From NCBI GenBank assembly GCA_027310565.1, contig DAIDAP010000037.1, forward strand, positions 256,163 to 320,162: a DNA stretch of 64,000 nt. The letters run 5' to 3'. The position numbers were made by a program, and so were the translations under genes. This document shows, piece after piece, positions 1 through 64,000 of this stretch. Numbering within the stretch: the stretch's first letter is position 1; every line of letters starts with the position of its first letter. This DNA comes from Chloroflexota bacterium. GTDB lineage: Bacteria > Chloroflexota > Limnocylindria > P2-11E. The notes beneath the pieces were generated by a model, which was not told the DNA's origin, searched no databases, and saw only the letters and a program-made list of their open reading frames with translations.

Positions 1-72
1 CTCGAGCTCGGGCTGGTCGAAGCTCGACCCCACCGCCGCGAAAGGCGTCTTCTCGTCCTGCGTCCTCGCCAT
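1..72 (-). CDS. 5' end of an unidentified gene running off the window start (24 aa visible: MARTQDEKTPFAAVGSSFDQPELE)
   Basis: ATG at 70-72 preceded by the strong RBS GGAGAGGAG. Only 24 aa are visible, so no product call is possible. Confidence 0.3.
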   Translation of the reverse strand, partial: MARTQDEKTPFAAVGSSFDQPELE

Positions 73-87
73 GCGCTCCTCTCCAAC

Positions 88-115
88 AAAAAAGCCGTCC
101 CGCTCTCGGGACGGC
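88..115 (-). terminator. Intrinsic-terminator-like hairpin plus U-tract in the 5' leader of the minus-strand gene at 1..72 (possible attenuator or riboswitch expression platform)
   Basis: On the minus strand: GCCGTCCCG-AGAG-CGGGACGGC (9-bp GC stem) followed by UUUUUU. The U-run ends 3 nt before the RBS. A run of A/T is highly unusual in this GC-rich DNA. Confidence 0.35.
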
Positions 116-341
116 AAAGCCGTGGTACCACCCGAGTTGCCCGCTCCCGCTCCGGACCGGGCCACTCCTCTTGGAGACGTCAAACAACGTCCGCCGCTTG
201 ACAACGGAGCGGCCGCTCCGGCCGGGTCTAGTCGCCCGTCGAGGGCTTTCTTCCGGCAGCTCGGGGTGGATGGCCCCTCGGCGCCTTTCGGGGCAAGTCT
301 ACAGCGGGGCGCGCCGCGGCCCCCGCCCCCGTCGCCCCGCC

Positions 342-929
342 GTGACAGCGGCGCTGCGGCGCGACCCGGTGGCGACCCTCCTCGACGTCGATCTCGACGG
401 GCTCATGGACCTGAACGAGGCGCACGGGCACGACGCGGGGGATCGCGCCATCGCCGCAACCACGGCCGCGCTCGGCGCGGTCGCCAGGAAGCAGGGCTGG
501 ACCCTCGGCCGCATCGGCGGCGACGAGTTCGCCCTGCTCGCTCCCGCGGTCGCCCTCGAGGCGGCCTTCCTCCGCGCCGACCAGATCCGCCGCGACACCG
601 ATGCCGCGCTCGCGAAGGCGCTCCCGCCGGGTCAACGCTGCACGGTGACGATCGGCGTCGCGAACACGCCGCGCGACACCAGGGCCCGCGGGCCGGAGGC
701 CGCGAGCGAGCTGCTGCGGCGGGCGGACCTGGCGCTCCACGCGGCGAAGGAGCAGGGCGGCGACACGGTCGGCCTGACGCCGGCGGACGACATGGTGCTC
801 AAGTCGTCCTACTACGGCGCCGCGCAGCTCGGCCGCCTCAAGGGGCTCGCCGAGCGCATGAAGAAGAAGGAGGCGGTGCTCCTGCGCGAGGCGCTCGACG
901 ACCTGCTGCGCAAGTACGAGCGCGCGTAG
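342..929 (+). CDS. GGDEF-domain protein (diguanylate cyclase-like) with a C-terminal coiled-coil tail
   Basis: Motifs LLDVDLDGLMDLNEAHGHDAGD and RIGGDEFALL (GGDEF signature). The GTG at 342 is the chosen start because the upstream part of the 171..929 ORF is Arg-rich junk; the start is uncertain. The N-terminal DPLTGL helix of canonical GGDEF domains is absent. Confidence 0.6.
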   Translation: MTAALRRDPVATLLDVDLDGLMDLNEAHGHDAGDRAIAATTAALGAVARKQGWTLGRIGGDEFALLAPAVALEAAFLRADQIRRDTDAALAKALPPGQRCTVTIGVANTPRDTRARGPEAASELLRRADLALHAAKEQGGDTVGLTPADDMVLKSSYYGAAQLGRLKGLAERMKKKEAVLLREALDDLLRKYERA

Positions 930-938
930 CCTGGACGG

Positions 939-1535
939 GTGGAGCTGCCCGCCGCCGTCACCGCCGAGCTCGACGACCTCGCGAGGCGCTATGGGGCGCC
1001 GCGGCGCGTCGAGGCGCCGATCGACGACTCGTTCAGGGATCCGATCTGGCGGCGCGACCGCTTCGGCGAGGTGTGCATGGTGATCCTCCGGCCGAACGGC
1101 AGGCTCCTGCTCTCGATCAAGACCTTCTATCCGCGCGGCGCGTATCGCCTGCCGACCGGCGGGATCAACCACGGCGAGGGCGTCTTCGACGCGCTCGTCC
1201 GCGAGACCGAGGAGGAGACGGGCCTGCGGACCGCGGTCCGCCGCTTCCTCGCGCGCATCGCCTACACGCCGAAGGCGCACCCGGGCGCCGCGCCCGTCTT
1301 CCACACGTTCGCGTTCCTTCTCGACGAGCTGGGCGGCGAGCTCGGCATCGATCCCGCCGAGCACATGGAGGCGTGGCACGAGGCGGATCCGGCCGAGCTG
1401 CCCACGGTCGCGGACTTCCTCGACGACCTGCGGACCTCCGGCACGCTGGACATCGGCGGCGACTGGCGCGCGTGGGGCCGCTTCCGCGCGGTGGTGCACC
1501 GCGTGGCGCACGCGGCGCTGACTACTCCAGCCTGA
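939..1535 (+). CDS. NUDIX hydrolase
   Basis: Nudix box GGINHGEGVFDALVRETEEETGL (GX5EX7REUXEEXGU). GTG start at 939; the true start may be internal (MVILRPNG). Confidence 0.65.
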   Translation: MELPAAVTAELDDLARRYGAPRRVEAPIDDSFRDPIWRRDRFGEVCMVILRPNGRLLLSIKTFYPRGAYRLPTGGINHGEGVFDALVRETEEETGLRTAVRRFLARIAYTPKAHPGAAPVFHTFAFLLDELGGELGIDPAEHMEAWHEADPAELPTVADFLDDLRTSGTLDIGGDWRAWGRFRAVVHRVAHAALTTPA

Positions 1536-2610
1536 AGAAGCGGACCGCGATCGCGAACGTGATCGCGGTCCACACGACGATGCCCACCAGGTCGCCGCGC
1601 ACGTCACCGAGCGAGGCGCCGGCGATCGCCACCTGCCGCAGCGCGTCGTTGAGGAACGTCAGCGGCAGGTAGTCGGAGATCGGCCTCAGGAACGCCGGCA
1701 CGACGTCGCGCGAGAAGAAGACCCCTGAGAGGAACAGCTGCGGCAGCGTGACGAGCTGCATCACGGCGGGTGCGGCGTTCTCGGTCGCGACGAAGGCGGT
1801 CACCGCGAAGCCGACGCAGAGGAAGAGGACGCTGCCGAGCAGGGCCAGCAGCAGCACCGCCGCCATGCTGCCGACGATCCGCACGTCGAAGGCGAGCACG
1901 GCGACGCCGATGAGGATGAGGACCTGCAGGATCGCGACGACGAGCCGGTGCAGGACGTGCGCGGCCATGTAGCTCCGGCGCGGGATGGGCGTCGCCATGA
2001 TCCGCCGGATGACGCCCCGCTGGCGGTCCACGACGAAGCCGAACATCACGCTGGAGACGCCGAGCTGCATGATCGTCATGCCGACGATCCCGGGCGTGAG
2101 GAAGTCCACGTACGAGAGCCTCCGGCCCTGCACCGCCTCGCGCCGCAGCGCGACGATCGGCTGGGTCCGCGAGACCGCGAAGGACATCTGGTCGACGGCC
2201 TGCGTGATGATCGCCGAGCCCACGTTCGCCTGCTCCGGCCGGGCCTCGCTCTCGTAGAGCGTGAGGACGGGCACGCTCGAACCCGCCGCGGCCGGCGCGA
2301 TGCGGAAGTCGCCGGGGATGACGACGACGAGGTCGCGCTCACCCTTCCCGAGGCTCGTGAGCTCGTCCGTGCGGCTGCCCTCGGTGAGCCGCAGGGTCTC
2401 TATCCTCCCCAGCGCGGCGCGAAAGGCCGCGCTGTCCGCGTTCCCCGCCTCGTCGACGATCCCCAGGCTCACCGTGCCGAACGCGCCGAGGTCCAGCACC
2501 CCGAAGAGCCCCATGAAGAGGAGCGGGAAGAAGAAGCCGAAGAAGAGCGCGGTGCGGTCGCGCAGGTACGCGCGGCTGAGGAAGAGCGTGTAGCGCAGCA
2601 CCCGACCCAC
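1522..2610 (-). CDS. ABC-2 type transporter permease
   Basis: The C-terminal 363 aa of the 677-aa ORF have six TM segments and ABC-2 permease topology. GTG start at 2610 overlaps the stop of the upstream ATPase gene (TAGTG). The rest of the 677-aa ORF is an antisense artefact across the ATPase gene. Confidence 0.7.
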   Translation of the reverse strand: MGRVLRYTLFLSRAYLRDRTALFFGFFFPLLFMGLFGVLDLGAFGTVSLGIVDEAGNADSAAFRAALGRIETLRLTEGSRTDELTSLGKGERDLVVVIPGDFRIAPAAAGSSVPVLTLYESEARPEQANVGSAIITQAVDQMSFAVSRTQPIVALRREAVQGRRLSYVDFLTPGIVGMTIMQLGVSSVMFGFVVDRQRGVIRRIMATPIPRRSYMAAHVLHRLVVAILQVLILIGVAVLAFDVRIVGSMAAVLLLALLGSVLFLCVGFAVTAFVATENAAPAVMQLVTLPQLFLSGVFFSRDVVPAFLRPISDYLPLTFLNDALRQVAIAGASLGDVRGDLVGIVVWTAITFAIAVRFFRLE

Positions 2611-3371
2611 TAGTCGTCCCGCAGCGCGTGGCCGGTCAGGTCGAGGAACACGTCCTCCAGGTCGGCCTGCTGCTGGACGACGGTCTTGGTGAACCCCCGC
2701 GCCAGCAGGCCGTCGACGAGCGCCCGGGGCGCGTCGAGGGCGACGACCCGGCCGCGGTCCACGATCGCGACGCGGTCGCAGAGCGCCTCCGCCTCGTCCA
2801 TGTAATGCGTCGTGAGGAGCACCGTCGTCCCGCGCGCGCGGATGCCGCGGACGAGGTCCCAGAGGTTGCGGCGCGCCTGCGGATCCAGCCCCGTCGTCGG
2901 CTCGTCGAGGAAGAGCACCTGCGGCTCGTTCACCATGGCGACGGCGATCGAGAGCCGCTGCCGCTGTCCTCCGGAGAGCTTCTCCGACCGCTGGCCGGCC
3001 TTCTCCTCGAGCCCGACGGACCGCAGCAGCTCCATCGCGTCGACCCGGCGCCCATAGAAGACGCCGAAGAGCTGCACGATCTCGCGCGCGAGGAAGTTCT
3101 CGGGGAACGCGCTCGACTGCAGCTGCACCCCGATGCGCTCCTTCACTCCGGAGGGGTCGCGCCGCACGTCGATCCCCGCGACGACGGCGCTGCCGGCGTC
3201 GGCCGTGCGCAGCCCCTCCAGGATCTCCACCGTCGTGGTCTTCCCCGCTCCGTTCGGGCCGAGCAGGGCAAAAATCTCCCCACGTGCGACGTCGAACGAG
3301 ACCCCGGCGAGGGCCTCGATCGCGCCGTAGCTCTTGCGCAGGTCGCGCACCGACACGATCGGTCCGCTCAC
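2610..3371 (-). CDS. ABC transporter ATP-binding protein (ABC-2/daunorubicin-type exporter)
   Basis: Walker A GPNGAGKTT, signature LSGGQRQRL, Walker B LFLDEPTTGLD, H-loop. GTG start overlaps the upstream membrane-protein stop (GTGA). Confidence 0.9.
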   Translation of the reverse strand: MSGPIVSVRDLRKSYGAIEALAGVSFDVARGEIFALLGPNGAGKTTTVEILEGLRTADAGSAVVAGIDVRRDPSGVKERIGVQLQSSAFPENFLAREIVQLFGVFYGRRVDAMELLRSVGLEEKAGQRSEKLSGGQRQRLSIAVAMVNEPQVLFLDEPTTGLDPQARRNLWDLVRGIRARGTTVLLTTHYMDEAEALCDRVAIVDRGRVVALDAPRALVDGLLARGFTKTVVQQQADLEDVFLDLTGHALRDD

Positions 3372-3871
3372 GGCTGCACGAGCGCGCGATACAGCTTGTC
3401 GTGGATGAAGAGGAGCGCGGGCAGGAGCAGCACGGCCGCGACCACGATCCGCAGGACGACCGGGTGCGGCCGCCGCAGACGCATGTAGGTGACGACGAGC
3501 GCGGCCGCGACCGCGCCGAGGAGCGGGACCTGCACGAACCAGTGGCTGGGGTCAACGCCGTCGAAGATGAGCGAGTAGATCGTCGCGGCGTCGAGGGTCC
3601 CGGCGGTGAGGCCGATGACGGCGAAGACGCCGGCGTTGCGGATCGGGTCGCGCACGACCAGCAGCAGCGCCAGCGCGAGCGCGCCGAGGACCGCCGCCAG
3701 CATCCGCTCGTAGACGCGGTGGTAGGGAGCGATGAGGAACGCGGTCGGGAACACGAAGGAGAGCAGCATGGGCATCAGCAGGAGCACCGCGCTCACGACG
3801 GCCACGAAGCGCGCCTCGCGCAGCGTCCCGGTGCTCACATGAGCTCCGCGCTCCATCGCTCGGAGTCTCAT
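3368..3871 (-). CDS. Small integral membrane protein (4-5 TM), first gene of the ABC-2 operon
   Basis: Hydrophobic TM-rich ORF translationally coupled to the ATPase gene. No recognisable family. Start ambiguous (M1 or M6). Confidence 0.45.
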   Translation of the reverse strand: MRLRAMERGAHVSTGTLREARFVAVVSAVLLLMPMLLSFVFPTAFLIAPYHRVYERMLAAVLGALALALLLVVRDPIRNAGVFAVIGLTAGTLDAATIYSLIFDGVDPSHWFVQVPLLGAVAAALVVTYMRLRRPHPVVLRIVVAAVLLLPALLFIHDKLYRALVQP

Positions 3872-3876
3872 ACGCT

Positions 3877-5478
3877 ATGAGGTCCATGTCGAATTCGCGG
3901 CCGACGTCCAGACCGCGCGGCCCGCAGGCCATCCCGCTCACGTCCGAGCAGGTCTCACCCGGCTTCGCCGCGCTGCTCTCCGGCCTGCTGCCGGGACTCG
4001 GACAGGCCTACGGCCATCGGTGGATCCGCGGCATCCTCATGCTCATCACCCCGGTGCTCGTCCTGACGCTTGGGACGGCGTTCATCGTGTGGGCGGACCC
4101 GCTCGCCGCGTTCGCGTTCCGCAACGCGCCGCTCGTCGCGTTCGTCGTCATCGGAGGCGCCTTCGCCTTCCACCTGTTCGTCGTCGGCGACGCGTTCGCG
4201 GGCCGCATGCACCGGCTGCGCGGCCGGCACGCCCTCGACTACGCGGCGCTCGCGCTGGTCACGGTCGCGCTCGTCGCCGGGTACGGCACGATCTACCGCG
4301 AGTCGGCGCCGTGGGCGGCGCTGGCGGCGCGCGTCTTCGCGCCGCTCTCGCGCGCTCCGGCGACGACCCCGGGCGATAGGCGCGAGCCGCCGCCGGCGTG
4401 GACCGGCGAGGAGCGCCTCAACGTCCTCCTCCTGGGGATCGACAGCCGCGACGGCGATCCGGTGGACCGCAACACCGATACGATGATCGTCCTGTCGCTC
4501 GATCCGTCGAACGGGACCGGCGCGATGCTGTCGATCCCGCGCGACATCTACGTCGACCGGCCCGGTCTCTTCCAGGGAAAGATCAACGCCGCATTCGCGG
4601 CCGGGGGCCCGCAGCTCGCGCGTCGGGTCGTCGACGACCTCCTCGGGATCCGCATCAACTCGTACGCGCTCATCAACTTCGCCGCGTTCACGCGCATCGT
4701 GGACGGGGTCGGCGGTCTGGTCGTCGACGCCCGCCGCCCGCTCCGTGACGAGGCATACCCGACGGAGAGCTACGGCGTCGAGCGCCTCGATATCCCGGCC
4801 GGCCCGCAGCTGATGCTCGGTGACGTCGCGCTGAAGTACGCGCGCTCGCGCCACGACTCGAACGACTTCAGCCGCGCCGCGCGGCAGCAGACCGTCATCG
4901 CCGCGCTGCGCACACGCCTCGCGCAGCCGGAGGCGTTCCGCGGCCTGCCGGCGCTCATCGGGAGCGTCGGTACGACCATCGAGACCGACTTCGACCCGGC
5001 GAACGTCCTTCCGCTCGCGCGCACCGCGACGGGCATCGACGGCTCGCGGATCGAAAGCGCCGTGCTCGTGCCGTGCGGCGCCGGCCTGAATCCCTGCCAG
5101 CTCACGGAGCGGACCGACGGCGGCTACTTCCTGATCCCGGACGACGCGAAGGTGCGGGCGCTCGTGGCGCGGCTGTTCTACGACCCGCGGATCCGGCGGG
5201 AGGCCGCGCGCGTCGACGTCGAGAACGCCGGCGCGCCGCCGGGTGCGGCACGCGAGGTGGCCGACCTCCTCGCCCAGCGCGCCTACGGTGTGGGCGAGGT
5301 CGGCGATGCCGAGCCCGCACCGTCGGCCGTCGTGCTGCGGAACCCCGCGAAACGCTACACCGCCGACCAGCTGAAGGAGCTCCTCGGGATCCCCGTGGAG
5401 ACCTCGACCGGGACGGGGCTGCCGGACGTGGTCGTCCGGCTCGGCTCCGACTACCGGGGCCCGGCGACCGCGAAGTGA
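3877..5478 (+). CDS. LytR-CpsA-Psr (LCP) family cell-envelope phosphotransferase
   Basis: N-terminal TM anchor, then LCP core motifs LLLGIDSRDG, DTMIVLSLDP, LSIPRDIYVD and GKINAAFAAGG. Confidence 0.8.
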   Translation: MRSMSNSRPTSRPRGPQAIPLTSEQVSPGFAALLSGLLPGLGQAYGHRWIRGILMLITPVLVLTLGTAFIVWADPLAAFAFRNAPLVAFVVIGGAFAFHLFVVGDAFAGRMHRLRGRHALDYAALALVTVALVAGYGTIYRESAPWAALAARVFAPLSRAPATTPGDRREPPPAWTGEERLNVLLLGIDSRDGDPVDRNTDTMIVLSLDPSNGTGAMLSIPRDIYVDRPGLFQGKINAAFAAGGPQLARRVVDDLLGIRINSYALINFAAFTRIVDGVGGLVVDARRPLRDEAYPTESYGVERLDIPAGPQLMLGDVALKYARSRHDSNDFSRAARQQTVIAALRTRLAQPEAFRGLPALIGSVGTTIETDFDPANVLPLARTATGIDGSRIESAVLVPCGAGLNPCQLTERTDGGYFLIPDDAKVRALVARLFYDPRIRREAARVDVENAGAPPGAAREVADLLAQRAYGVGEVGDAEPAPSAVVLRNPAKRYTADQLKELLGIPVETSTGTGLPDVVVRLGSDYRGPATAK

Positions 5479-5479
5479 C

Positions 5480-6448
5480 CTACTTCTTGTAGATCGCCGT
5501 CAGCCAGTCGCGGTACTTCGCGTTCTTCCCGCGGACCGAGTCGAAGTAGATCCTGGCGATCCGCCTCGCGATCGGCCCGACCTCGCCGGTGCCGACGGGC
5601 CGGTGGTCGATGGTCGTGACCGGAGCCACCTGGACCCCCGTGCCGCAGAGGAACGCCTCGTCGGCGAGGTACAGCTCGGTGCGGTCGATGCGCCGGATCT
5701 CGACGGGGATCTTCTCGTCGGCGGCGATGCGCAGGATGTTCGAGCGGACGATGCCCTCGAGGATGTTGTCGCTCGCGGGCGGCGTCACCAGCGCTCCGCC
5801 GCGGACGAGGAAGAGGTTCGCGGCGCTCCCCTCGGAAACGTGCCCGTCGTCGGTGAGGACGATCGCCTCGTTGAACCCGGCCTGCTCGGCCTCGGTCTTC
5901 GACAGCGCGGGGTTCACGTAGGAGCCGGTGATCTTGCCGCGAGCCGGGATGGCGTTGTCGTCGACGCGCCGCCAGGACGAGACGTGGCAGGAGATCCCAC
6001 CCTCGATCGGGACGTAGTTGCCGAACGGGACCGCGAACATGGTGAAGGCGTCCTCGAGGTCATGGAGTCGCACGCCGATGAGCTCGCTGGCCTTGTAGGC
6101 GATGGGCCGGAGGTAAGTGTCTTCGCGGTAGCCACACCGGCGAAGCAGCTCGATGGCGATGTCGATGAGGTCTTCGACGGAGTGCTGGAGGGAGATGCGC
6201 ATGATCCGGCAGGAGCCGTGGAGCCGGGTGAAATGCTCGCGGAAATGGAGGCCGTAGAGCTGCTGGTCGTCCGCGCTCCAGTACGCCCGGATGCCCTCGA
6301 AGACGCCCGTGCCGTAGTTGAAGGCGTGGGTCATGACGCTGATCTTCGCGTCGCGGATCGGCACGAACGCGCCGTTCAGGTACGCCCAGGCGGAATCGGG
6401 CGCGGCGCCCTTGGGCAGCTTCGCGGGCCGGCTCAGTTCCTGGACCAT
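5480..6448 (-). CDS. ilvE: Branched-chain amino acid aminotransferase
   Basis: Fold-type IV PLP enzyme with motifs typical of IlvE (FEGIRAY, KITGSYVN, LFLVRGGALVTP, EAFLCGTGVQVAPV). Start ATG at 6448 (MVQELS) has an upstream GGAG; the longer ORF start at 6535 is unlikely. Confidence 0.85.
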   Translation of the reverse strand: MVQELSRPAKLPKGAAPDSAWAYLNGAFVPIRDAKISVMTHAFNYGTGVFEGIRAYWSADDQQLYGLHFREHFTRLHGSCRIMRISLQHSVEDLIDIAIELLRRCGYREDTYLRPIAYKASELIGVRLHDLEDAFTMFAVPFGNYVPIEGGISCHVSSWRRVDDNAIPARGKITGSYVNPALSKTEAEQAGFNEAIVLTDDGHVSEGSAANLFLVRGGALVTPPASDNILEGIVRSNILRIAADEKIPVEIRRIDRTELYLADEAFLCGTGVQVAPVTTIDHRPVGTGEVGPIARRIARIYFDSVRGKNAKYRDWLTAIYKK

Positions 6449-6566
6449 GCTGCGTCTCCTCATCCGGTCGCCGTCGGCGAACCTGTCCGGCCGACTGCAC
6501 GTCCCCGCGCCGACCTCGTTCTCGCATTGTGACACGGCGCCGGCCGGGCCCGGGCTTGCCTGACGT

Positions 6567-6599
6567 GGTCAGACCGCTAGCATCCCGGCTGGTCAGACC
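6567..6599. promoter_or_regulatory. Two copies of the palindromic operator TGGTCAGACC (FadR-subfamily GntR type) between divergent ilvE and the CaCA gene
   Basis: gTGGTCAGACCg at 6567-6576 and cTGGTCAGACCg at 6590-6599. Palindrome GGTC-A-GACC. The same motif recurs at four other intergenic sites in this window (see findings). Confidence 0.6.
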
Positions 6600-6710
6600 G
6601 GCGTGCGTCCGTTCGCGAGCAAGGCAAAAGGAGTCCGTGGTGGTGTTGGCGATCAACTGGCTGCGCGCACGCTCCCGCAGGACCGGCTCCGCGCCCGCCG
6701 GCGACGGCGG

Positions 6711-7784
6711 GTGACCCCCCTCGACCTCGGCCTCATCGCCGGCGCGTTCGTCCTCATCCTCGTCGGAGCCGAGGTCTTCACCAACGGCGTCGAGTGGCTC
6801 GGGATCATGCTGAACATGACGGAGGGCGCGACCGGCAGCATCCTCGCCGCGTTCGGCACCGCGACGCCGGAGACGCTCATCCCGGTCGTCGCGATCCTGT
6901 TCACGCGGTCCGCAGACGCGGCCGAGATCGGCGTCGGCGCGATCCTCGGCGCGCCGTTCATGCTGGGCACGCTGGTCATGCTGCTCATCGGCGCGACTGC
7001 CTTCCTGCTGCGCGGGCGGCGCGGGCGCGACACGCTGCAGGTCGACGCCGCGCACGCGACGCGGGACATGGGCTTCTTCCTGGTCCTGTACACGCTCGCG
7101 CTCGCGCTCGCGCTGCTGCCGGCCGGGGTCCGGTCCGTGAAGGGGATCGTCGGCTGGGTCTTCCTGCCCGCGTACGTGCTGTACCTCTTCCTCGTGCTCC
7201 GGACACCGCGGAGGAGCCATGCGGACCTCGAGGAGCAGGCCGAGGAGCGCGCGGCGTTCAGCGCGCTGACGTTCGCGACGTATCTGCGCCGCATCGGGCT
7301 CGCCGTGGCCCCGGCGCGCCCGCCGCTCTGGCTGGTCCTGGCGCAGACGCTCATCTCGTTCGGCGCGATCGTGCTCGGCGCCAAGTTCTTCGCCTCGTTC
7401 GTCGAGGACTTCTCGAACGCGATGGGGTTCAACACGCTGCTCGTGGCGCTGGTGCTCGCGCCGCTCGCCACGGAGCTGCCCGAGGCGGCGAACAGCCTCA
7501 TCTGGACGAAGGACGGCAAGGACGTCATCGCGCTCGGCAACGTGGCCGGCGCGATGGTCTTCCAGTCCACGATCCCGGTGACGATCGGCGTCCTGCTCAC
7601 GCCCTGGGAGATCGGGCGGTTCGGGACCGTCGCCGCCGTCTTCGCCCTGCTCTCCGGCGGCCTGATCTGGCTGCAGCTGCGCCTCCGGGCCCGTGAGAAC
7701 GCCCTCCCGGTCAGTGCGCTGATGCTTGGCGGCAGCCTCTACGTGGTGTTCATCGGATACGTGCTCTGGAGCGTCCTGGTGTAG
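6711..7784 (+). CDS. CaCA-family cation/Ca2+ exchanger-like membrane protein
   Basis: Two alpha-repeat motifs (GSILAAFGTATPE and GNVAGAMVFQSTIP) separated by a hydrophilic loop; about 10 TM. GTG 6711 is chosen because the Arg-rich N-terminus of the 6603 ORF is probably not translated. Confidence 0.65.
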   Translation: MTPLDLGLIAGAFVLILVGAEVFTNGVEWLGIMLNMTEGATGSILAAFGTATPETLIPVVAILFTRSADAAEIGVGAILGAPFMLGTLVMLLIGATAFLLRGRRGRDTLQVDAAHATRDMGFFLVLYTLALALALLPAGVRSVKGIVGWVFLPAYVLYLFLVLRTPRRSHADLEEQAEERAAFSALTFATYLRRIGLAVAPARPPLWLVLAQTLISFGAIVLGAKFFASFVEDFSNAMGFNTLLVALVLAPLATELPEAANSLIWTKDGKDVIALGNVAGAMVFQSTIPVTIGVLLTPWEIGRFGTVAAVFALLSGGLIWLQLRLRARENALPVSALMLGGSLYVVFIGYVLWSVLV

Positions 7785-7877
7785 CGAGAGCGACCGCCCA
7801 GGCCTGAAGAATAGAATCACCTCGACGCGGGCGGATGCTTCCCGCCCGCTCGAAGAGAGGGAGGTCGCGAAGGCTGC

Positions 7878-8897
7878 ATGAAGCGTCTGAATCCGCTCGC
7901 GCTCATCTCGATCCTCGCGATCCTGAGCACGTCGTGCGGCACGCTTGGCATCGGCGGCGGCTTGAAGATCGGCATGGTCACCGACATCGGCCAGCTCGAG
8001 GACAAGTCCTTCAACGAGTTCTCGTGGAAGGGCGTCCAGGACGGCGCCAAGGCCGTCGGCGGCACGGCGCAGGTCATCGTCACGAAGGACATCGCGGACT
8101 ACAAGCAGAACATCCAGCAGTTCGTCGACCAGAAGTACGACGTCATCGTCACCGTCGGCTTCCTCATCGGCACCGACACGCTCGCGGCGGCCCAGGCCAA
8201 CCCGGGCATCCAGTTCTTCGGGATCGACCAGTTCATCTGCGTCCCGGCCGACGCGAACGACAAGGAGTGCAAGGGCAAGGTCCCCGACAACTACCAGGGC
8301 CTCGTGTTCAACGAGGCGCAGGCCGGGTACCTCGCGGGCATCGTCGCCGGGACGATCACCAAGAGCGGCAAGATCGGGGCGGTCGGCGGCCGCTCGGACG
8401 TCCCGCCCGTCGTGAACTACATCAAGGGCTACGAAAACGGCGCGAAATCCGTGAAGTCGAACGTCCAGGTCCTCGTGAACTACACGGAGGACTTCAACGC
8501 CCCCGACAAGGGCGAGGCGTCGGCGAAGACGATGATCTCGCAGGGCGCCGACGTCGTCTTCCAGGTCGCCGGCCTCACCGGCGCTGGCGTCCTCCGCGCC
8601 GCCTGCAACGCGAAGGTCTGGGGCATCGGCGTGGACGTCGACCAGTACCTCTCGCTCCCCGACCTGCAGAGCTGCATCGTCACCAGCGCCGAGAAGCGGC
8701 TGCAGAACGCGGCCGGCGAGGCGATCAAGCGGTTCAAGGACAAGGGCAAGCAGAGCGGCAACTACACCAACGACGCGACGAACGCCGGGATCGGCGCGTC
8801 GCCGATCCGCAACCTCAGCCCCGTCCCGGCGGGTCTCGAGGACAAGATCAAGCAGGCCACCGAAGACATGAAGTCCGGGAAGCTGAAGCCGGTCTAG
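7878..8897 (+). CDS. BMP-family (PnrA/Med-like) ABC substrate-binding lipoprotein
   Basis: Lipobox LSTSC after a signal peptide. BMP family sequence features and operon context with a tandem-ATPase ABC protein and two permeases. Confidence 0.8.
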   Translation: MKRLNPLALISILAILSTSCGTLGIGGGLKIGMVTDIGQLEDKSFNEFSWKGVQDGAKAVGGTAQVIVTKDIADYKQNIQQFVDQKYDVIVTVGFLIGTDTLAAAQANPGIQFFGIDQFICVPADANDKECKGKVPDNYQGLVFNEAQAGYLAGIVAGTITKSGKIGAVGGRSDVPPVVNYIKGYENGAKSVKSNVQVLVNYTEDFNAPDKGEASAKTMISQGADVVFQVAGLTGAGVLRAACNAKVWGIGVDVDQYLSLPDLQSCIVTSAEKRLQNAAGEAIKRFKDKGKQSGNYTNDATNAGIGASPIRNLSPVPAGLEDKIKQATEDMKSGKLKPV

Positions 8898-8923
8898 CCG
8901 ACTGGCCTGTGGTGGACCGCGAG

Positions 8924-10477
8924 ATGAAGGACGGGCCGACCGCTGGGTCGGCCCGTCCCGTCCTCGAGATGCGCGGCATCACCAAGCGATTCCCGACGGG
9001 GACGCTGGCGAACGACGGGATCGACCTCGACGTCCGGCGCGGCGAGATCCATGCGCTCCTCGGCGAGAACGGCGCCGGCAAGACGACGCTCATGAACATC
9101 CTCTACGGCCTCCTGGTGCCTGACGCGGGAGAGATCCGGATCGACGGCGCGGTGGCGACGATCCACGATCCCGCGGACGCGATCGCGCGCGGCATCGGCA
9201 TGGTGCACCAGCACTTCATGCTCGTACCCGTCCTCACCGTCGCCGAGAACGTCATCCTCGGACAGGAGATCACGCGGGCCGCGCAGATCCTCGACCTGGC
9301 CGAGGCGGGCAGACGCATCCGGGCCCTCGGCGCCCGTCTCGGGTTCGATATCGACCCCGGCGCGCGCGTCTCCGGGCTCTCCGTCGGGCAGCAGCAGCGC
9401 GTCGAGATCGCCAAGGCCGTGTACCGCGACGTGCGGATCCTCGTCCTCGACGAGCCGACGGCGGTCCTCACGCCACAGGAGACCCGCGAGATCTTCGGCG
9501 TGCTGCGCGCGCTCCGTCAGGACGGCGCGAGCATCGTCTTCATCAGCCACAAGCTCGACGAGGTGCTCGAGATCGCCGACCGCATCACCGTGATCCGCCG
9601 TGGCAGGGTCGTGGGCAGCCGGCGACCCGGCGAGACGAGCGAGCAGGAGCTCGCGGACCTCATGGTCGGTCGGAGCGTCTCCCTCCGTGTGGACCGCGGG
9701 ACCTCCCACGCGGGCGCGCCCGCGCTCGAGATCGTCGGGCTCCGCGCGAACGACGACCGCCGGCACGAGACCGTCCGCGGCGTCGACGTCACCGTGCGTG
9801 CGGGCGAGATCGTCGGGATCGCCGGCGTGGCCGGCAACGGGCAGGACGAGCTCATCGAGTGCCTCGTCGGCCTCCGGCGGCCGACCGCGGGCGCCGTCCG
9901 CCTCGCCGGGCGGGACGTCACCCGCGCCAGCGTCGACCGGCGGCGCGACGTCGGATTCGCGTTCGTCCCGGCGGACCGCCACCGCTACGGGCTGGTCCTT
10001 CCGTACACCGTCCGGGACAACCTCGTCCTGACTCGCTACGCGGAGCGGCCGTACGTCGGCGGCCTCGGCACGTTCATCCGGCAGGATGCGGCGATCGACG
10101 AGGCGGCGCGGCGCCTCATCGCGGAGTTCGACATCCGCACGCCCTCGGAGCGCGACCCGGTGAGCACGCTCTCCGGCGGCAACCAGCAGAAGGTGATCGT
10201 CGCGCGCGAGTTCCGCCAGGACCTGAAGGTCATGGTGCTCGACCAGCCCACGCGCGGTCTCGACGTCGGCAGCATCGAGTTCATCCACAGGCAGGTCATC
10301 GCACGGCGTGACGCCGGCGTCGGCGTGCTCCTCGTCTCGGCGGAGCTCGACGAGGTGCTCGAGCTGTCGGATCGCGTGCTGGTGATGCATCGCGGCCGCA
10401 TCGTCGGCGAGTTCGCCGCCTCCGAGGCCCAGCGCGACCGCATCGGCCTCCTCATGGCGAAGGGCGCGGCGGCGTGA
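8924..10477 (+). CDS. ABC transporter ATP-binding protein with two fused ATPase domains (sugar/nucleoside importer type)
   Basis: Two Walker A (GENGAGKTT, GVAGNGQDE), two signature and Walker B motifs; 517 aa. Start ATG 8924 (MKDGPTAG); the upstream part of the 880-aa ORF is read-through across the SBP gene in another frame. Confidence 0.85.
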   Translation: MKDGPTAGSARPVLEMRGITKRFPTGTLANDGIDLDVRRGEIHALLGENGAGKTTLMNILYGLLVPDAGEIRIDGAVATIHDPADAIARGIGMVHQHFMLVPVLTVAENVILGQEITRAAQILDLAEAGRRIRALGARLGFDIDPGARVSGLSVGQQQRVEIAKAVYRDVRILVLDEPTAVLTPQETREIFGVLRALRQDGASIVFISHKLDEVLEIADRITVIRRGRVVGSRRPGETSEQELADLMVGRSVSLRVDRGTSHAGAPALEIVGLRANDDRRHETVRGVDVTVRAGEIVGIAGVAGNGQDELIECLVGLRRPTAGAVRLAGRDVTRASVDRRRDVGFAFVPADRHRYGLVLPYTVRDNLVLTRYAERPYVGGLGTFIRQDAAIDEAARRLIAEFDIRTPSERDPVSTLSGGNQQKVIVAREFRQDLKVMVLDQPTRGLDVGSIEFIHRQVIARRDAGVGVLLVSAELDEVLELSDRVLVMHRGRIVGEFAASEAQRDRIGLLMAKGAAA

Positions 10478-11613
10478 CGCGCCTGCGGGCCGCCTGGCGG
10501 GTGGCCTCGATCCCCGTCTACAGCATCCTGCTCGCGCTCCTGGTCGCCGCGGTCGTCATCATCGTCTCCAGCACCTTCACCGCGACCGGCTTCGACCCGC
10601 TGCTCCCGCTCGCGGCGTACCTGCGCCTGCTCATCGGCGCGTTCGGCAGCCCGAGCGGCATCTCGAACACGCTCGTCGCGGCCGCGCCGCTCATGTTCGG
10701 GGGCCTCGCCGTCGGCCTCGGGCTGAAGGCCGGCCTGTTCAACATCGGCGTCGCGGGCCAGTTCCTCGTCGGGGCGTTCGCGTCGGCGGTCGTCGGAGCA
10801 AGCCTCGCGGGGGCACCGATGCTCGTCGGGATGCCCCTCGCGGTGCTCGCGGGCGCCCTCGCCGGCGCCGCCTACGGCTTCATCCCCGGGTTCCTCAAGG
10901 CGCGCACCGGGGCCCACGAGGTCGTGACCACGATCATGCTCAACAACGCCGCGACGCTCCTGCTCACCTGGGCCGTCAACGACCTGGTCCGCGCACCAGG
11001 CTTCACCTTCCCTCGCACCGCGGCCGTCGGAGAGAGCGCCCTCCCGGTGCTCATCGGCCGCAACCTCCACCTCGGCGTGGTGCTCGCGGTCGTCGCGATC
11101 TTCGTCGTGCGGTGGGTCCTCGACCGCACGACCCTCGGCTTCGAGATCCGCACGGTCGGCCTGAACCCCGAGGCCGCGCGGTACGCCGGCATGCGGCCGG
11201 TCTTCATCACCGCGCTCACCATGACGCTCTCGGGTCTTCTCGCCGGGCTCGCCGGATCCATCCAGATGCTCGGGGTCATCGGCTTCTACGCTCCGGGCAT
11301 CACCGCGTCGGTCGGGTTCGACTCGATCGCCGTCGCGCTCCTCGGCCGGTCCGATCCGATCGGCATCCTGTTCGCGGCGCTGCTCTTCGGCGCGTTCCGC
11401 GCCGGGGCGCCGCTCATGCAGATCGAGACGAGCGTGCCGATCGAGGTCATCGACATCATCCAGGCCCTGGTGATCCTCTTCCTGGCGGCCGACCTCATCG
11501 TCCGCAGGCTGTTCCGCGTCCGAGCCGCGAAGCCTGAGATCGCCGAGCTGCAGACCGTCACCAAGACCTGGGGCGGCACCACGCCGAGCACGACGCCGGG
11601 CGGCGGGGACTGA
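10474..11613 (+). CDS. ABC transporter permease (BMP/ribose-type, first of two)
   Basis: Polytopic membrane protein. Start overlaps the ATPase stop. Confidence 0.8.
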   Translation: MTRLRAAWRVASIPVYSILLALLVAAVVIIVSSTFTATGFDPLLPLAAYLRLLIGAFGSPSGISNTLVAAAPLMFGGLAVGLGLKAGLFNIGVAGQFLVGAFASAVVGASLAGAPMLVGMPLAVLAGALAGAAYGFIPGFLKARTGAHEVVTTIMLNNAATLLLTWAVNDLVRAPGFTFPRTAAVGESALPVLIGRNLHLGVVLAVVAIFVVRWVLDRTTLGFEIRTVGLNPEAARYAGMRPVFITALTMTLSGLLAGLAGSIQMLGVIGFYAPGITASVGFDSIAVALLGRSDPIGILFAALLFGAFRAGAPLMQIETSVPIEVIDIIQALVILFLAADLIVRRLFRVRAAKPEIAELQTVTKTWGGTTPSTTPGGGD

Positions 11614-12647
11614 TGGACCTCCTCGCGATCCCCCGCCTCGTCTTCGAGTTCGCGGTGTACCTCCTCACGGTCCTGCCCGACCTGCTGCCGATCATCCTGG
11701 CGCTCGCGACGCCGCTCGCGCTCGGCGCGCTCTGCGGCGTGCTCAACGAGCGCTCCGGGGTCGTCAACATCGGGATCGAGGGCATGATGCTCATGTCCGC
11801 CTTCTTCGGGTACCTCACCGGTTTCGCGCTCCACCAGACCGTCGGCAGCGCGGTCGCGATCTGGCTCGGCATCGCCGTCGCGGTCGGCGTCGGCGCGCTC
11901 CTCGGGCTGCTGCACGCCTGGCTCTCCGTATCGGTGCGCGCCGATCAGATCATCGCGGGGACGATGATGAACATCGCGGCCCTGGGGGTCACCGGCTACC
12001 TCAACCGGCTCATCATCACCCCCTCCGGCCGCGGCGGCGCCGGGGTCATCCCGCCGTTCCGGATCCCGCCGGAGCTCGCCGACCTGCCGGTCGTGGGGCC
12101 GATCCTGGCGATGTTCCTCGACCAGGGGCCCATCGCGATGAGCGTGATCGTGTTCGTGCTGGTCCTCCAGTTCGGGCTGTTCCGGACCCGGTGGGGCCTT
12201 CGGACGCGCGCGGTAGGCGAGCACCCCAAGGCGGCCGACACGCTGGGGATCGACGTCTTCCGCCAGCGCTACCTCAACGTCATCCTCGGCGGCGCGCTCG
12301 CCGGGCTCGCCGGCGCGTTCCTCACGCTGGAGTCCACCGGCTCGTTCCAGAACGGGATGACCGGCGGCCGTGGCTTCATCGCGCTCGCGGCGATGATCTT
12401 CGGCCGCTGGACGCCGGTGGGCTCCTTCCTCGGGGCGCTCCTCTTCGGGACGGCGACGGCTTTCGGCGTCGTCGTGAGCGTGCGGCCGGCCGAGGGCGAC
12501 CTGGGCGTGATCTTGCGCTCGATCCCGACGTTCTGGTATGCCGCGCTGCCGTACCTGCTCACCGTGGTCATCCTCGCCGGGGTGGTCGGCCGCTCGGTCC
12601 CGCCGGCCGCCGACGGCGTCCCCTACGCGAAGGAGGGCAAAGCCTAA
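11613..12647 (+). CDS. ABC transporter permease (second of two)
   Basis: Polytopic membrane protein, paralogous to the preceding gene; ATGA-type coupling. Confidence 0.8.
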   Translation: MDLLAIPRLVFEFAVYLLTVLPDLLPIILALATPLALGALCGVLNERSGVVNIGIEGMMLMSAFFGYLTGFALHQTVGSAVAIWLGIAVAVGVGALLGLLHAWLSVSVRADQIIAGTMMNIAALGVTGYLNRLIITPSGRGGAGVIPPFRIPPELADLPVVGPILAMFLDQGPIAMSVIVFVLVLQFGLFRTRWGLRTRAVGEHPKAADTLGIDVFRQRYLNVILGGALAGLAGAFLTLESTGSFQNGMTGGRGFIALAAMIFGRWTPVGSFLGALLFGTATAFGVVVSVRPAEGDLGVILRSIPTFWYAALPYLLTVVILAGVVGRSVPPAADGVPYAKEGKA

Positions 12648-12677
12648 GCGCCTGCGGGATCGACAGGACGCCTGCGT

Positions 12678-12858
12678 CCGGTCAGACCATCCGAGGCACG
12701 CCCTCGTGGCCTACGAACCCCGTACCGGCGAGGAGCACGACAGACCTCTGACCACCCTCGGCGCGTCGTCGCCCAGGCGACGAACGGGTGCTGCTGTCCC
12801 CGTCTTGCACGGCGATATACCATCCCGCAAGGTCTGACCACCAGTCAGTCTGACCAGG
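12678..12858. promoter_or_regulatory. Three TGGTCAGACCA-type operator copies upstream of tctC
   Basis: cGGTCAGACCA at 12678-12689; GGTCTGACCA at 12831-12840 and aGTCTGACCA at 12849-12857 (reverse orientation of the same palindrome). They lie 27-50 nt upstream of the tctC start. Confidence 0.55.
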
Positions 12859-12884
12859 CGCGTCTCTAAAGAGAACCGAGGTGG

Positions 12885-13946
12885 ATGAAAGCGATGAGTC
12901 GTTCTGTAGCCCGCTCCCTCGCGCTGCTCGTGACCGTCACGCTGCTTGCCACCGGCTGTGCCAGTCCGGCGGCGAGCTCCCCGACGCCGTCGGCGGCAGG
13001 GTCGTCCGCGCCACCGGCCCCAACGGCCTCGGCCGCGCCGATTCTCACGCGCCCGGTCGAGTTCGTGATCAGCACCGGCCCCGGCGGCGGCTCCGACCTC
13101 TACGCGCGGCTGTGGACCGGGATCATGACGTCCCAGAAACTCGTCAACGTGCCCGTCGTTCCGGTGAACAAGCCGGGCGGCGCCGGGGCGATCGCCTTCC
13201 AGTACACCATCTCCAAGATCGGCGATCCCCACTACCTCATGGTGACGCTGAACAGCTTCTTCACCACGATCCTCGTGCAGAACCTGCCGTTCAAGTCGAG
13301 CGACTTCACCCCGATCGCGGTCTTGGCCAAAGACCCGTTCTTCCTGTGGGTGAACGCCGATAGCACGTGGAAGACGGCGCAGGACTTCATCGCCGCGGCC
13401 AAGGAGAAATCCATCACCGTCGCCGGCACGGGCTCCAAGCAGGAGGACGAGGTGATGTTCCGGCGCATCGAGAAGCTCGCCGGCACCAAACCCTTCAACT
13501 ACATCCCGTACGACGAGGGCAGCACCGTCGCGGCGTCCCTGGCGGGGCACGCGGGGGGAACCGAGGTCACGGTGAACAACCCCAGCGAGGGCCTCGGGCT
13601 GTGGCAGGCGTCACCGCCCAAGGTGCGGCCCATCTGCGCGTTCCTGCCCGATCCGCCCGCGGGCGCCTTCCAGGGCGTGCCCACGTGCAAGTCGCAGGGC
13701 CTCGACATCACCGACTACTTCAACCTGCGTTCAGTGGTCGGCCCGCCGGGCCTCAACGACGCCCAGATCGCGTACTGGGGTGACGTGTTCAAGAAGGTGA
13801 ACGACGCGAAGGAGTGGAAGGACTTCGTGACCCAGAACGTCCTCGTCGCCGACTTCAGGACCGGCGCGGACGCGAAGAAGCTCTTCGACGAGTACACCAA
13901 GCTGCACACCGACATCGCCATTCAGAACGGCTGGTACAACCCGTAA
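12885..13946 (+). CDS. tctC: Tripartite tricarboxylate transporter substrate-binding protein (TctC/Bug family), lipoprotein
   Basis: Lipobox LATGC. TctC-family core (VPVVPVNKPGGAGAIAFQY). A second in-frame ATG at 12894 has better RBS spacing. Confidence 0.8.
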   Translation: MKAMSRSVARSLALLVTVTLLATGCASPAASSPTPSAAGSSAPPAPTASAAPILTRPVEFVISTGPGGGSDLYARLWTGIMTSQKLVNVPVVPVNKPGGAGAIAFQYTISKIGDPHYLMVTLNSFFTTILVQNLPFKSSDFTPIAVLAKDPFFLWVNADSTWKTAQDFIAAAKEKSITVAGTGSKQEDEVMFRRIEKLAGTKPFNYIPYDEGSTVAASLAGHAGGTEVTVNNPSEGLGLWQASPPKVRPICAFLPDPPAGAFQGVPTCKSQGLDITDYFNLRSVVGPPGLNDAQIAYWGDVFKKVNDAKEWKDFVTQNVLVADFRTGADAKKLFDEYTKLHTDIAIQNGWYNP

Positions 13947-13950
13947 CCTC

Positions 13951-14436
13951 ATGCGTCCGTACCAGACGGCGACGGCGGTGATCTTCGTCTTGATTGCCGC
14001 CGTCGCCATGTTCGACTCGCGTGCCGGCGCGCTGCCCGATCCGACGGGCCTCGTTCCCGGCGGCCTGCGGGCGGGCTGGTTCCCGTTCTGGGCGGCCACG
14101 ATCGTCGCCCTCGCGGGCCTCGTGGCGACGGTCCGCGCCCTCACGACCGCCCAGCCCGCGGAGGGCGCCTTCACGGACCGCCGCCAGATCGTGGACCTCG
14201 CCAAGTTCGTCGTCCCGATGGCCCTCGTCGGGTGGCTCATGTCGCCCGGGTTGCTCGGGTTCTACATCGCGAGCGGGCTCTATCTCGGCTACTACGCCGG
14301 CGTCGTCGCGCGCTACCGCTGGTACTACGCGCTCGCCTCCGGCATCGTGATCCCCGTCCTCATCTACCTGTCGTTCGAGCTCGCTTTCAGCGCCCTGCTC
14401 CCGAAGAGCTTCCTCTATCCCACGCTGCCATTCTGA
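13951..14436 (+). CDS. tctB: Tripartite tricarboxylate transporter small membrane subunit TctB
   Basis: About 160 aa with 4 TM, immediately between tctC and tctA. Confidence 0.7.
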   Translation: MRPYQTATAVIFVLIAAVAMFDSRAGALPDPTGLVPGGLRAGWFPFWAATIVALAGLVATVRALTTAQPAEGAFTDRRQIVDLAKFVVPMALVGWLMSPGLLGFYIASGLYLGYYAGVVARYRWYYALASGIVIPVLIYLSFELAFSALLPKSFLYPTLPF

Positions 14437-14540
14437 TCGGAGGTCTCGTCTAGTGCCGTTCCAACTCGATCCCGCGATGAGACGGAATCCGCTCGAGCCG
14501 GTGGCCGCTGATCCCGAGCTCGCGGTGTCGGAGCACTAGA

Positions 14541-16082
14541 TTGGACGCCTTCGGCTCGCTGCTCGGCGGGTTCGGCACCGCGCTGCAACCGACCAACCTC
14601 GTGTTCCTGCTCGCCGGAGTCCTGCTCGGGCTCATCATCGGGGTCCTCCCCGGGCTCGGTGGGACCAGCGGCGTCGCCATCCTCCTGCCGATCAGTGTCT
14701 TCATCGCGCGGGACAACAGCGCCACGACGGCGATCATCTTCCTCGCCGGGATCTACTGGGGCGCGCTCTTCGGCGGGGTCATCACCTCGATCCTGTTCAA
14801 CATCCCGGGCGAGCCGTGGGCTGTGGCGCTCCTGTTCGACGGTTACCCCCTCGCCAGGCGCAGGGGCAAACCCGGGGTGGCGCTGGCGAGCTCGTTCGTC
14901 GCGTCGTGGGTGGGCGCGTTCTTCGCGACCATCCTGCTCACGTTCCTGGCGAAGACCATCGCCGACATCGCCCTCCAGTTCGGTCCAGCCGACCTGTTCG
15001 CCATCTTCGTCCTCTCGTTCGCGACGCTCATCGGTCTCGGCGCCGAATCGCCGATCAAGGCCGTCATGATGGTCGCTTTCGGGCTCCTCCTCGCGGCGGT
15101 CGGCTTCGACAGGATCACGGGCGAGCCGCGGCTCACGTTCGGGCAGGTCGAGCTGCTCAACGGCATCGGGTTCGTCCCGGTCACCATCGGGCTTTTCGGG
15201 ATCGGCGAGGTCATCGCCGCGAACGAGGAGGCCGCGATCGGCGCCGCCGGAGCCATCGCCGCGAAGGTCGGCCTCAAGGACCTGCTCGAGACGCTCGCCG
15301 CGCTGAAGCAGCGCTTCCTGCTCGTGGCGGCGAACGGCATCATCGGCTTCTTCTTCGGCAGCCTTCCCGGGCACGGCGCCACGGCCGGGTCGTTCCTCGG
15401 CTACGGCCTCGCGCGGCAGTGGTCGAAGAACAAGGAGGAGTTCGGGAAGGGCGAGATCTCCGGGATCATGGCGCCGCAGGCTGCCGCGGACGCGTCGGCG
15501 GTCGGCGCGATGGTGCCGTTGCTGTCCCTCGGCGTGCCGGGGTCGCCGACGGGCGCGGTCCTCATGGCCGGTCTCTTCATCTGGGGCTTGGTACCGGGAC
15601 CGCTGCTGTTCATCCAGCACCCCGAGTTCGTGTGGGGGTTCATCGCGAGCATATACGTCGGCCACTTCCTGACGTTCCTCATCACCCTCACGGCCGTACC
15701 GCTCCTCGCGCTCATCATGCGGGTGCCGCACGGGGTCCTCACACCGCTCATCATCATCATCTCGGTGATCGGCTCGTACACGCTGAACAACAGCATGCTC
15801 GACGTCGCCATCACGATCGTCGCCGGAGTCGTGGGCTACTGGCTGCGCAAGATGAAGTACCCGCTCGCCCCGCTCGTCGTGGCCGTCGTGCTCGGCAATG
15901 CGACGGAGGTGGAGCTCCGTAGGGCGCTCATCGGCAGCAGCGGGCAGTGGACCGTCTTCTTCACGAGCCCGGCGTCGGCGGTGTTCCTCGCGATCGCCGC
16001 CCTGCTCCTCGCGTGGCCGTTCATCGGCAAGGCGCTCCAGGTCCGACGCGTGTCCGCGGCCCCGCCCGCCGCCGCAAAATGA
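14541..16082 (+). CDS. tctA: Tripartite tricarboxylate transporter permease TctA
   Basis: 513-aa polytopic TctA-family protein (GLLIGVLPGLGGTSGVAILLP motifs). TTG start. Confidence 0.85.
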   Translation: MDAFGSLLGGFGTALQPTNLVFLLAGVLLGLIIGVLPGLGGTSGVAILLPISVFIARDNSATTAIIFLAGIYWGALFGGVITSILFNIPGEPWAVALLFDGYPLARRRGKPGVALASSFVASWVGAFFATILLTFLAKTIADIALQFGPADLFAIFVLSFATLIGLGAESPIKAVMMVAFGLLLAAVGFDRITGEPRLTFGQVELLNGIGFVPVTIGLFGIGEVIAANEEAAIGAAGAIAAKVGLKDLLETLAALKQRFLLVAANGIIGFFFGSLPGHGATAGSFLGYGLARQWSKNKEEFGKGEISGIMAPQAAADASAVGAMVPLLSLGVPGSPTGAVLMAGLFIWGLVPGPLLFIQHPEFVWGFIASIYVGHFLTFLITLTAVPLLALIMRVPHGVLTPLIIIISVIGSYTLNNSMLDVAITIVAGVVGYWLRKMKYPLAPLVVAVVLGNATEVELRRALIGSSGQWTVFFTSPASAVFLAIAALLLAWPFIGKALQVRRVSAAPPAAAK

Positions 16083-16165
16083 ACCCGATCGGGGTCGTCC
16101 TCGTGCGGTCGTGGAGCTCGGCCTCCGGAACGGCCTGGCATTCAGGAACGCCCGAGCGCCCACGT

Positions 16166-16194
16166 TTGACAACGTTCGCCACCGCCGATAGCCT
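16166..16194 (+). promoter_or_regulatory. Sigma70-like promoter (TTGACA-N17-TAGCCT) for the GntR/oxidoreductase operon
   Basis: -35 TTGACA at 16166-16171, a 17-bp spacer, and the -10-like TAGCCT at 16189-16194, immediately followed by the palindromic operator at 16204-16222. Confidence 0.45.
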
Positions 16195-16203
16195 CCGATT
16201 GAT

Positions 16204-16222
16204 TGGTCAGGCCACCTGACCA
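16204..16222. promoter_or_regulatory. Palindromic operator TGGTCAGG-CCA-CCTGACCA overlapping the predicted TSS (probable autoregulatory site)
   Basis: Perfect 8-bp inverted repeat built from the same TGGTCAG half-site as the other operator copies. Positioned between the -10 and the RBS AGGAGG (16226-16231). Confidence 0.55.
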
Positions 16223-16944
16223 GAGCAGGAGGCACTGGGGCCACGATCGAGCCGATCCGGCGCAGCAAGCTCTACCAGGGCATCGTCGAGCAGATCGAGG
16301 CACTCCTCGAGAAGGGCGAGCTCAGGCCAGGCGATCAGCTCCCGGCGGAGCGAACGCTGGCCGAGCAGCTCCAGGTCTCGCGTGCCTCGGTGCGGGAGGC
16401 GTTGCGCACCCTCGAGCTCCTGGGCGTCGTCGAGACGCGCGCGGGTGGCGGCACGTTCGTGCGCCGCGTGGCGCCGGACGACCTCATGCGCCCGCTCACG
16501 AGCCTCATCGCCCGCGGGCACTCGATCCCCGACGTCATCGAGTTCCGCGGGATCGTCGAGCCGGCGATCGCCGCGCTCGCCGCGAGGCGCATCGACGTCG
16601 CGCAGCTCGCGGAGCTGCGCGACCTCCTCGCCGCCCAGGCGCGCAAGGTCGACCAGAGCCAGCCGTACGTCGACGAGGACACCCGCTTCCACGAGGTCAT
16701 CGGCGAAGCCGCGGGCAACGAGCTGCTCACCACGATGCTCGGCGTGATCTGGGACGTCCTGCGCGCGTCGCGCGAGCAGTGGCTGCAGACGCATAGCCGC
16801 GCGCAGGCGTCGCTCGAGGCGCATCGCCGCATCTACGACGCTCTCGCGCGGCACGACGCCGAGGCCGCGCGGGCCGCGAGCGCCGAGCACATCCGCGCGG
16901 TCGGCGAAGGGATCCTGAAGCTGTTGGGAGGTCGGAATGGCTGA
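16216..16944 (+). CDS. GntR-family transcriptional regulator, FadR subfamily (N-terminal wHTH plus C-terminal FCD domain)
   Basis: wHTH ...LPAERTLAEQLQVSRASVREALRTLELLG is encoded upstream of the annotated 16390 GTG in the same open frame. FCD-type C-terminal domain. No canonical ATG/GTG/TTG exists between the in-frame stop at 16189 and the HTH, so the true start is unresolved (CTG 16216, ATC 16246, or a frameshift). Confidence 0.7.
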   Translation: MTRAGGTGATIEPIRRSKLYQGIVEQIEALLEKGELRPGDQLPAERTLAEQLQVSRASVREALRTLELLGVVETRAGGGTFVRRVAPDDLMRPLTSLIARGHSIPDVIEFRGIVEPAIAALAARRIDVAQLAELRDLLAAQARKVDQSQPYVDEDTRFHEVIGEAAGNELLTTMLGVIWDVLRASREQWLQTHSRAQASLEAHRRIYDALARHDAEAARAASAEHIRAVGEGILKLLGGRNG

Positions 16945-18040
16945 CGAGAAGTCGATCTCGGTGGAGGTCGTCTACCGGGGCATCTTCCAGAAGACGCTGG
17001 CGCAGCGCATCTGCCGCTCGATCGTCCTCGCGTCGCGCAAGAAAGGGCACACCGGCACCGCGTTCTCCCGCTACGGTGACTCGCCGGAGCGCAACGGCGT
17101 CCCGGCGAAGCAGTTCGCGATCGTCGCGGTCGACGAGATCGAGCTGGAGGCGTCGATGGCGAAGTACGAGCCGGCCGTCGTCGATATCTCGGTCGCCGTC
17201 GACGACACGCTCGTGAAGGGCGTCGAGTCGTGGGCCTGGTACGGACGGCAGCCCATCTGGAAGCCGATCCGCGAGGGCGGGACCCTGCTCGTCACGAGCG
17301 AGAAGACCCCGGGCGAGATCGTCGCGCAGTCCGACCGGACGCCGAAGCCCTACACGCTCGGGATCGTGCCCGGCGGCGCGTCGTTCGCCGGCCTGTGGGT
17401 TTACAAGGACGACCACACCGATTACCGCGTCCTGGGCGCGCTCGCGAAGGTCGCGCCGCGGTGGCTCCCGCTCGAGGCGGCGAAGCAGGCCGCCCTCGAC
17501 CTCGCGAAGGGCGACCGGTCGGCGGCGGCCTCCGTGCAGTACGGCTACGACGCGACCGTCCTGCGCCAGGTCGGGGCCGGTGAGGGCACCGACGGCCACG
17601 AGAAGCTCCAGTTCACCAAGCCCGGCTGGACGACCATGCGGCCGGGCATCGTCGTCGACGCGCGCAAGCCCGGCCAGCGCAATCCCCAGTACAAGAAGTA
17701 CACGGCCCGCACGCAGCGGCCGGTCGTGAACTTCGACACGTGCATCAAGTGCACGATGTGCTGGCTGGACTGCCCCGACGAGTGTTTCGAGGTGACGCCC
17801 GAGGGCCACTACGAGGTCGTCTACGAGGCGTGCATCGGCTGCGGCATCTGCGCGCAGGTCTGCCCCGTGAAGGACTGCATCGTCATGGTCGACGAGCTCA
17901 AGTTCGCCGACAACCGGGACAGGTGGCAGGACTGGAAGAAGGATCGCGGCGCGTACAACACGTGGTTCGAGAAGGTGAGCGGCGTCCCGGCCGACCCCAA
18001 GGCGGCCGCGCCGGCGTCAGCGGCGGGAGGTGATGACTAG
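16937..18040 (+). CDS. 2-oxoacid:ferredoxin oxidoreductase, fused gamma-delta subunit (PorG/PorD-like)
   Basis: N-terminal gamma-subunit fold plus a C-terminal 2x[4Fe-4S] ferredoxin (CIKCTMCWLDCP and CIGCGICAQVCP). The start overlaps the regulator stop by 8 nt. Confidence 0.8.
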   Translation: MADEKSISVEVVYRGIFQKTLAQRICRSIVLASRKKGHTGTAFSRYGDSPERNGVPAKQFAIVAVDEIELEASMAKYEPAVVDISVAVDDTLVKGVESWAWYGRQPIWKPIREGGTLLVTSEKTPGEIVAQSDRTPKPYTLGIVPGGASFAGLWVYKDDHTDYRVLGALAKVAPRWLPLEAAKQAALDLAKGDRSAAASVQYGYDATVLRQVGAGEGTDGHEKLQFTKPGWTTMRPGIVVDARKPGQRNPQYKKYTARTQRPVVNFDTCIKCTMCWLDCPDECFEVTPEGHYEVVYEACIGCGICAQVCPVKDCIVMVDELKFADNRDRWQDWKKDRGAYNTWFEKVSGVPADPKAAAPASAAGGDD

Positions 18041-19273
18041 ATGGTCGTCGACGTCAAGACCAGGGAGACCAGCGAGGTCGAGACCGAGCAGCTCGCGACG
18101 GGCTGCGAGGCGATCGCCGAGGCCATCCGCCTCGCCGACGTCGATGTCATGGCCGCGTACCCCATCCGCCCCTACGACGGCGTCATGCAGGCGGCCGCGA
18201 AGCTCATCGCGAACGGCAAGATGGACGTCGAGTACATCGTCGCCGACGGCGAGCACAGCCAGTTCGAGATCGTGAAGCACGCGTGCGCGGTCGGGTCGCG
18301 CGTGTTCGTCGGCTCCTCCGGCGTCGGCTGGTTCTACGCGTTCGAGGCGATCGCGGTGACCGCGGGCCTCCGCCTGCCGGTCGTCGCGATCTGCGGCAAC
18401 CGCGCGCTCGACGACCCGGGCGCCTTCGGGACCGAGCACAACGACTCGCTCGCGGTGCGCGACCTCGGCTGGCTGCTGCCCTGGGCCGAGACGGCGCAGG
18501 AAGCGCTCGACCTCGCGCTCATGGCCTGGCGCGTCGGCGAGGACAGGCGCGTCAGCCTCCCGGTCGCGATCGGGCTGGACGGCGCGTTCCTCACGCACTC
18601 GCAGCACATCGTGAAGATCCCGACCCAGGCCGCGGTGCAGCGGTTCCTGCCGAAGTTCGACCTCGGCGACCGCCTGCTCCACCCGGACAACCCGATCACG
18701 ATCGCCCCGCAGGTCGACCAGGACTGGCTCATGGAGATCCGCCGCCAGAACGACCACGCGATGCGGCAGGCGCTCGGCGTCATCCGCGAGGCGCACGCCG
18801 ACTTCAAGACGATCTTCGGCCGCGGCGGCGACAGCCCGTTCCTCGACGAGTTCATGACCGAGGACGCCGAGGTCGTCGTCATCGGCCAGGGCACGCTCTC
18901 GCTCCCGATGAAGGTCGCCATCCGCCGTCTGCGCAAGGAGGGCCACAAGGTCGGCCTCGTCCGCCTCAAGTGGTTCCGCCCGTTCCCGACGGAGGAGGTC
19001 GTCCGGAGCCTCGGCCGATTCAAGGCCATCGGCGTCGTCGACCGCGACTACTCGTTCGGATCGCCGTTCTACGGCGGCGTCCTCTACAACGAGATCCGCT
19101 CCGCGCTGTACTCGCAGGCATCGCGCCCGGCCATCGTCGGCTTCATCGCCGGCCTGGGCGGCCGCGAGATCGAGCAGCCCATGGCGACCGAGATCTTCGA
19201 GAAGACCGAAGCCGCCGCCCGGACCGGACTCCCCGCCGGGGACGTCTGCCACTGGATCGGCGTACGCGAGTAA
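18041..19273 (+). CDS. 2-oxoacid:ferredoxin oxidoreductase alpha subunit
   Basis: PorA/VorA-like sequence throughout; ATG one nt after the upstream stop. Confidence 0.85.
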   Translation: MVVDVKTRETSEVETEQLATGCEAIAEAIRLADVDVMAAYPIRPYDGVMQAAAKLIANGKMDVEYIVADGEHSQFEIVKHACAVGSRVFVGSSGVGWFYAFEAIAVTAGLRLPVVAICGNRALDDPGAFGTEHNDSLAVRDLGWLLPWAETAQEALDLALMAWRVGEDRRVSLPVAIGLDGAFLTHSQHIVKIPTQAAVQRFLPKFDLGDRLLHPDNPITIAPQVDQDWLMEIRRQNDHAMRQALGVIREAHADFKTIFGRGGDSPFLDEFMTEDAEVVVIGQGTLSLPMKVAIRRLRKEGHKVGLVRLKWFRPFPTEEVVRSLGRFKAIGVVDRDYSFGSPFYGGVLYNEIRSALYSQASRPAIVGFIAGLGGREIEQPMATEIFEKTEAAARTGLPAGDVCHWIGVRE

Positions 19274-19284
19274 GGAGGGACGAC

Positions 19285-20331
19285 GTGGCAATCGACACCG
19301 CACTCCCCCAGATCAAAGGCGTCAAGGACGTCCCGTACGAGGAGCTCTTCGTGTCGGGGCACCGCACCTGCCAGGGCTGCGAGTCAGCCCTCGTGATGCG
19401 GCACATGGTGAAGGCCTCGGGGCCGCGCACGATCGTGCTCGGCTCGACCGGCTGCATGTACGTCGCGAACACCACGTATTACACGACCCCCTGGGTGGTC
19501 CCGTGGATGCACACGCAGCTCGGCGCGTCGGGCTCGGCCGCGCTGGGCACAGCCGCCGGCCTCAAGGTGCTCATGCGCAAGGGCAAGCTGAAGAACGAGA
19601 AGATCAACGTCATCGCCTTCTGCGGCGACGGCGGCGGCGCCGACATGGGCCTCGGCGCCATCTCCGCGACGCTCACGCACAAGGAGTACGACTGCCTCGT
19701 GCTCCTGTATGACAACGAGTCGTACGCGAACACGGACATCCAGCTCTCGAGCATGACGCCGTACGGCGCGGTCACCACGTTCTCGCCGTCCGGTGAGAAG
19801 AAGCGGCTCATGCATACGCGCTGGAAGAAGAACGTCCCGGGCATGCTCGCCGCGGGCCACCCCGAGTCGCGCTACATCGCGGCCGGCTGTGCCGCGTACG
19901 CCGTGGATCTCATGAACAAGATCCGCAGGGCTCTCGAGCTCGGCGGGCCCACCTTCGTCCACACCCTCGACCCGTGCCCGAAGGGCTGGGACTACCACCC
20001 GCAATACAGCCAGGAGCTCGGGCACCTCGCGGTCGAGTGCGGTATCTGGCCGCTCTACGAGGTCGTGGACGGCGTCTGCAACCTCACCGGCCCGACCCGG
20101 CAGATCGCCGAGGGCCGCAAGAAGCGCAAGCCGGTCATCGAGTACCTGCGCCGGCAGGGCCGCTTCGCGCACTTCGTCGACGAGGACGTGGAGCACTTCC
20201 AGGCCGAGGTCGACAAGATGTGGACCGACTGGCTCATCCCCGGCGTCATCCCCTTCACCGTCCCGGCGAAGGACCAGGCGCTCCTCAAGATCGACAGGAA
20301 GCCGCTGCACGAGCAGACCAAGAGCGCGTAG
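19285..20331 (+). CDS. 2-oxoacid:ferredoxin oxidoreductase beta subunit (TPP-binding)
   Basis: TPP-binding motif GDGGGADMGLG and Cys ligands (CQGC...C) of the proximal cluster. GTG at 19285 follows the RBS AAGGAGGG. Confidence 0.85.
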   Translation: MAIDTALPQIKGVKDVPYEELFVSGHRTCQGCESALVMRHMVKASGPRTIVLGSTGCMYVANTTYYTTPWVVPWMHTQLGASGSAALGTAAGLKVLMRKGKLKNEKINVIAFCGDGGGADMGLGAISATLTHKEYDCLVLLYDNESYANTDIQLSSMTPYGAVTTFSPSGEKKRLMHTRWKKNVPGMLAAGHPESRYIAAGCAAYAVDLMNKIRRALELGGPTFVHTLDPCPKGWDYHPQYSQELGHLAVECGIWPLYEVVDGVCNLTGPTRQIAEGRKKRKPVIEYLRRQGRFAHFVDEDVEHFQAEVDKMWTDWLIPGVIPFTVPAKDQALLKIDRKPLHEQTKSA

Positions 20332-20351
20332 GTCGCACGAAGCTGACCCGA

Positions 20352-20382
20352 GGGCCGGCCGCAACATGCGGCCGGCCCTCGT
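20352..20382. terminator. Bidirectional GC-rich hairpin between convergent oxidoreductase beta and collagen-like genes
   Basis: GAGGGCCGGCCGC-aacat-GCGGCCGGCCCTC, a perfect 13-bp stem. Confidence 0.55.
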
Positions 20383-20387
20383 CATCT

Positions 20388-21752
20388 CTACGGAGTGATA
20401 ACGATCGGGGACAACGACGTACCCGTCACCGCGGGCGTGAGCGTATCGGTGACGGTCACGGTGTGCGTCCCTGTCGTGAGGAACGTAACGACGAAGTCAT
20501 GCACTCCCGCGTCCAACCCCGTGAACGTGTAGTCGGCAGGCAAGGTCGCCACTGGATCCGAGCTCGTGAAGCGCACCGTGCCGCGGTAGTCGGTCACCAC
20601 GTTGCCGAACACGTCACGGACAAGCACGTTCAGACCAAGGGGCACGCCCCGGGCACCGCCGCTGCCGATAACCCTGAAGGCGGAAGCCGGACCGCTAGTC
20701 ACGGTGATCGTGTCCGAGGTCCCCGTGACCGCCGCATCGAACGTGTCAGTCGCGATGATCGTGCCCGGGCCAGCGCGCGAGATGCCGAACGCACTCGTGA
20801 AGGTGTGCCTACCGCCGTCGGCGGCGGTGAACGTGTAGTAGGGCGGCACAAAGCCATAGGGGCTCGAGAGGGTGAAGCCGATCGTGCCGCGGTAGTCGCT
20901 CACCGCGTTGCCGAGGCTGTCCAGCGCGGTCACCGTCACGCTGAACCTTTCGCCCGCTGCGACCGTGCTCGGGCTCGCGACCACGCTGAGGCTCGCCGGG
21001 CCCACGGTGATCGAGGCGGCGCCCGAGATGGAGGCATCCAGAACGTCCGTGGCGGAGACCGTCTGCGCGCCTACCGAAACGAGCGTCACGCCGTTCGGCG
21101 GAGCGAAGGTATGCGTGCCGGCGTCTTGCGGGGTGAATGTGTAATCGTGAGGAAGCGTCGCGCCCGGGTCGGTGCTCGTGAAACGGATCCTGCCGCGGTA
21201 CAGGTCCGCGACGTTTCCGAACTGGTCTAGCACGGTGACTGTCACAGTCGTCGCTACGCCTGATCTTGATGCATCCACGACGACCCTGAATCCGAAAGCG
21301 GCCGACGTCGCCGTACCGCTCGGACCGGTCGGTCCGGTTGCGCCGGTGGGACCCGTTGCTCCCGGAGCGCCGGTTGGACCGGTGGGGCCAGTCAGGCCGG
21401 CGGCTCCGGTTGGACCAGTCGCGCCGGCGGCGCCGGTGGGACCGGTCGATCCGGCGGCGCCGGTCGCACCCGTCGCGCCGGTGTCACCCTTTTGCCCGAC
21501 CTGATTCCACGTGATCGCCCGCTCGTTCTTGCCGCACTCCTCGGCCGAGGCGACCAGGCGCAGCTGGCCACTGCGCCCGCCGTCGTCCTTCGGCTTGGCT
21601 GAGCTGTCCTTCTCGTTCTGCTGGACCTGGAAGCATGCGGTGATGACGCCGCCCGGGCCGGGGATCGTGCCGGCGGCGAAGACGCCGCCCGCACCTCCCA
21701 GGACGAAGGCGATGACCCCCACCAGCAGGTAGTGCGCGAACGGATTGCGCAT
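20388..21752 (-). CDS. Secreted/membrane-anchored collagen-like (Gly-X-Thr triple-helix repeat) protein with three Ig-like repeat domains
   Basis: ATG at 21752 ([13 protein letters not shown]...) is preceded by GGGAGGGAG. It has an N-terminal TM/signal, 19 uninterrupted G-X-Y triplets ([13 protein letters not shown]...GPSG), then three ~95-aa repeats ([23 protein letters not shown]...). The first 138 codons of the 592-aa ORF are an artefact. Confidence 0.75.
21300..21480. repeat. Tandem 9-bp (GGNCCGGTN)n repeats encoding the collagen-like Gly-X-Thr tract
   Basis: Direct reading of near-identical 9-mers across ~170 bp. Confidence 0.8.
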
Positions 21753-21807
21753 GCGTTCTCCCTCCCACCCCGACGACTCGACAGGCCCCCGCCGGCGCGC
21801 CCGCGCG

Positions 21808-21950
21808 ATGCTACGCCAGACGCCGTACGGCGCGGTCACGACGTTCCCTCCGTCAGGCGAGAAGCGCCGGCTCAGGGCGCTCGAGCAGGGCGGGCCCACC
21901 AGTACCTGCGCCGGCAGGGCCGCTTCGCACACTTCATCGACGCGGCACAT
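21808..21950 (+). pseudogene. Degenerate, internally deleted partial copy of the 3' part of the oxidoreductase beta gene
   Basis: Three blocks match the beta gene at 19757-19808, 19925-19952 and 20139-20180 at about 85-90% identity, concatenated with the intervening ~120- and ~185-bp segments missing. There is no intact reading frame. Confidence 0.7.
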
Positions 21951-22215
21951 CCGCCTCGCCGCACTCGAATGAGAACGCGCCGGACTCCAGGTCGGCGAGG
22001 AAGACGTCCAGCGCCCGTGCCTTGAGACGGCCCTCGACGAGGTAGCCGATCTCCGCGAGCGTCCAGGCGGGGACGAGATACGGCCCTGCGTCTTCCACGA
22101 ACACCCTCCGCACGCGCTCGTGGTCCGGATCCCGGCGGTCCAGCAGCGCGAGTACCGCGCTCGCATCGAGCCTGATCAGGTGCGGCGCCGCCGGCGCGAC
22201 CAGCGCCGATCCCAC
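21934..22215 (-). pseudogene. C-terminally truncated PIN-domain (VapC-like) toxin gene
   Basis: [52 protein letters not shown]...[18 protein letters not shown] fits the first about two-thirds of a PIN domain (conserved D, E, D positions). The frame terminates exactly where it runs into the oxidoreductase-beta ghost fragment. The upstream partner is a possible decayed RHH/VapB-like ORF (...RLIREALTQYLAG...). Confidence 0.45.
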
Positions 22216-22625
22216 TCTCGGCGCAGCCACTTCTCTGAGCTCGCACCCGTGACCTTCCCATCCGCCGCGATCCCGACGGACCGCGGCAGCACCCGCGGAC
22301 GGCCCGCCAGGTACTGCGTGAGCGCCTCCCTGATGAGCCGGGTGCCGCGGTCCCGGCATCGGCCGCTCCGGGCTCCGCAGGCAGCGCCATGACACGAAGG
22401 CCGCGAGCGCGATGGCCGAGGCCGGCGTCCTGGGGACGCCCGCGAGCCACCCGAGGGAAACGCTTGAACGGCGCAGACGTCGCGACGACGTAGCCGGTGA
22501 GGATGCCCAGACTCATCTGCGTGGCGAACTCGAGGAGCACCCAGAAGCCTTGGCCCTCGGGCATCAACCGGGGCGGATCGCCGCGCCACACCGACCGTCG
22601 CGCCGCGAGGAGGACGCGCCCGCTC

Positions 22626-23210
22626 TTAGGAGCCCGTCTCCGGACGCGGCGCCTGCTGCGGTGCCGCGCCGTGGGGCGGCGTCGCCGGAGGGTTCGCGGC
22701 AGCCGCGGGCGCCGGCGGCGCCCCGTACGGGCGCGCCGGGCGGAACTCGCCGGCCGGCCGGAACGGCGGACGCTCCGGCTTCGGCGGCGGGGGCCCGCCG
22801 GCCATCGCGCGCGCCTGCGGTGACATGAGCGAGCGGACGTGCTCCGCGGTGTAGGGCAGCAGCGCCATGAACCGCGCCCGCTTCAGCGCGCTCGTGAGCA
22901 TGCGCTGGTGCTTCGCGCAGGTGCCGCTCTTGCGGCGCGGATCGATCTTGCCGCGATCGCTGATGTAGCGGCGGATGCGCCCGACGTCCTTGTAGTCGAT
23001 GCGCTGCACCTTGTCGACGCAGAACGAGCAGGCGCGCCTTCGCGGGCGACGGCCGCCGGGGCCGCCGCGCTCGCCACGGTCGCCGTAGGAGGGGCGCGCG
23101 CCGTAGGTGCGCGGACCGCGCGCGGCTCCCCCGCCAGGCGCCGGTCGCGCGGCGCCGGCCGGCGCGCCGGGCGGCTCCGGGGTCGTGCTCTGGGGTGTCT
23201 CGGACGTCAT
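22626..23210 (-). CDS. rpsR: 30S ribosomal protein S18 with long N- and C-terminal low-complexity extensions
   Basis: Core [60 protein letters not shown]. It is flanked by a ~60-aa Gly/Pro/Arg-rich N-extension and a ~65-aa Pro/Ala-rich C-tail. Confidence 0.8.
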
Positions 23211-23225
23211 CGCTCTCTCTCCTAC

Positions 23226-23654
23226 CTAGAACGGGATCTCGTCGGGGTCGAACCCCTTGTCGCCCGGGGCGCGCTCGGGGCGAGGCGCCCCGCCGGCGCC
23301 CATGCCCTCCTCGCGGTCGCGCCGCGAGTCGAGGACCTGGAAGTCGTTCGCGTTGATGTCGAGGCTGGTGCGCTCGCGGCCCTCCTTGTCGGTCCAGGTG
23401 CGCGGCGTGAAGCGGCCGTCCACGAACACGAGCCGGCCGCGCTGCACGATCTGCTGCGCTCGCTCGGCGAGGTTGCCCCAGCACGAGATGCGGTACCAGT
23501 CGGTCTGCTCCTGTCGCTCGCCGCTGTCGCTGCGGCCGCTGATGCGGTTCACCGCGACGCTGAACTCGCACACCGGGCGACCGTTGGAGGTCATCTTGAG
23601 CTCCGGGTCGCGCCCGACGTTGCCGACGATCATGATCTTGCTGAATGAGGCCAT
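23226..23654 (-). CDS. ssb: Single-stranded DNA-binding protein
   Basis: OB-fold SSB sequence with the acidic C-terminal tip DEIPF. Confidence 0.9.
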   Translation of the reverse strand: MASFSKIMIVGNVGRDPELKMTSNGRPVCEFSVAVNRISGRSDSGERQEQTDWYRISCWGNLAERAQQIVQRGRLVFVDGRFTPRTWTDKEGRERTSLDINANDFQVLDSRRDREEGMGAGGAPRPERAPGDKGFDPDEIPF

Positions 23655-23656
23655 CG

Positions 23657-23944
23657 CTATTCGTCCCTTCGCACCACGAGGTGGCGCAGGATGTCTTCGG
23701 TCAGCGAGATGGTGCGCTCGAGCTCGCGCGCCTGCTCGGGCGGGAGCGAGAACTCGAGGACGGCGTACTGACCGTCACGGTGGTGCGCGACCTCGTACGC
23801 GAGTCGCCGGCGCGTCGCCGGCGTGGCCTTGTCGATCTTGCCGCCGAGACCGGTGACGGCGGACTGAAGGCGCTCGCTCACGGCGGTCATGCGCTCTTCG
23901 TCCACGGTCGGGGGCATGAGGTACATGAGCTCGTAGGGCCGCAT
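23657..23944 (-). CDS. rpsF: 30S ribosomal protein S6
   Basis: S6 family sequence (MRPYELMYLM...). Start at M7 of the listed ORF. Order rpsF-ssb-rpsR is conserved. Confidence 0.85.
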   Translation of the reverse strand: MRPYELMYLMPPTVDEERMTAVSERLQSAVTGLGGKIDKATPATRRRLAYEVAHHRDGQYAVLEFSLPPEQARELERTISLTEDILRHLVVRRDE

Positions 23945-24099
23945 CGACACGTTCCTTTCCATGGGTTTGCCGCGGGCACGGGACCCGGGGCGAAAAGGCG
24001 CCGCGGATCGGGTCCGCGGCGGTCCGTTCCAGTGTACGCGACGCGGACGCGGATGACGCCACGATGGGACGATCGGCCGCGGCTTGCGGGAGCGTCCCG

Positions 24100-24333
24100 A
24101 TGACCCTGCGCCGGGACGCCACGGCCGACTGCCCCGAGTGCCACCTGCCGATGTTCCCGGTCGCCGCCGAGGCGACGACGGTCACGCTCGAGTGCGCCAA
24201 CCGCCACCGAACGGCCGCGGCGATGCCGGCCGACGCGGCGCTGCGCCGCCTCGTGCGCGGCTGGGTCTCGCGCAGGGGCGCGCAGCTCCACGTCCAGCAC
24301 GAGCGATGGGAGGACGACGCGGACGACGGCTGA
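24100..24333 (+). CDS. Hypothetical small zinc-ribbon-like protein
   Basis: Paired Cys/His motifs CPECH...CANRH. There is no family assignment; it is an intergenic ORF between rpsF and the MFS gene. Confidence 0.25.
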   Translation: MTLRRDATADCPECHLPMFPVAAEATTVTLECANRHRTAAAMPADAALRRLVRGWVSRRGAQLHVQHERWEDDADDG

Positions 24334-24338
24334 AGCGC

Positions 24339-25532
24339 TCACGCCCGGTCGGACGGTCCCGCCCCGGGCCGCGTGCCGCGCCAGAGCGCCAGCGCCGCGA
24401 CGACGAGCGCGGCGTCCACCGTCCAGAAGCCCGCGTCGTAGGAGCCGGTCCGGTCGTAGACGGCGCCGAGCCCGACCGGCGCGGCGGCCCAGGCGACCGT
24501 GATGAGGGACCCGAGCACCCCCTGGATGCTGGCGAACCGCCGCGGGCCGTACAGGCGGGCGACCGCGGTGCCGCGGATGAGCGTGTCCATCCCGCGGCCG
24601 GCGCCGAAGAGGACGACGAAGACGAGCGCTCCGGCCGTGCCGGGCACGAGGAGGAGCAGCGCGAGCGCCACGGGCTGCGTCGCGTAGACGAGCGCGACCG
24701 CGGTGTGCGGCGCGACGCGGCGCTCGAGCGGCCCGAGCAGGAGGCGGCCCCCCACCTGCATCGCGCCGACGAGACCGGCGAGCCATGCCGCGGTGGCGAG
24801 GTCGAAGCCCCGCCCGCCGAGGTACGGGACGAGGTTGACCTGGATCCCGAGCGTGAGCGCGTAGCAGACGAACCCGAGCGCGAGCCAGCGGAAGGACGGC
24901 TGGCGGACCGCCTCGCCGAGCGAGAGGCTCGGCTCGTGCTGGTGCGTCTCGCGCGGCGCGGCGCGCAGGAGGAGCGCGTGCGGCAGGACGGTGGCGAGGC
25001 CGAGGATCGCCGCGAGGGCCACGAGCGTGTCGCGCCAGCCGAGCCGCGACACGAGGAGCGCGGTGAGCGGGAGGAAGATCGTCGAGGCGAGCCCGGCCAT
25101 GAGCGTCACCACGGTGAGCGCCTCGGTCCGGCGCTCGCGGAAGTGCGCGATCACCGTCGCGAACGCCGGGCCGTAGAGCGTCGCCGACCAGGTGGCGCCG
25201 ATCGCGATCCAGATCGCGTAGTACGCCGCGAGGTCGCGCACGCCGGACCACGCCAGGACCAGCCCGACGCCGGCGATCGACCCCGCGGTCATGAGCAGCC
25301 GCGGGCCGCGACGGTCGAGCCACTGCCCCACCGCGACGCCGGAGACGCCGAGCATGAGGAGCGCGACCGAGAACGCGCCCGTGATCTCGGCGCGCGACCA
25401 GCCCAGCTCCGCCTCCGTCGGCTCGACGAGCACCCCGAACGCGTAGTAGAGGACGCCCCACGACACCGTCTCGGTGAAGCCGAGCGTGAGCACGAGCCGC
25501 CAGCGGTACGGGATCCGGCGCACGATGCCGAG
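24339..25532 (-). CDS. MFS transporter
   Basis: 12-TM MFS topology. Start set at GTG 25532 (VLGIVRR...) because the longer ORF runs across tRNA-Leu. Confidence 0.7.
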   Translation of the reverse strand, partial: LGIVRRIPYRWRLVLTLGFTETVSWGVLYYAFGVLVEPTEAELGWSRAEITGAFSVALLMLGVSGVAVGQWLDRRGPRLLMTAGSIAGVGLVLAWSGVRDLAAYYAIWIAIGATWSATLYGPAFATVIAHFRERRTEALTVVTLMAGLASTIFLPLTALLVSRLGWRDTLVALAAILGLATVLPHALLLRAAPRETHQHEPSLSLGEAVRQPSFRWLALGFVCYALTLGIQVNLVPYLGGRGFDLATAAWLAGLVGAMQVGGRLLLGPLERRVAPHTAVALVYATQPVALALLLLVPGTAGALVFVVLFGAGRGMDTLIRGTAVARLYGPRRFASIQGVLGSLITVAWAAAPVGLGAVYDRTGSYDAGFWTVDAALVVAALALWRGTRPGAGPSDRA

Positions 25533-25557
25533 GACGCTATCCGGTCGGTCGGCCCGG

Positions 25558-25642
25558 TGCCGGAGGAGGGAGTCGAACCCCCAGGTGGGCGTGAGCCCGA
25601 CCGATCTTAAGTCGGCAGCGTCTTCCGTTCCGCCACTCCGGC
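25558..25642 (-). tRNA. tRNA-Leu (anticodon UAA)
   Basis: Minus-strand sequence GCCGGAGUGGCGGAACGG...CGACUUAAGAUCGG...long variable arm...GGUUCGACUCCCUCCUCCGGCA. 7-bp acceptor stem, anticodon loop CUUAAGA, type-II variable arm. CCA is not encoded. Confidence 0.8.
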
Positions 25643-25737
25643 GCTGGGTCGATTCTAGAGACGGCGCCTCGGAGAACCCGGGGCACGGAGCGGTGCCATC
25701 GGCCAGACTACGGGCGAACAGCGACAAGGAGCAGGTC

Positions 25738-26997
25738 GTGATCTCCCACCCCACCCGGTTCGTGATCATCGGCAACGGCGCCGCCGGCACCTACGCGGCC
25801 GAGCAGCTGCGCAAGGACGACACGGCCTGCGAGATCGTCATGATCGACGACGAGAAGTACACGCTCTACAACCGCGTCTCCCTCCCCCGCTACCTCAAGG
25901 GCGTCCTCCTGGAGCAGCGCGTCTACGTGCGCGACATGGACTGGCACACGAAGAACCGCATCGACCTGCGGCTCGAGACGAAGGTCACGCGCGTGAGCTT
26001 CGAGGAGAAGACGGTCACGACCGACCCCGGCGGCGAGCTGCGCTACGACCGCCTGCTCATCGCGACCGGCGGCCGCCCGAACCCGCTGCGCGTCACCGGC
26101 GCCGAGGGCGCGCGGTACCTCTTCAACTTCCAGTACTTCGACGAGACGAAGGCGATGGTCGCGCGCATTCCCGAGTCGAAGGTCGCGGTGGTCATGGGCG
26201 GGTCGTTCATCGGGTACGAGCTCACCGAGGCGTTCGCGTTCCGCAAGCTCGAGACGCACTGGATCCAGCGCGGCCCCTGGTTCCTCCGCCGTGCGCTCGA
26301 CGAGCCGGGCGGCCGTGTCGTGTCACTCCTCGCGCAGGACGCCGGCGTGCACCTCCACTACGACGAGACGATCGAGCGGATCGAGCAGGCCGACGGACGG
26401 CTCAGGGTGCACGGCTCGAAGGGCTTCCGCGCGACGGCCGACCTCGTCGGGGTCGGGCTCGGCCTCACGATGAACATCGACGTCTTCAAGGGCACCGCCC
26501 TCGAGACGAAGGTGGGCATCGTCACGAACGAGTTCCTCGAGACGAGCGTCCCCGACGTGTGGGCCGCCGGTGACGTCGCGGAGTTCTACGACCTCGTCTC
26601 GCAGCGCCACCACCGCATGGGCACCTGGGACAACGCGCTCAACCACGGGCGGCACGTCGCGAAGAACATGCTCGGCGCGAAGCAGCCGTACGTGGAGGTG
26701 CCGACGTACGCCTCCGGCATGTTCAACTCGAACATCTCGGTCATGGGTGTCACGACCGAGGAGGAGCCCGATGCCGAGTCGCTCTTCGAGGTCGACGAGG
26801 AGGGCCGCAACTACAAGCGGCTCTTCTTCCTCGGCGACCGCCTCGTCGGCGCGATCCTCATCGGGAAGATGAGGGGCCGCAAGAAGGTCCTCGAGCTGAT
26901 CTCGTCGCGCACGCCCATCGCGGAGCGGGCGAAGGTGTTCGAGCTGCTCGCGATGCCGGAGGTCACCGCCCGGCCGGCACCGTCGCACGAAGGCTAG
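25738..26997 (+). CDS. FAD-dependent pyridine nucleotide-disulfide oxidoreductase (rubredoxin/ferredoxin reductase-like)
   Basis: Dinucleotide folds VIIGNGAAGTYAAEQL and VAVVMGGSFIGYELTEAF, plus AAGDVAEF. GTG 25738 follows the RBS AGGAGCAGG; the upstream part of the 507-aa ORF overlaps the tRNA. Confidence 0.75.
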   Translation: MISHPTRFVIIGNGAAGTYAAEQLRKDDTACEIVMIDDEKYTLYNRVSLPRYLKGVLLEQRVYVRDMDWHTKNRIDLRLETKVTRVSFEEKTVTTDPGGELRYDRLLIATGGRPNPLRVTGAEGARYLFNFQYFDETKAMVARIPESKVAVVMGGSFIGYELTEAFAFRKLETHWIQRGPWFLRRALDEPGGRVVSLLAQDAGVHLHYDETIERIEQADGRLRVHGSKGFRATADLVGVGLGLTMNIDVFKGTALETKVGIVTNEFLETSVPDVWAAGDVAEFYDLVSQRHHRMGTWDNALNHGRHVAKNMLGAKQPYVEVPTYASGMFNSNISVMGVTTEEEPDAESLFEVDEEGRNYKRLFFLGDRLVGAILIGKMRGRKKVLELISSRTPIAERAKVFELLAMPEVTARPAPSHEG

Positions 26998-27003
26998 CCA
27001 GGC

Positions 27004-27672
27004 GTGCTCCAGCGCGTCTCGTTCCTCGTCCCCGGCGGCGAGCTCGAGGGCGTTCTGCACCTCCCCGAGCGCGACGCCGTCGGCGGGTGCGCGGTCCTGC
27101 ACGGCTTCGGCGGGCACCCCGACCAGCCGCACGTCGTCGCGACGTGCGCCGCGCTCGCCGGCGCGGGGGTCGCCGCGCTCCGCTTCGCGTACCGCGACCA
27201 CGAGCCGCCGCGCATGACGCTCGACTCGGCGCTCGCGGACGCGGCGGGGGCGATCCGGCTGCTGAAGGCGCATCCGTCCATCCCCGAGCGACTCGGCGTC
27301 GTCGGATTCTCGTTCGGCGGCGCGGTCGCGGCGATCGCCGCCGGACGCGACTCCCGCATCCGGGCCGCGGTCCTGGCCGCGGCGCCGGCGATGGGGGCCG
27401 ACCATCCGCGCGCGGCCGGGGCGAAGTGGAAGCCCGTGGCCGAGCTCTCGCGCACCCGCGCGCGCGTGCTCCTCATCTGGGGCAGCCGCGACACCGTGGT
27501 CCCCATCGAGAACGCCGAGCGCTACCGCGCGGTCCTCTCGCAGGCGCGGGTCACGAACACGCTCGTGACGATCGAGGGCGGGGACCACGACTTCGAGCCC
27601 GCCGCCGCGCGGGAGCGGATGACGGCCGCCGTCGCGCAGTGGGTCGGCGAGAGCCTCGCGCGCGCCCGGTAG
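27004..27672 (+). CDS. Alpha/beta hydrolase (dienelactone-hydrolase-like)
   Basis: Nucleophile elbow GFSFGG and overall alpha/beta hydrolase pattern (HGFGGH...GFSFGG...WGSRDTVVP). Confidence 0.65.
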   Translation: MLQRVSFLVPGGELEGVLHLPERDAVGGCAVLHGFGGHPDQPHVVATCAALAGAGVAALRFAYRDHEPPRMTLDSALADAAGAIRLLKAHPSIPERLGVVGFSFGGAVAAIAAGRDSRIRAAVLAAAPAMGADHPRAAGAKWKPVAELSRTRARVLLIWGSRDTVVPIENAERYRAVLSQARVTNTLVTIEGGDHDFEPAAARERMTAAVAQWVGESLARAR

Positions 27673-27696
27673 GATCCGATCCCCTAGGGTCGAGAG

Positions 27697-28050
27697 ATGT
27701 TCGAGCGGCTCGCGTCAGAGGACTTCGCCTATCTCACCACGACCGGCCGCAGGACGGGCCGCGCCCATCGCATCGAGATCTGGTTCGCGATGGACCGCGG
27801 CCGGGTCTACCTGCTGTCCGGCGGAGGCGCGAGCGCCGACTGGGTGAGGAACATCCGCAAGGACGGCGCGGTGCGCATCCGGGTGGGATCGCGCGCGGTC
27901 GCCGCCAGCGCGCGGATCGTGCGCGGCGCCACGGAGGATCGCCGCGCGCGCGAGCTCCTCGACGCGAAGTACATGGGCTGGAAGCCCGGCCGGCGACTCT
28001 CGTCGTGGGCGCGCGGAGCGCTGCCCGTCGCGATCGATCTGCCCGCCTAA
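27697..28050 (+). CDS. Deazaflavin (F420)-dependent nitroreductase-family protein (DUF385/PNPOx-like)
   Basis: TGRRTGRAHRIEIWF...VYLLSGGGASADWVRNIRKDGAVRIRVG matches the Ddn/DUF385 family signature. Confidence 0.7.
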   Translation: MFERLASEDFAYLTTTGRRTGRAHRIEIWFAMDRGRVYLLSGGGASADWVRNIRKDGAVRIRVGSRAVAASARIVRGATEDRRARELLDAKYMGWKPGRRLSSWARGALPVAIDLPA

Positions 28051-28373
28051 CGAGGATCGGCGCGCTCATCCGCGCCGCGCGCGCGGCTCGTACGATGCCA
28101 CCTCGAGGACCACCTTCGCGACCGCGTCCGCGGCGCTTCGGCCGACCGCGACGAGCTGGCGGTCGGGCCGGGCGACCGCGCGGTGGCCGACCAGGTGCCG
28201 TCGTCGCGTATGGCGACGCTCACCTCGCGGATCCGCCGCTGCACCAGCCAGCTCAGCAGGGCCTCGAGCGTCGGGTCGGCACGTCTCCCGCACGATGGCC
28301 AGGGCTCGCCCACCGGATAGTCGGACACGGCGAGCCCGCGCATGACCTCGGCGCTGATCACGGCCGCGCGGGG

Positions 28374-31217
28374 TCAGCGCTTCCGGTACGCACGGAGCGC
28401 CGGCTTCACGGGACGCAGCATCCAGGAGGGTCGGCGCAGCCCACCGGGGCCGGGGCCGGGACGGGTCAGCGCGAGCCACTCGCGGTACACCGCGGTGCTC
28501 TTGGCCGTGTCGACGCTCACGTCGCCGTAGCGGTCGCCGGGATGGGCGGGCGTGATGGTCACGAGCTGGTGCCAGCAGTGGCTGCCGCTCACCGGGTCCG
28601 GGTGGACCGGGAAGGTGAGGTTCTGGTGCACGCCGGCCTCGTTCCACCACACCAGCGCCGAGTCCGGGTCGTCGCTCGGCCAGGGCGCGATGCCCTCGAT
28701 CTGCCGCAGCGTCCAGCCCTCGCCGTCGCGCTGCTCGAGCCGGACGAGCGCCGACGACCACCGGTCGCCGCCGGTCGTCGGCTGGAGCCGCCAGCGGCCC
28801 ATGTGGTGCGAGCACGCGACGATCCCCGGCCGGATCGCCTCCGTGATCCACACGCGGTTGACGAAATGGCCGATCTCGGTGCTCACGCGCAGCAGGTCGC
28901 CGAGCGCGACGCCGACCTGCGCCGCGTCGTCCGGATGCATCCAGACGGGGTTGCTGTGGCTGATCTCGTTGAGCCACTTCGCGTTCCCGCTCCGCGTGTG
29001 GATGAGCGTCGGGAGGCGGAACGTCGGCAGGAGCAGGAAGCGCCCCTTCGTCGGATCGACCGCCGTCATCGGCACGTGCCCCGGCGTGTACGAGGGCGTG
29101 TCGTACTCGGGCCACTTCCAGTCGCGCAGCGTCGGCGAGTAGAACTCGAGCTTCCCCGAGGGCGTCGGGAATCCCTGCCGCGCGACCCCGTCGACGACCG
29201 CGCCGACGACCTGCCGCGCGACGACGCCGTCCCCCTGCGGCTCGACGAGCACGCCGGGGCCGGGGAAGTACTCGACGGGCCTCGTCACCGGCGCCCCCTC
29301 ACGGACGTCCGCGCCGGCGAGCTCGTCCGGCCGCAGCTCCCGCTCGTGCGCGCGGTACACGGTCCGGTCGACCTCGACGACGCCGTAGCGCTGCATGTAG
29401 GCGAGCGGCTCGAGGCCCTGCGCCTTCGCCTTCTCGGGCAGACCGGGAACGCTGTTCTCGAAGATCCAGCGGTAGTACTCGAGCACGGTGAGCTTCTCCC
29501 CGGGGCGGTAGGGCGACTCGAACCAGCGACGGATGCCGAGCGCGCCGTCCGGGTCGATGCGCCAGGAGAGCTCGATCCAGAACTCGTCCTCCTCCCAGAC
29601 CTCGCCCGGGTTCGCCTCATAGGTGAAGCGCACCGGCTTGCCCATCCGCTCCATCGCGACGCGGCGCACCGGCTGGCGGAACCCGAGCCAGCGGCCGGCG
29701 TGCGTCTCGTAGCTGAGGGTGTCGTGGCGCTCGGGGCCCAGGCCCATCGGGAGCACGTAGTCGGCGAGCCAGGTCGTCTCGTTCCAGACCGGCGTGAGCG
29801 CCGCGTGCAGGCCGATCAGCGACTCGTCGCGGAGCACCTCGATCCAGGAGAACCCGTCGGGGTTCGTCCACACCGGGTTGTAGACCCGGGTGAAGTACGT
29901 ATCGAGCTTGCCGCGGCCCTCCTTGAGGAAGTGCGGCAGCAGGAAGCTCATCTCGTTGTGCGCGAGCGGGTACTCGTCGGGCCAGAGGAGCTCGTTCCAC
30001 ACGTCGCTCGGCTTCGGACGGATGTACGGAGCCGGGACGAGCTTGTCCCAGAGGCTCGGCGACGTGCCGCCCGGCGTGCCGACGCTGCCGGTGAGCACGT
30101 TCAGCAGGAAGAGCGCCCGCGCCACGTGCCACCCGCCGAGGTTGCCGGCGCCGGCGGCGCGCCAGTTGTGCGCGCTGAAGGCCGACCCGGCGCGCCCGAT
30201 CTCGCGCGCGATCCGCACGATCGTCGCCGCGTCGAGCCCGCTCTCGCGCTCGGCGTGCTCCGGCGTGTACTCCTTGTAGAGATCGAGGAACGCGCCGCGG
30301 AACGAGCTGAACGAGGGCTCCAGGTCCGGCCGGCGCTCGCGCAGGTACTCCTCCCAGTTCGTCCAGCGGCGGACGAACTCGGCGTCGTGGAGCTCCTCCT
30401 CGACGATCACGCGGGCCATCGCGAGCAGCACCGCGGCCTCGCTCCCGGGCCAGGTCGGCAGCCACTCGTCGGCCATCGAGGCGGTGTTCGAAAGGCGCGG
30501 GTCCATCACCGCGACGCGGCAGCCCTTGAGCTTCGCGTCGATGATCCGCTGCGCGTGCGGGTTGAAGTAGTGCCCGGCCTCCAGGTGCGCGCTGATGAGC
30601 AGGATGAAGCGCGCGTTCGCGTAGTCGGGGGACGGCCGGTCGAAGCCCATCCAGGCCGCGTACCCGGTGCGCGCGCCGGCCGAGCAGATGTTGGTGTGGC
30701 TGTTGTGCGCGTCGATGCCCCAGGCCCAGAGCACCCGGTCGACGTAGCCGTCCTCGCCCGGCCGGCCGACGTGGTACATGATCTCGTCCTTCCGGCCCTC
30801 GACGATCGCCCTGCGCATCCGGCCGGCGATGTCGTCGAGCACCGCGTCCCACGAGACGCGCTCCCACCTGCCCTCTCCGCGCTTGCCGACCCGCCGCTGC
30901 GGATGGAGCACGCGCTCCGGGTCGGTGATCTGGTTGAGCGTCGCCGGCCCCTTCGCGCACAGCCGCCCGCGCGAGGCGGGGTGCTCGGGGTTGCCCTCGA
31001 TCTTGCGGATCTCGAGCGACTCGCGGTCCACGTACGCGAGCTGCCCGCACCCGGCCTCGCAGTTGAAGCAGATGGTCGGGACGAGCATGTAGTGGTGCTC
31101 GATCTTGCGCGGCCAGGCGCGCCCCTCGTACTCGACCCAGTCGTCCCAGCGCTCCCTGGGGGGCGTCGTCGGGAACTCGCCGTGCGGTCCGGGCAGTGGC
31201 ATCTGTCGCTCCTCCAT
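28374..31217 (-). CDS. Molybdopterin (bis-MGD) oxidoreductase catalytic subunit, PsrA/PhsA/TtrA/SoeA-like, without Tat signal
   Basis: 947 aa; N-terminal cluster motif CFNCEAGCGQ...C. MopB domains throughout. ATG 31217 (MEERQMPLPGP...) overlaps the stop of the upstream FeS-NrfD gene (TGATG). No RRxFLK twin-arginine motif. The 1437-aa ORF is an artefact fusing this gene with antisense sequence. Confidence 0.85.
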   Translation of the reverse strand: MEERQMPLPGPHGEFPTTPPRERWDDWVEYEGRAWPRKIEHHYMLVPTICFNCEAGCGQLAYVDRESLEIRKIEGNPEHPASRGRLCAKGPATLNQITDPERVLHPQRRVGKRGEGRWERVSWDAVLDDIAGRMRRAIVEGRKDEIMYHVGRPGEDGYVDRVLWAWGIDAHNSHTNICSAGARTGYAAWMGFDRPSPDYANARFILLISAHLEAGHYFNPHAQRIIDAKLKGCRVAVMDPRLSNTASMADEWLPTWPGSEAAVLLAMARVIVEEELHDAEFVRRWTNWEEYLRERRPDLEPSFSSFRGAFLDLYKEYTPEHAERESGLDAATIVRIAREIGRAGSAFSAHNWRAAGAGNLGGWHVARALFLLNVLTGSVGTPGGTSPSLWDKLVPAPYIRPKPSDVWNELLWPDEYPLAHNEMSFLLPHFLKEGRGKLDTYFTRVYNPVWTNPDGFSWIEVLRDESLIGLHAALTPVWNETTWLADYVLPMGLGPERHDTLSYETHAGRWLGFRQPVRRVAMERMGKPVRFTYEANPGEVWEEDEFWIELSWRIDPDGALGIRRWFESPYRPGEKLTVLEYYRWIFENSVPGLPEKAKAQGLEPLAYMQRYGVVEVDRTVYRAHERELRPDELAGADVREGAPVTRPVEYFPGPGVLVEPQGDGVVARQVVGAVVDGVARQGFPTPSGKLEFYSPTLRDWKWPEYDTPSYTPGHVPMTAVDPTKGRFLLLPTFRLPTLIHTRSGNAKWLNEISHSNPVWMHPDDAAQVGVALGDLLRVSTEIGHFVNRVWITEAIRPGIVACSHHMGRWRLQPTTGGDRWSSALVRLEQRDGEGWTLRQIEGIAPWPSDDPDSALVWWNEAGVHQNLTFPVHPDPVSGSHCWHQLVTITPAHPGDRYGDVSVDTAKSTAVYREWLALTRPGPGPGGLRRPSWMLRPVKPALRAYRKR

Positions 31218-32749
31218 CAGCTGAGCGGGACCGCCTGGCCCGCGCGGATCCACGAATCCTCGTACGCGAGGAGGCCGAGCAGCGCGGCGAGCGCGGCGGC
31301 GACGGCGAGCCCGGACGTGATCCCGGCACCGAGCGAGGCGAGCGCGAGGGCGACCGGCAGCGCGACGCCGAGGGCGACCGCGCCGACCCAGAAGCGCGCC
31401 GCGGTCGCGCCGTGCGTCATGGCGCGGGCGGCGAGACGCACGTCGTTGCTCGCGTGGGGCGTGACGAGCTCGGCCGCGACGAAGAGCGCGTGGAGCGCGG
31501 CGCCCGCGACGATGGCCACGAAGAGCGGCGGGAGCGCGTCGGTCGCGCCCATGGCCGCGGCGGCGACGACGAGGACGGCCGCGCCGGCGAGGGCCGCCTG
31601 GACCACGAGGTGCAGCGGCAGGAGCGGCGACTGCCAGAAGTCCCGTCCCTCGGCCTGACCGAAGAGGAAGCCGCTGTAGCCGGCGGCCGCGGCCGCGAAC
31701 GCGATGCCCGCCAGCCCCAGCGGCGCCACGAAGCCGGCCAGCCCGAGGACGATCGCGGCGCCCCAGAGGAACGCGAGGCCGCTGAAGACCATGAGGATGT
31801 AGGCGCCCCAGACCAGCCAGGAGCGCGGATTCGGCCTGAACACCAGGTAGAGGAAGCGCTCGGGCCGCTTGAGGTCCCACACGAGCAGCGCCACGGTCGC
31901 CAGCGCGAAGAGGAGCGCGATGGCCGCCGCGACGACGCCGAACGGCTCGCGCGCCGTCCCGCCGAGCGCGAGCACCGCGGCGACGCCGAAGGCGCCGGAC
32001 GAGATCGACTTCGTCCAGAGGTAGCTCGAGACGCGCCACCCCCACGGCGCCGGATGCGCGACGTCGTACACGTCGCGCGCGGTGCCCTCGGCCATCGAGA
32101 TGCGCTGGGGGGACGGGACGGCCGGCGCCGCCCCACCGTGTCCGTCGGGGAGCTGGCCCCACATCGTGACCCCGTCGCGCCGCGAGAGGTTCGGCGTGAG
32201 CGTGAGGGCGTCGGCGGCGATGTAGAAGAGCTTCGGCTGCGTCCCCTGCTCGGGCTTGCGCACGTGCACCGGCTCGCGCGCGATGAGCCGGCTGATCGAG
32301 CTCTCGGGGTCGTCGAGGTCGCCGGAGACGATGGCCGTCTCCGGGCACACGATCTCGCACGCCGGCTTCAGCCCGACGTCCACGCGGTGCGCGCAGAAGT
32401 TGCACTTCATCGCGGTGTGCTCGCGCGGGTCGATGTACAGCGCGTCGTACGGGCAGGCCTGCATGCAGGACTTGCAGCCGATGCAGCGGCTCGTGTCGAA
32501 GTCGACGATGCCGTCGGGCCGCCGGAAGAGCGCCTTCGTCGGGCAGATCGCGACGCACGGCGCGTCCTCGCAGTGGTTGCAGCGCAGGACGGTGAAGTGC
32601 CGGCGGGTGTTGGGGAACTCCCCCTTCTCGATGTACTTCACCCACGTGCGGAAGACCCCGAGCGGGACGTCCTGCTCCTGCTTGCACGCGACCGTGCAGG
32701 CGTGGCAGCCGATGCAGCGCCGCTGGTCGATGAGGAAGCCGAAGCGCAC
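31217..32749 (-). CDS. Fused 4x[4Fe-4S] ferredoxin (PsrB/DmsB-like) and NrfD/PsrC-like polytopic membrane subunit
   Basis: N-terminal MRFGFLIDQRRCIGCHACTVAC... with four Cys clusters. The C-terminal half has about 8 TM helices of NrfD type. GTG start. Confidence 0.85.
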   Translation of the reverse strand: MRFGFLIDQRRCIGCHACTVACKQEQDVPLGVFRTWVKYIEKGEFPNTRRHFTVLRCNHCEDAPCVAICPTKALFRRPDGIVDFDTSRCIGCKSCMQACPYDALYIDPREHTAMKCNFCAHRVDVGLKPACEIVCPETAIVSGDLDDPESSISRLIAREPVHVRKPEQGTQPKLFYIAADALTLTPNLSRRDGVTMWGQLPDGHGGAAPAVPSPQRISMAEGTARDVYDVAHPAPWGWRVSSYLWTKSISSGAFGVAAVLALGGTAREPFGVVAAAIALLFALATVALLVWDLKRPERFLYLVFRPNPRSWLVWGAYILMVFSGLAFLWGAAIVLGLAGFVAPLGLAGIAFAAAAAGYSGFLFGQAEGRDFWQSPLLPLHLVVQAALAGAAVLVVAAAAMGATDALPPLFVAIVAGAALHALFVAAELVTPHASNDVRLAARAMTHGATAARFWVGAVALGVALPVALALASLGAGITSGLAVAAALAALLGLLAYEDSWIRAGQAVPLS

Positions 32750-32902
32750 CGCCTAATCAGCCAGGCGGACGCGCACGGCGGCGAGACGGAGCCGGGCCGC
32801 ACGCCAGCGGGTGCGCGCGAGCGCGACGGCCCGGTCGACCATCCCCCACCCGAGCGGCGCGACGAGCGCGTACGGCACCGGGCAGCGCGTCATCACGACC
32901 TC

Positions 32903-33157
32903 CTAGAATGCCAGGGTGATGTCGGCGTCGCTCGCGTAGGACAGGAACGCCGCCGCGCCGCAGATGTCCTGGCTGCCCTCGATGAAATCGTCGGCCTCGT
33001 AGCCGAAGACCTTCATCGTCATCGCGCAGGGGAACAGCTTCACGCCGGCCTCGACCGCGAAGTCCGTGAGCTCGCCGATCGGCGCTACCTCGAGCGACCC
33101 GTCTGCGCACTCCTTGATACGGATACGCGTACGTGCGCAGATGGTCAGACCGCACAT
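32903..33157 (-). CDS. DsrE/DsrF-like (COG2210) sulfur-relay family protein, apparently N-terminally truncated
   Basis: C-terminal signature KLFPCAMTMKVFGYEADDFIEGSQDICGAAAFLSYASDADITLAF. Only 84 aa are present; the N-terminal Rossmann-like half is absent. Confidence 0.45.
   Translation of the reverse strand: MCGLTICARTRIRIKECADGSLEVAPIGELTDFAVEAGVKLFPCAMTMKVFGYEADDFIEGSQDICGAAAFLSYASDADITLAF
33142..33151. promoter_or_regulatory. TGGTCAGACC operator copy 30 nt upstream of the TauE/SafE gene, within the 5' end of the divergent DsrE-like gene
   Basis: aTGGTCAGACCg; same palindrome as at 6.5, 12.7-12.8 and 16.2 kb. Confidence 0.5.
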
Positions 33158-33180
33158 GCCATGATGTCGAGTATGTCCGC

Positions 33181-33948
33181 ATGACCGAGGCGCTGGTCGT
33201 CCTGGCCGCGCTGGTGGCGTCGTTCCTATCCGGCCTCCTGGGGATCGGCGGCGGGATCGTCCTGGCCCCGCTGCTCCTCTACGGCCCCGGCCTGGTGGGC
33301 GAGCCCGACCTCGCCGTGAAGACCGTCACCGGGCTCACCGTGGTCCAGGCCCTCGCCGGCAGCCTCCTGGGCTCCTGGCGGCACCGCTCGTACGGGCACG
33401 TGTCGCGCGAGCTCGTGGTCGCGATGGGGCCGGCGAGCGCGCTCGGCGCCCTCGCGGGCGCGCTCGTCTCGGGCGGCAGCTCGGACCGCGTCCTGCTGGC
33501 GGTCTTCGCGGCCATCTCGTTCGCCGGCGCCCTGCTCCTGCTGCTCCCGCCACCGCAGCCACCGCCGACCGGCGACGGCCACAACGTCCCGCTGGCCGTG
33601 GCGATCGCGAGCGGCCTCGGCGTGCTGGGCGGCATGGTGGGAGTGGCCGGCATCGCGTCCATCATCGCCGCTCTCGTGTACGTGCTGCGCGTCCCGGCCC
33701 GCGTCGCGATCGGCACGAGCCTGGGCGTGGGCCTGTTCGGCGCCGTCGCCGCGCTCGTGGGGAAGGCGGCGACCGCGCAGCTCGACCTCGGGCTCGGGCT
33801 CCTCGTTCTCGTCGCCGCGGTGGCCGGCTCCCCCGCCGGCGCCTGGCTGAGCATGCGCTCGCGCCCGCGGATCCTGCTCGTGACGCTCGCGGTCATCGTG
33901 GCCGCGAGCGGAGCGCGCATCGGCTGGAGCGCGGCGTTCGGGGTCTGA
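33181..33948 (+). CDS. TauE/SafE (TSUP, DUF81) family sulfite/anion exporter
   Basis: Characteristic paired glycine-rich TM motifs (LSGLLGIGGGIVLAPLL...; GVLGGMVGVAG). ATG 33181. Confidence 0.7.
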   Translation: MTEALVVLAALVASFLSGLLGIGGGIVLAPLLLYGPGLVGEPDLAVKTVTGLTVVQALAGSLLGSWRHRSYGHVSRELVVAMGPASALGALAGALVSGGSSDRVLLAVFAAISFAGALLLLLPPPQPPPTGDGHNVPLAVAIASGLGVLGGMVGVAGIASIIAALVYVLRVPARVAIGTSLGVGLFGAVAALVGKAATAQLDLGLGLLVLVAAVAGSPAGAWLSMRSRPRILLVTLAVIVAASGARIGWSAAFGV

Positions 33949-33970
33949 TGCGCGTCGACGAAGCTCGCTC

Positions 33971-35539
33971 TTACGGGCCCTCGTGGTCGTCGTCGGGGAC
34001 GAGCGCGACCGAGTTCGAGAGCGGGTTCAGCGTGCAGTCCGAGCACTCGAGGACGTCGCCGTATTGCCCGCCCCAGAAGCCGCGGATCTCGCTTCCGCTC
34101 ACGAGGCCTTCGTAGAAGGTGAACGGCGCCACGGTGAAGAGATGGACCCGGTCGATCTTTTCGTTCCCGTTCGGGTCGACGTTCGAGCAGTCCGACCCGT
34201 CGCCGATGAGGCTCCACTCCTCGCCGGGCTGACCGGGCGAGTAGGTCTCGGCGCAGTCCCACAGGAACACGATGACGACGAGCCCCTTCCCGTACGGCTT
34301 CCCGGACTTGGTGAACCGGTCCGAGAACGGCGCGTTCGGGTCGCCTTCGCGCTGGATGAGCGAGCGCATGTTGTCCGCGATGTTGTCGCCGAGGTTCCCC
34401 GACGCGAGCGACGTCTCGACCCAGTCGCCCGTCAGCGCGTTGCCCTCGCCGCACGAGGGCGCGAGGTCCGGCCGGCTCTCGTCGTCGCACACGGCACGCT
34501 CGGTGAGCGGCGACGGCTGTTCCTGACCCTCCGGCAGGCTCGCGGAGTCCCACGCCTCGGTCAGCGAAAGCTCGCCGAGGAACGAGTAGTAGAACCAGTT
34601 CGGGATGTCGCACGTCTTGTCGTACTGCTGCGGGTCGTGGCTGCCGGCGGTGTCCCACGGGCCACCGCAGTTGCCCTGGTCGGGCTTGTCCGGCCCATTG
34701 CTGTAGTCCGTCTTCGCCTCCGCGCCGGTGCCGCTCTGATCCCATGACGCGGTCAATTGCGGGACTTCGCCACCCAAGCGCGTCGAGTACCGGGACGGGT
34801 CGATGAGGCCCTTGAAGCTCCCGTAGACGACGTCGTCCTCCCGCGATGACCAAAAGACGGTGGGCTCGACCTCCGTCGGGTCGCAGTCGCCCGGCACGCA
34901 CGGGTTGTCGAAGTCGGCCGGGTCGTAATGGCGCACCATCGGCCAGATCGGGCCCGCGAAGGACGGGACGTTCCCCGAGATTTGTGCCCGGGCGGAGGCG
35001 GCCGCGTCGATCGCCGGCCGCCCGATCACCGACGCCACGAGCGACCGGTACGTCGTGGAGACCGCCACGCGGACGTACACGGTGTCGCCCGGGACGATCT
35101 GGCTACCCGCAGGATCGTCGCAGACGCCGAGCGCCGAGGCGGCCGAGGTCCACACGATCGGATCGGTGTCGCTGCCGAACTGTAGGGTGAACTCCGTCGT
35201 GCTCTCGCGGATCTGGAACGCGTCGTTCGCGTCCACGAAGCGCTTCGCCTCGCACCAGACGTCCTCGCCGTGGACGGCGAACGCGATCCGGTCGTCGACC
35301 AGGATCACCGATGTCGCCAGCTGCCGCGCCGCCCCGAGGGCCGCTGCGTCGGCGGCGGTCTGCAGGACGCGGCGCTGGGTCAGGCCGTAGCCCCAGTCGA
35401 CCGCGAGGGCGAGCGCCCCCAGCAGGACGACGATCGACAGGGCGACGACGACCATCGACTGCCCGGCCTCGGACCCTGTGAGCCGCTTCGTGAGCGATCG
35501 CACGACAGCGATCCTTTCGCCGGGCGGGGCGCGTGCCAA
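33971..35539 (-). CDS. TadG/TadE-like pilus-assembly protein, large pseudopilin-type with extended C-terminal domain
   Basis: N-terminus GQSMVVVALSIVVLLGALALAVDWGYGL...LQTAADAAALGAARQ is the Tad TadE/TadG signature. The protein is about 520 aa. The overlapping 540-aa ORF in another frame is rejected. Confidence 0.65.
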   Translation of the reverse strand: MARAPPGERIAVVRSLTKRLTGSEAGQSMVVVALSIVVLLGALALAVDWGYGLTQRRVLQTAADAAALGAARQLATSVILVDDRIAFAVHGEDVWCEAKRFVDANDAFQIRESTTEFTLQFGSDTDPIVWTSAASALGVCDDPAGSQIVPGDTVYVRVAVSTTYRSLVASVIGRPAIDAAASARAQISGNVPSFAGPIWPMVRHYDPADFDNPCVPGDCDPTEVEPTVFWSSREDDVVYGSFKGLIDPSRYSTRLGGEVPQLTASWDQSGTGAEAKTDYSNGPDKPDQGNCGGPWDTAGSHDPQQYDKTCDIPNWFYYSFLGELSLTEAWDSASLPEGQEQPSPLTERAVCDDESRPDLAPSCGEGNALTGDWVETSLASGNLGDNIADNMRSLIQREGDPNAPFSDRFTKSGKPYGKGLVVIVFLWDCAETYSPGQPGEEWSLIGDGSDCSNVDPNGNEKIDRVHLFTVAPFTFYEGLVSGSEIRGFWGGQYGDVLECSDCTLNPLSNSVALVPDDDHEGP

Positions 35540-35778
35540 TACCGTGAACTGCGGATGCCGAGATGCCCGACCGCATCACGGTTCAGCGCGACGAATACGT
35601 GCGACACACGAAAGATCAGTGCGACGATACGTCGCGAGCGGGCACTCGACTTTCGCGCTCGCCCTACTGATTCTCCCGTACGAATTCGCGGCGACGAGGT
35701 CGTGGGGCAAAGACGTGCGCGACTTCACGACGTTCGGCACTCGTCGCGGCCGGTCGCACCGCGGCAACGTTCACGATC

Positions 35779-36441
35779 ATGATCCTGGTCTTCGATCGTG
35801 AGGGCTCCATCTTCCAGCAGCTGCGCGACCTCGACCTGAATCTCCCGCTCTGGCGCGTGAGCGATCCCTCGCGCCTGGACCGCACCAACGACATCGACCT
35901 CGCGATCGTGGCCACGCGGGACCAGCTGCCCTGGGACCTGATGACGAACGCGGACCGGCCCTTCGACACCGTCGTGCTCACGGACCGGTACGACGCCGAC
36001 GAGGCTCTCGAGGCCGCGCTCCACGGGGTCGTCGGCTACCTCGACGCGAGGGCGCCGGCGCCGCTCCTCCGGCGCTCGATCCAGGCGATCCTGCGCGGCG
36101 AGCCCGGATTCACCCGCGCGACGCTCGGTCAATGGGTCCGGCGCCAGCGCTCCTGCTCTCGCGCGCGCCTCAGCTACCGCGGTCTCACCGAGCGCCAGCG
36201 CGAGGTCCTCCGCCTCGTCGCGGATGGTCTCGCCGACAAGGAGATCGCGCAGCGGCTGGGCATCGCGACCGCGACCGCGCAGAAGCACGTGACCAACATC
36301 CTCGAGCGCCTCGGTGTCTCGAATCGCGCGGCCGCGGCGGCGGCGATCTGCTGGCAGGGGCTGGAGGCGCTGTGCTCCACCTGCGAGCGGCCCGCGAGCG
36401 CGTCGGATGCGCGGCCTCGTCTCATGCCCAGCATCGCGTAG
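35779..36441 (+). CDS. LuxR-family response regulator (degenerate receiver plus LuxR HTH)
   Basis: C-terminal LTERQREVLRLVADGLADKEIAQRLGIATATAQKHVTNILERLGV; N-terminal receiver-like domain (MILVFD...). Confidence 0.75.
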   Translation: MILVFDREGSIFQQLRDLDLNLPLWRVSDPSRLDRTNDIDLAIVATRDQLPWDLMTNADRPFDTVVLTDRYDADEALEAALHGVVGYLDARAPAPLLRRSIQAILRGEPGFTRATLGQWVRRQRSCSRARLSYRGLTERQREVLRLVADGLADKEIAQRLGIATATAQKHVTNILERLGVSNRAAAAAAICWQGLEALCSTCERPASASDARPRLMPSIA

Positions 36442-36492
36442 CGGCCAGATTTCGGTATTTACCCCGACACGCGCGATGACGACGCTCATCGC

Positions 36493-37131
36493 ATGTATCG
36501 CGCGCTCGTCGCGTGCCTCGCCGTCGCGGCGGGTCTCGCGCTGAGCATCCAGTCGAGCCCCGGCGCGCCGGCGGCCGTGCCGCCGGTGCCGATCGTGTCA
36601 CCCATGCCGACGATCGCGTCACCGACGCCGCAGGCGATGGCCACGACACCGTTCGGCGCCGCATCGGCGCCTGCGACCCCGTCGGCGACGCCGGAGCCGC
36701 GGAGCATCGAGGGCGTCCACATCGTCATCGAGCGTCTCGCGATCGATCTCCCGCTCGTGTGGGGCGACGTCCAGCGCGATGTACCCCGCGAGGGCTATCC
36801 GGGAGCGACCCCCGAGCGGGTCGCGCTCGTCTTCCCGGGCAGCGCGCTGCCGGGGACCGGCGGGAACACGTACGTCTACTCCCATGCCCGCACCGGCATG
36901 TTCCTGTCGCTGTGGCAGGCGAGGTTCGGCGATCAGGTCGTGCTCCGCTGGCCGGACGGATGGCAGCTGGGCTACGTCGTGACCGAGATCGTCCCCCGCG
37001 TGGATCCGAGCGACACGCGCTGGCTTGACGCGGCAGGCCCGGAGCGCCTCACGCTCCAGACGTCGACCGGTCCCTACCCATGGAATCCGCGCTTCATCGT
37101 GGTCGCCGTCCCACTCGGGAGATCGTCGTGA
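36493..37131 (+). CDS. Sortase-fold protein with Ser replacing the catalytic Cys (TLQTS instead of TLxTC); signal/TM anchor plus Pro/Ala linker
   Basis: Matches the sortase pattern motif by motif: PGTGGNTYVYSHAR (GN..GHR His motif), FGDQVVL, YVVTEI, LTLQTSTGP (Cys-to-Ser position), NPRFIVVA (Arg motif). Paralogue at 46351..47136. Confidence 0.6.
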   Translation: MYRALVACLAVAAGLALSIQSSPGAPAAVPPVPIVSPMPTIASPTPQAMATTPFGAASAPATPSATPEPRSIEGVHIVIERLAIDLPLVWGDVQRDVPREGYPGATPERVALVFPGSALPGTGGNTYVYSHARTGMFLSLWQARFGDQVVLRWPDGWQLGYVVTEIVPRVDPSDTRWLDAAGPERLTLQTSTGPYPWNPRFIVVAVPLGRSS

Positions 37132-37556
37132 CACGACGCCGTATCCGCGTCTGCGTCGTCGACGCGGGTCCGGGTGTCGCCGCCTACCCGCGTCTCGACG
37201 AGTGCGACCTCGAAGTCGTCGGCGCGCTCCCGGGGATCGCGGACGCGCTCCGCGCGCCGATCAGCGACCTCGATCTCGTCATCGTCGGCGCGTTTCCGAG
37301 GGACCTGCGGGACGCCCGCTTCCAGTCGCGGATCACCCGCCTCGCCCGGCGGCTGCCGACGGCGCTCGTCGTGCCGAAAGTCACGCGGCGCGCCGCCATC
37401 GTCGCGGCGAATGCGCGCGTGAGCGCGCTCGTGGTCCGCGACGCGCCGCCGACGACGTTCGTGCACGCGATGCGGGCGGCATTTCGCGGCGAGGTCGCCT
37501 ACCCGCACGAGGCCGTCACGCGCCTCCTCCGGCTCGTCCCAACGCAACCCGTCTGA
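37128..37556 (+). CDS. Hypothetical receiver-like (CheY-fold?) protein
   Basis: VTRRRIRVCVVDAGPG...DLVIVGAF resembles a degenerate REC domain. The GTGA overlap with the upstream gene supports translation. Confidence 0.35.
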   Translation: MTRRRIRVCVVDAGPGVAAYPRLDECDLEVVGALPGIADALRAPISDLDLVIVGAFPRDLRDARFQSRITRLARRLPTALVVPKVTRRAAIVAANARVSALVVRDAPPTTFVHAMRAAFRGEVAYPHEAVTRLLRLVPTQPV

Positions 37557-37640
37557 CCCCCGGTGACTTACCGACTTCACGGAGGGTGGCGGCATTCTTC
37601 GGTATGGCCGTCACCGCCGGCGCTCCATACCGTCGGATGC

Positions 37641-38033
37641 GTGAGCGAACGAGGTCAGAGTCTCGTCGAGGTCGCGATCGCCCTGCCCTTCCTGCTCATC
37701 GTGCTGGTCGGGCTCGTCGATCTCGGGCGCGTCTTCCACTACACGATCGCGGTGGAGACGGGCGTGCGCGAGGGCGCCGCGTACGCGGCGCGGCTGGTGG
37801 CACCCGACGACGACGCGATCCGCCAGCGCATCTGCGAGGCGAGCGGCATCGCCACCGAGGGCGGCCCGTGCGACGGGCTCACCCTCACGGAGGCGCGCGT
37901 CGGCGGCGAGGGCGGGGGCTTCGTCGACGTCATGTACGACCTCGACCTGCTCTTCGGCCACATCCTCCGCTTCGCCGACCCCGGCCCCGTGCACCTGCGC
38001 GCGACCGCGACCTTCCCGAGTCTCGTGAGATGA
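37641..38033 (+). CDS. tadE: TadE-like pseudopilin
   Basis: GQSLVEVAIALPFLLIVLVGLVDLGRVFHYTIAVE (TadE N-terminal motif). GTG 37641. Confidence 0.75.
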   Translation: MSERGQSLVEVAIALPFLLIVLVGLVDLGRVFHYTIAVETGVREGAAYAARLVAPDDDAIRQRICEASGIATEGGPCDGLTLTEARVGGEGGGFVDVMYDLDLLFGHILRFADPGPVHLRATATFPSLVR

Positions 38034-38503
38034 GACGTCCCGTGTCGACCCGCGCGAATGGTTTCGCGAAGGACGTGCGCGGCGTGGCGATCGTCGAGTT
38101 CGCGATCGTCATGCCGATCCTCCTTCTCCTGCTCGTCGGCATTTTCGAGCTGGGACGCGCGTACAACGCGTACGCCACCGTGCGCAGCGCGAGCGCCGAG
38201 GGCGCCCATTGGGCCGCGCTGCACCCCGGCGCGGCGATGTCGGAGATCGAGGCCGCCGTTCTGCGGCGCGTGGTCCCGCTCGACACGCGGCGCGTGTCGG
38301 TCGAGGCCTGGTACGACGACGGCACCGCGTACGTCCGGTGGGATGAGGGCGGCATCCCGGCCTCCGGCCCCAGCAAGCGCATCGTGCCGATCCGTGTCCA
38401 GGTCAGCTATCCCTGGTCCGCCGTGACCTTCCTCTTCAGCAGCGTCCTGCCAGAGCGTTCCGCGACCTTCACCGCGACAACGACCGCCGACGCGATGCGA
38501 TGA
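38030..38503 (+). CDS. TadE-like pseudopilin (second copy)
   Basis: RGVAIVEFAIVMPILLLLLVGIFELGRAYNAYATV. ATGA overlap with the preceding tadE. Confidence 0.75.
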   Translation: MRRPVSTRANGFAKDVRGVAIVEFAIVMPILLLLLVGIFELGRAYNAYATVRSASAEGAHWAALHPGAAMSEIEAAVLRRVVPLDTRRVSVEAWYDDGTAYVRWDEGGIPASGPSKRIVPIRVQVSYPWSAVTFLFSSVLPERSATFTATTTADAMR

Positions 38504-38527
38504 CGGCGGCGAGAAAAGGAGCCTGAC

Positions 38528-39250
38528 GTGCGCGCCTCGAGATCCTGGATCTTCCTCGTCATCGGTGTCGTCCTCGCCGTCGCGACCGGCATCGTCCTCT
38601 ACCAGATCGCGGCGTCGCCGCCCACCGCCCAGGCGACGGTGAACGGGGCGACGGTCAGCATCGTCGTCGCGACGGCGGATATCGCCCCGCGGACCGTGAT
38701 CGCCGCGGACGTGGTGACCATGAAGGCCTACCCGACCGACCTCGTGCCGCCGGGCGCGCTCACCGGCCAGACCGACGCGGTGGGCGCCACCACGAGCATC
38801 CGCATCTCGAAAGGCCAGCCGGTCCTGCGCGACGCGCTCTCGGCGGCGAGCCCGAGCGCGGTGAGCAGCAGCGTGATCCCAGCCGGCAAGGTCATGGTCG
38901 CGTTCCCGACGAACGATCCGCTCACCACCGCCGGCCTCGTGAGCGTCGGCGACCGCGTCGACCTGCTCGCCACCGTCGTCGTCGGCACGGGCGAGGGCAC
39001 GCGGACGACACAGACCACGCTCCAGAACCTCGATGTCGCGGAGGTCATCCTGCCCACGAAGGAACAGCCGCAGCGGGTCCGCTCGCTCGTCTTCGTCGTG
39101 GACCACCAGGTCGCCCTCGTCCTCAAGTACCTGCGCGACGCCGAGACCACCGTCGACCTCACGATCCGATCCCGCGCCGAGACGGCGCTCGTGAAGACGA
39201 CGAAGGTCGATCTCGAGTACCTCGTCAACACGTACGAGATGAAGAAGTGA
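38528..39250 (+). CDS. cpaB: Flp pilus assembly protein CpaB (RcpC-like)
   Basis: N-terminal TM, SAF-like domain (GATVSIVVATADIAPRTVIAADVV) and C-terminal domain typical of CpaB. Confidence 0.75.
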   Translation: MRASRSWIFLVIGVVLAVATGIVLYQIAASPPTAQATVNGATVSIVVATADIAPRTVIAADVVTMKAYPTDLVPPGALTGQTDAVGATTSIRISKGQPVLRDALSAASPSAVSSSVIPAGKVMVAFPTNDPLTTAGLVSVGDRVDLLATVVVGTGEGTRTTQTTLQNLDVAEVILPTKEQPQRVRSLVFVVDHQVALVLKYLRDAETTVDLTIRSRAETALVKTTKVDLEYLVNTYEMKK

Positions 39251-40410
39251 CACGCGAGCGTCTGGTCCACCTCATCGACACGGACACCGGGCTCGCGGTG
39301 CAGCTGCGGGACCCGCTCGCGACGGCGCGGCTGCCCCTCGCGGGCACCCACGCCAACGTCGAGGCGCTCCTCGCGTCGGAGCGGGCCGTGCCGGACGTGG
39401 TGGTCCTCGACTGCGCGGCCACGGGCGGTGAGCCCGCTTCCGCGGTCCGCGCCGTCCTGTCACGGTGGCCGGACATCTGTGTCGTGGTCACCGGCGGCAC
39501 GCCCTCGATGCTGTCGCACGCGGTCACCGCCGGCGCGCGCGGCTTCCTCCTCAAGCCGTACGCGCCCGACGAGCTCGTCGACGTGATCAGCGAGGCGACG
39601 GCCGGGGCCCGAGCGGTACCCCACGTCGAACGGACCGACGGGAAGATCGTCGCGATGTACGGACCGAAGGGCGGATCCGGCTCCTCGACCGTCGCCGTCA
39701 GCCTCGCCGCGCTGCTCGCCGGGCGGCCCGGCCTGTCCGTCGGGCTCGTCGACCTGGATCTGCAGTTCGGCGACGTCGGCGTGCTCCTCGACGTGCGGAC
39801 GCCGAACAGCATCCGGGACCTCGTCCAGCACGAGATCGATGGCGCCCTGGTGGACGACACGTTCGTGCGCCACGGCTGCGGAGCGCGCGTCCTGCCGGCG
39901 CCCGACACGCTCCTCACGAACGGCGCGATCGAGGCCGCCGGCATCGAGCACGCGCTCGAAGGTCTGCGCCCGCACTTCGACGTGATCATCTGCGACCTTG
40001 CGCAGGCGGTCGACGACCTCACGACGCGCGTCCTGCGCCTCGCGGACCTCGTCGTGCTCGTCACGAAGCCGGAGCTCACCGCCCTCAAGAGCCTGAGCCG
40101 TCTCCTCAAAGCGAAGGAGCTCTCGCTCCGGCTCGACGACCACGTCCTCGTCGCGGTGAATCGCCTCCCCTCCCGCGGCGCGCTGAGGCCGAGCGAGGTG
40201 GAGCGCTCCATCGGCCGACCGATCACCGTCGGGATCCCGAGCGATGGCGCGGCCATCGTCGACGCCGCGAACCGCGGCGTCCCCGTGGCCGATCCGCGCG
40301 TCCACTCACGCGCGCACAAGGCGTTCGTCGACCTCGCCTCCGCGGTCGCGCGCGAGCTCGAGCTCGAGCCACCGCAGGCCGGAGGCCCGCGACTGGTGGA
40401 GGTGGCCTAG
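39247..40410 (+). CDS. cpaE: Pilus assembly protein CpaE/TadZ (N-terminal receiver-like domain plus ParA/MinD-type ATPase)
   Basis: Deviant Walker A YGPKGGSGSSTVAVSLA. REC-like N-domain. Confidence 0.8.
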   Translation: MTRERLVHLIDTDTGLAVQLRDPLATARLPLAGTHANVEALLASERAVPDVVVLDCAATGGEPASAVRAVLSRWPDICVVVTGGTPSMLSHAVTAGARGFLLKPYAPDELVDVISEATAGARAVPHVERTDGKIVAMYGPKGGSGSSTVAVSLAALLAGRPGLSVGLVDLDLQFGDVGVLLDVRTPNSIRDLVQHEIDGALVDDTFVRHGCGARVLPAPDTLLTNGAIEAAGIEHALEGLRPHFDVIICDLAQAVDDLTTRVLRLADLVVLVTKPELTALKSLSRLLKAKELSLRLDDHVLVAVNRLPSRGALRPSEVERSIGRPITVGIPSDGAAIVDAANRGVPVADPRVHSRAHKAFVDLASAVARELELEPPQAGGPRLVEVA

Positions 40411-41747
<1,337 letters not shown>

Positions 41748-41751
<4 letters not shown>

Positions 41752-42695
41752 CGCAGGCCGAGATGCTGGCCGTCCTGGGGGCGGCCACCGTCCTCGCGTT
41801 CGTGATCGCGATCTGGGTCCCGACGTTCGCGCGCGCGCGCTCGATGCAGCGACGCCTCGCCGGGTTCGTCGAGAACGGCGAGGTCGCCGTCGACCTCGGC
41901 GGGCAGCGCCGCGAACGTGGCGTCTTCGTCGCCGAGCGTGGCCGCGGCGGCGCGTTCGGGTGGCTGCGCGACCTCATCGGACAGGCCGACGCGGATCTGA
42001 CGCTCGCCGACGTTCTCGTCGCGACCATGGTGCTCGGCGTCTCGGCGGCCGCGGCGGTGGCGATCGTCTGGCTCAACCCGATCGTCGCGGTCGGTGCGGG
42101 GATCGTCGCGGCGGCCGCGCCGCTGCTGTGGCTACGCTGGCGCGCCGGACAGCGCCGTGCGCGGTTCGTGTCGCAGCTGCCCGAGACGATCGAGCTCCTG
42201 GCGACGATGGTCCGCTCGGGCAACACCTTCCTCCAGGCGATGGAGCACGTGGCGTCCGAGTCGCAGGACCCGATGCGCTCCGCGCTGCACGTCGTCGTGC
42301 GCGAGATCGGGCTCGGCGCGTCGCAGGAGGAGGCCCTCGAGCGGCTCCTCGAGCGCTTCCCGTCGGACGACCTCGCGCTCGTCGTCGCGTCGGTGAACGT
42401 CCACCAGCAGACCGGCGGCTCGCTCGCCACCGTCCTCGACCGGATCTCGGAGACCCTGCGCGAACGCATCCGGCTCCAGGGTGACATCCGCGCGTTTACG
42501 GCGATGCAGCGCTACAGCGCCTACGTGCTCGCGGCGCTGCCCGTCGCGGTGGCGGGGATCCTCATGCTCGTCAGCCCTGAGTACATCACCCTGCTCGTCG
42601 CGCCCGGCGCGCTGCGCGTCTTCGCGGCGATCGCCGGGATCGAGATCGTCCTCGGATTCCTGGTGCTTCGGCGGATGGCGGAGATCGATGTTTGA
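41748..42695 (+). CDS. tadB: Tad inner-membrane platform protein TadB
   Basis: T2SSF-like domain. ATGA overlap with cpaF; RBS GGGAGG. Confidence 0.8.
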
Positions 42696-43641
42696 GACGT
42701 TCGGGCTGCAGCTCGCTTCCGAGACCCAGGCCGCGATAGGCGTCGCGCTGCTCGGCGCGCTCGCGATGCTCGCGCTCGCGCTGTGGTGGGCGTTCCGCGG
42801 CGGCGAACGCGAGGCGCGCGCACGCGAGCGCCGACTCGCGATCGTCGTCGGCGAAGCGGAGCAGACCACGGCGGGCGGCGCTCCGACGGCGAAGGGCATC
42901 CCGGCGCTGCAGCGGCTCGCGTCGCTGGTCGGCGCGCTCATGCCCGCCGCGATCGCCGCGCGCACGACCGAGCGCCTCGCGCGGGCGGGCCGTCCCTTCG
43001 GCCTCGAGGCCGCGGACTACCTCGCGCTGCGCGCGCTCAGCACGGTGATCTTCGCCGTCCTCGCCGGTGGCGTCGCCTGGGCCGCCGGGCTCGAACCCGC
43101 GGCGATCGGCCTCGTCGCCCTCGCCGGCGCGCTCCTGGGCTACGCGGTCCCCGGCATCCTGCTCGACCGCGCGATCCGCGGACGCAAGCGCAACATCGTC
43201 CGCGCGATGCCCGCGGCGCTGGACATGCTCGCCCTCTCGACCGCCGCCGGGCTCACGCTCGATGGCGCCATGGCGCAGGTCATCCAGCGGTGGGACACGC
43301 CGCTCGCCGGGGAGCTGCGCCGCTACCTCGCCGAGGTGCAGATGGGGCGCGACCGGCGCGCGTCGCTGCGCGCGATGTCGCGCCGGGTCGGCGTCCAGGA
43401 GGTCACGCGGCTCAATGCGGCGATCATCCAGGCCGACTCGCTCGGACTGCCGATCGCGCAGGTCCTCCGCGAGCAGGCGAACGAGATGCGGCGCATCCGC
43501 CGCCAGCGCGCCGAGGAGGCCGCACGGTCAGCGCCGGTGAAGATGGTGTTCCCGCTCGTGCTGCTCATCTTCCCGGCGCTGTTCGTCGTCGTGCTCGGGC
43601 CAGCGATCCCGCGGATCATGGATCTCTTCACCTCCTACTGA
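42688..43641 (+). CDS. tadC: Tad inner-membrane platform protein TadC
   Basis: T2SSF-like domain, paralogous to tadB. 8-nt overlap with tadB. Confidence 0.8.
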   Translation: MFETFGLQLASETQAAIGVALLGALAMLALALWWAFRGGEREARARERRLAIVVGEAEQTTAGGAPTAKGIPALQRLASLVGALMPAAIAARTTERLARAGRPFGLEAADYLALRALSTVIFAVLAGGVAWAAGLEPAAIGLVALAGALLGYAVPGILLDRAIRGRKRNIVRAMPAALDMLALSTAAGLTLDGAMAQVIQRWDTPLAGELRRYLAEVQMGRDRRASLRAMSRRVGVQEVTRLNAAIIQADSLGLPIAQVLREQANEMRRIRRQRAEEAARSAPVKMVFPLVLLIFPALFVVVLGPAIPRIMDLFTSY

Positions 43642-43794
43642 AGCGACGTACCGAATTCCGCGTACGTCCGCGCCGCCTACCGACTCTCACGAATGGGCGG
43701 CGCATGCGTGCGTGCCTAGCGTCCGAAGGGAATGACGAGAACGCAGGAACGCATCGACACGTGGTCCGCGCCTGCGCGGACAGGGAGAATCCAC

Positions 43795-46290
43795 ATGCGC
43801 AAGGGCCCGCCGCCCCTCCTCATCCTCATGCTCTCGCTGATCCTGGCGATCAGCAGCGCCGCAGCCTCCTTCGCGGTCGCCGCTCCGGACGGAGCGGGTG
43901 TGAACCTCGACCAGTGGGCCAACACAGACGGGGCGTGGCAGAACGGGGACCTGAACAAGAACAACTCGGTCTACGCCGAAGGTGAGGTCGTCCCGTTCCG
44001 CCTCGCGATCGAAGGCCTCACGCCCGGCGTACACACCATCCACCTCAACTGGGACGTGACCGCGAGCGGGCACGCCGCGTACGACTTCCTCGCGAGCTAC
44101 GACGCGACCGAGTCACCGGACCTCTGCGCGGCCGGCGGAGGCGGCGTGTCGTCGCTCTGCCCATCGCTTCCGACCGCATTCCCGCTCGCGATGTTCACCG
44201 ACACGTTCTCCATCGACGGAAAGCCGATCGCGGGCGCGTACGGCTCGACGCCGCGCGTCATGACGCTCTACGGCGTGAGCGCGGCGTCCTTCGGGCCGCC
44301 GACCTACACGGACGGCGCGCACTCCTCCGGTGACGTCGAGCTGACGTTCACCGCGAGCGGGACCGCTGTCCTCCTCGCCTGGGGCGGCCACATCGCCGCG
44401 ACGTCGTACTGGGGCCCCGACGTACCGCAGGGCGCGGGCATGGTCTCGGGCGCTCCGTGGCACATGCGCACGCAGTCGCTGGACGGCGGCGGCCAGAGCA
44501 ATCAGGACCGCAGCATCCAGACGAGCGCGCTGCCCGACCCGGTCATCCGGATCGTGAAGTACCAGGACACGAACGGTGACGGCGACCGCGACGCCGGCGA
44601 GCCCGGCCTCGCGGGATGGAGCTTCACGATCTACGACTCCGCGCAGCACGATGAAGGCACATACAGCACCGGCACGGACGGCACGGACGGCACGGTGACC
44701 GTCACCATGCGTGACGCCGACACCTACACCGTCGTGGAGGACCTCCAGACCGGGTGGACGAACACGGATCCGGGCACCGGCTCGGAGACGGCCGTCGCGC
44801 CGCGCGGCACGACGACGGAGCTCGTCTTCGGCAACAGGTTCACCGAGGTGCCCGAGAACGGCACCGTCCAGGTCTACAAGTACAACGACGAGAACGGCGA
44901 CGGCGATGACGAGGACGGGGCGGACCCGGCCATCGCGGGCTGGGACTTCACGGTCCAGGCCGTCGTCGAGGGCACGCCCACCGGACCGACCTACGATCTC
45001 ATCACGGGGTCCGATGGCTACACCGACGTGCTCGAGCTCGCACCGGGCACGTACGGTGTCTGCGAAACGCTCGGCGAAGGCTGGACGAATACCTACCCGG
45101 GCTCGCAGGACGCCACCGTCTGCTGGGAGACACTCGTCGAGCCGGACCAGGACGCCATCCTCACGTTCGGCAACCACTACACCGCGCCGCCCGAGAACGG
45201 CACCCTCCGCGTCTTCAAGTACGACGACATCGACAACGACGGGTCGCGTGCCGAAGGCGAGCCGGGCCTCTCCGGCTGGCGCTTCACCGTCGAGCCGATG
45301 GTCGAGATCAGCACGCTCGAGAGCCTCATCCTGACGACCGGCTCCAGCCCGCTCGGACGCGGCACGCTGTCGCTGCCCGAAGGCTGGTACGAGGTCTGCG
45401 AGCAGAGCCCGCTCCCGACGGGCTGGAGCAACACCGACCCCGGCGACGGACTGTGCAACAGCGTGTACGTCCCTGAGGGCCAGGACAGCGACGTCCTCTA
45501 CTTCGGCAACCACTACACGCCGACGCCGACTCCGACGCCGCAGGACGGGACGCTCCAGGTCACGAAGTACAACGACACCGACCGCAACGGCACGCGCGGC
45601 ACCTCTGAACCCGGGCTTGCCGGCTGGGCCTTCCGGGTCTACAGCGGCACGACCCTCCTGACGACGCTCACGACCGACGCGAACGGTGTGGCAGCCATCG
45701 GGCTCGTCGCCGGTACCTACACGGTGACCGAGGTCACCCAGACCGGGTGGACGAACACCGAACCCGGTGGAACGACACCGACGAAGACGGCGACCGTGGT
45801 CGCCGGACAGGTCACCGGGGTCATCTTCGGCAACGCCGTGGTGATCATCCCGCCGACGACTCAGACGCAGCTCGTGATCACGAAGTACGCCGACGGCAAC
45901 CGCAACGGCGCGCGCGACACGGGTGAGGGCGTCCTCGCCGGCTTCACCTTCACCATCCGTGACAGCGCGGGCACCGTGGTCCGGACGGTCGTCAGCGGTG
46001 CTGACGGCACGGCGACGGTCACCGGACTCGCGCTCGGCGCGTACAGCATCACCGAGGAGGCGACAACGGGCTGGGTGAACACCGACCCCGGTGCCGCCGC
46101 GGGCGCGCGCAAGTTCGTGACGTTCACGAGCACCGCCACCTCGGCGACGGTCATCTTCGGCAACGCGCAGGTCCAGCTGCCCTCGACGTCGACGTCCGAG
46201 GACGGGATGGTGCTTCTGCTCCTCGCGCTCCTCGCGGGCGTCGGGCTGGCCCTGCCCTTCGCCGCACGGCGGGGGCCGCGCATGGCATAG
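43795..46290 (+). CDS. Large surface adhesin: signal peptide, ~250-aa N-domain, five SdrD-B/CnaB-like repeats, C-terminal sorting-signal-like tail
   Basis: ATG 43795 follows the RBS GGGAGA. Signal MRKGPPPLLILMLSLILAISSAAA. Repeats: VKYQDTNGDGDRDAGEPGLAGWSFTIYDS, VYKYNDENGDGDDEDG...AGWDFTV, VFKYDDIDNDGSRAEGEPGLSGWRFTV, VTKYNDTDRNGTRGTSEPGLAGWAFRV, ITKYADGNRNGARDTGEGVLAGFTFTI. C-terminus: QLPSTSTSEDG-MVLLLLALLAGVGLALPFAA-RRGPRMA. Confidence 0.8.
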   Translation: MRKGPPPLLILMLSLILAISSAAASFAVAAPDGAGVNLDQWANTDGAWQNGDLNKNNSVYAEGEVVPFRLAIEGLTPGVHTIHLNWDVTASGHAAYDFLASYDATESPDLCAAGGGGVSSLCPSLPTAFPLAMFTDTFSIDGKPIAGAYGSTPRVMTLYGVSAASFGPPTYTDGAHSSGDVELTFTASGTAVLLAWGGHIAATSYWGPDVPQGAGMVSGAPWHMRTQSLDGGGQSNQDRSIQTSALPDPVIRIVKYQDTNGDGDRDAGEPGLAGWSFTIYDSAQHDEGTYSTGTDGTDGTVTVTMRDADTYTVVEDLQTGWTNTDPGTGSETAVAPRGTTTELVFGNRFTEVPENGTVQVYKYNDENGDGDDEDGADPAIAGWDFTVQAVVEGTPTGPTYDLITGSDGYTDVLELAPGTYGVCETLGEGWTNTYPGSQDATVCWETLVEPDQDAILTFGNHYTAPPENGTLRVFKYDDIDNDGSRAEGEPGLSGWRFTVEPMVEISTLESLILTTGSSPLGRGTLSLPEGWYEVCEQSPLPTGWSNTDPGDGLCNSVYVPEGQDSDVLYFGNHYTPTPTPTPQDGTLQVTKYNDTDRNGTRGTSEPGLAGWAFRVYSGTTLLTTLTTDANGVAAIGLVAGTYTVTEVTQTGWTNTEPGGTTPTKTATVVAGQVTGVIFGNAVVIIPPTTQTQLVITKYADGNRNGARDTGEGVLAGFTFTIRDSAGTVVRTVVSGADGTATVTGLALGAYSITEEATTGWVNTDPGAAAGARKFVTFTSTATSATVIFGNAQVQLPSTSTSEDGMVLLLLALLAGVGLALPFAARRGPRMA

Positions 46291-46306
46291 CGAACACACT
46301 CCCTCC

Positions 46307-46336
46307 CACCCACGCGTCACGACGCCCCGGCCAGAG
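46307..46336. terminator. Bidirectional hairpin between the convergent adhesin and sortase-like genes
   Basis: GACGCCCCGGCC-agag-GCCGGGGCGTC (11-bp stem). Confidence 0.55.
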
Positions 46337-46350
46337 GCCGGGGCGTCGGC

Positions 46351-47136
46351 CTATCGCGTCGGAGCTGCCTGCACGATGAGCACCGGCCCGCACGCGTCCG
46401 GGCTGAGGCTCGTCTGCATCGAGAGCGGCGCGAGGGGAAGCGGCGGCGGCTCGCAGCTGCGCACGATGAGCGCGCCTGTGATCACGTACCTCGTCCCGTA
46501 CGCCCACACCGCGTCGCCGGCCCGCCACCCGGCGATCCGCCCGAACTGGGTGTAGGCGTGCCCCATCAGGTACTGCGGAGAGAGGCACAGGAAAGAGCGG
46601 ATCGCCGTGCCGATGTCCGTGCCACCCGCGCAGTCGTTGTACGGGACGATCGCCCCGCGCACATCGACGCGCGGATAGCAGAACCAGTCCGGCGGACACG
46701 TCTCGGCCGCCGCCGGTGCTGCCGCGGTCGGCGCGGCAGTGGGGGCCGGGCTCGGTGCGAGCGTCGGCACGGTGGTCGGCACTACGGCCGCGATCGACGG
46801 GCTGGGCACGGGATTCGCGCTCGACGCCGCGGCGCTCGGGGCGGGCGCGCCCGACGGCGCCGCCGACGGTGCAGCGCGCAGGGCGATCCCATCGTCGCCC
46901 GCGAATCGCACGGCGTCTTCGAGATCCACCGAGCTGTCCGGCAATTGCCGGAGGGTCGGCACCAGCGCCGCCGTCCCGGCGCCGGCCGTGTCGTCGACGA
47001 GGGCGGCCGAGGCGGGCGGGGCGTCGTTGCCGGCGAGGATGACGGCGATGAGGAGGCCGAGCACGGTCAGGGCGCCGCCGGCGTGACGACGTGCGGCTCG
47101 TCGCCGCGCCGCGGGCAAGTGCATGTGACCGCACAT
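46351..47136 (-). CDS. Sortase-fold protein paralogue, also with Ser at the catalytic Cys position (SMQTS)
   Basis: LMGHAYTQF (His motif), AGDAVWAYG, RYVITGALIV, PLSMQTSLSP, GPVLIVQA. N-terminal TM anchor and Pro/Ala-rich linker like the 36493 paralogue. Start ambiguous among M1, M12 and M16. Confidence 0.55.
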   Translation of the reverse strand: MCGHMHLPAARRRAARRHAGGALTVLGLLIAVILAGNDAPPASAALVDDTAGAGTAALVPTLRQLPDSSVDLEDAVRFAGDDGIALRAAPSAAPSGAPAPSAAASSANPVPSPSIAAVVPTTVPTLAPSPAPTAAPTAAAPAAAETCPPDWFCYPRVDVRGAIVPYNDCAGGTDIGTAIRSFLCLSPQYLMGHAYTQFGRIAGWRAGDAVWAYGTRYVITGALIVRSCEPPPLPLAPLSMQTSLSPDACGPVLIVQAAPTR

Positions 47137-47212
47137 GTAAGCAGCAAGGCACGCCTTTGTCAGCCCCAAACGGGGAGTCGCAACGGGTCAGCGACCGCTG
47201 TGCGGCAATCCC

Positions 47213-47706
47213 CTACAGGCCGACGCGCGGGAAGTCACCATGTTCCCGCAGAAAGGCGATGACGCCACCGGCGTCGAGGATCTCCTTTGCGAACGGCGGA
47301 AGGGGACGGAGGCGGATGTCCCCGCCCGGCGCGCCCAGGACACCGGCGGTCGCGTCGAGCGACACCTCGTCGCCGTCCTTCACGAGGTCGACCGCGTCGG
47401 CAGACTCGAGCACGGGGATGCCGAGGTTGATGCAGTTTCGGAAGAAGATGCGCGCGAAGCTCTTCGCGACGATGCCGCCGACGCCGAGCCGCTTCAGCGC
47501 GAGCACCGCGTACTCGCGGGACGACCCGCAGCCGAGGTTCTCGCCGCCGACGAGGATGTCGCCCGGCCGGACCTCCTTCGCGAAGCCCGGGCGCGCGTCG
47601 CAGAACGCGTAGGTGTGGAAGCGGTCCTGACCGACCATGAACGGCGCGTAGCGGCCGGGGACCATCTGGTCGGTGTCGAGGTCGTCGCCGAAGACCCAGG
47701 CGCGGC

Positions 47707-47710
<4 letters not shown>
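47213..47710 (-). CDS. leuD: 3-isopropylmalate dehydratase small subunit (aconitase-family small subunit)
   Basis: SRAWVFGDDLDTDQMVPGRY...GSSREYA. TTG start overlapping the leuC stop. Confidence 0.85.
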
Positions 47711-50696
<2,986 letters not shown>

Positions 50697-51329
50697 GTGA
50701 AGCAGGGCGGCGACGCCAAGGCGGTCCCGGTCGGCACGCGCGCCCTGGTCACCGAAGGAGGTGCGCACGGGAACGATGCGGCGCTCGTCCTGGCCGCCAA
50801 GGCGGGCGACCCGAGCGCGTTCGGAGAGCTCTACGAGCGCTACCGGGACGCGATCTACCGCTACTGCCTGGCGCGGACCGGCTCGGCGCACGACGCCGAG
50901 GACCTCGCCGCGGACGTCTTCGTGAAGGCCCTCCAGTCGCTCGACCGCTACCAGGACCGCGGGCTGCCGTTCGCGGCGTTCCTCTACCGCATCGCGCGGA
51001 ACGCCGCGATCGACCGCGTGCGCGTCCTGAAGCAGCCCCTGTCGGTCGACACGCTGGTCTCCGAGCCGCCATCCGGCCAGAACGTGGAGGCCGAGGCGTC
51101 CCTCGGCGTGGAGCGCTCGATCCTGCTCGCGGCGCTCACGCGGCTCAAGGCCGAGCATCGTGAGGTCATCGTCCTGCGCTTCATCGAGGGCTACGGCGCG
51201 GTCGAGGTGGCGCGGATGCTCGGGCGCACCGAGGGCGCGATCCGGACCATGCAGCACCGCGCGCTGGAGCGCCTGCGCCGGGAATTCGACGACGCCGAGC
51301 GGCTCGCGGCGAAGCGGGTGGCGAAGTGA
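50697..51329 (+). CDS. ECF (sigma-70 family, group IV) RNA polymerase sigma factor
   Basis: Region 2 (DLAADVFVKALQSLDRY...FLYRIARNAAIDRVR) and region 4 (VIVLRFIEGYGAVEVARMLGRTEGAIRTMQHRALERLR). GTG start. Confidence 0.85.
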   Translation: MKQGGDAKAVPVGTRALVTEGGAHGNDAALVLAAKAGDPSAFGELYERYRDAIYRYCLARTGSAHDAEDLAADVFVKALQSLDRYQDRGLPFAAFLYRIARNAAIDRVRVLKQPLSVDTLVSEPPSGQNVEAEASLGVERSILLAALTRLKAEHREVIVLRFIEGYGAVEVARMLGRTEGAIRTMQHRALERLRREFDDAERLAAKRVAK

Positions 51330-52255
51330 ACGACGATCGCCTCGTCGGGCTGCTCGGCGCGCTCCGTCACGAGCGCATGGAGCGCGACGCGGACGAGCGC
51401 ACCCGGCGCCGCCTCGAGGAGGCCTGGGCCCGCCGGGCGCGGCGCGGCGGCCGCCGCTGGGCCGCGCGCTGGCTCGTCCCGTTCCTGGCGACGCTGGTCC
51501 TCGTCGGCGCGCTCGGCAGCACGGTCGCGAACGCCTCGGGCGACAGCCCGCTCTACGCGATCCGCGTCCTCGTCGAGGACGCGCGCGCCGTCCTCTACGC
51601 CGATCCCGCGGACCGCGCGGTTTACCTGCAGGCGCTGCTCGACCAGCGACAGGCCGAGGCCGCGCGCCTGGAGGCCGCCGGCAACGCGCTCGCGGCCGAG
51701 CGGGTGCGGCGCGTCGAGCGGCAGACGCTCGCCCAGCTCCGCGCGCTGGTGCCGCAGGAGCCCGAGCCCGAGCCGAGCGCGCCGCCGCCGCCGCCGACCG
51801 ACACGCCGACGCCGACGCCCGCTCCGACCCCCGCCGCGACGCCCGCGCCCTCCGCCCCGCCGACGGCGACGGCCGGTGCCGGCGTCCCGACCGCGACGCC
51901 GCGCCCCTCGCTCTTCACCGCGCGGCCGACCCTCTTCACAGCGCGGCCGACGCCGACGCCCACGCCGAAGCCGACCTCGACCGCGTCCATCGTGCTCGTG
52001 AAGGGCACCGTGAAGAACCCCGATGGGACGCTGAACACCGGCGCGTGCGTGTCGCTCACCGCCGGCGTCGGATGCCTGGCGACGGTGCGCGACGGGGCCT
52101 ACTCGTTCGCCATGTCCGCGCGGCCGGGCCAGACCGTGACCGTGTACGCGTTCACCACCGACGCGACCGGCAAGCTCACCGCGAAGGCGGTCGCGAGCGG
52201 CACCGTGAAGGCCACGACGCTCGAGCTGGCCCCCGTCAAGCTCACCCCGCTGTAG
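51326..52255 (+). CDS. Anti-sigma factor: single-pass TM, periplasmic helical domain, Pro/Thr-rich linker, C-terminal beta-sandwich
   Basis: GTGA overlap with the sigma gene. The N-terminal cytoplasmic segment is followed by a TM (WLVPFLATLVLVGALG). The C-terminal sequence VLVKGTVKNPDGTLNTGACVSL...TVTVYAFTT resembles a carboxypeptidase-regulatory-like domain. Confidence 0.7.
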   Translation: MNDDRLVGLLGALRHERMERDADERTRRRLEEAWARRARRGGRRWAARWLVPFLATLVLVGALGSTVANASGDSPLYAIRVLVEDARAVLYADPADRAVYLQALLDQRQAEAARLEAAGNALAAERVRRVERQTLAQLRALVPQEPEPEPSAPPPPPTDTPTPTPAPTPAATPAPSAPPTATAGAGVPTATPRPSLFTARPTLFTARPTPTPTPKPTSTASIVLVKGTVKNPDGTLNTGACVSLTAGVGCLATVRDGAYSFAMSARPGQTVTVYAFTTDATGKLTAKAVASGTVKATTLELAPVKLTPL

Positions 52256-52313
52256 CCCGGCCCGCTACCGGGTTGCTACCCGGCCGTCGCTACGGCCGGC
52301 CCGCCCGCCGTCG

Positions 52314-53297
52314 TTGTGGGGACCGATGCTGCTCCGCTGGGTCCTCACCACGGTCCTCGTCGCCGGAGGGGCGACCGCGGTCATCGCGCCGGCCGCAGAG
52401 ATGGCCCGCCAGCGCACCACCGTCGCCACGCAGCGCAGCGAGACGACCCCGTCGCCCGAGCCGACGCCGAGCTTCGAGGACCTGCTCATCGCGTGCATCG
52501 AGTCGGGCAACCCCGACGGCGCCGCGTGCGCCCGCGCGCAGGCGGTGAGCGGTTTCCCGGCCGACGAGTTCCGCGCGCGCGTCGTCGAGATCATCGGCAC
52601 CGTGTCGAAGCCCGCGCCGACGCCCGCGCCGACCGCGAAGCCCGAGCCCACCAAGGAGCCGGCGAAGACGCAGGCGCCCGTCGCCAAGGCGCCCGTGAAG
52701 GCTCCGGCGAAGACGCCGGCCGGCGAGGACTTCTGGACCGTCTTCGACAAGTGCCTCGGCACGCGCGACGTGACGAGCGACGTCTGCCGCCGCGCGCAGC
52801 AGCTCATCGGCTTCGGCGACGCGGACTTCCGCGCGAAGTTCGACCGCTACCTCGCGCAGAAGGACGCCGCCGACTTCGCGACGTACTTCTCCAAGTGCCT
52901 CGAGACGCGCGACCTTCTGAGCGACACGTGCCGCACGGCCTTCCGGCTCTCGGGCCTGAGCGAGGCCGACTTCAAGGCGAAGTTCGAGGCCAAGCTCGAC
53001 GGCGACTTCTCGGCCTGGTTCGCCAAATGCCTCGGCACGCGCGACGTGACGAGCGACGCGTGCGCCCGGGCCCAGCAGCTCATCGGCTTCAGCGACGCGG
53101 ACTTCCGCGCGAAGTTCGAGCGCTACCTCGCGCAGCGCGACGCGGCCGCCAAGACCGACGAATACGCGAAGTGGCTCGAGGCGTGCGTCCTGACGCGCGA
53201 CCTGGGCAGCGACGCCTGCGCGAAGGCGTGGCAGCTCTCCGGGCTCGCCTACGAGACCTTCCGCGACAAGGTCCTCGCGAAGATCAGCGGCGGCTAG
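52314..53297 (+). CDS. Secreted/anchored protein composed of five ~35-45-aa two-cysteine repeats (uncharacterised repeat family)
   Basis: N-terminal TM/signal; Pro-rich linker (PAPTPAPTAKPEPTKEPAKTQAP). Repeats of the form F..KCL.TRD..SD.C..A..L.G....DF.AKF. TTG 52314 or ATG 52326 as start. Confidence 0.65.
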   Translation: MWGPMLLRWVLTTVLVAGGATAVIAPAAEMARQRTTVATQRSETTPSPEPTPSFEDLLIACIESGNPDGAACARAQAVSGFPADEFRARVVEIIGTVSKPAPTPAPTAKPEPTKEPAKTQAPVAKAPVKAPAKTPAGEDFWTVFDKCLGTRDVTSDVCRRAQQLIGFGDADFRAKFDRYLAQKDAADFATYFSKCLETRDLLSDTCRTAFRLSGLSEADFKAKFEAKLDGDFSAWFAKCLGTRDVTSDACARAQQLIGFSDADFRAKFERYLAQRDAAAKTDEYAKWLEACVLTRDLGSDACAKAWQLSGLAYETFRDKVLAKISGG

Positions 53298-53316
53298 ACC
53301 AGCTCCTCACTTCCCC

Positions 53317-53358
53317 TCCTCGCGCCGAACGGCGCGCCTCCGCGGCGCGCCGTTCATT
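53317..53358 (+). terminator. Perfect 12-bp GC hairpin downstream of the Cys-repeat gene
   Basis: GAACGGCGCGCC-tccgc-GGCGCGCCGTTC; weak T content after the stem. Confidence 0.5.
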
Positions 53359-53443
53359 CGTACGAGGCGATGCCGTCCGGCGCGGCCACCTGGTGACGTT
53401 CGGCCCTCACGTTGCGCTCCGGCGTCCGGGACGCTTGACTTCC

Positions 53444-56149
53444 ATGGCCATCGCCACGACACCGGCGGCCTATCCCTCGCATCGCGCGGCGGACGTCGTC
53501 CTGCGCGACGGCCGCGTCGTCCACATCCGCCCGGTGCGCGCGGACGACGAGGCCGGGGTGCTCGCCCTGCTCCGCTCGCTCTCCGCCGACGCCCGCGGGT
53601 TCCGCTTCTTCTCGCAGGCCACCGACCTGGGCGGCGAGGCGCGCCGCGCCGTCGACGTCGACTACCGCGACCGCTACGGCCTCGTCGCCCTTTCGGGCGG
53701 GGACCGGCGGGTCGTGGCGCAGGCCGCGTACTTCGCCGACGCGGGCGGGCGCGCCGAGGTCGCGTGGGTCGTCGCCGACGAGTACCGGGGCCGCGGCCTC
53801 GGGACGCTCCTGCTGGCTCACCTCGCCGAGCGCGCCGAGGAGGTCGGCGTCGGGCCGTTCGTGGCCTACGTCCTCCCGGAGAACCAACTCATGATCGAGG
53901 TGCTCCGCGAGAGCGGCCTCCCGCTGCGCAGCGCACGCGCCGACGGGCAGATCGTCTTCGAGTTCCCCACCTCGCTCTCGACCGCCGCGCGCGAGCGCTT
54001 CGAGGCACGCGAGCAGGTGGCCACGGCCGCGAGCCTCGCGTCGCTGCTGGCGCCGCGCTCGATCGCGGTCATCGGCGCGTCGCGCTCGCGCGGGACGATC
54101 GGCGGCGAGATCTTCCACAACCTGCTGGAGACCGGCTTCCGCGGCCCGGTCTATCCGGTGAACCCGCGCGCCCCGGTGATCCAGTCGGTGCGGGCGTACC
54201 CCGGCGTCGCCGAGATCCCCGACAGCGTGGACCTCGCGGTCGTCGTGGTCCCCGCGGCCGACGTCCTCGACGCGGCCCGCGACTGCGCGCGCGCGGGCGC
54301 CCGCGCGCTGGTCGTCATCTCCGCCGGGTTCGGCGAGACCGGCCCCGAGGGGCTCGCGCGGCAGCGCGAGCTCGTCGAGATCTGCCGCGCGTCGGGCATG
54401 CGCCTGGTCGGCCCCAACTGCATGGGGATCGTCAACACGGCCGCCGACGTGCGGATGAACGCGACGTTCGCGCCGACGTTCCCGCCCGCCGGGCGCGTCG
54501 GCCTCATGTCGCAGAGCGGCGCGCTCGGGCTCGCGATCATCGACCAGTGCGCGGAGCGCGGCATCGGCCTGTCGACGTTCGTCTCCGTCGGCAACAAGGC
54601 GGACGTCTCGGGCAACGACCTCCTCCAGTACTGGGAGACCGACCCGGCGACCGACGTCGCGCTGCTCTACCTCGAGTCGTTCGGCAACCCGCGCAAGTTC
54701 GCGCGCATCGCGCGCCGCGTCGCCCGGCGCAAGCCGGTCCTCGCGGTGAAGAGCGGCCGCTCCGTCGCCGGCGCGCGCGCCACCTCGTCGCACACCGGCG
54801 CGCTCGTGGCGGCGTCCGACGTCACCGTGGACGCGCTGTTCGCGCAGACCGGCGTGGTCCGCACCGACACGCTCTCCGAGCTGCTCGACGCGGCGGCGCT
54901 GTTCGCGTCGCAGCCGCTCCCGGCGGGTGACCGCGTCGGCATCGTGACCAACGCCGGCGGCCCGGCCATCCTCTGCGCGGACGCCTGCGAGGCGCGCGGC
55001 CTGCGCGTCCCGCCGCTGCCCGAGGCCGTCCGCGGCGCGCTGCGCGCGGCGCTCCCGCCCGAGGCCTCGGTCGCGAACCCCGTCGACATGATCGCGTCGG
55101 CGACGCCCGAGCAGTACGCCCAGGCCATCCACGCGCTCGCCGCGTCCGACGCGGTGGACGCGATCGTCGCGATCTTCATCCCCCCGCTCGTGACGCGGCT
55201 CGAGGAGGTGGCGCGGGCGATCGCGGCCGAGGCAGGCCGGCTCCCCCGGCCGGTCCCGCTCCTCGCGGTGCTCATGGCCGAGGACCGCGCGCAGTCGGTC
55301 ATGGCCGCGGCGCGCGTGCCGGTGTACCCCTACCCCGAGGACGCCGCGCGCGCGCTCGCCCACGCGGTGAAGCACGCCGCCTGGCGCGCGAGGCCGGAGT
55401 CCGCGCCGCCGGTCTTCGCCGACATCCGCCCGGACGCCGCGGACGCGGTCATCCGGGGGGCGCTGGAGGCTGAGCCCGGCTGGCTCGATCCGGCGGAGGT
55501 CGCGGCGCTGCTGGGGGCCTACGGGCTGCCGCTCGCGCCCTTCCGAGTCGCCGCGGATCCGGCCGCGGCGGGCGCGGCGGCGGAGGCGCTCGGCGGCGCG
55601 GTCGCGCTGAAGGCGATCGCGCCGGGCCTGGTGCACAAGACCGAGGCCGGCGCGGTGCGCCTCGGCCTCGCCGGGCGCGAGGCGGCCGCGCGCGCGGCGG
55701 CGGAGCTCGTGGCGTCGCTCGGGCCTTCGACACGTTTCCTCGTGCAGACGATGGCCGAGCCCGGCGTGGAGATGCTCGTGGGCATGGTCCACGACGCGTC
55801 GTTCGGCCCGGTGGTCGCCTGCGGCGCGGGCGGCACGTCGGTCGAGCTGCTGCGGGACGTGAGCGTCCGCGTCGCGCCACTCGCCGCCGCCGACGCGGGC
55901 GAGATGGTCCGCGCGCTCCGGACGTTCCCGCTGCTGGACGGCTACCGCGGACGGCCAAAGGCCGACGTCGCGGCGCTCGAGGACGTCGTCCTGCGCGTGT
56001 CGGCGCTGGTCGAGGCGCACCCCGAGATCGCCGAGCTGGACTGCAACCCGGTGATCGTGGGACCGAACGGCGCGGTCATCGTGGACGCCCGCGTCCGCGT
56101 CGCGCCGGTCGCGCCGCGGCCGCCGCTGTCGTCGCTGGTCGCGCCGTAG
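53444..56149 (+). CDS. Bifunctional GNAT acetyltransferase / NDP-forming acyl-CoA synthetase (Pat-like protein acetyltransferase family, GNAT N-terminal)
   Basis: N-terminal GNAT (VVADEYRGRGLGTLLLAHL), then CoA-binding domain, succinyl-CoA-synthetase-like ligase domain and ATP-grasp. 901 aa. The overlapping 954-aa antisense ORF is rejected. Confidence 0.8.
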   Translation: MAIATTPAAYPSHRAADVVLRDGRVVHIRPVRADDEAGVLALLRSLSADARGFRFFSQATDLGGEARRAVDVDYRDRYGLVALSGGDRRVVAQAAYFADAGGRAEVAWVVADEYRGRGLGTLLLAHLAERAEEVGVGPFVAYVLPENQLMIEVLRESGLPLRSARADGQIVFEFPTSLSTAARERFEAREQVATAASLASLLAPRSIAVIGASRSRGTIGGEIFHNLLETGFRGPVYPVNPRAPVIQSVRAYPGVAEIPDSVDLAVVVVPAADVLDAARDCARAGARALVVISAGFGETGPEGLARQRELVEICRASGMRLVGPNCMGIVNTAADVRMNATFAPTFPPAGRVGLMSQSGALGLAIIDQCAERGIGLSTFVSVGNKADVSGNDLLQYWETDPATDVALLYLESFGNPRKFARIARRVARRKPVLAVKSGRSVAGARATSSHTGALVAASDVTVDALFAQTGVVRTDTLSELLDAAALFASQPLPAGDRVGIVTNAGGPAILCADACEARGLRVPPLPEAVRGALRAALPPEASVANPVDMIASATPEQYAQAIHALAASDAVDAIVAIFIPPLVTRLEEVARAIAAEAGRLPRPVPLLAVLMAEDRAQSVMAAARVPVYPYPEDAARALAHAVKHAAWRARPESAPPVFADIRPDAADAVIRGALEAEPGWLDPAEVAALLGAYGLPLAPFRVAADPAAAGAAAEALGGAVALKAIAPGLVHKTEAGAVRLGLAGREAAARAAAELVASLGPSTRFLVQTMAEPGVEMLVGMVHDASFGPVVACGAGGTSVELLRDVSVRVAPLAAADAGEMVRALRTFPLLDGYRGRPKADVAALEDVVLRVSALVEAHPEIAELDCNPVIVGPNGAVIVDARVRVAPVAPRPPLSSLVAP

Positions 56150-56159
56150 CATCGGCGGC

Positions 56160-57329
56160 ATGCGCATCGGGATCCTGACCGGCGGCGGCGACGTCCCCGG
56201 CCTGAACCCGGTCATCAAGAGCGTCGTCTACCGCTCGACCGAGCTCGGGTACGAGGTCGTCGGCATCCGCCGCGGCTGGGAAGGGCTCACGCACATGCGG
56301 CCCGGCCCCGCGCTCGATCCCGACTACGCGCGCCCGCTCGACCGCGCCAACACGCGGACGATCGACCGCACCGGCGGGACGATGCTGCACACCTCGCGTA
56401 CGAACCCGGCGCGGATGAGCGCGCGGCGCCTGCCGGAGACGCTCGACGCCGCCGACCGCTCACGGCTCGCGATCGCCGGGGACCTGTACGACCTCACGCC
56501 GGTGGTGCTGCGCAACATCGGACGGCTCGGCCTCGACTGCCTCGTCACGATCGGCGGCGACGACACGCTCTCCTTCTCGGAGGTGCTCGTGCGCGAGGGC
56601 GTCCGCCTCGTCGCGATCCCGAAGACGATGGACAACGACGTCCAGGGCACCGAGTACTGCATCGGCTTCTCGACGGCGATCACACGCGCGAAGGAGCTCG
56701 TCGACCGCCAGCGCACCACGCTCGGCTCGCACGAGCGCATCGGCATCTTCCGCATCTTCGGCCGCGACGCGGGCTTCAGCGCGCTCCAGGCCGCGTACAT
56801 CACCTCGGCGCGCTGCCTCATCCCCGAGGCGCCGTTCGACCTCGACCGGCTGGTGGCGCTCATGGTGGAGGACAAACGCTCCAACCCCTCCCGCTACGCC
56901 CTCGTCATCGCGGCCGAGGGCGCCATGTGGCGGGGCGGATCGCTCGCCGAGTACGGGCCACCCGACGCGTACGGGCACCGGCGCAAGGCGAACGTCGCGG
57001 AGACCCTCGCCGCGGAGATCCGCGCGCGCACCGGCGAGGACACCATCGCGATGGAGCTCACCTACGACCTGCGCAGCGGCCAGGCCGACGCGCTCGACCA
57101 GACCGTCGCGATCACCTTCGCGAACATCGCGACGGACCTCATCCGCGACGGGGTGTTCGGGCGGATGGTGGCGATCCAGGGCGGGAACTTCGTCCACACG
57201 ACGCTGCCCGACCCCGCGCTCGGGCCGCGTCGTGTGGACGTCGCGCGTCAGTACAACCTCGAGCGTCTGCGCCCGCAGTACGCCGACCGGCTCGGCGCCT
57301 CGATCTTCCTCTCGGCGCCGCCGGCCTAG
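56160..57329 (+). CDS. pfk: 6-phosphofructokinase, PPi-dependent-type signatures
   Basis: MRIGILTGGGDVPGLN; GGDD (not GGDG) and PKTMDNDV with Lys (PPi-PFK discriminators); 389 aa. Confidence 0.8.
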   Translation: MRIGILTGGGDVPGLNPVIKSVVYRSTELGYEVVGIRRGWEGLTHMRPGPALDPDYARPLDRANTRTIDRTGGTMLHTSRTNPARMSARRLPETLDAADRSRLAIAGDLYDLTPVVLRNIGRLGLDCLVTIGGDDTLSFSEVLVREGVRLVAIPKTMDNDVQGTEYCIGFSTAITRAKELVDRQRTTLGSHERIGIFRIFGRDAGFSALQAAYITSARCLIPEAPFDLDRLVALMVEDKRSNPSRYALVIAAEGAMWRGGSLAEYGPPDAYGHRRKANVAETLAAEIRARTGEDTIAMELTYDLRSGQADALDQTVAITFANIATDLIRDGVFGRMVAIQGGNFVHTTLPDPALGPRRVDVARQYNLERLRPQYADRLGASIFLSAPPA

Positions 57330-58370
57330 GCCGGCACGGCCTCCCGGGCGGGCGTCGCCGAGCGCTTGGCGGACGCCGCGCCGCAGACGGTCTCGATGAT
57401 GAGACGGCTCGACACGTACGGGTCGACGTTCGCGTTCGGACGACGGTCCTCGATGTAGCCCTTGCGCTCCTTCGCGACCTGCCACGGGATGCGGATCGAG
57501 GCGCCTCGGTCGGACACGCCGTAGCGGAACTCCCTGTACGAGCAGGTCTCGTGGAGACCGGTGAGCCGCTCCTCGATGCCGAAGCCGTAGTTCTCGATGT
57601 GGAGCGCGTGGCGGGTGCCCAGCGCCTCCGCGGCGGCGACGCACGCGTCGTACGACTCGCGCATCTCGTTGGTTGAGAAGTTGTGGTGCGCGCCCGCGCC
57701 GTTCCAGTCGCCGCGGACCGGCTTCGGGTAGAGCGTCGCGCTCACGCCGAAGTTCTCGCCGACGCGGTACAGGAGCCAGCGCGCGAGCCAGAGCTGGTCG
57801 CCGATCTCCGGTGCGGTGAGCGGGCCGACCTGGAACTCCCACTGTCCGGGCATGACCTCGGCATTGATGCCCGAGATCTTGATCCCGGCCTTCAGGCAGG
57901 CGTCGAGGTGCGCCTCGACGACGTCACGACCGAACACCTCGTCGGCGCCGACGCCGCAGTAGTAGCCGCCCTGCGGCGCCGGGAAGCCGTTGTCCGGGAA
58001 CCCGAGCGGGCGCGCGCCCTTGAAGAACGTGTACTCCTGCTCGATCCCGAACCACGGATCGAACGAGGCGTACTTCTTCCCCATCTCCGCGCTCGCACGC
58101 CGGGTGTTCGACGGATGCGGCTGCCCGCTCACGAGCATGACCTCGCAGAGCACGAGCTTGTCGTCGCCGCCGCGGATCGGATCCGGGATGACCGTCACCG
58201 GCTCGAGGACGCAGTCGGACTTGTCGCCGGTCGCCTGCTGGGTGCTCGATCCGTCGAAGGCCCAGATCGGAGGGTTCTCGCCCCTCGGGACGATCTTCGT
58301 CTTCGAGCGCAGCTTCTGCGTCGGCTGCGTGCCGTCGATCCAGATGTACTCCGCGCGGTAGACACCCATT
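57326..58370 (-). CDS. glnII: Glutamine synthetase, type II
   Basis: About 348 aa with GS catalytic motifs (EYIWIDG, DPWFGIEQEY, GINAEVMPGQWEFQVGP, NGAGAHHNFS). ATG 58370 follows GGAGAG. Confidence 0.8.
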
Positions 58371-58640
58371 CGCACTCTCCCTACTCCGTGTCGGTACGCG
58401 GGCACCCGCCGAATGAGGCCCGCTCCGACGAGTCTCCCGGAGCGGGCCGCCGCCCGTCAGTGGCCGAGGTGGTGCCGGAGGGTTGCGGAAGGGTGGCGGC
58501 GCGCTGGGGACGTGACGTCAAGGGGGGTCGAACGTCACCTCGGCACGAGCCACGCGGACCGTGGACGACGCCGGAAGGGTGCCCCAAGAGACGACCTCCG
58601 TCTCTCGGCACGGCCTCGCGGCCGCGGGAGCATCCGCGCA

Positions 58641-58942
58641 TGGACGAGGGTCCGGTCTGGCGCGAGCACGTCATGGGAGAGCTCGCATGCCCGGCCTGTG
58701 GCACCCCGTTCGGGCAGGGTGACCTCGACTTCGCACCGCTTGGCGAGGGCGGCTGGATCTTCGACTGCCTGTGCCGAGCCTGCCGCCGGCGCAGCTTCTG
58801 CATCGTGACGCTCCGCGAGGCGCGGGCGCCGGGCGGTCACCGCGAGCCGACGATCACGATGGACGACGTGCTCGATGCCCACCGCGTCCTGAGCCGCTAC
58901 CGCGGCGACGCGAACGGGCTGTTCGTGCGTCCGGCCGTCTGA
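58641..58942 (+). CDS. Hypothetical small zinc-ribbon protein
   Basis: CPACG...C..CRAC motif pair. It lies at the C-terminal end of a long artefactual ORF. Confidence 0.25.
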
Positions 58943-58972
58943 GCGGCGCCCCGGCACGTCGATAGATCCGGG

Positions 58973-59386
58973 CTACCGAACGACGAACGAGGTCCTCGCC
59001 GACTCCCCGGCGCACCGGACCACGATCGGCCAGTCCCCGGGCGTCGTGGCCGCGCCGACCGTCCAGGACCAGACGGCGATGCCGTCCGGACCGGCGACGC
59101 GCGGCTCGAGGCCGTCCGCCACGCTCTGCCCGCTCCGGTACAGCACGGTGATGGAGCACGCCGCTCCGGGAGCGGTCGCGACGGCCACCCGCCCGGTGCC
59201 ACCGCGAACGACCGGACTGCGTACCGACGTGAAGCGAACGGCGCCGAGCGCCGGTGTGGTCGCGCTGGCCGGCGCGCTCGGGCTCGGCTGCCCGCCGCTC
59301 CGGAGATCGCGCGGCACCGCCCGCGGCGGTGCGCAGGACATCGCGAGCGCCGCGACGACGAGCACAGGGGTCACGCCGCGCATCAC
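58973..59386 (-). CDS. Hypothetical lipoprotein
   Basis: Signal peptide with lipobox LAMSC; ~115-aa mature domain, no family call. Confidence 0.4.
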   Translation of the reverse strand: MMRGVTPVLVVAALAMSCAPPRAVPRDLRSGGQPSPSAPASATTPALGAVRFTSVRSPVVRGGTGRVAVATAPGAACSITVLYRSGQSVADGLEPRVAGPDGIAVWSWTVGAATTPGDWPIVVRCAGESARTSFVVR

Positions 59387-59435
59387 TCGATACGACGGAC
59401 GGTCCTTGCTCGCTACGATGCCCGCCGGAGGGGTG

Positions 59436-60065
59436 ATGCCGCGTCACCGCGTCGCGTGGGTCGCCATGGTCGCGCTCATGGCCGCGTGCGCACCGGGAGC
59501 ACTGCCGCAGGAGCCGGTCGGCTCGGGGCGCGCGGCCTCGGCCTCGCCTGAGCCGCCGGCCGCATCGGCGCCGCCGGAGGCGACCGCGCCGGCCGACGTC
59601 GCGGCGAGCTCCGCCCGGCGTGAGCGTGCGCGGGTGGTCTCGGTGACCGACGGCGACACGATCCGCGTCAGCATCGACGGGCGCGGCGTCTCGGTCCGCT
59701 ACATCGGCATCGACGCCCCGGAGACGGTGGATCCCCGCCGGCCCGTCGGGTGCTTCGGGAAAGAGGCGTCGGACGCGAACACCCGGCTCGTCGCGGGCAG
59801 GACCGTCGAGCTCGAGAAGGACGTGAGCGAGACCGACCGCTACGGGCGGCTGCTGCGGTACGTGTACGTCGAGGTCGAGGGGCGCGGGATGGTGATGGTC
59901 AACGAGGAGCTCGTCCGAGCGGGCTACGCGCGAGCCTCGACGTACCCGCCCGACGTCAAGTACGAGGATCGCTTCAGGGCGCTCGAGGCCCAGGCGCGGG
60001 CCGGCGGCGCCGGCCTCTGGGGACCCGCGTGCGCGCCAGAACCGCACCGGAGTACGTCAGCTTGA
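59436..60065 (+). CDS. Thermonuclease (SNase/micrococcal-nuclease-like) lipoprotein
   Basis: Lipobox LMAAC. SNase motifs VVSVTDGDTIRV, RYIGIDAPE, RYGRLLRYVYV. ATG 59436 follows GGAGGGG. Confidence 0.75.
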   Translation: MPRHRVAWVAMVALMAACAPGALPQEPVGSGRAASASPEPPAASAPPEATAPADVAASSARRERARVVSVTDGDTIRVSIDGRGVSVRYIGIDAPETVDPRRPVGCFGKEASDANTRLVAGRTVELEKDVSETDRYGRLLRYVYVEVEGRGMVMVNEELVRAGYARASTYPPDVKYEDRFRALEAQARAGGAGLWGPACAPEPHRSTSA

Positions 60066-60081
60066 AGTTCCCAGAGCGCGC

Positions 60082-60420
60082 ATGGACATCCTCGCCGCCT
60101 TCCGTGAGCTCGGCAGCTACCGCGCCGCGGCCGACCTCTGCGGCACCACGCACAAGACCGTTCGGCGCAGCCTCGAGCGACAGCAGCAGAGTCCGCCGCC
60201 GCGCCCACCCGCCGGCACGACACCGCCGTCGCCGCCGACGTCGCGCGCCAGAAGGTCGCGTCGACCGACGGGCGCATCTCGGCCCAAGCGGCTGCTGCCG
60301 TTGGCGCGAGCGGTCGGGTACAGCGGATCGGCGCGCAACCTCCGGCGCCTGGTGCGCGCCGAGAGGGAGGCGTGGCGAATCGCCCTGTCGAGCCAAGCGC
60401 GCGGCCGCGTCGGGTCGGCT
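60082..60420 (+). mobile_element. IS21-family (IstA-like) transposase N-terminal HTH fragment (IS remnant)
   Basis: MDILAAFRELGSYRAAADLCGTTHKTVRRSLERQ matches the IstA N-terminal HTH. The reading frame degenerates after ~110 aa, and there are no catalytic DDE domain, IstB or inverted repeats. Confidence 0.55.
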
Positions 60421-60458
60421 GTACAGCGCGCGGACCATCTCCTTGGACCCTGTGCTGA

Positions 60459-61319
60459 TCAGCCCGTCGCGCGCGCTGCGGCCGCAAGGCTGCGCCGCAC
60501 GAGCACTATGACCAGCACGATGATGACCGCGACGGGGAGGGCCGCCCACGCGCCGAGCTGCTCTGTGATCCCGGCGGTGCCGCCGCGCAGCCACGCGTAC
60601 AGGCCCATGAGGAACTCGGGGCTGTAGCTCGTCGCGCCCGTCAGAGCGACCCACAGCACCAGCACGCCCATCGACCACAGCAGCAGCGCCGACGCGATCC
60701 CAGTGCTCGTCGTGTGGACCTCGCGTCCGGCGAGGCGGAGCGTGACGACTCGTGTGCGCAGCGCCGGGTGCGACAAGATGTCCAGACGCTGCCCGAACAG
60801 CGCGATGACGAGCAGCGGGAACACCATCCCGACCACGTATAGCAGCCCGATCGCGACGGCCATCCACCAGGTCGGCGCGGTGATACCGAGAGCGAGCACG
60901 CCGGCGAGCACCGGCGCGCAGCAGGAGCTCGCCACACCCGAGAAGGCGCCGAGCGCGAAGGCCGAGGCGCCGCCGGGGCGCCCGAGCTTCGGGCTCCACG
61001 GCACGGGAAGCGACCACCCGCCGCGGAGGGCGAGCACGCCGAGGAGAAGCAGCAGCACGCCTCCGAGGACGAACAGCTGCTCGTGCAATTGGGGCACGAG
61101 TTGCGCGAGCCCAGCGATCCCCCAGGCGATGGGAAGGAGCACGACGGCGAGGCCAGCCGCGAAGATGAGCGTCATGCGCACGAGCTGCCAGCGTCCGTGC
61201 TGGACGCCTGCGGCGAGGTAGCTCGGCAGGAGGAAGGTGAGGCAGCACGGCGCGATGAGCGCAAGCATCCCGCCGAAGAAGGCGGCCGCGAGCGAGACCG
61301 GGCCGAGGAACGGATCCAT
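60459..61319 (-). CDS. ccdA: Cytochrome c-type biogenesis / thiol-disulfide transporter CcdA (DsbD TM-domain family)
   Basis: Polytopic; paired Cys in TM1 (LIAPCCLTFL) plus a second Cys pair (SSCCAPVLA). Confidence 0.7.
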   Translation of the reverse strand: MDPFLGPVSLAAAFFGGMLALIAPCCLTFLLPSYLAAGVQHGRWQLVRMTLIFAAGLAVVLLPIAWGIAGLAQLVPQLHEQLFVLGGVLLLLLGVLALRGGWSLPVPWSPKLGRPGGASAFALGAFSGVASSCCAPVLAGVLALGITAPTWWMAVAIGLLYVVGMVFPLLVIALFGQRLDILSHPALRTRVVTLRLAGREVHTTSTGIASALLLWSMGVLVLWVALTGATSYSPEFLMGLYAWLRGGTAGITEQLGAWAALPVAVIIVLVIVLVRRSLAAAARATG

Positions 61320-61323
61320 GACC

Positions 61324-61593
61324 TCAGCTCTTGTTCAGCGTCTTCTGCGGTGCCTCGAGCGCGGCGCGGATGCGCTTCTCCGACGGGCGTCCGTACTGCA
61401 CGAACGTGCCGTCGACGAAGATCGCCGGCGGGAAGAGCGCGCCGTTGTCGAGCATGAGCGCTCGGTCCGCCTCGCTGTCAACGATGCGAACCGTCGTGCG
61501 CAGGTCGAACTCACCCGACAGCCGCTCGAGCAGCTTCCGCGCGTCCTCGCACCAGTGGCACCCGGGGGCGGTGAGCACGAGGACCTCGGTCAC
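61324..61593 (-). CDS. Glutaredoxin/thioredoxin-like CxxC protein
   Basis: TAPGCHWCEDARKLL. GTGA overlap with the upstream TlpA-like gene. Confidence 0.6.
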   Translation of the reverse strand: MTEVLVLTAPGCHWCEDARKLLERLSGEFDLRTTVRIVDSEADRALMLDNGALFPPAIFVDGTFVQYGRPSEKRIRAALEAPQKTLNKS

Positions 61594-62249
61594 TTGCCGA
61601 GCGCCTTCGCCACGTCGTCGAGGAGCTGCGGGACCGGCACGTACATCTCGACCGCGTCCTGTCGCCAAAGGACCTTGCCGCTCTGGTCAAGGAGGACGAA
61701 CGCGTGTCCGGGCGTCTGCTCCGGGTGCATGCTCACGAAGACCGTCCCGTACTGTCGAGAGACGCTGAGCGTCTCATCGGAAAGCAGAGGCATGCCGAGG
61801 ACGTTCTCCTGACGCGCTCCCTCCTTCAGTTGGCCTAGCGGGTTGGGCGCGATGCTGACGAGCTTCACATTCAACTCTCCGAGGCGCGCCTCCTCACGCC
61901 GGATGTCGCGCATCTCCTGGAAGCACGGCGGGCAACCCAGCCCCTCCTGGAAGAACAGCAGGACGTTCGACGACTTCTGCGCATCCGCGAGGCGGAACGT
62001 CGTGCCGTTCACGTCGGGAAGGCTGAAGTCCGGCGCGGTCTTGCCGACGACGAGCACGATGCGCGGATCGGTGCCGGCGGTTGCGGTGGTGCCGGCGGTG
62101 TTGCCGGCCGGCTGGGGGGTATCGAACGCGCCCGTGGCGCGGGCGACTCCAATGAGCGCGACGACCGCGACCCCGAGGACGAGCGGCGCGAGCCATGGCC
62201 GCGCCCTACGTGCTCGTCGCCGCTGCCGGTCCGGCTGACCCATGTGCAC
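61590..62249 (-). CDS. TlpA/ResA-like membrane-anchored thiol-disulfide oxidoreductase (redoxin)
   Basis: TM anchor; GKTAPDFSLPD...FFQEGLGCPPCFQE (AhpC/TSA-redoxin fold with CPPC). Confidence 0.7.
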   Translation of the reverse strand: MHMGQPDRQRRRARRARPWLAPLVLGVAVVALIGVARATGAFDTPQPAGNTAGTTATAGTDPRIVLVVGKTAPDFSLPDVNGTTFRLADAQKSSNVLLFFQEGLGCPPCFQEMRDIRREEARLGELNVKLVSIAPNPLGQLKEGARQENVLGMPLLSDETLSVSRQYGTVFVSMHPEQTPGHAFVLLDQSGKVLWRQDAVEMYVPVPQLLDDVAKALGK

Positions 62250-62955
62250 CTCCGCGGAACGCCTTGTCCCGCACCCGCTTGTCCGTCGTCACGCGAGGGA
62301 ACGCGCGAGGCGACCGCGAAGGCCGATGTCCCGGCTATCGCCCCCGGACGAGCCCGTCGTCGCCTTCGTAGGCCATCTCGTCTGATACGCCGGAGAGCGC
62401 CTCGTCCGCCCCCGCTGCACCTGCCGCAGGAGGTCACGCTGACTCCGGTACGACAGATCGAGCGTCGCGCCTGGATCCTCGGCGAGGAGCGCACGAATGC
62501 TGCCGTCCCGGTCGGTACGCGTCATCGGCACGATGATGGGGAAGGAGGATTAGCCGGGGCTGTGAGAGCGCTTAGCGCCGCATGAGAGGACGCACGTGTC
62601 CTGTTCGAGCGAGATCCCCGGCGGAGCGCTGCTCCGTCCGGTGCGCAACGTCGTCCCGCGCCATCAGCTGCGACTGCCGCGCGACCTCGCCCTTGCGGCC
62701 GCTCTGTTCGCCCCCTCCGTGGCTCGCGAGATGCGTCGACGCCCGTCCGGCGCCGAGCAGGCGCCGAGCCCGACCCGCCCGGGCCTTTCCGCTCTCAGAC
62801 CCTGCCAAGCCAAGATGCGGCCTCGTCTCAGCGGCGCTGCGTAGCGTGCAGGCCGGAAGCCACGCCCGGGAGGCAGGGATCGACATGGTGCGCACGATCG
62901 AGCGCGTGAGCGTGCGGCTGCACGACGCGCTCGAGGCGACCGTGGCCGCGAGCGC

Positions 62956-63909
62956 GTGAACGGCGCCGGGCGGACGTTCCCGCTGGTCGGCACGGTGCCG
63001 CGGCCTGCGGCCGTTCGCGCGCGTGGCGGTTCGCGCGAGGTCGTACATCGGGCCGGGCCGATCGCCTGCACCGAGATGGGCACGGGAACGCCGACGCTGG
63101 TGTTCCTCCCCGGCCTCGGCGCCACCTCGCGGTACTGGGAGCGGCGTGTGGCGCCGCTCGCCGGATCGCACCGTCTGGTCCTGGTGGACCTGCTGGGCTT
63201 CGGTCGTTCGCCAAAGCCGTGGACCCGCTACACCGTCGAGCGACACGTGGAGGAGCTGCACCGGATCCTCGATGGCCGCGGACCGGTGACGATCGTCGGT
63301 CACTCGTTCGGCTGCACGGTCAGCATGGCCTACGCGTCTCGCCATCCCGAGCAGGTGAGCGGCCTCGTGCTGCTGAGCCCGCCGTACTTCGGGAGCGAGC
63401 GGCAGGCGATCGAGCACGTGCGGGGTGCCTACGCGCCCATCGGGTGGATCCTCACGAACATCGCGCTCGCGAGCGTGGCCTGCGTCGTCACCCGGCGCGT
63501 GCTGGGGCGCCTGCTGCCCTACCTCATCCGCGATCAGCCGCGCGAGCTGGTCGAGGACCTGGTGCGCCACACCTGGCGCTCGTTCACCTCCACCCTATGG
63601 GAGGGCATCTACCGCTACGACCCCGGTGCGGACGCGGTGCACCTGCCGCCGCGGCTGCCCGTGCTCATCCTGCACGGGGACCAGGACCGGACCGCGCCGC
63701 TCGACGGCGCCAGGTCGCTCGCCGCAATGATCCCGGGTGCCACGCTGCGCGTGCTCCGCGGCGTCGACCACGACCCGCTCGCGCGACGCACCGCCTGGTG
63801 CGTCGATGTGCTCCACGAGTTCGTCGCCGAGAGGTCGCGTCGACCTCGCGCGCATCGTCGCGACCAACACCCACACGCCTCGTACCCCGCGCTCGAAACG
63901 CACGCCTGA
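62956..63909 (+). CDS. Alpha/beta hydrolase
   Basis: LVFLPGLG, nucleophile elbow GHSFG, late His (VDHDPL). The start may be internal (~63040). Confidence 0.7.
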   Translation: MNGAGRTFPLVGTVPRPAAVRARGGSREVVHRAGPIACTEMGTGTPTLVFLPGLGATSRYWERRVAPLAGSHRLVLVDLLGFGRSPKPWTRYTVERHVEELHRILDGRGPVTIVGHSFGCTVSMAYASRHPEQVSGLVLLSPPYFGSERQAIEHVRGAYAPIGWILTNIALASVACVVTRRVLGRLLPYLIRDQPRELVEDLVRHTWRSFTSTLWEGIYRYDPGADAVHLPPRLPVLILHGDQDRTAPLDGARSLAAMIPGATLRVLRGVDHDPLARRTAWCVDVLHEFVAERSRRPRAHRRDQHPHASYPALETHA

Positions 63910-63944
63910 TCGCCCCGACCGCTCGATGCGTCAGACGTCACACT

Positions 63945-64000
63945 GAGGCGACGGTGGGAATCGAACCCACGGTCGGGGTTTTGCAGACCCCTGCCTTAAC
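63945..64000 (-). tRNA. tRNA-Cys (GCA), 3' portion; 5' part lies beyond the window
   Basis: Minus-strand sequence ...GGGGU-CUGCAAA-ACCCC (anticodon GCA), T-arm GUGGG-UUCGAUU-CCCAC, acceptor CGUCGCC plus discriminator U, typical of tRNA-Cys. Confidence 0.55.

Follow-up and report, generated by a model that had tools for sequence, protein, structure and literature searches.

The last gene of a Tad-pilus operon in Candidatus Limnocylindria (Chloroflexota) encodes an adhesin whose C terminus resembles a sortase sorting signal, and the same island encodes two sortase-fold proteins with serine at the position of the catalytic cysteine. Sortases are known from the textbooks as cysteine transpeptidases, and they are in wide use for protein ligation. 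We asked whether the adhesin tail is a genuine sorting signal and, if so, which protein reads it. To this end we analyzed the tail, its genomic surroundings (a 64-kb stretch of DNA, hereafter the window), and related loci in other genomes.

The adhesin and its C-terminal tail

The island starts divergently with the gene of a TadG-like protein (Pfam Tad; 33971-35503, minus strand). On the plus strand, a LuxR/GerE-type regulator (35779-36441) directly precedes the gene of the first sortase-fold protein (36493-37131), followed by a conserved 142-residue protein without a family match (37128-37556), two TadE-like pseudopilin genes (37701-38033 and 38075-38503; together 37701-38503), and a block of Tad machinery (38528-43641) comprising CpaB/RcpC (38528-39250), TadZ/CpaE (39247-40410), the TadA/CpaF ATPase (40489-41751), TadB (41748-42695), and TadC (42688-43641). 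With the TadA ATPase, TadB/C platform, TadZ, CpaB, TadE/F pseudopilins, and TadG-like protein all present, we assign the island to the Tad/Flp pilus loci; neither a Flp pilin nor a prepilin peptidase gene was found within the window. The first sortase-fold gene opens the Tad-pilus operon and the adhesin gene closes it, and loci L001 and L003-L005 have the same gene order: LuxR regulator, sortase, Tad genes, adhesin, and second sortase-like gene.

The adhesin gene (43795-46290, plus strand) encodes 831 residues from the ATG at 43795 (P0001), in a reading frame open from 43732. The protein consists of a Sec signal peptide, an N-terminal domain common to many surface proteins of Actinomycetota and Chloroflexota, five SdrD-B/SpaA-type repeats (Pfam SdrD_B, 79 bits; SpaA, 76 bits), and the C-terminal sorting signal. 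Its signal peptide (MRKGPPPLLILMLSLILAISSAAASFAVAAP), read from the sequence, is of typical Sec type, so that the N-terminal feature expected of a protein with a sortase-dependent cell-wall sorting signal (CWSS) is found on the same polypeptide. Full-length MSCRAMM proteins of the SdrC/SdrD type consist of an A region, B repeats, SD repeats, and LPXTG. The sequence-only reading had likened the adhesin body to Gram-positive MSCRAMM adhesins; the SdrD-B/SpaA-type repeat domain is indeed there, but the likeness ends with it, as the NCBIfam model MSCRAMM_SdrD (cut-off 2500 bits) gives 36.5 bits, nothing beyond the B-repeat domain is held in common, and the gene sits in a Tad-pilus operon of Chloroflexota, not in a Gram-positive pathogen.

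Translation of 43732-46290 (plus strand) ends in FGNAQVQLPSTSTSEDG-MVLLLLALLAGVGLALPFAA-RRGPRMA followed by a stop, in agreement with the C terminus read earlier (QLPSTSTSEDG, 20 hydrophobic residues, RRGPRMA). The tail comprises the motif LPSTST (46177-46194; clade consensus L-P-[S/N]-T-[S/A]-T), a short acidic/Gly spacer, SEDG (46195-46206), which is D/E-rich in most homologues, a hydrophobic, membrane-spanning segment of 20 residues, MVLLLLALLAGVGLALPFAA (46207-46266), and a basic end, RRGPRMA (46267-46287), with its stop codon (46288-46290; together 46267-46290), all on the plus strand. Motif, membrane segment, and basic end are thus all present, as proposed, in the arrangement of a sortase sorting signal. 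LPSTS lies 37 residues before the C terminus, with Ser/Ala replacing Gly as in class D signals. Against the LPXTG_anchor model (TIGR01167, cut-off 15.9 bits), the window tail scored 14.0 bits and the tail of locus L068 scored 16.9 bits. Within the 64-kb window, the adhesin tail is the sole tail of its kind.

A variable sequence at this position among orthologues had been named in advance as the mark of a mere membrane anchor. We found the opposite: LPST[S/A]T is conserved, and all close adhesin orthologues retain it together with the membrane segment and an Arg-rich end. We compared 16 motif-bearing proteins, which represent four unrelated bodies: the L, P, T, and T are present in every one (16 of 16), the third residue is either S or N, the fifth either S or A, and the residues flanking the motif vary. 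With four positions invariant in unrelated contexts, the motif is more than a chance sequence in a membrane anchor. As a negative control for chance occurrence, we scanned metagenome DNA with a pattern coding for LPST[SA]T (CTGCCCTCGACSKCSACS); among the matches listed (at least 120), none had a membrane-plus-basic tail, and all were chance occurrences in other frames or contexts. The bodies that carry the tail are SdrD-B adhesins, a DUF11-repeat protein (P0011), DUF3494-like proteins (L068, L079, and two in L080), and a small protein of L077. The DUF3494-like carriers have Pro/Thr-rich linkers and ice-binding-like motifs, which were assigned by eye without a family scan; a relative of the small L077 protein, encoded beside another Cys-type sortase, has a weak Big_1 match. 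A hydrophobic segment and positively charged end, as in a CWSS, follow the motif in 14 of the 16 proteins. The exceptions are two adhesin paralogues (L210, L211), which keep ...QLPSTSTDPLEDG and end about 11 residues later without membrane segment or basic end (the L210-type C terminus is QLPSTSTDPLEDGSPTP), so the tripartite architecture is not obligatory for whatever reads the motif. We conclude from these comparisons of sequence that the adhesin carries a true sortase-type signal for envelope sorting at its C terminus: L-P-[S/N]-T-[S/A]-T, then a short acidic spacer, a segment that spans the membrane, and a basic end.

Serine at the nucleophile position of two sortase-fold proteins

The protein encoded at 36493-37131 (plus strand; P0121, 212 residues), hereafter the Ser-type sortase, has an N-terminal membrane helix, a linker, and a sortase barrel. 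Two lines of evidence identify the sortase β-barrel: a match to Pfam Sortase (PF04203; 51 bits, cut-off 26.6) and an AlphaFold model (pLDDT ~95 in the catalytic domain) for which Foldseek retrieved class A, C, D, and E sortases at E ~1e-8. The catalytic His and Arg of the family are present as His131 (36883-36885) and Arg200 (37090-37092), whereas the catalytic Cys that sortases carry in TLxTC is replaced by Ser191 (37063-37065) in TLQTSTGP, where TLQTS aligns onto TLMTC of class C sortases; the catalytic domain contains no Cys at all. In 28 sequences that are ~50% identical, His131, Ser191, and Arg200 never vary, and Ser occupies the nucleophile position in all 120 of the 120 closest homologues as well as in 82 genomic loci. 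All codons for this Ser are TCS, one base off TGC. None of the NCBIfam sortase class models (A-F, GN) accepts the protein; the highest score, 20.5 bits, is with class E, whose cut-off is 160. A lipoprotein signal was considered and rejected, since the LVAC in question lies just 7 residues from the start.

The second sortase-fold protein (P0241, 237 residues; 46351-47064, minus strand) is divergent, and its gene is convergent to that of the adhesin, a pairing that is conserved. Between the two genes lies a 13-bp G+C-rich hairpin (46320-46348; -37.6 kcal/mol, z = -5.2), which is probably a bidirectional terminator. The protein is composed of a membrane anchor, a Pro/Ala-rich linker of ~100 residues, and a C-terminal domain of ~115 residues that includes six invariant Cys. 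It matched nothing in Pfam; the best 50 PDB matches of its AlphaFold model were all sortases (E ~1e-3, a relationship at the level of fold only). Direct BLASTP of the Ser-type sortase against it was not significant, so the relationship between the two is carried by the fold search together with a weak profile-profile alignment (hhalign E 0.014, probability 3%) that places its LSMQTS on LTLQTS of the Ser-type sortase. His169 (46558-46560) is invariant in the family, and Ser219 (46408-46410), both on the minus strand, lies in LSMQTS. The strand aligned to the Arg strand of type-1 sortases contains no Arg; most family members end in an Arg, but this Arg is absent in L210 and L211. The proposal that both neighbouring sortase-like proteins carry Ser for Cys therefore held for each, in TLQTS and LSMQTS respectively, with a sortase fold in both.

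Linkage of the signal to sortases and comparison with known systems

To relate signal to enzyme, we examined ~1.2 Mb around 80 Ser-sortase loci, detecting tails with a sliding-window test that picks up P0002 and the small L077 substrate. LPxT[SA]T tails were the only sorting-signal-like tails found, and there were no LPXTG tails in this DNA. In L068, L077, L079, and L080, signal-bearing genes end ~60-300 bp upstream of a Ser-type sortase gene; the suggested co-occurrence of LPxT[S/A] signals with the Ser-sortase family is thus seen, as direct adjacency, at these loci of other genomes. Most Ser-type sortase loci are nuo-linked and have no substrate gene nearby. In most Limnocylindria loci the sortase gene lies 3' of the nuo operon, the slot that a Cys-type sortase occupies in a Dormibacteria genome.

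The closest sequence relatives of the Ser-type enzymes are unclassified "LQTC" Cys-type sortases (P0369, P0377, P0380, and others) from Dormibacteria, Chloroflexota, and metagenomes, at ~100-140 bits to the Ser-sortase profile. They share the YxYAHxxxGMF and LQT[C/S] strands, the post-nuo position, and a substrate-sortase-DUF4012 operon with an LPNTAT substrate, and they likewise fall under every NCBIfam class cut-off; they differ in having Cys (TGC) where the Ser-type enzymes have Ser (TCS). Among close relatives, forms with Ser and forms with Cys are interspersed. The homologous substrate-sortase-DUF4012 operons of L077 (Ser; substrate LPNTST) and L203 (Cys, LQTCTS; substrate LPNTAT) allow the two to be compared directly. 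This comparison is one of a single operon family, L203/L204, because no adjoining substrate was seen in the Cys-type loci L205-L209.

Signals with Ser or Ala after the Thr have a precedent in Bacillus, whose Cys-dependent class D sortases use LPDTS, LPDTA, and LPNTA (PMC3222306); the B. subtilis SrtD/YhcS substrates are YhcR (LPDTS) and YfkN (LPDTA) (PMC3222306), and the B. anthracis class D signal is LPNTA. A further precedent for Ala in this place is the NCBIfam model NF058671, "class D sortase, LPxTATN-specific". Like the adhesin tail, class D signals are tripartite, with Ser/Ala for Gly after the Thr and often another Thr thereafter, and class D substrate genes adjoin the sortase gene as in L068, L077, L079, and L080. 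In contrast, class D enzymes have the Cys of TLxTC and match the class D models whereas Ser-type enzymes have Ser and score below every NCBIfam class cut-off; position 3 of the motif is almost fixed as Ser in the tails described here, unlike in class D; and the lineage is Chloroflexota rather than Bacillota. These observations bear on the idea that tail and enzyme form a co-adapted, non-canonical system. The idea is only partly borne out. Signal genes do adjoin Ser-type sortase genes, but an adaptation of the motif, with Ser in place of Gly, to the Ser nucleophile is not supported: the Cys-type L203 operon already has LPNTAT and Bacillus class D already LPxT[S/A]. The signal is accordingly a property of the sortase clade and not of the Ser nucleophile. 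The new element, as judged by sequence, is the Cys-to-Ser sortase lineage, with its putative catalysis, and not the signal.

Other known systems resemble the island in part. With canonical LPXTG proteins and class A sortases (S. aureus and S. pyogenes SrtA), it shares the N-terminal signal peptide, the succession of motif, hydrophobic segment, and basic end, and a β-barrel with His and Arg; it differs in the change of Gly to Ser/Ala, the invariant next Thr, Ser rather than Cys at the nucleophile position, and the edge score against TIGR01167. Crystals of S. pyogenes SrtA with the peptides LPATS and LPATA give a further precedent for Ser or Ala after the Thr. Systems in which class C pilus sortases act on SpaA-type pilins and tip adhesins share with the island SpaA/SdrD-B repeats, a dedicated sortase-like gene by the adhesin, and a pilus locus; however, the pilus of the island is Tad/Flp (type IVc), not sortase-polymerised, and no pilin motif, lid, or E-box was identified. 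In the rhombosortase system with GlyGly-CTERM, a C-terminal motif, membrane segment, and basic tail are processed by a serine enzyme, which provides an analogy only, as both the fold (a rhomboid intramembrane protease) and the motif are unrelated. Within the searchable literature library, we found nothing relevant on serine sortases, LPSTS/LPSTST, Limnocylindria sortases, or C184S activity.

Candidate readers of the tail and alternative explanations

We consider it probable that the LPSTST tail is recognised and processed by a membrane-anchored sortase-fold enzyme of the same Tad-pilus island. In such a scheme, Sec would export the adhesin by means of its N-terminal signal peptide, and the hydrophobic segment and basic end would hold it in the membrane. 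LPSTST would then be read by the membrane-anchored enzyme, the main candidate being the Ser-type sortase, with the divergent sortase-fold protein as a possible dedicated partner. If class D signals of the LPxT[A/S] type are a guide, cleavage would occur after the Thr of LPST, and the adhesin would pass to an acceptor in the envelope, presumably the amine of a peptidoglycan precursor. We infer that the Ser may be catalytically competent; with His-Ser-Arg instead of His-Cys-Arg, the covalent intermediate would be an oxy-ester and not a thio-ester. More tentatively, and with somewhat less than even confidence, we postulate that Limnocylindria and their relatives swapped the sortase thiol for a hydroxyl, giving rise to a large serine-sortase family (His-Ser-Arg, TLQTSTGP) that would both cleave the sorting signals of LPxT[S/A]T proteins and transpeptidate these proteins by way of an oxy-ester acyl-enzyme. 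An adhesin would be coupled to the Tad-pilus adhesion island by specialised paralogues, among them a mini-sortase that is rich in Cys and sits on a long stalk, and the L210 and L211 substrates would be processed without a membrane anchor.

Alternatively, the Ser-type proteins could be catalytically dead pseudo-sortases that bind LPxT[SA]T in the role of receptor, chaperone, or regulator. The adhesin would then remain helix-anchored, or its processing would fall to another protease or to a Cys-type sortase encoded outside the 64-kb window. Reviews give Cys as the defining nucleophile of every characterised sortase, and every NCBIfam class model fails to accept the Ser-type proteins. In related Ser subfamilies the catalytic Arg is also replaced by Lys or Glu, a possible sign that the site is decaying, and P0241 lacks the strand Arg. 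In S. aureus SrtA, moreover, the active-site Cys is essential, and a plain Cys-to-Ser change is expected to cripple the thiol-tuned site. We nevertheless think this explanation unlikely for the following reasons: Hundreds of sequences show no change in His, Ser, or Arg or anywhere in the TLQTSTGP strand, whereas a dead site under relaxed selection should vary. Ser-type genes hold the exact operon positions of Cys-type orthologues beside the same substrates, and the single-base codon difference together with the interleaving of Ser and Cys forms looks like an exchange of equivalent residues. Finally, no other sorting enzyme was seen in the island across the 64-kb window.

The tail could instead serve to form a covalent bond between the adhesin and either a component of the Tad pilus or another adhesin, in the manner of pilus polymerisation rather than wall attachment, through the convergent P0241 with its 100-residue linker. 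The adhesin always follows tadC, it stays paired with the second sortase-like gene when relocated in L005 and in two more Tad loci (L210, L211), the latter two keep the motif though the membrane anchor is absent, and the repeats include the SpaA fold of sortase-assembled pilins. We regard such coupling as improbable, however, because neither a pilin-motif Lys nor an acceptor protein was identified and the window yielded no Flp pilin gene; furthermore, DUF3494-like and L077-type substrates carry the same signal without Tad or second sortase-like genes nearby, so the signal itself is general. Least credible of all, and close to negligible in our estimation, is a plain C-terminal membrane anchor in which LPSTST plays no part in sorting and is a linker or a Ser/Thr patch of the O-glycosylation type. 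The motif is indeed rich in Ser and Thr, and in some proteins it stands beside Pro/Thr-rich linkers; linkers are not conserved, though, whereas this hexapeptide, Leu and Pro included, is invariant across unrelated bodies, its genes adjoin sortase-fold genes, it resembles the LPXTG_anchor model, and it persists where the anchor was lost (L210, L211).

If the Ser lineage is active, then the sortase fold supports hydroxyl-based transpeptidation, a chemistry new to the family, and its members would be oxidation-insensitive ligases with a distinct LPST[S/A]T specificity. They would also give a first handle on surface-protein display by the abundant uncultured soil Chloroflexota (Limnocylindria) and on its link to Tad-pilus adhesion. 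If the Ser forms are inactive, they would make up a large pseudo-sortase family with a conserved ligand, which is likewise new. Pairs of operons that have the same substrates but a Ser enzyme in one and a Cys enzyme in the other, found here from sequence, make the question directly testable.

The adhesin tail and its conservation

In this window of ~71% G+C, G+C is distributed over the codon positions of the adhesin open reading frame (43732–46290, +) as in a genuine gene. The start of its database copy (P0001, 831 aa, 100% identity) is at 43795, and the encoded protein opens with a typical Sec signal peptide. In translation the protein ends with ...FGNAQVQLPSTSTSEDG MVLLLLALLAGVGLALPFAA RRGPRMA at the stop codon; the LPSTS motif, hydrophobic segment, and RRGPRMA end proposed by the sequence-only reading are thus present at 46170–46290. 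No other open reading frame in the whole 64-kb window carries a comparable tail. Against TIGR01167 LPXTG_anchor (cut-off 15.9), the isolated tail of the window adhesin scored 14.0 bits and that of L068, a locus in another genome, 16.9 bits. In the body, the pattern [IV]x[IV]xKYxDxxxxG...GW.F recurs in five repeats that match Pfam SdrD_B (79 bits) and SpaA (76 bits); the proposed SdrD-B-type MSCRAMM body therefore stands as to its repeats but not as to MSCRAMM membership, which we ruled out (NCBIfam 36 bits versus a cut-off of 2500).

If the tail were just a membrane anchor, orthologues would be expected to vary at the motif. We found instead that every close adhesin homologue reaching its C-terminus retains LPST[SA]T. 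In homologues P0002–P0005, P0007, and P0011, [QRL]LPST[SA]T is followed first by acidic/Gly residues, then by a membrane segment, and last by an end rich in Arg, and in GCA_041643075.1, where the whole island arrangement is repeated (it is also found in loci L003–L005), an adhesin of 50% identity ends in RLPSTATDDG, a membrane segment, and RRAARRT. Distant relatives (P0013–P0120) have only the N-terminal domain in common with the adhesin, and sharers of this domain bear at least four kinds of anchor: LPRTG, PTAFTGSDA, TPRITPPPTD... with a membrane segment and RRRDRR, and LPST[SA]T. Because these distant relatives bear other anchors, the anchor is an exchangeable module; we know of no nameable sorting signal that matches the ITPPPTD type.

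Two serine-bearing proteins of sortase fold

The protein at 36493–37131 (+) matches Pfam Sortase (51 bits, cut-off 26.6), and HMMER aligned its TLQTSTGPY to the TLMTCT-PY of class C sortases. The barrel of its AlphaFold model has pLDDT ~95, and the model has sortases of classes A, C, D, and E as structural matches (E ~1e-8). The sole Cys of the protein lies within the N-terminal membrane helix. Ser at the nucleophile position, as had been proposed, is firm for this neighbor. The family comprises 1060 matches at E<1e-3; TLQTSTG occurs in all of the best 120, and His131, Ser191, and Arg200 are invariant in an alignment of 28 sequences of ~50% identity. Species-representative genomes hold at least 570 Ser-type loci, nearly all labeled Candidatus Limnocylindria or Chloroflexota, and the nucleophile-position Ser codon is TCG or TCC throughout. 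A few contigs with typical Limnocylindria-type Ser-type sortase and nuo loci carry foreign labels (loci L013, L024, L027, L048/L067, L033/L072, and L082; Bathyarchaeia, Saccharimonadales, Dormiibacterota, Acidiferrales, Solirubrobacteraceae, and Udaeobacter), which are probably binning errors in metagenome-assembled genomes. In further Ser-type subfamilies (proteins P0393, P0446, P0410, P0416, P0427, and others) the catalytic Arg column is altered too, giving LQTSEGP with Lys or LQTS[TQ]G with Glu; a Ser/His/Glu set would result in the latter, and some altered-Arg members are fused within longer proteins of 300–600 aa.

For the second neighbor (46351–47064, –), the same proposal holds at the level of fold. 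This protein has 102 homologues and gave no Pfam domain in the family scan. Its C-terminal domain of ~115 residues is modeled confidently, and all 50 top PDB matches are sortases (E ~1e-3). A weak profile–profile alignment places its YLMGHAYTQ on YIYAHARTG and its LSMQTS on LTLQTS of the first type. Six of its Cys are invariant, it includes a long Pro/Ala linker, and Arg is absent from the strand corresponding to the Arg strand of the type-1 sortases. Both partners have the sortase fold, lack the defining Cys, and fail every NCBIfam class model, and they are not classed as sortases in the enzymatic sense.

Signal, enzyme, and a candidate sorting pathway

In ~1.2 Mb of DNA flanking 80 genes for Ser-type sortases, we found LPxT[SA]T tails, on unrelated bodies, as the sole sorting-signal-like tails and no LPXTG tails. 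The bodies include proteins with Pro/Thr-rich linkers in L068, L079, and L080 (two), whose DUF3494-like (ice-binding-like) character was judged by eye from sequence motifs rather than by family scan, and a small L077 protein, a relative of which, beside another Cys-type sortase, has a weak Big_1 match. In the 16 proteins compared, the L, the P, and both T of the motif are invariant; the third residue is S in 14 and N in 2, the fifth is S in 10 and A in 6, and the flanks vary. As a control, none of the 120 chance LPST[SA]T-coding matches listed from metagenome DNA was followed by a membrane-plus-basic tail.

The suggested co-occurrence of signal and Ser-type sortases is borne out by gene order, with the DUF3494-like and L077-type substrate genes ending ~60–300 bp upstream of the sortase gene. 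The tightest pair is the adhesin and the second sortase-like gene, which is intact in L005 (there upstream of the LuxR–sortase–Tad block) and in two more Tad loci, L210 and L211. A neighbor-joining tree gave three groups of Ser-type sortases: a Tad-linked clade (window, L001, L003–L005), a large clade downstream of the nuo operon, and a DUF3494-like-linked clade (L068, L080), a split that recalls how Gram-positive bacteria have housekeeping alongside dedicated sortase paralogues. The commonest Ser-type paralogue lies ~2 kb downstream of nuo (NADH dehydrogenase; L006–L075, most of the Ser-type loci compared), with a LuxR-type gene a further ~2.7 kb on and no substrate gene close by; the Cys-type locus L205 has this placement too.

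We reject the further suggestion that the motif Ser is co-adapted to the enzyme Ser. Searching 1.84 billion representatives with a profile gave 2483 matches, and in the best 150 Ser-type (67) and Cys-type (64) sortases interleave, with the strands YxYAHxxxGMF and LQT[S/C] in common. Locus L203 encodes a small substrate ending in GLPNTATS... and a membrane segment, a Cys-type sortase (P0377, LQTCTS), and a DUF4012 protein; in L077 (Limnocylindrales) this operon recurs, its sortase being of Ser type (LQTSTS, 48% identity) and its homologous substrate (34% identity) having the tail VLPNTSTL.... The DUF4012 protein (650–710 aa) is encoded directly behind the sortase in operons of both types (L077:9571–11544, L203:2300–4435, L206:860–2851, L208:5618–7567). 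The place downstream of nuo that most Limnocylindria Ser-type sortases take is occupied in a Dormibacteria genome by a Cys-type one (P0369). Beyond this clade, B. subtilis SrtD has LPDTS and LPDTA proteins as substrates, and LPNTA serves in B. anthracis (PMC3222306); an NCBIfam class D entry is 'LPxTATN-specific', and among the PDB matches S. pyogenes SrtA was crystallized with LPATS and LPATA. Judged from these sequences, Ser or Ala after Thr belongs to a sortase lineage with Cys enzymes among its members and is therefore not a response to the Ser nucleophile. By analogy, the adhesin tail would work as class D-type LPxT[A/S] sorting signals do, as a new sequence variant of them in a phylum that is also new.

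What is observed here is the signal, the fold, and the linkage of signal to enzyme genes, and a sortase-type sorting pathway is the best-supported reading for the adhesin. The protein would be exported by Sec and held in the membrane by its hydrophobic segment and basic end; a membrane-anchored sortase-fold enzyme would then recognize LPST[S/A]T, cleave after Thr, presumably through its Ser, and transfer the adhesin to an envelope acceptor. Active Ser-type enzymes are favored by the invariant His/Ser/Arg site, by Ser and Cys orthologues in identical operon slots, and by the single-base difference of Ser and Cys codons. Against them, thiol-tuned sortase sites are generally expected to be intolerant of Ser, and a Cys-type sortase may be present elsewhere in the genome. 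Sorting by such enzymes is also opposed by two adhesin paralogues that end other Tad operons (L210:7753–9570, –; L211:7739–9502, –); in both loci a gene homologous to the second sortase-like one lies convergent to the paralogue. These paralogues retain QLPSTSTDPLEDG, with motif and acidic stretch, and stop at ...FGNARVQLPSTSTDPLEDGSPTP or ...GSTTF without a membrane segment or basic end and without space for either before the adjoining gene; the Arg terminating most members of the second sortase-like family is missing in both loci. The motif is therefore under selection for its own sake, and the full three-part tail of the classical scheme is not a strict requirement. The same paralogues leave room for the stalked second sortase-like protein to couple the adhesin to a non-wall partner, e.g. 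a pilus component.

The sequence-only interpretation is thus partly supported, and the main interest lies in the large Cys-to-Ser sortase lineage to which the adhesin tail points. The literature searched holds no description of Ser-type sortases, the LPST[S/A]T motif, or Limnocylindria sortases, which, as its coverage is incomplete, is absence of evidence only.

The Tad island and its surroundings

The adhesin is the final gene of a Tad/Flp pilus island that comprises a TadG-like gene (33971–35503, –), a LuxR regulator (35779–36441), the sortase-domain gene (36493–37131), a conserved 142-aa protein without family match (37128–37556), two TadE-like pseudopilins, and CpaB, TadZ, TadA, TadB, and TadC in that order; the convergent 237-aa protein (46351–47064, –) follows the adhesin. 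Between the convergent genes, a 13-bp G+C-rich hairpin (46320–46348, –37.6 kcal/mol, z = –5.2) without U-tract is probably a bidirectional terminator. No Flp pilin or prepilin peptidase gene was recognizable in the window, and a motif search returned the TadE-like genes only. Downstream lie homoaconitase-like small (47213–47710) and large (47707–49029) subunits and homocitrate synthase (49134–50264), with a lysine riboswitch (50366–50547, –; Rfam RF00168, 65.9 bits) upstream of these genes; the riboswitch apparently controls lysine synthesis by the alpha-aminoadipate pathway. Elsewhere the window encodes a molybdopterin oxidoreductase (942 aa) and then a fused 4Fe-4S/NrfD-type subunit (510 aa) at 28374–32749 (–), tRNA-Leu(UAA) at 25556–25642 (–), and a partial tRNA at its end (63946–64000, –).

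Follow-up and report, generated by a model that had tools for sequence, protein, structure and literature searches.

Sortases, the classic cysteine transpeptidases, are in wide use as tools for protein ligation, and they are placed in the same MEROPS clan as the YkuD L,D-transpeptidases. Exchange of the thiol nucleophile for a hydroxyl usually cripples cysteine peptidases. Neither a natural sortase with a serine nucleophile, nor an LPxTST sorting signal, nor a sortase from Limnocylindria was described in the literature searched, nor was any paper found there that connects anchoring of the sortase type with a Tad pilus locus. LPXTS variants that streptococcal SrtA accepts are known (PMC9520033). 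The 64-kb stretch of DNA analyzed here, referred to in its entirety as the window, contains two sortase-like open reading frames (ORFs) and a single sorting signal of the type carried by the adhesin gene that lies between them. The ORF next to the 3' end of the adhesin gene is the subject of this analysis and is hereafter called the target. Its features are as follows, with residues numbered from the ATG at 47136.

46351-47136, reverse strand: coding sequence of a Ser-type sortase-like protein, 261 aa from ATG 47136, with the stop codon at 46351-46353
47029-47076, reverse strand: hydrophobic segment G21-G36, 16 residues, following an Arg-rich n-region, as read from the sequence
46705-47004, reverse strand: Ala/Pro-rich linker, residues 45-144, about 100 aa, with no conservation in the family alignment and AlphaFold2 pLDDT mostly below 60
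46354-46704, reverse strand: predicted sortase-fold domain, 117 aa, residues 145-261, delimited from family alignments, AlphaFold2 models, Foldseek and hhalign
46558-46560, reverse strand: codon (CAC) of His193, equivalent of SrtA His120, invariant and aligned to His in all alignments
46408-46413, reverse strand: codons (ACG AGC) of Thr242-Ser243, equivalent of T-C in TLxTC, with Ser in place of the catalytic Cys
47122-47137, no strand: inverted repeat CATGTG-ACCG-CACATG over both candidate ATGs, judged to be a chance occurrence

An earlier note on this DNA, drawn from its letters, had described a membrane anchor, a Pro/Ala-rich linker and a C-terminal sortase-like domain, and this layout is seen in the translation, the domain measuring 117 aa. 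All four motifs that it had singled out as sortase-like are present as well: GHAYT at residues 192-196, AGDAV at 206-210, RYVIT at 216-220 and PLSMQTS at 237-243. The ORF reaches to a TTG at 47169, and ATGs at 47136 and 47124 are also in frame; a Shine-Dalgarno-like sequence was absent before every one of these candidate starts, in the target and its homologues alike. The basic n-region and hydrophobic segment correspond to the N-terminal membrane tether typical of sortases. The N-terminus is either a signal anchor or a cleavable signal peptide, with a candidate signal-peptidase site ASA|A at residues 42-45. Hydrophobic runs comparable to that of the target were found at the N-terminus of 31 family members, and at least six have a lipobox Cys. 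The palindrome over the start codons, which the note had pointed out, does exist, one base away from the 47121-47136 first given; as a functional feature it was rejected, since the window holds 58 perfect 6-N4-6 inverted repeats and CATGTG-N4-CACATG was absent from all 17 related loci in which it was sought. Directly upstream, 76 nt from ATG 47136, are genes for the small and large subunits of an aconitase-family enzyme (LeuD/LeuC-like, 47213-49098, reverse strand). These are probably unrelated to the target, because this synteny is kept only in the closest relative, L021.

Neither the target protein nor its isolated domain has a Pfam match at E <= 10, and neither has an NCBIfam match. Homologues of the domain form 56 clusters at 50-79% identity, every one of them labelled hypothetical. 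An exhaustive profile search of 1.84 billion representatives returned only 58 proteins at E <= 1e-3. The family, recognized by the 117-aa domain that its members share, amounts to about 58 clusters at 50% identity. Among GTDB species representatives, 13 loci of the family were found, 11 from metagenome-assembled genomes of Candidatus Limnocylindria/Chloroflexota and the other two from bins labelled Saccharimonadales and Elusimicrobia; a further 61 loci with a target homologue came from metagenomes. By these searches the family is small, conserved and lineage-restricted. The region is 71% G+C with many overlapping ORFs, the closest database match of the target is 79% identical, and an exact look-up of the 261-aa product (start 47136 only) found no gene on record in the assembly collection, all of which would suit an ORF that arose by chance in G+C-rich DNA, or a pseudogene in decay. 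However, intact homologues are present in the 13 genome and 61 metagenome loci at 52-72% protein identity, the Cys, His and Ser residues and the synteny are all kept across them, and the target scores 199 bits against the family profile. Because of this conservation a chance or decayed ORF is effectively refuted and is regarded here as exceedingly improbable. The gene proposed at 46351-47136 is real, as judged from the homologue clusters and metagenome loci.

The structure of the target was predicted with AlphaFold2. Over the domain, pLDDT ranged from about 54 to 94 in the full-length model; the domain-only model had a mean pLDDT of 70.6 and a pTM of 0.71, with the lowest values, about 54, near His193. 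In Foldseek searches of the PDB the top 50 matches were sortases only (classes A, C, D and E), for the full-length and domain-only models alike, with best E values of 3e-4 and 9e-4 for the two models and query-normalized TM scores of up to 0.63. The sortase-like domain of the earlier note is therefore upheld by two independent models. Identity of the target as an L,D-transpeptidase (YkuD) was considered and rejected, as there was no Pfam match and no YkuD structure among the top 50 Foldseek matches. A profile search of PDB sequences yielded nothing beyond spurious matches to NodB/CBM, with E near 0.2.

A chain of profile alignments leads from the target family to recognized sortases. The distant matches of the target-family profile search include proteins with TLQTC and an (A/G)HNPG His motif. 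One such Cys-bearing relative, P0100, matches Pfam Sortase at 7.5e-14; a further relative, P0099, matches it at 1.5e-4, and several others give weak matches. Look-ups of the clusters of the distant relatives returned no taxonomy. The target family aligns with the Cys-bearing relatives in hhalign at a probability of 99.2% (E 2.5e-19), and these relatives in turn align at 94.5% (E 8e-8) with the family of the other sortase-like ORF of the window:

36493-37131, forward strand: Ser-type sortase with LTLQTS and a TCG serine codon, inside the Tad locus, Pfam Sortase E value 1.2e-13

The top fold matches are all sortases, and in every alignment His193 falls on the catalytic His and Thr242-Ser243 on the T-C of TLxTC. 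On predicted structure and sequence, the C-terminal domain of the target therefore belongs to the sortase superfamily as a divergent member, one that has Ser in the place of the nucleophile.

The putative active site was compared with that of Staphylococcus aureus SrtA. In this alignment His193 falls on His120 and Thr242-Ser243 on Thr183-Cys184, and His193 also aligns with His131 of the 36493 protein. Across 15 representatives of the Ser clade, which are 31-66% identical to the target, the only invariant columns are C147, H193, G207, D208, T242 and S243. The Ser243 codon belongs to the AGY class (AGC/AGT) in all 63 distinct target-family sequences, a single step from the TGY codons of Cys. The position of the canonical sortase Arg is occupied by Val252 in the target, and homologues carry P, R, A or S one residue earlier. 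The earlier note had remarked that the final strand of the target lacks this Arg; the absence stands, though not as a peculiarity of one copy, since the Arg position is unconserved throughout the target family and occupied by non-basic residues, whereas Gln256 close by is nearly invariant. The target protein ends in GPVLIVQAAPTR, and most family members end in VVQ(A/G)R. Six Cys are conserved in the core family (147, 153, 169, 184, 228 and 249), and Cys counts stay even in more distant members of the family. These Cys fit structural disulfides, putatively three, in an extracytoplasmic domain. A catalytic role for one of the six as a relocated thiol was considered and rejected, the even counts being those expected of disulfide pairs.

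The relation between the two sortase-like proteins of the window is a distant one. The earlier note had treated them as paralogues of the same architecture and had suggested pairwise and profile alignment as a check. The pairwise alignment gave no significant similarity (BLASTP E 0.45), and direct hhalign comparison of the two families gave a probability of 49.9% and E 1.6e-4 over 108 columns, indicating remote homology. Membership of one superfamily and the common domain order are thus retained from that proposal, and close kinship is not. The families also share QTS at the nucleophile position, a Limnocylindria/Chloroflexota lineage and neighbourhoods containing Tad and adhesin genes. Unlike the target family, the 36493 family is recognized by Pfam Sortase and retains the Arg (R200); it has no conserved Cys, and its serine codons are TCN. 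The 36493 protein itself retains His131, Ser191 and Arg200, and its best 120 homologues all have (L/I)TL(Q/R)TS and none TLxTC. Against the NCBIfam models NF033747 and NF033748 (classes E and F) it scores 20.5 and 14.8 bits, compared with cut-offs of 160 and 166; the target protein gave no match to either model. A search for relatives of the 36493 sortase returned 870 proteins at E <= 1e-3, some of which are publicly labelled 'sortase' with the Ser left unremarked. In L005 the gene immediately downstream of a target homologue (813-1595), and on one strand with it, encodes a 36493-type Ser-sortase (1369-2325) that has RLTLQTSTGP and a lipoprotein-like N-terminus.

Serine codons were informative in this comparison. 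A single step from TGY leads to either AGY or TCN, and no single step interchanges AGY and TCN within Ser. The codons of the 36493 family were TCG or TCC in the four independent loci that were read. The difference between AGY and TCN argues against a recent duplication relating the target to the 36493 gene. Because of this difference, and because the nearest relatives of the target bear Cys, the sequences suggest two independent Cys-to-Ser replacements in place of duplication of one Ser-sortase, the codon sample for the 36493 family being small.

Retention of His, Ser and Arg in the 36493 protein, together with its Pfam Sortase match and the neighbourhoods that its gene shares with that of the target, bears on whether the target is an enzyme at all. 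With both the catalytic Cys and the Arg replaced, the target may be a dead pseudo-sortase that keeps the fold and a groove for peptides. It would bind the adhesin or its LPxTST signal and serve as a chaperone, for retention or in regulation, leaving any cleavage to the 36493 sortase; the latter, with its His, Ser and Arg, could be the sole processor of the adhesin. Dead enzymes usually let their catalytic residues drift, however, and in the target family His193 and Thr242-Ser243 are among the six invariant columns while most other positions are variable, four of the six Cys included, and the Ser codon class is fixed. A binding protein devoid of catalysis is accordingly held to be rather unlikely, and an active Ser/His enzyme is the reading carried forward here.

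The adhesin gene and then the target gene close a Tad pilus locus.

33971-43641, no strand: Tad (Flp) pilus locus

It comprises a TadG-like gene (reverse strand), a LuxR regulator, the 36493 Ser-sortase, two TadE-like genes, CpaB/RcpC, a CpaE-like gene, CpaF (T2SSE), a TadB-like gene, called from position and length only, with no Pfam match, and TadC (T2SSF). The same order of Tad genes, adhesin and target homologue is found in L008, L018 and L082. No Flp major pilin was found in the window by regular expression or by tblastn with the L007 pilin, and no prepilin peptidase gene was seen in it. A small Flp gene lies between the adhesin and the target homologue in L007 (about 9101-9300) and L004 (9909-10025). 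Several other features of these loci were recorded. The LuxR/GerE regulator (35779-36441 in the window) precedes the 36493 sortase; in L029, L031, L034, L041, L043, L046, L059 and L079 a homologous regulator instead precedes the target homologue by about 500-700 bp, with both genes on one strand. A 158-aa ORF (37080-37556, forward strand) without a Pfam match overlaps the 3' end of the 36493 sortase gene, and its position is kept in L006, L008, L018 and L019, where the gene encodes 142 aa. The TadC of the window (42481-43641, 386 aa) consists of a T2SSF domain only; fusions of TadC with a VWA domain, about 633-648 aa long, occur in L001 (10583-12484), L004 (13866-15791) and L082 (17269-19215).

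The protein encoded between the Tad genes and the target is a candidate substrate.

43732-46290, forward strand: surface protein of 852 aa with SdrD_B/SpaA (CnaB-type) repeats, putative substrate, convergent with the target, with homologues in the same place in related loci
46177-46287, forward strand: adhesin sorting signal, consisting of LPSTST and, after a short spacer, a hydrophobic helix with an RRGPRMA tail
46320-46348, no strand: perfect 13-bp G+C-rich hairpin with a 3-nt loop and no U-tract, between the two convergent stop codons

The adhesin ends in ...QLPSTSTSEDG-MVLLLLALLAGVGLALPFAA-RRGPRMA. The tail-to-tail arrangement reported in the earlier note was confirmed, with 60 nt between the two genes. 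The hairpin in this gap is likely a bidirectional terminator; scans of 46200-47400 for sigma-70 promoter and intrinsic-terminator consensus sequences returned nothing and left the hairpin uncalled. Among the related loci that were fetched, the sorting signal is conserved in 34, and of the motifs tallied 23 are LPSTST, 10 LPNTST and one LPSTTT. Behind every one of them come a spacer, a hydrophobic helix and then a basic tail, and the consensus, LP(S/N)TST, is distinct from LPxTG.

To count the association between the two genes, loci were de-duplicated at 95% identity, which left 41 informative clusters and excluded 8 more in which the contig ends too soon. A convergent LPxTST gene lies within 2 kb of the target homologue in 24 of the 41, often at a spacing of 61-330 bp, and the earlier suggestion that the target sits beside its candidate substrate gains from this pairing and from the sortase-type signal of the convergent gene. 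Such a gene is often the last of a Tad pilus locus. Examples of the convergent genes are those at 8463- in L001, 10440- in L004 and 4886- in L046. In L045 and L049 the gene for an LPSTST protein instead precedes the target homologue and shares its strand. L006 has two target-family copies on one strand (8078-8818 and 10051-10677) with a 390-aa protein between them, and the second copy, which has a lipobox (LLLTGC), converges on an LPSTST adhesin. In L004 (8730-9809) and L014 (10538-11716) an inserted DDE transposase (IS element) separates the target homologue from the Flp-adhesin genes.

The remaining 17 of the 41 informative clusters have no convergent sorting-signal gene, and in some of these the neighbours are of another kind: an M23-type peptidase gene is found upstream of the target homologue in L017, and a gene for a GGDEF protein follows it in L016 and L017. 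Such contexts would be compatible with an active Ser/His enzyme that does a different job, either hydrolytic release or trimming of the adhesin or an action on peptidoglycan or pilus subunits; as a matter of general chemistry, oxy-esters are also less prone to aminolysis than thioesters. Against such a role, the LPxTST protein is the strongest and most frequent neighbour, the structural neighbours are all sortases, and Pfam matches to YkuD or other wall-enzyme families are absent. We consider a different job of this kind unlikely.

The best explanation is taken to be an active Ser/His sortase-type enzyme that acts on the neighbouring LP(S/N)TST adhesin, and its chances appear to us evenly balanced, with the activity, the substrate and the acceptor all deduced. 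It draws on the sortase fold, the homology chain, the constraint on the active site, the AGY codon, the extracytoplasmic signs and the LPxTST pairing. Counting against it are the missing canonical Arg and the informative loci in which no sorting-signal gene converges on the target homologue. The target model, moderately confident overall and weakest around His193, leaves the geometry of the His-Ser pair uncertain. An active target would be extracytoplasmic and tethered to the membrane: a signal or anchor at the N-terminus would be joined through a flexible Ala/Pro linker to a compact, disulfide-stabilized domain of 117 aa. This domain would recognize LP(S/N)TST in the adhesin while the hydrophobic tail holds the signal in the membrane. 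Cleavage would then take place after the Thr, with an acyl-ester intermediate on Ser243 and His193 as general base. Resolution of the acyl-enzyme by an amine acceptor (or water) could transfer the adhesin to a cell-wall precursor or to a co-encoded Tad pilus component. The target probably works beside the 36493 Ser-sortase, a pairing that would resemble the sharing of work between pilin-specific and housekeeping sortases of Gram-positive bacteria. A broader proposal, which we advance tentatively and consider possible but short of probable, is that Limnocylindria carry natural serine-nucleophile sortases of two lineages that arose by independent Cys-to-Ser changes, TGY to AGY and TGY to TCN, and that jointly process LP(S/N)TST proteins, including the adhesin of the Tad locus.

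If this is true, the sortase superfamily would gain its first Ser-based members, and sortase-type anchoring would be tied to a type IVc pilus system. The conserved His/Thr-Ser site, the match to LPxTST and a probable second, independent Cys-to-Ser switch in one lineage would together offer a case of nucleophile exchange that can be tested directly. Resistance to oxidation and a new recognition motif would set a serine sortase apart, and both are of interest for protein engineering. The analysis also provides a first functional lead, both for an unannotated family and for adhesin display beside Tad pili in poorly known Chloroflexota of soil and freshwater.

Insofar as the target resembles described enzymes, its relation to three groups can be set out. 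The first is the sortases proper (PF04203 / C60, classes A-F). Like these, the target has a predicted eight-stranded barrel, an N-terminal tether and linker, the (G/A)H His and an xLxTx motif with an invariant Thr before the nucleophile, and its neighbouring putative substrate has an LPxT-type signal followed by a helix and a basic tail. Compared with the traits by which Pfam PF04203 and MEROPS C60 are recognized, the predicted barrel fold, the His, the tether and a sorting-signal partner are found in the target, whereas the HMM threshold is not reached and the catalytic Cys and the strand Arg are lacking. It differs from classes A-F in having Ser for Cys, an unconserved Arg, three putative disulfides, a shorter domain of about 117 aa, scores below all Pfam/NCBIfam sortase models and LP(S/N)TST instead of LPxTG. 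The second group is that of the Cys-bearing relatives (P0090, P0092, P0094, P0097, P0100, P0101, P0106 and others), with the motif YxDCTG...HNPG...TLQTC. Like the target family they have the YxDC...C pair, the His and the LQT motif, and they agree with it in overall length, but they keep the catalytic Cys, several have Arg or Gln on the last strand, and they lack the C147/C153 and C228/C249 pairs of the target. The third group is the class C pilin-specific sortases of Gram-positive bacteria, which resemble the target in being encoded by a dedicated gene beside that of a SpaA/CnaB-domain protein, with a second sortase in the locus (9 kb away here). The target locus differs from these in containing a Tad (type IVc) pilus machine and not a sortase-polymerized pilus, and the target has neither a lid motif nor a Cys nucleophile. 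On predicted structure and profile comparison, the target family is classed here within the sortase superfamily as a new branch, a Ser variant, outside classes A-F.

Follow-up and report, generated by a model that had tools for sequence, protein, structure and literature searches.

[quoted passage not shown] A locus of Limnocylindria, an uncultured class common in soils and lakes, poses this question in a concrete form. In a stretch of 64,000 nucleotides (the window), an ECF-type pair is followed directly by a gene for an apparently secreted protein of cysteine-containing repeats. Is this protein the output of the pair, a partner in its signalling or a mere neighbour? Our analysis points to a three-gene, Limnocylindria-specific ECF module that acts locally on the gene of an exported, disulfide-stapled helical repeat protein, a reading that we hold with moderate confidence. 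The features of the locus are collected in Table 1.

Table 1. Features of the three-gene locus (positions in the window)
Feature	Position	Strand	Basis or remark
Candidate housekeeping-type promoter TTGCCG-N18-TAGCGT, 5' of sigma	50621..50650	+	read by eye
Conserved bipartite box TGCAC (50669-50673)-N17-CGTTCC (50691-50696)	50668..50700	+	regex match at 50669
ECF (group IV) sigma factor, 210 aa	50697..51329	+	Pfam r2/r4 and TIGR02937 matches
Putative anti-sigma factor (gene 2), 309 aa	51326..52255	+	GTGA overlap with sigma stop
G(C)TAC(C/G) box triplet (52264, 52275, 52289; spacing 11 and 14 nt)	52264..52295	+	third is the -35-like box
-10-like box CGTTGT, 8 nt before ATG 52326	52312..52317	+	leaderless or short-leader geometry
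Helical repeat protein with Cys pairs, probably exported; 323 aa from ATG (327 aa if TTG 52314)	52326..53297	+	family alignment, AF2 model, public annotation
Probable signal peptide or anchor: MLLR + hydrophobic WVLTTVLVAGGATAVIA, A-P-A at end	52326..52394	+	conserved as ...VAPAxDMA in the family
Repeat R1 (Cys 61/72)	52470..52601	+	Cys spacing, AF2 model
Pro/Ala/Lys/Thr-rich disordered linker	52602..52727	+	composition; pLDDT <50
Repeat R2 (Cys 147/158)	52728..52859	+	
Repeat R3 (Cys 195/206)	52872..53003	+	
Repeat R4 (Cys 239/250), the family's most conserved unit	53004..53135	+	
Repeat R5 (Cys 291/302)	53160..53291	+	Cys spacing, AF2 model
12-bp perfect GC hairpin, terminator-like unit end	53327..53355	+	folding z=-4.15; 0/200 shuffles as stable

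The sequence-only reading of this DNA had called the first product an ECF sigma factor, and the profile searches bear this out. The product matched PF04542 (Sigma70_r2, 70.7 bits) and PF04545 (Sigma70_r4, 46.5 bits) of Pfam, and TIGR02937 of NCBIfam at 97.6 bits against a cut-off of 42.9, which places it among the ECF (group IV) sigma-70 factors. BldN was its closest solved relative (PDB 6DXO, E=2e-27). The BldN model TIGR02952 was also the top NCBIfam match, but its 121 bits fell below the cut-off of 206.45, and the 119.6 bits for the ShbA model NF007230 were below the cut-off of 209; BldN and ShbA are the nearest relatives only, and the protein does not score as a member of either family. 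An extra N-terminal stretch of about 25–30 aa was observed, and Streptomyces sigma-BldN (ECF121) likewise has an N-terminal extension (PMC7826278). The start codon is backed by GTG/ATG alternation among orthologs. An internal start 3' of the CGTTCC box was considered and dropped; codon 1 is the sole conserved start, as GTG or ATG.

The identity of gene 2 as the anti-sigma factor is supported by its position, its GTGA overlap with the sigma gene and its single-pass topology, and its product would bind the sigma factor. Gene 2 is adjacent to and co-oriented with the sigma gene and encodes a single transmembrane helix, as is expected of an ECF anti-sigma factor, and this arrangement is kept in all the loci. 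No recognisable anti-sigma domain (class I ASD, zf-HC2 or RskA, RsbN-like) was found in the product with Pfam, and a sequence search of the PDB gave no match, RsbN included. In the AF2 model, a cytoplasmic helix (residues 3–39) is followed by the transmembrane helix (43–68), a DUF5667-like three-helix part (75–141), a Pro/Thr stalk (about 142–220) and a C-terminal transthyretin/CarboxypepD_reg-like beta-sandwich carrying an invariant Cys pair, C241/C250. Foldseek matched this model to CarboxypepD_reg-like domains in the PDB (E=8e-4 to 1e-2). The score against DUF5667 (PF18915) was 25.6 bits, just short of the Pfam gathering cut-off (GA) of 27, and nearly all of the 120 gene-2 homologs listed (186 were found) carry a precomputed PF18915 match. 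A literature search on DUF5667 and on DUF4168, a family considered below, found no papers. The invariant extracytoplasmic Cys pair fits oxidative folding outside the cell. RsbN, the anti-sigma factor of BldN, likewise crosses the membrane once and has a large portion outside the cytoplasm (PMC6101532); it has 117 cytoplasmic residues versus 47 in gene 2, and the two share no sequence similarity. Because the cytoplasmic part of gene 2 is this short, any resemblance would be to the two-helix class II.

The third gene exists and ends at 53297 as had been proposed, but its start probably has to be revised. TTG 52314, which would give a 327-aa product, was ruled out: it lies inside the conserved CGTTGT box (52312–52317), and the public annotation, which lists products of 210, 309 and 323 aa for the three + strand ORFs, uses ATG 52326. 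As that annotation gives 323 aa for the third product, ATG 52326 is most likely the start codon. The hydrophobic N-terminus, described earlier as a transmembrane segment or signal, is present, and from its A-P-A end and the conserved VAPAxDMA it looks like a cleavable Sec signal and not necessarily an anchor. Cleavage was judged by the -3/-1 rule; AxA-type signal ends occur in distant subfamilies too. Export would be through Sec.

The product contains exactly 10 cysteines, all within five C-x10-C pairs, and at least five such pairs arose in only 1 of 100,000 shuffles of the protein. The sequence-only reading had fitted one consensus to all five repeats and had placed the linker ahead of them. 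The five Cys pairs are there and R2–R4 follow the consensus (between R2 and R4, identity is 82% for the protein and 89% for the DNA), but R1 and R5 have diverged, with 20–43% identity to the other repeats. The linker is also real; however, R1 precedes it, and only four repeats (R2–R5) come after. From the family alignment, we observed that the invariant columns concentrate at residues 243–276. The AF2 model is all-alpha, with pLDDT >90 within the repeats. Each unit comprises about 44 residues, and its two cysteines flank a 5-residue loop, the first lying 3–4 residues before the end of helix 1 and the second 2–3 residues into helix 2. In this modelled geometry, the Cys pair of each unit most likely forms a disulfide staple.

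The repeat had been described as unassignable to a known family, and it remained so in every search made. Pfam and NCBIfam gave sub-threshold noise only; sequence and profile searches of the PDB, using the full protein as well as a 44-column repeat profile, were empty; and Foldseek of the whole model against the PDB and BFVD returned nothing at E<0.1. The structure prediction suggested earlier as a check thus yielded an all-alpha model without a significant Foldseek match to any solved fold. The weak Pfam matches that did appear (Colipase-like, COX6B, HTH_92 and DUF4168) were judged to be Cys-spacing or low-complexity artefacts. Colipase is beta-rich and held by multiple disulfides. The Colipase-like family (PF15083) matched 18 of the 29 close members below threshold and the window protein at 17.5 bits (GA 27), with 0 significant stretches; it was ruled out on the score and on the all-alpha model. 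DUF4168 (PF13767) reached 36.8 summed bits in one distant member (P0045), matched only 3 of the 32 distant members and gave no match to the window protein at E<=1.

Certain known modules resemble the repeat in design. CHCH (twin CX9C) and CS-alpha/alpha proteins likewise place cysteines on two antiparallel helices flanking a short loop, and the weak COX6B (Pfam) and kappa-KTx matches reflect this helix-loop-helix Cys pattern. CHCH domains have two CX9C motifs each, which form two disulfides, whereas each unit here has one C-x10-C pair plus a third helix, within a concatenated and probably extracellular array; CHCH membership was therefore rejected. Protein A, GA, FIVAR and CW_7 are built from tandem three-helix units of about 45–58 residues carried on wall-spanning stalks, and a protein A repeat design and Cpl-7 were among the non-significant Foldseek matches (E-values of 6 or worse). 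These modules of Gram-positive surface proteins, however, are without the conserved Cys pair and show no sequence similarity to the repeat protein. The compact helix-loop-helix repeat, modelled with high confidence, probably held by one disulfide and unmatched in the Pfam, NCBIfam and PDB searches run, is a candidate for a new domain-database entry.

A search of other genomes for the repeat and for its association with ECF pairs had also been proposed. The repeat profile retrieved 93 clusters among 1.84 billion representatives, and every named member belongs to Candidatus Limnocylindria or Chloroflexota. In 33 close homologs all the cysteines are paired as C-x10-C, except for one odd N-terminal Cys in P0029 and a wider last pair in P0021 and P0024; in the 93 more distant clusters they are still paired, with spacings of 10, 14 or 19–30. 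In each of the 24 loci whose upstream DNA could be read, a sigma/anti-sigma pair directly precedes the repeat gene. These triads, 17 of them of type 1, occupy four unrelated genomic neighbourhoods (types 1–4) and have co-diverged: between types, the sigma factors are about 52% identical and the gene 2 products about 32%, and the repeat proteins are only distantly related. In most relatives, two more genes belong to the unit, one for a further, diverged paralogue of the repeat protein and one for a Peptidase_MA_2-like protein. Each is preceded by a CGTT box; both are absent from the window, whether through loss or because they were never present. The coupling that was suspected from a single locus is thus a recurrent one, and it extends to a common promoter-like box.

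In the relatives, an ECF-type box, TG(T/C)A(C/T)-N17-CGTT(C/G), was found upstream of both the sigma and the repeat genes. The regular expression T[GC][TCA]A[CT]-N17/18-CGTT[CG][TCA] matched almost only sigma-upstream and repeat-upstream sites, with 2 matches each in L001, L003, L005, L010 and L018 and both sites in the type-3 loci L030 and L031. A position weight matrix (PWM) trained on sigma-upstream sites only was then used to rank the repeat-upstream sites. These came 2nd–6th of 8,500–37,000 positions in five type-1 loci and 3rd of 21,668 in the type-3 locus L031; in a large type-1 group having ACCAC instead of TGTAC, the rank was about 6th–160th (typically 26th–35th) of 5,800–34,000. In types 2 and 4, TGAGTGAGC-N13-CGTTAG before sigma is paired with TGAGGAAGC-N13-CGTTGW before the repeat gene. 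The box is common to the sigma and repeat genes within each type and different between types. Its putative role is that of a promoter, and it is similar to GTAAC-N17-18-CGAT, the promoter of related ECF40 sigma factors (PMC12019637).

At the sigma gene, 12 distinct orthologous upstream sequences have an invariant CGTTCC half, and the upstream half varies at single positions. The type-1 box abuts the start codon, and therefore would give no translatable sigma mRNA in the usual geometry. A 10-codon uORF runs over the box bases, and its TGA overlaps the sigma GTG. Further upstream, TAGCGTCC is kept in all four triad types, with TTGnnn 17–18 nt before it in type-1 loci; scans of 50200–53600 for consensus sigma-70 promoters and U-tract terminators gave nothing at threshold. 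A conserved block to the left of sigma, considered as a regulatory element of this gene, is instead the lysine riboswitch of a divergent gene.

The spacer before the repeat gene is 58 nt long with the TTG as start and 70 nt with the ATG, and the three GCTAC direct repeats reported in it were found as GCTACCG, GCTACCC and GCTACGG. The window has about one GCTACSG per 4.7 kb, both strands counted, so such a cluster within 32 bp is not a chance event. The repeats match boxes conserved in the relatives: L001, L003, L010 and L018 show the layout GCTACC-N5-GATACC-N8-TGTAYGG, L005 keeps the second and third boxes only, and other type-1 loci have a two-box form. Of the 18 type-1 loci listed, 16 have CGTT(C/G)(T/A) at a distance of 7–14 nt before the ATG (L007: 35 nt); in the other types a CGTT box lies 45–60 nt before it. 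The third repeat of the window, GCTACGG, appears to occupy the -35-like position more weakly than its counterparts in relatives. This box, GCTACGG with N18 or, read otherwise, TACGG-N16-CGTTGT, was not detected by the PWM, and the window's own boxes are divergent since the strict pattern misses them.

As for RNA elements, structure in the 52256–52325 spacer was ruled out, as it folds no better than shuffles (z=0.2). An 8-bp hairpin at 52280–52299 is specific to the window. The GC hairpin beyond the repeat gene has no U-tract and was for this reason not called by the terminator scan; L001, L002 and L010 have a hairpin at the same place with a different stem sequence.

Taken together, these data suggest the following scheme. 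A BldN-related ECF sigma factor would be held inactive by the co-translated single-pass product of gene 2, modelled with a short N-terminal helix in the cytoplasm and, outside, a DUF5667 bundle, a long Pro/Thr stalk and a distal disulfide-bonded beta-sandwich. An envelope signal would release sigma, which would then transcribe from the TG(T/C)A(C/T)-N17-CGTT(C/G) promoters. One such putative box lies immediately upstream of the repeat gene in a near-leaderless geometry. The repeat protein, probably exported via Sec, with a Pro-rich stalk and five helical units that each span about 44 residues, would be the dedicated local output of sigma in or at the cell wall. Two cysteines are found in chaplin domains as well. 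The BldN targets are the chaplin and rodlin genes, required for aerial hyphae (PMC6101532); the repeat protein differs in being charged and all-alpha, and Pfam shows no chaplin domain in it.

The E. coli rpoE-rseA-rseB operon has the same order of sigma factor, membrane anti-sigma factor and exported third protein. RseB contacts the RseA ectodomain, and CpxP, an alpha-helical, stress-induced periplasmic protein, is the top output of the Cpx system and also a feedback inhibitor of CpxA. By analogy, the repeat protein may be a third signalling component, a co-sensor or feedback modulator that touches the anti-sigma ectodomain, instead of or besides being an output; the protein might signal thiol or envelope stress through its disulfides or its folding state. 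We regard this as unlikely on balance, though it is the strongest of the alternatives. That the three genes have duplicated and diverged together in four neighbourhood types is what one would expect of proteins that have to match one another, but promoter-specific outputs would co-diverge with their sigma too. The hydrophobic N-terminus with the VAPAxDMA..QR stretch is unusually conserved for a mere signal peptide, the near invariance of R4 suggests a specific binding surface, and the anti-sigma and the repeat protein both have Pro-rich stalks and extracytoplasmic Cys pairs. On the other hand, a promoter-like box of its own precedes the repeat gene, type-3 loci have GC hairpins between this gene and the anti-sigma gene, and tandem paralogues and a peptidase under the same box look like a regulon. 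Neither sequence nor fold similarity to the rpoE-rseA-rseB or Cpx proteins was found, and the host is presumably monoderm, unlike E. coli. A bolder form of the same idea, which we consider slightly less probable still, is a three-component ECF design that has not been recognised before and that has multiplied, with several paralogous triads in each lineage. Here the exported array would be an extracellular sensing or feedback element, responding for example to thiol-redox state or wall damage via its Cys pairs, and the distal beta-sandwich of the stalked anti-sigma would be its receptor.

The small units with one Cys pair each also raise the idea of a polyprotein precursor, whose Pro-rich linkers would be cut by neighbouring peptidases; the disulfide-bonded peptides so released, about 45 residues long, would serve as signals or toxins. 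A Peptidase_MA_2-like protein (L001, L002, L010) or a Peptidase_C39_2 protein (L012) is indeed encoded directly downstream in relatives. However, no adjacent peptidase was found in the window or in types 3 and 4, linkers are confined to the position behind R1 and, in some members, the one ahead of R5, and in the model helix 3 of R2 continues into helix 1 of R3, as does R4 into R5, so that the units are not separable modules; we therefore judge this very improbable. Marginally less credible again is inherited synteny of a housekeeping wall protein without a functional tie, possibly with a direct-repeat regulator at the G(C/A)TACC boxes: all the loci come from one class, vertical inheritance within type 1 is possible, the 11-nt box spacing resembles response-regulator sites and the window matches the sigma-type box weakly, but the recurrence of the triad in four unrelated neighbourhoods with each gene diverged, the type-specific common box and the empty sigma-70 scan argue against it.

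Returning to the reading of a three-gene ECF module with the repeat protein as its local target, if this protein is only a structural wall protein, the result would be a useful annotation and no more. Across Limnocylindria, an ECF pair is tied in a fixed manner, through repeated duplications, to a new and apparently exported protein family; this offers a concrete candidate for the output or partner of such a pair, and the boxes provide a candidate promoter code for the module that is testable in heterologous hosts.

The three genes of the triad, namely an ECF sigma gene, gene 2 (a putative anti-sigma) and the gene of an exported Cys-pair repeat protein, are co-oriented; in the public annotation of this contig their products are 210, 309 and 323 aa long. 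We gathered 34 loci carrying the repeat gene and counted linkage in the 24 having upstream DNA. In 24/24, the repeat gene is immediately preceded by a sigma gene and a homolog of gene 2; the coupling noticed from sequence alone recurs in other genomes. Type 1 (17 loci) has the neighbourhood of the window, a divergent homocitrate-synthase-like gene with aconitase genes; type 2 adjoins MoxR/VWA/BatA genes and has a Peptidase_C39_2 gene after the triad; type 3 adjoins a divergent M20 peptidase; and in type 4 the triad comes after a cNMP-binding gene. The sigmas of types 1 and 2 are ~52% identical and their gene-2 proteins ~32%, and the repeat proteins are only distantly related, from which we conclude that the triad was copied and diverged as a unit. 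A second, diverged Cys-pair repeat paralogue is present in most type-1 loci and a downstream Peptidase_MA_2-like gene (MA_2 gene) in three (L001, L002 and L010). The window has neither; there, a GNAT/acyl-CoA-synthetase fusion comes next. This fusion, of the Pat-like protein acetyltransferase/ADP-forming acyl-CoA synthetase type, directly follows the terminator-like hairpin.

Features in and around the triad (window positions unless a relative's locus is named)
Feature	Position	Strand	Basis or remark
Homocitrate-synthase-like gene	49134-50264		HMGL-like + HCS_D2
Lysine riboswitch RF00168	50366-50547	-	65.9 bits (GA 30), E=3e-16
12-nt inverted repeat	50580-50606	+	CTACCGCTGCCG/CGCCAGCGGTAG; includes GCTACCG box
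TTGnnn-N18-TAGCGT	50621-50650	+	conserved in 15 type-1 loci
TG(T/C)A(C/T)-N17-CGTTCC	50669-50696	+	conserved in 15 type-1 loci
Conserved 10-codon uORF, M-(H/Y)-x6-F-V-P-stop	50668-50700	+	TGA overlaps sigma GTG; same bases as TGCAC-N17-CGTTCC box
ECF sigma gene	50697-51329	+	Pfam, NCBIfam models
Gene 2, putative anti-sigma	51326-52255	+	GTG start overlaps sigma stop (GTGA)
Tandem duplication in gene-2 stalk	51890-51945	+	…PSLFTARPTLFTARPT…; window-specific
Spacer boxes GCTACC, GCTACC, GCTACGG, CGTTGT	52264, 52275, 52289, 52312	+	alignment with type-1 loci
Repeat gene	ATG 52326 to 53297	+	public annotation
R2; R4 (repeat units)	52728-52859; 53004-53135		
Pyrimidine-rich motif CCTCAnnTCCCCTCCTCGCG, then hairpin	53301-53355	+	motif conserved
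12-bp perfect GC hairpin, terminator-like, without U-tract	53327-53355	+	folding z=-4.15
901-aa fusion	53444-56149	+	GNAT acetyltransferase + CoA-binding, Succ_CoA_lig, ATP-grasp_5
Extra genes of the unit in relatives	L002 9217-10224; L010 9425-10630, 10777-12150; L001 9026-10285; L012 8186-9358		paralogue, MA_2-like or Peptidase_C39_2 (type 2)

The sequence-only reading had proposed an ECF sigma/anti-sigma pair. Its sigma half was borne out by Sigma70_r2 (70.7 bits), Sigma70_r4 (46.5 bits) and TIGR02937 (97.6 bits; cut-off 42.9). The nearest curated models, BldN (121 bits, cut-off 206) and ShbA (119.6, cut-off 209), are both sub-threshold, and the closest solved structure is that of BldN (PDB 6DXO, E=2e-27). 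Across type-1 loci the sigma start codon is GTG in some and ATG in others, with synonymous variation in the codons after it, and hence this start is real; no conserved alternative was found there. For gene 2, Pfam detected no known anti-sigma domain and a PDB sequence search no similarity to RsbN; we regard it as a putative anti-sigma from its position, translational coupling and topology, sigma binding being presumed. It has at least 186 homologs of ~300 aa; nearly all those listed (120 of the at least 186) have a precomputed DUF5667 match, and the window protein scores 25.6 bits (GA 27). In the alignment, the N-terminus (MNDDRL..LL..LR.ERMER.AD...R.RLE.AW) is conserved, as is the helical ectodomain beyond the hydrophobic helix; then come ~80 residues of Pro/Thr stalk, inside which the window has a tandem duplication, and a C-terminal domain whose two cysteines are invariant. 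In the model, helices (3-39, 43-68, 75-141) and disorder (~142-220) precede a beta-sandwich (221-309, pLDDT ~95) resembling CarboxypepD_reg/transthyretin-like domains (Foldseek against PDB, E=8e-4 to 1e-2), its matches including teneurin, the PapC C-terminal domain and the SusC N-terminal extension.

Upstream of the sigma gene, the left part of the region is a minus-strand lysine riboswitch, leaving ~140 nt for sigma. This leader, conserved in all type-1 loci, belongs to the homocitrate-synthase-like gene, which aconitase-family genes follow, an arrangement that suggests an alpha-aminoadipate-type lysine pathway under riboswitch control. Between the riboswitch and sigma promoter regions lies an inverted repeat whose form is specific to the window, the orthologs having GCTACCaaAT. 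Two elements precede sigma. In the first, TAGCGTCC is kept in other triad types too; in the second, the CGTTCC half-box directly abuts the start codon in type-1 loci, so transcription starting 6-9 nt after this box would begin within the coding sequence, which fits poorly with a promoter at this site. In the uORF sharing these bases, the wobble positions are invariant at both ends and the middle codons are free, which points to constraint at the nucleotide level.

A related box, a bipartite promoter-like element with a -35-like half and a -10-like CGTT half, stands before the repeat gene. Type-1 spacers read GCTACC-N5-GATACC-N8-TGTAYGG-N15-CGTTCT in one group and GCTAC-N6-GA(C/G)ACCACSG-N15-CGTTCT in the other. 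The three direct repeats noticed earlier are real: from sequence and spacing agreement they are the window's form of three conserved boxes, with the spacings of the TGTAYGG group (11 and 14 nt) and a distance to CGTT longer by one nucleotide, and the third would be the -35-like box. The TTG at 52314, formerly taken as the repeat-gene start, falls within the conserved CGTTGT box, and the product length in the public annotation places the start at ATG 52326. The box regex matches almost exclusively the sigma- and repeat-upstream sites, with exactly these two matches in each of L001, L003, L005, L010 and L018. It also matches both sites in type-3 L031, as first derived from type 1, and in L030, with a TGAAC variant added later. 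With a weight matrix trained on sigma-upstream sites alone, the repeat-upstream site in five type-1 loci came 2nd-6th among 8,500-37,000 positions; it ranked 3rd of 21,668 in L031 and only about 6th-160th (typically 26th-35th) in the ACCAC group. For an ECF-type promoter before the repeat gene, the candidate box is clear in relatives; the window's own N18 site was not detected by the matrix. Types 2 and 4 have TGAGTGAGC-N13-CGTTAG before sigma and TGAGGAAGC-N13-CGTTGW before the repeat gene. Similar CGTT boxes also lie before the extra paralogue and before the MA_2 gene; the latter has CGTTGA exactly 6 nt before its GTG, a leaderless geometry. The box shares its form with the GTAAC-N17-18-CGAT promoters of related ECF40 sigmas (PMC12019637). 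A promoter scan of 50200-53600 found no sigma-70 consensus site. The hairpin after the repeat gene is conserved in position, not in sequence, among relatives; the motif-plus-hairpin arrangement also follows the repeat genes of L001, L002 and L010, with different stems.

The repeat protein has, as described earlier, five two-Cys repeats and a Pro-rich linker: all ten cysteines lie in five C-x10-C pairs, a count matched by 1 in 100,000 shuffles. A hydrophobic N-terminus ending in A-P-A is followed by a short conserved segment, R1, a 42-residue Pro/Ala/Lys/Thr linker, contiguous R2-R4, a short spacer and R5. Between R2 and R4, protein identity is 82% and DNA identity 89% (other repeat pairs, 48-69% in DNA), which points to recent intragenic duplication or gene conversion; R1 and R5 are at 20-43% identity to the other units. 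An AlphaFold2 model from 29 homologs gave all-alpha units of three helices (pLDDT >90 in each repeat, <50 in N-terminus and linker). The two cysteines of a unit flank a five-residue loop, one placed 3-4 residues short of the end of helix 1 and the other 2-3 residues inside helix 2, a predicted geometry that suits a disulfide staple.

No known family could be assigned, in agreement with the first reading. No curated Pfam or NCBIfam family fits: the window protein's only Pfam match is Colipase-like (17.5 bits, GA 27, no significant stretch), and NCBIfam returned low-complexity noise alone. Across the family, Colipase-like (sub-threshold in 18/29 members), COX6B (one member) and DUF4168 (3/32 distant members) were rejected, their matches reflecting cysteine spacing. 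Colipase is a beta-rich multi-disulfide fold, unlike the all-alpha model. PDB sequence and profile searches gave no matches, and Foldseek's best were E=1 (PDB) and 0.15 (BFVD). A word-indexed search yielded 33 clusters at 90% identity, the sole named one being Candidatus Limnocylindria. Their cysteines are all C-x10-C paired, save two exceptions (a stray N-terminal Cys in P0029; a wider last pair in P0021 and P0024), and the number of units per close member ranges from three to five. Searching 1.84 billion representatives with a 44-column repeat profile (E<=0.001) found 93 clusters of the same architecture, with Cys spacings of 10, 14 or 19-30 and the core C.KAI.ASGLS..DFWAKF. Seeding with distant members gave 146 proteins, the named ones from Limnocylindria or Chloroflexi MAGs, and all seven loci from a genome-collection scan were of Limnocylindria/Chloroflexota lineage.

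The best-supported reading, which we consider reasonably probable, is an ECF sigma/anti-sigma module having the exported, disulfide-stapled helical repeat protein as its dedicated local target. A less likely role, which may hold alongside it, is that of a co-sensor working with the stalked anti-sigma, or of its feedback partner; this would agree with the co-divergence of the three genes, the conservation of the N-terminal segment and the near-invariance of R4, where most of the family's invariant columns fall. That the protein is a polyprotein precursor is unlikely, since in the model helix 3 of R2 runs continuously into helix 1 of R3, as does that of R4 into R5. Mere synteny is likewise unlikely, as four different neighbourhoods hold the triad. 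The module would be a variant of a familiar type of system, with an undescribed domain family at its centre.
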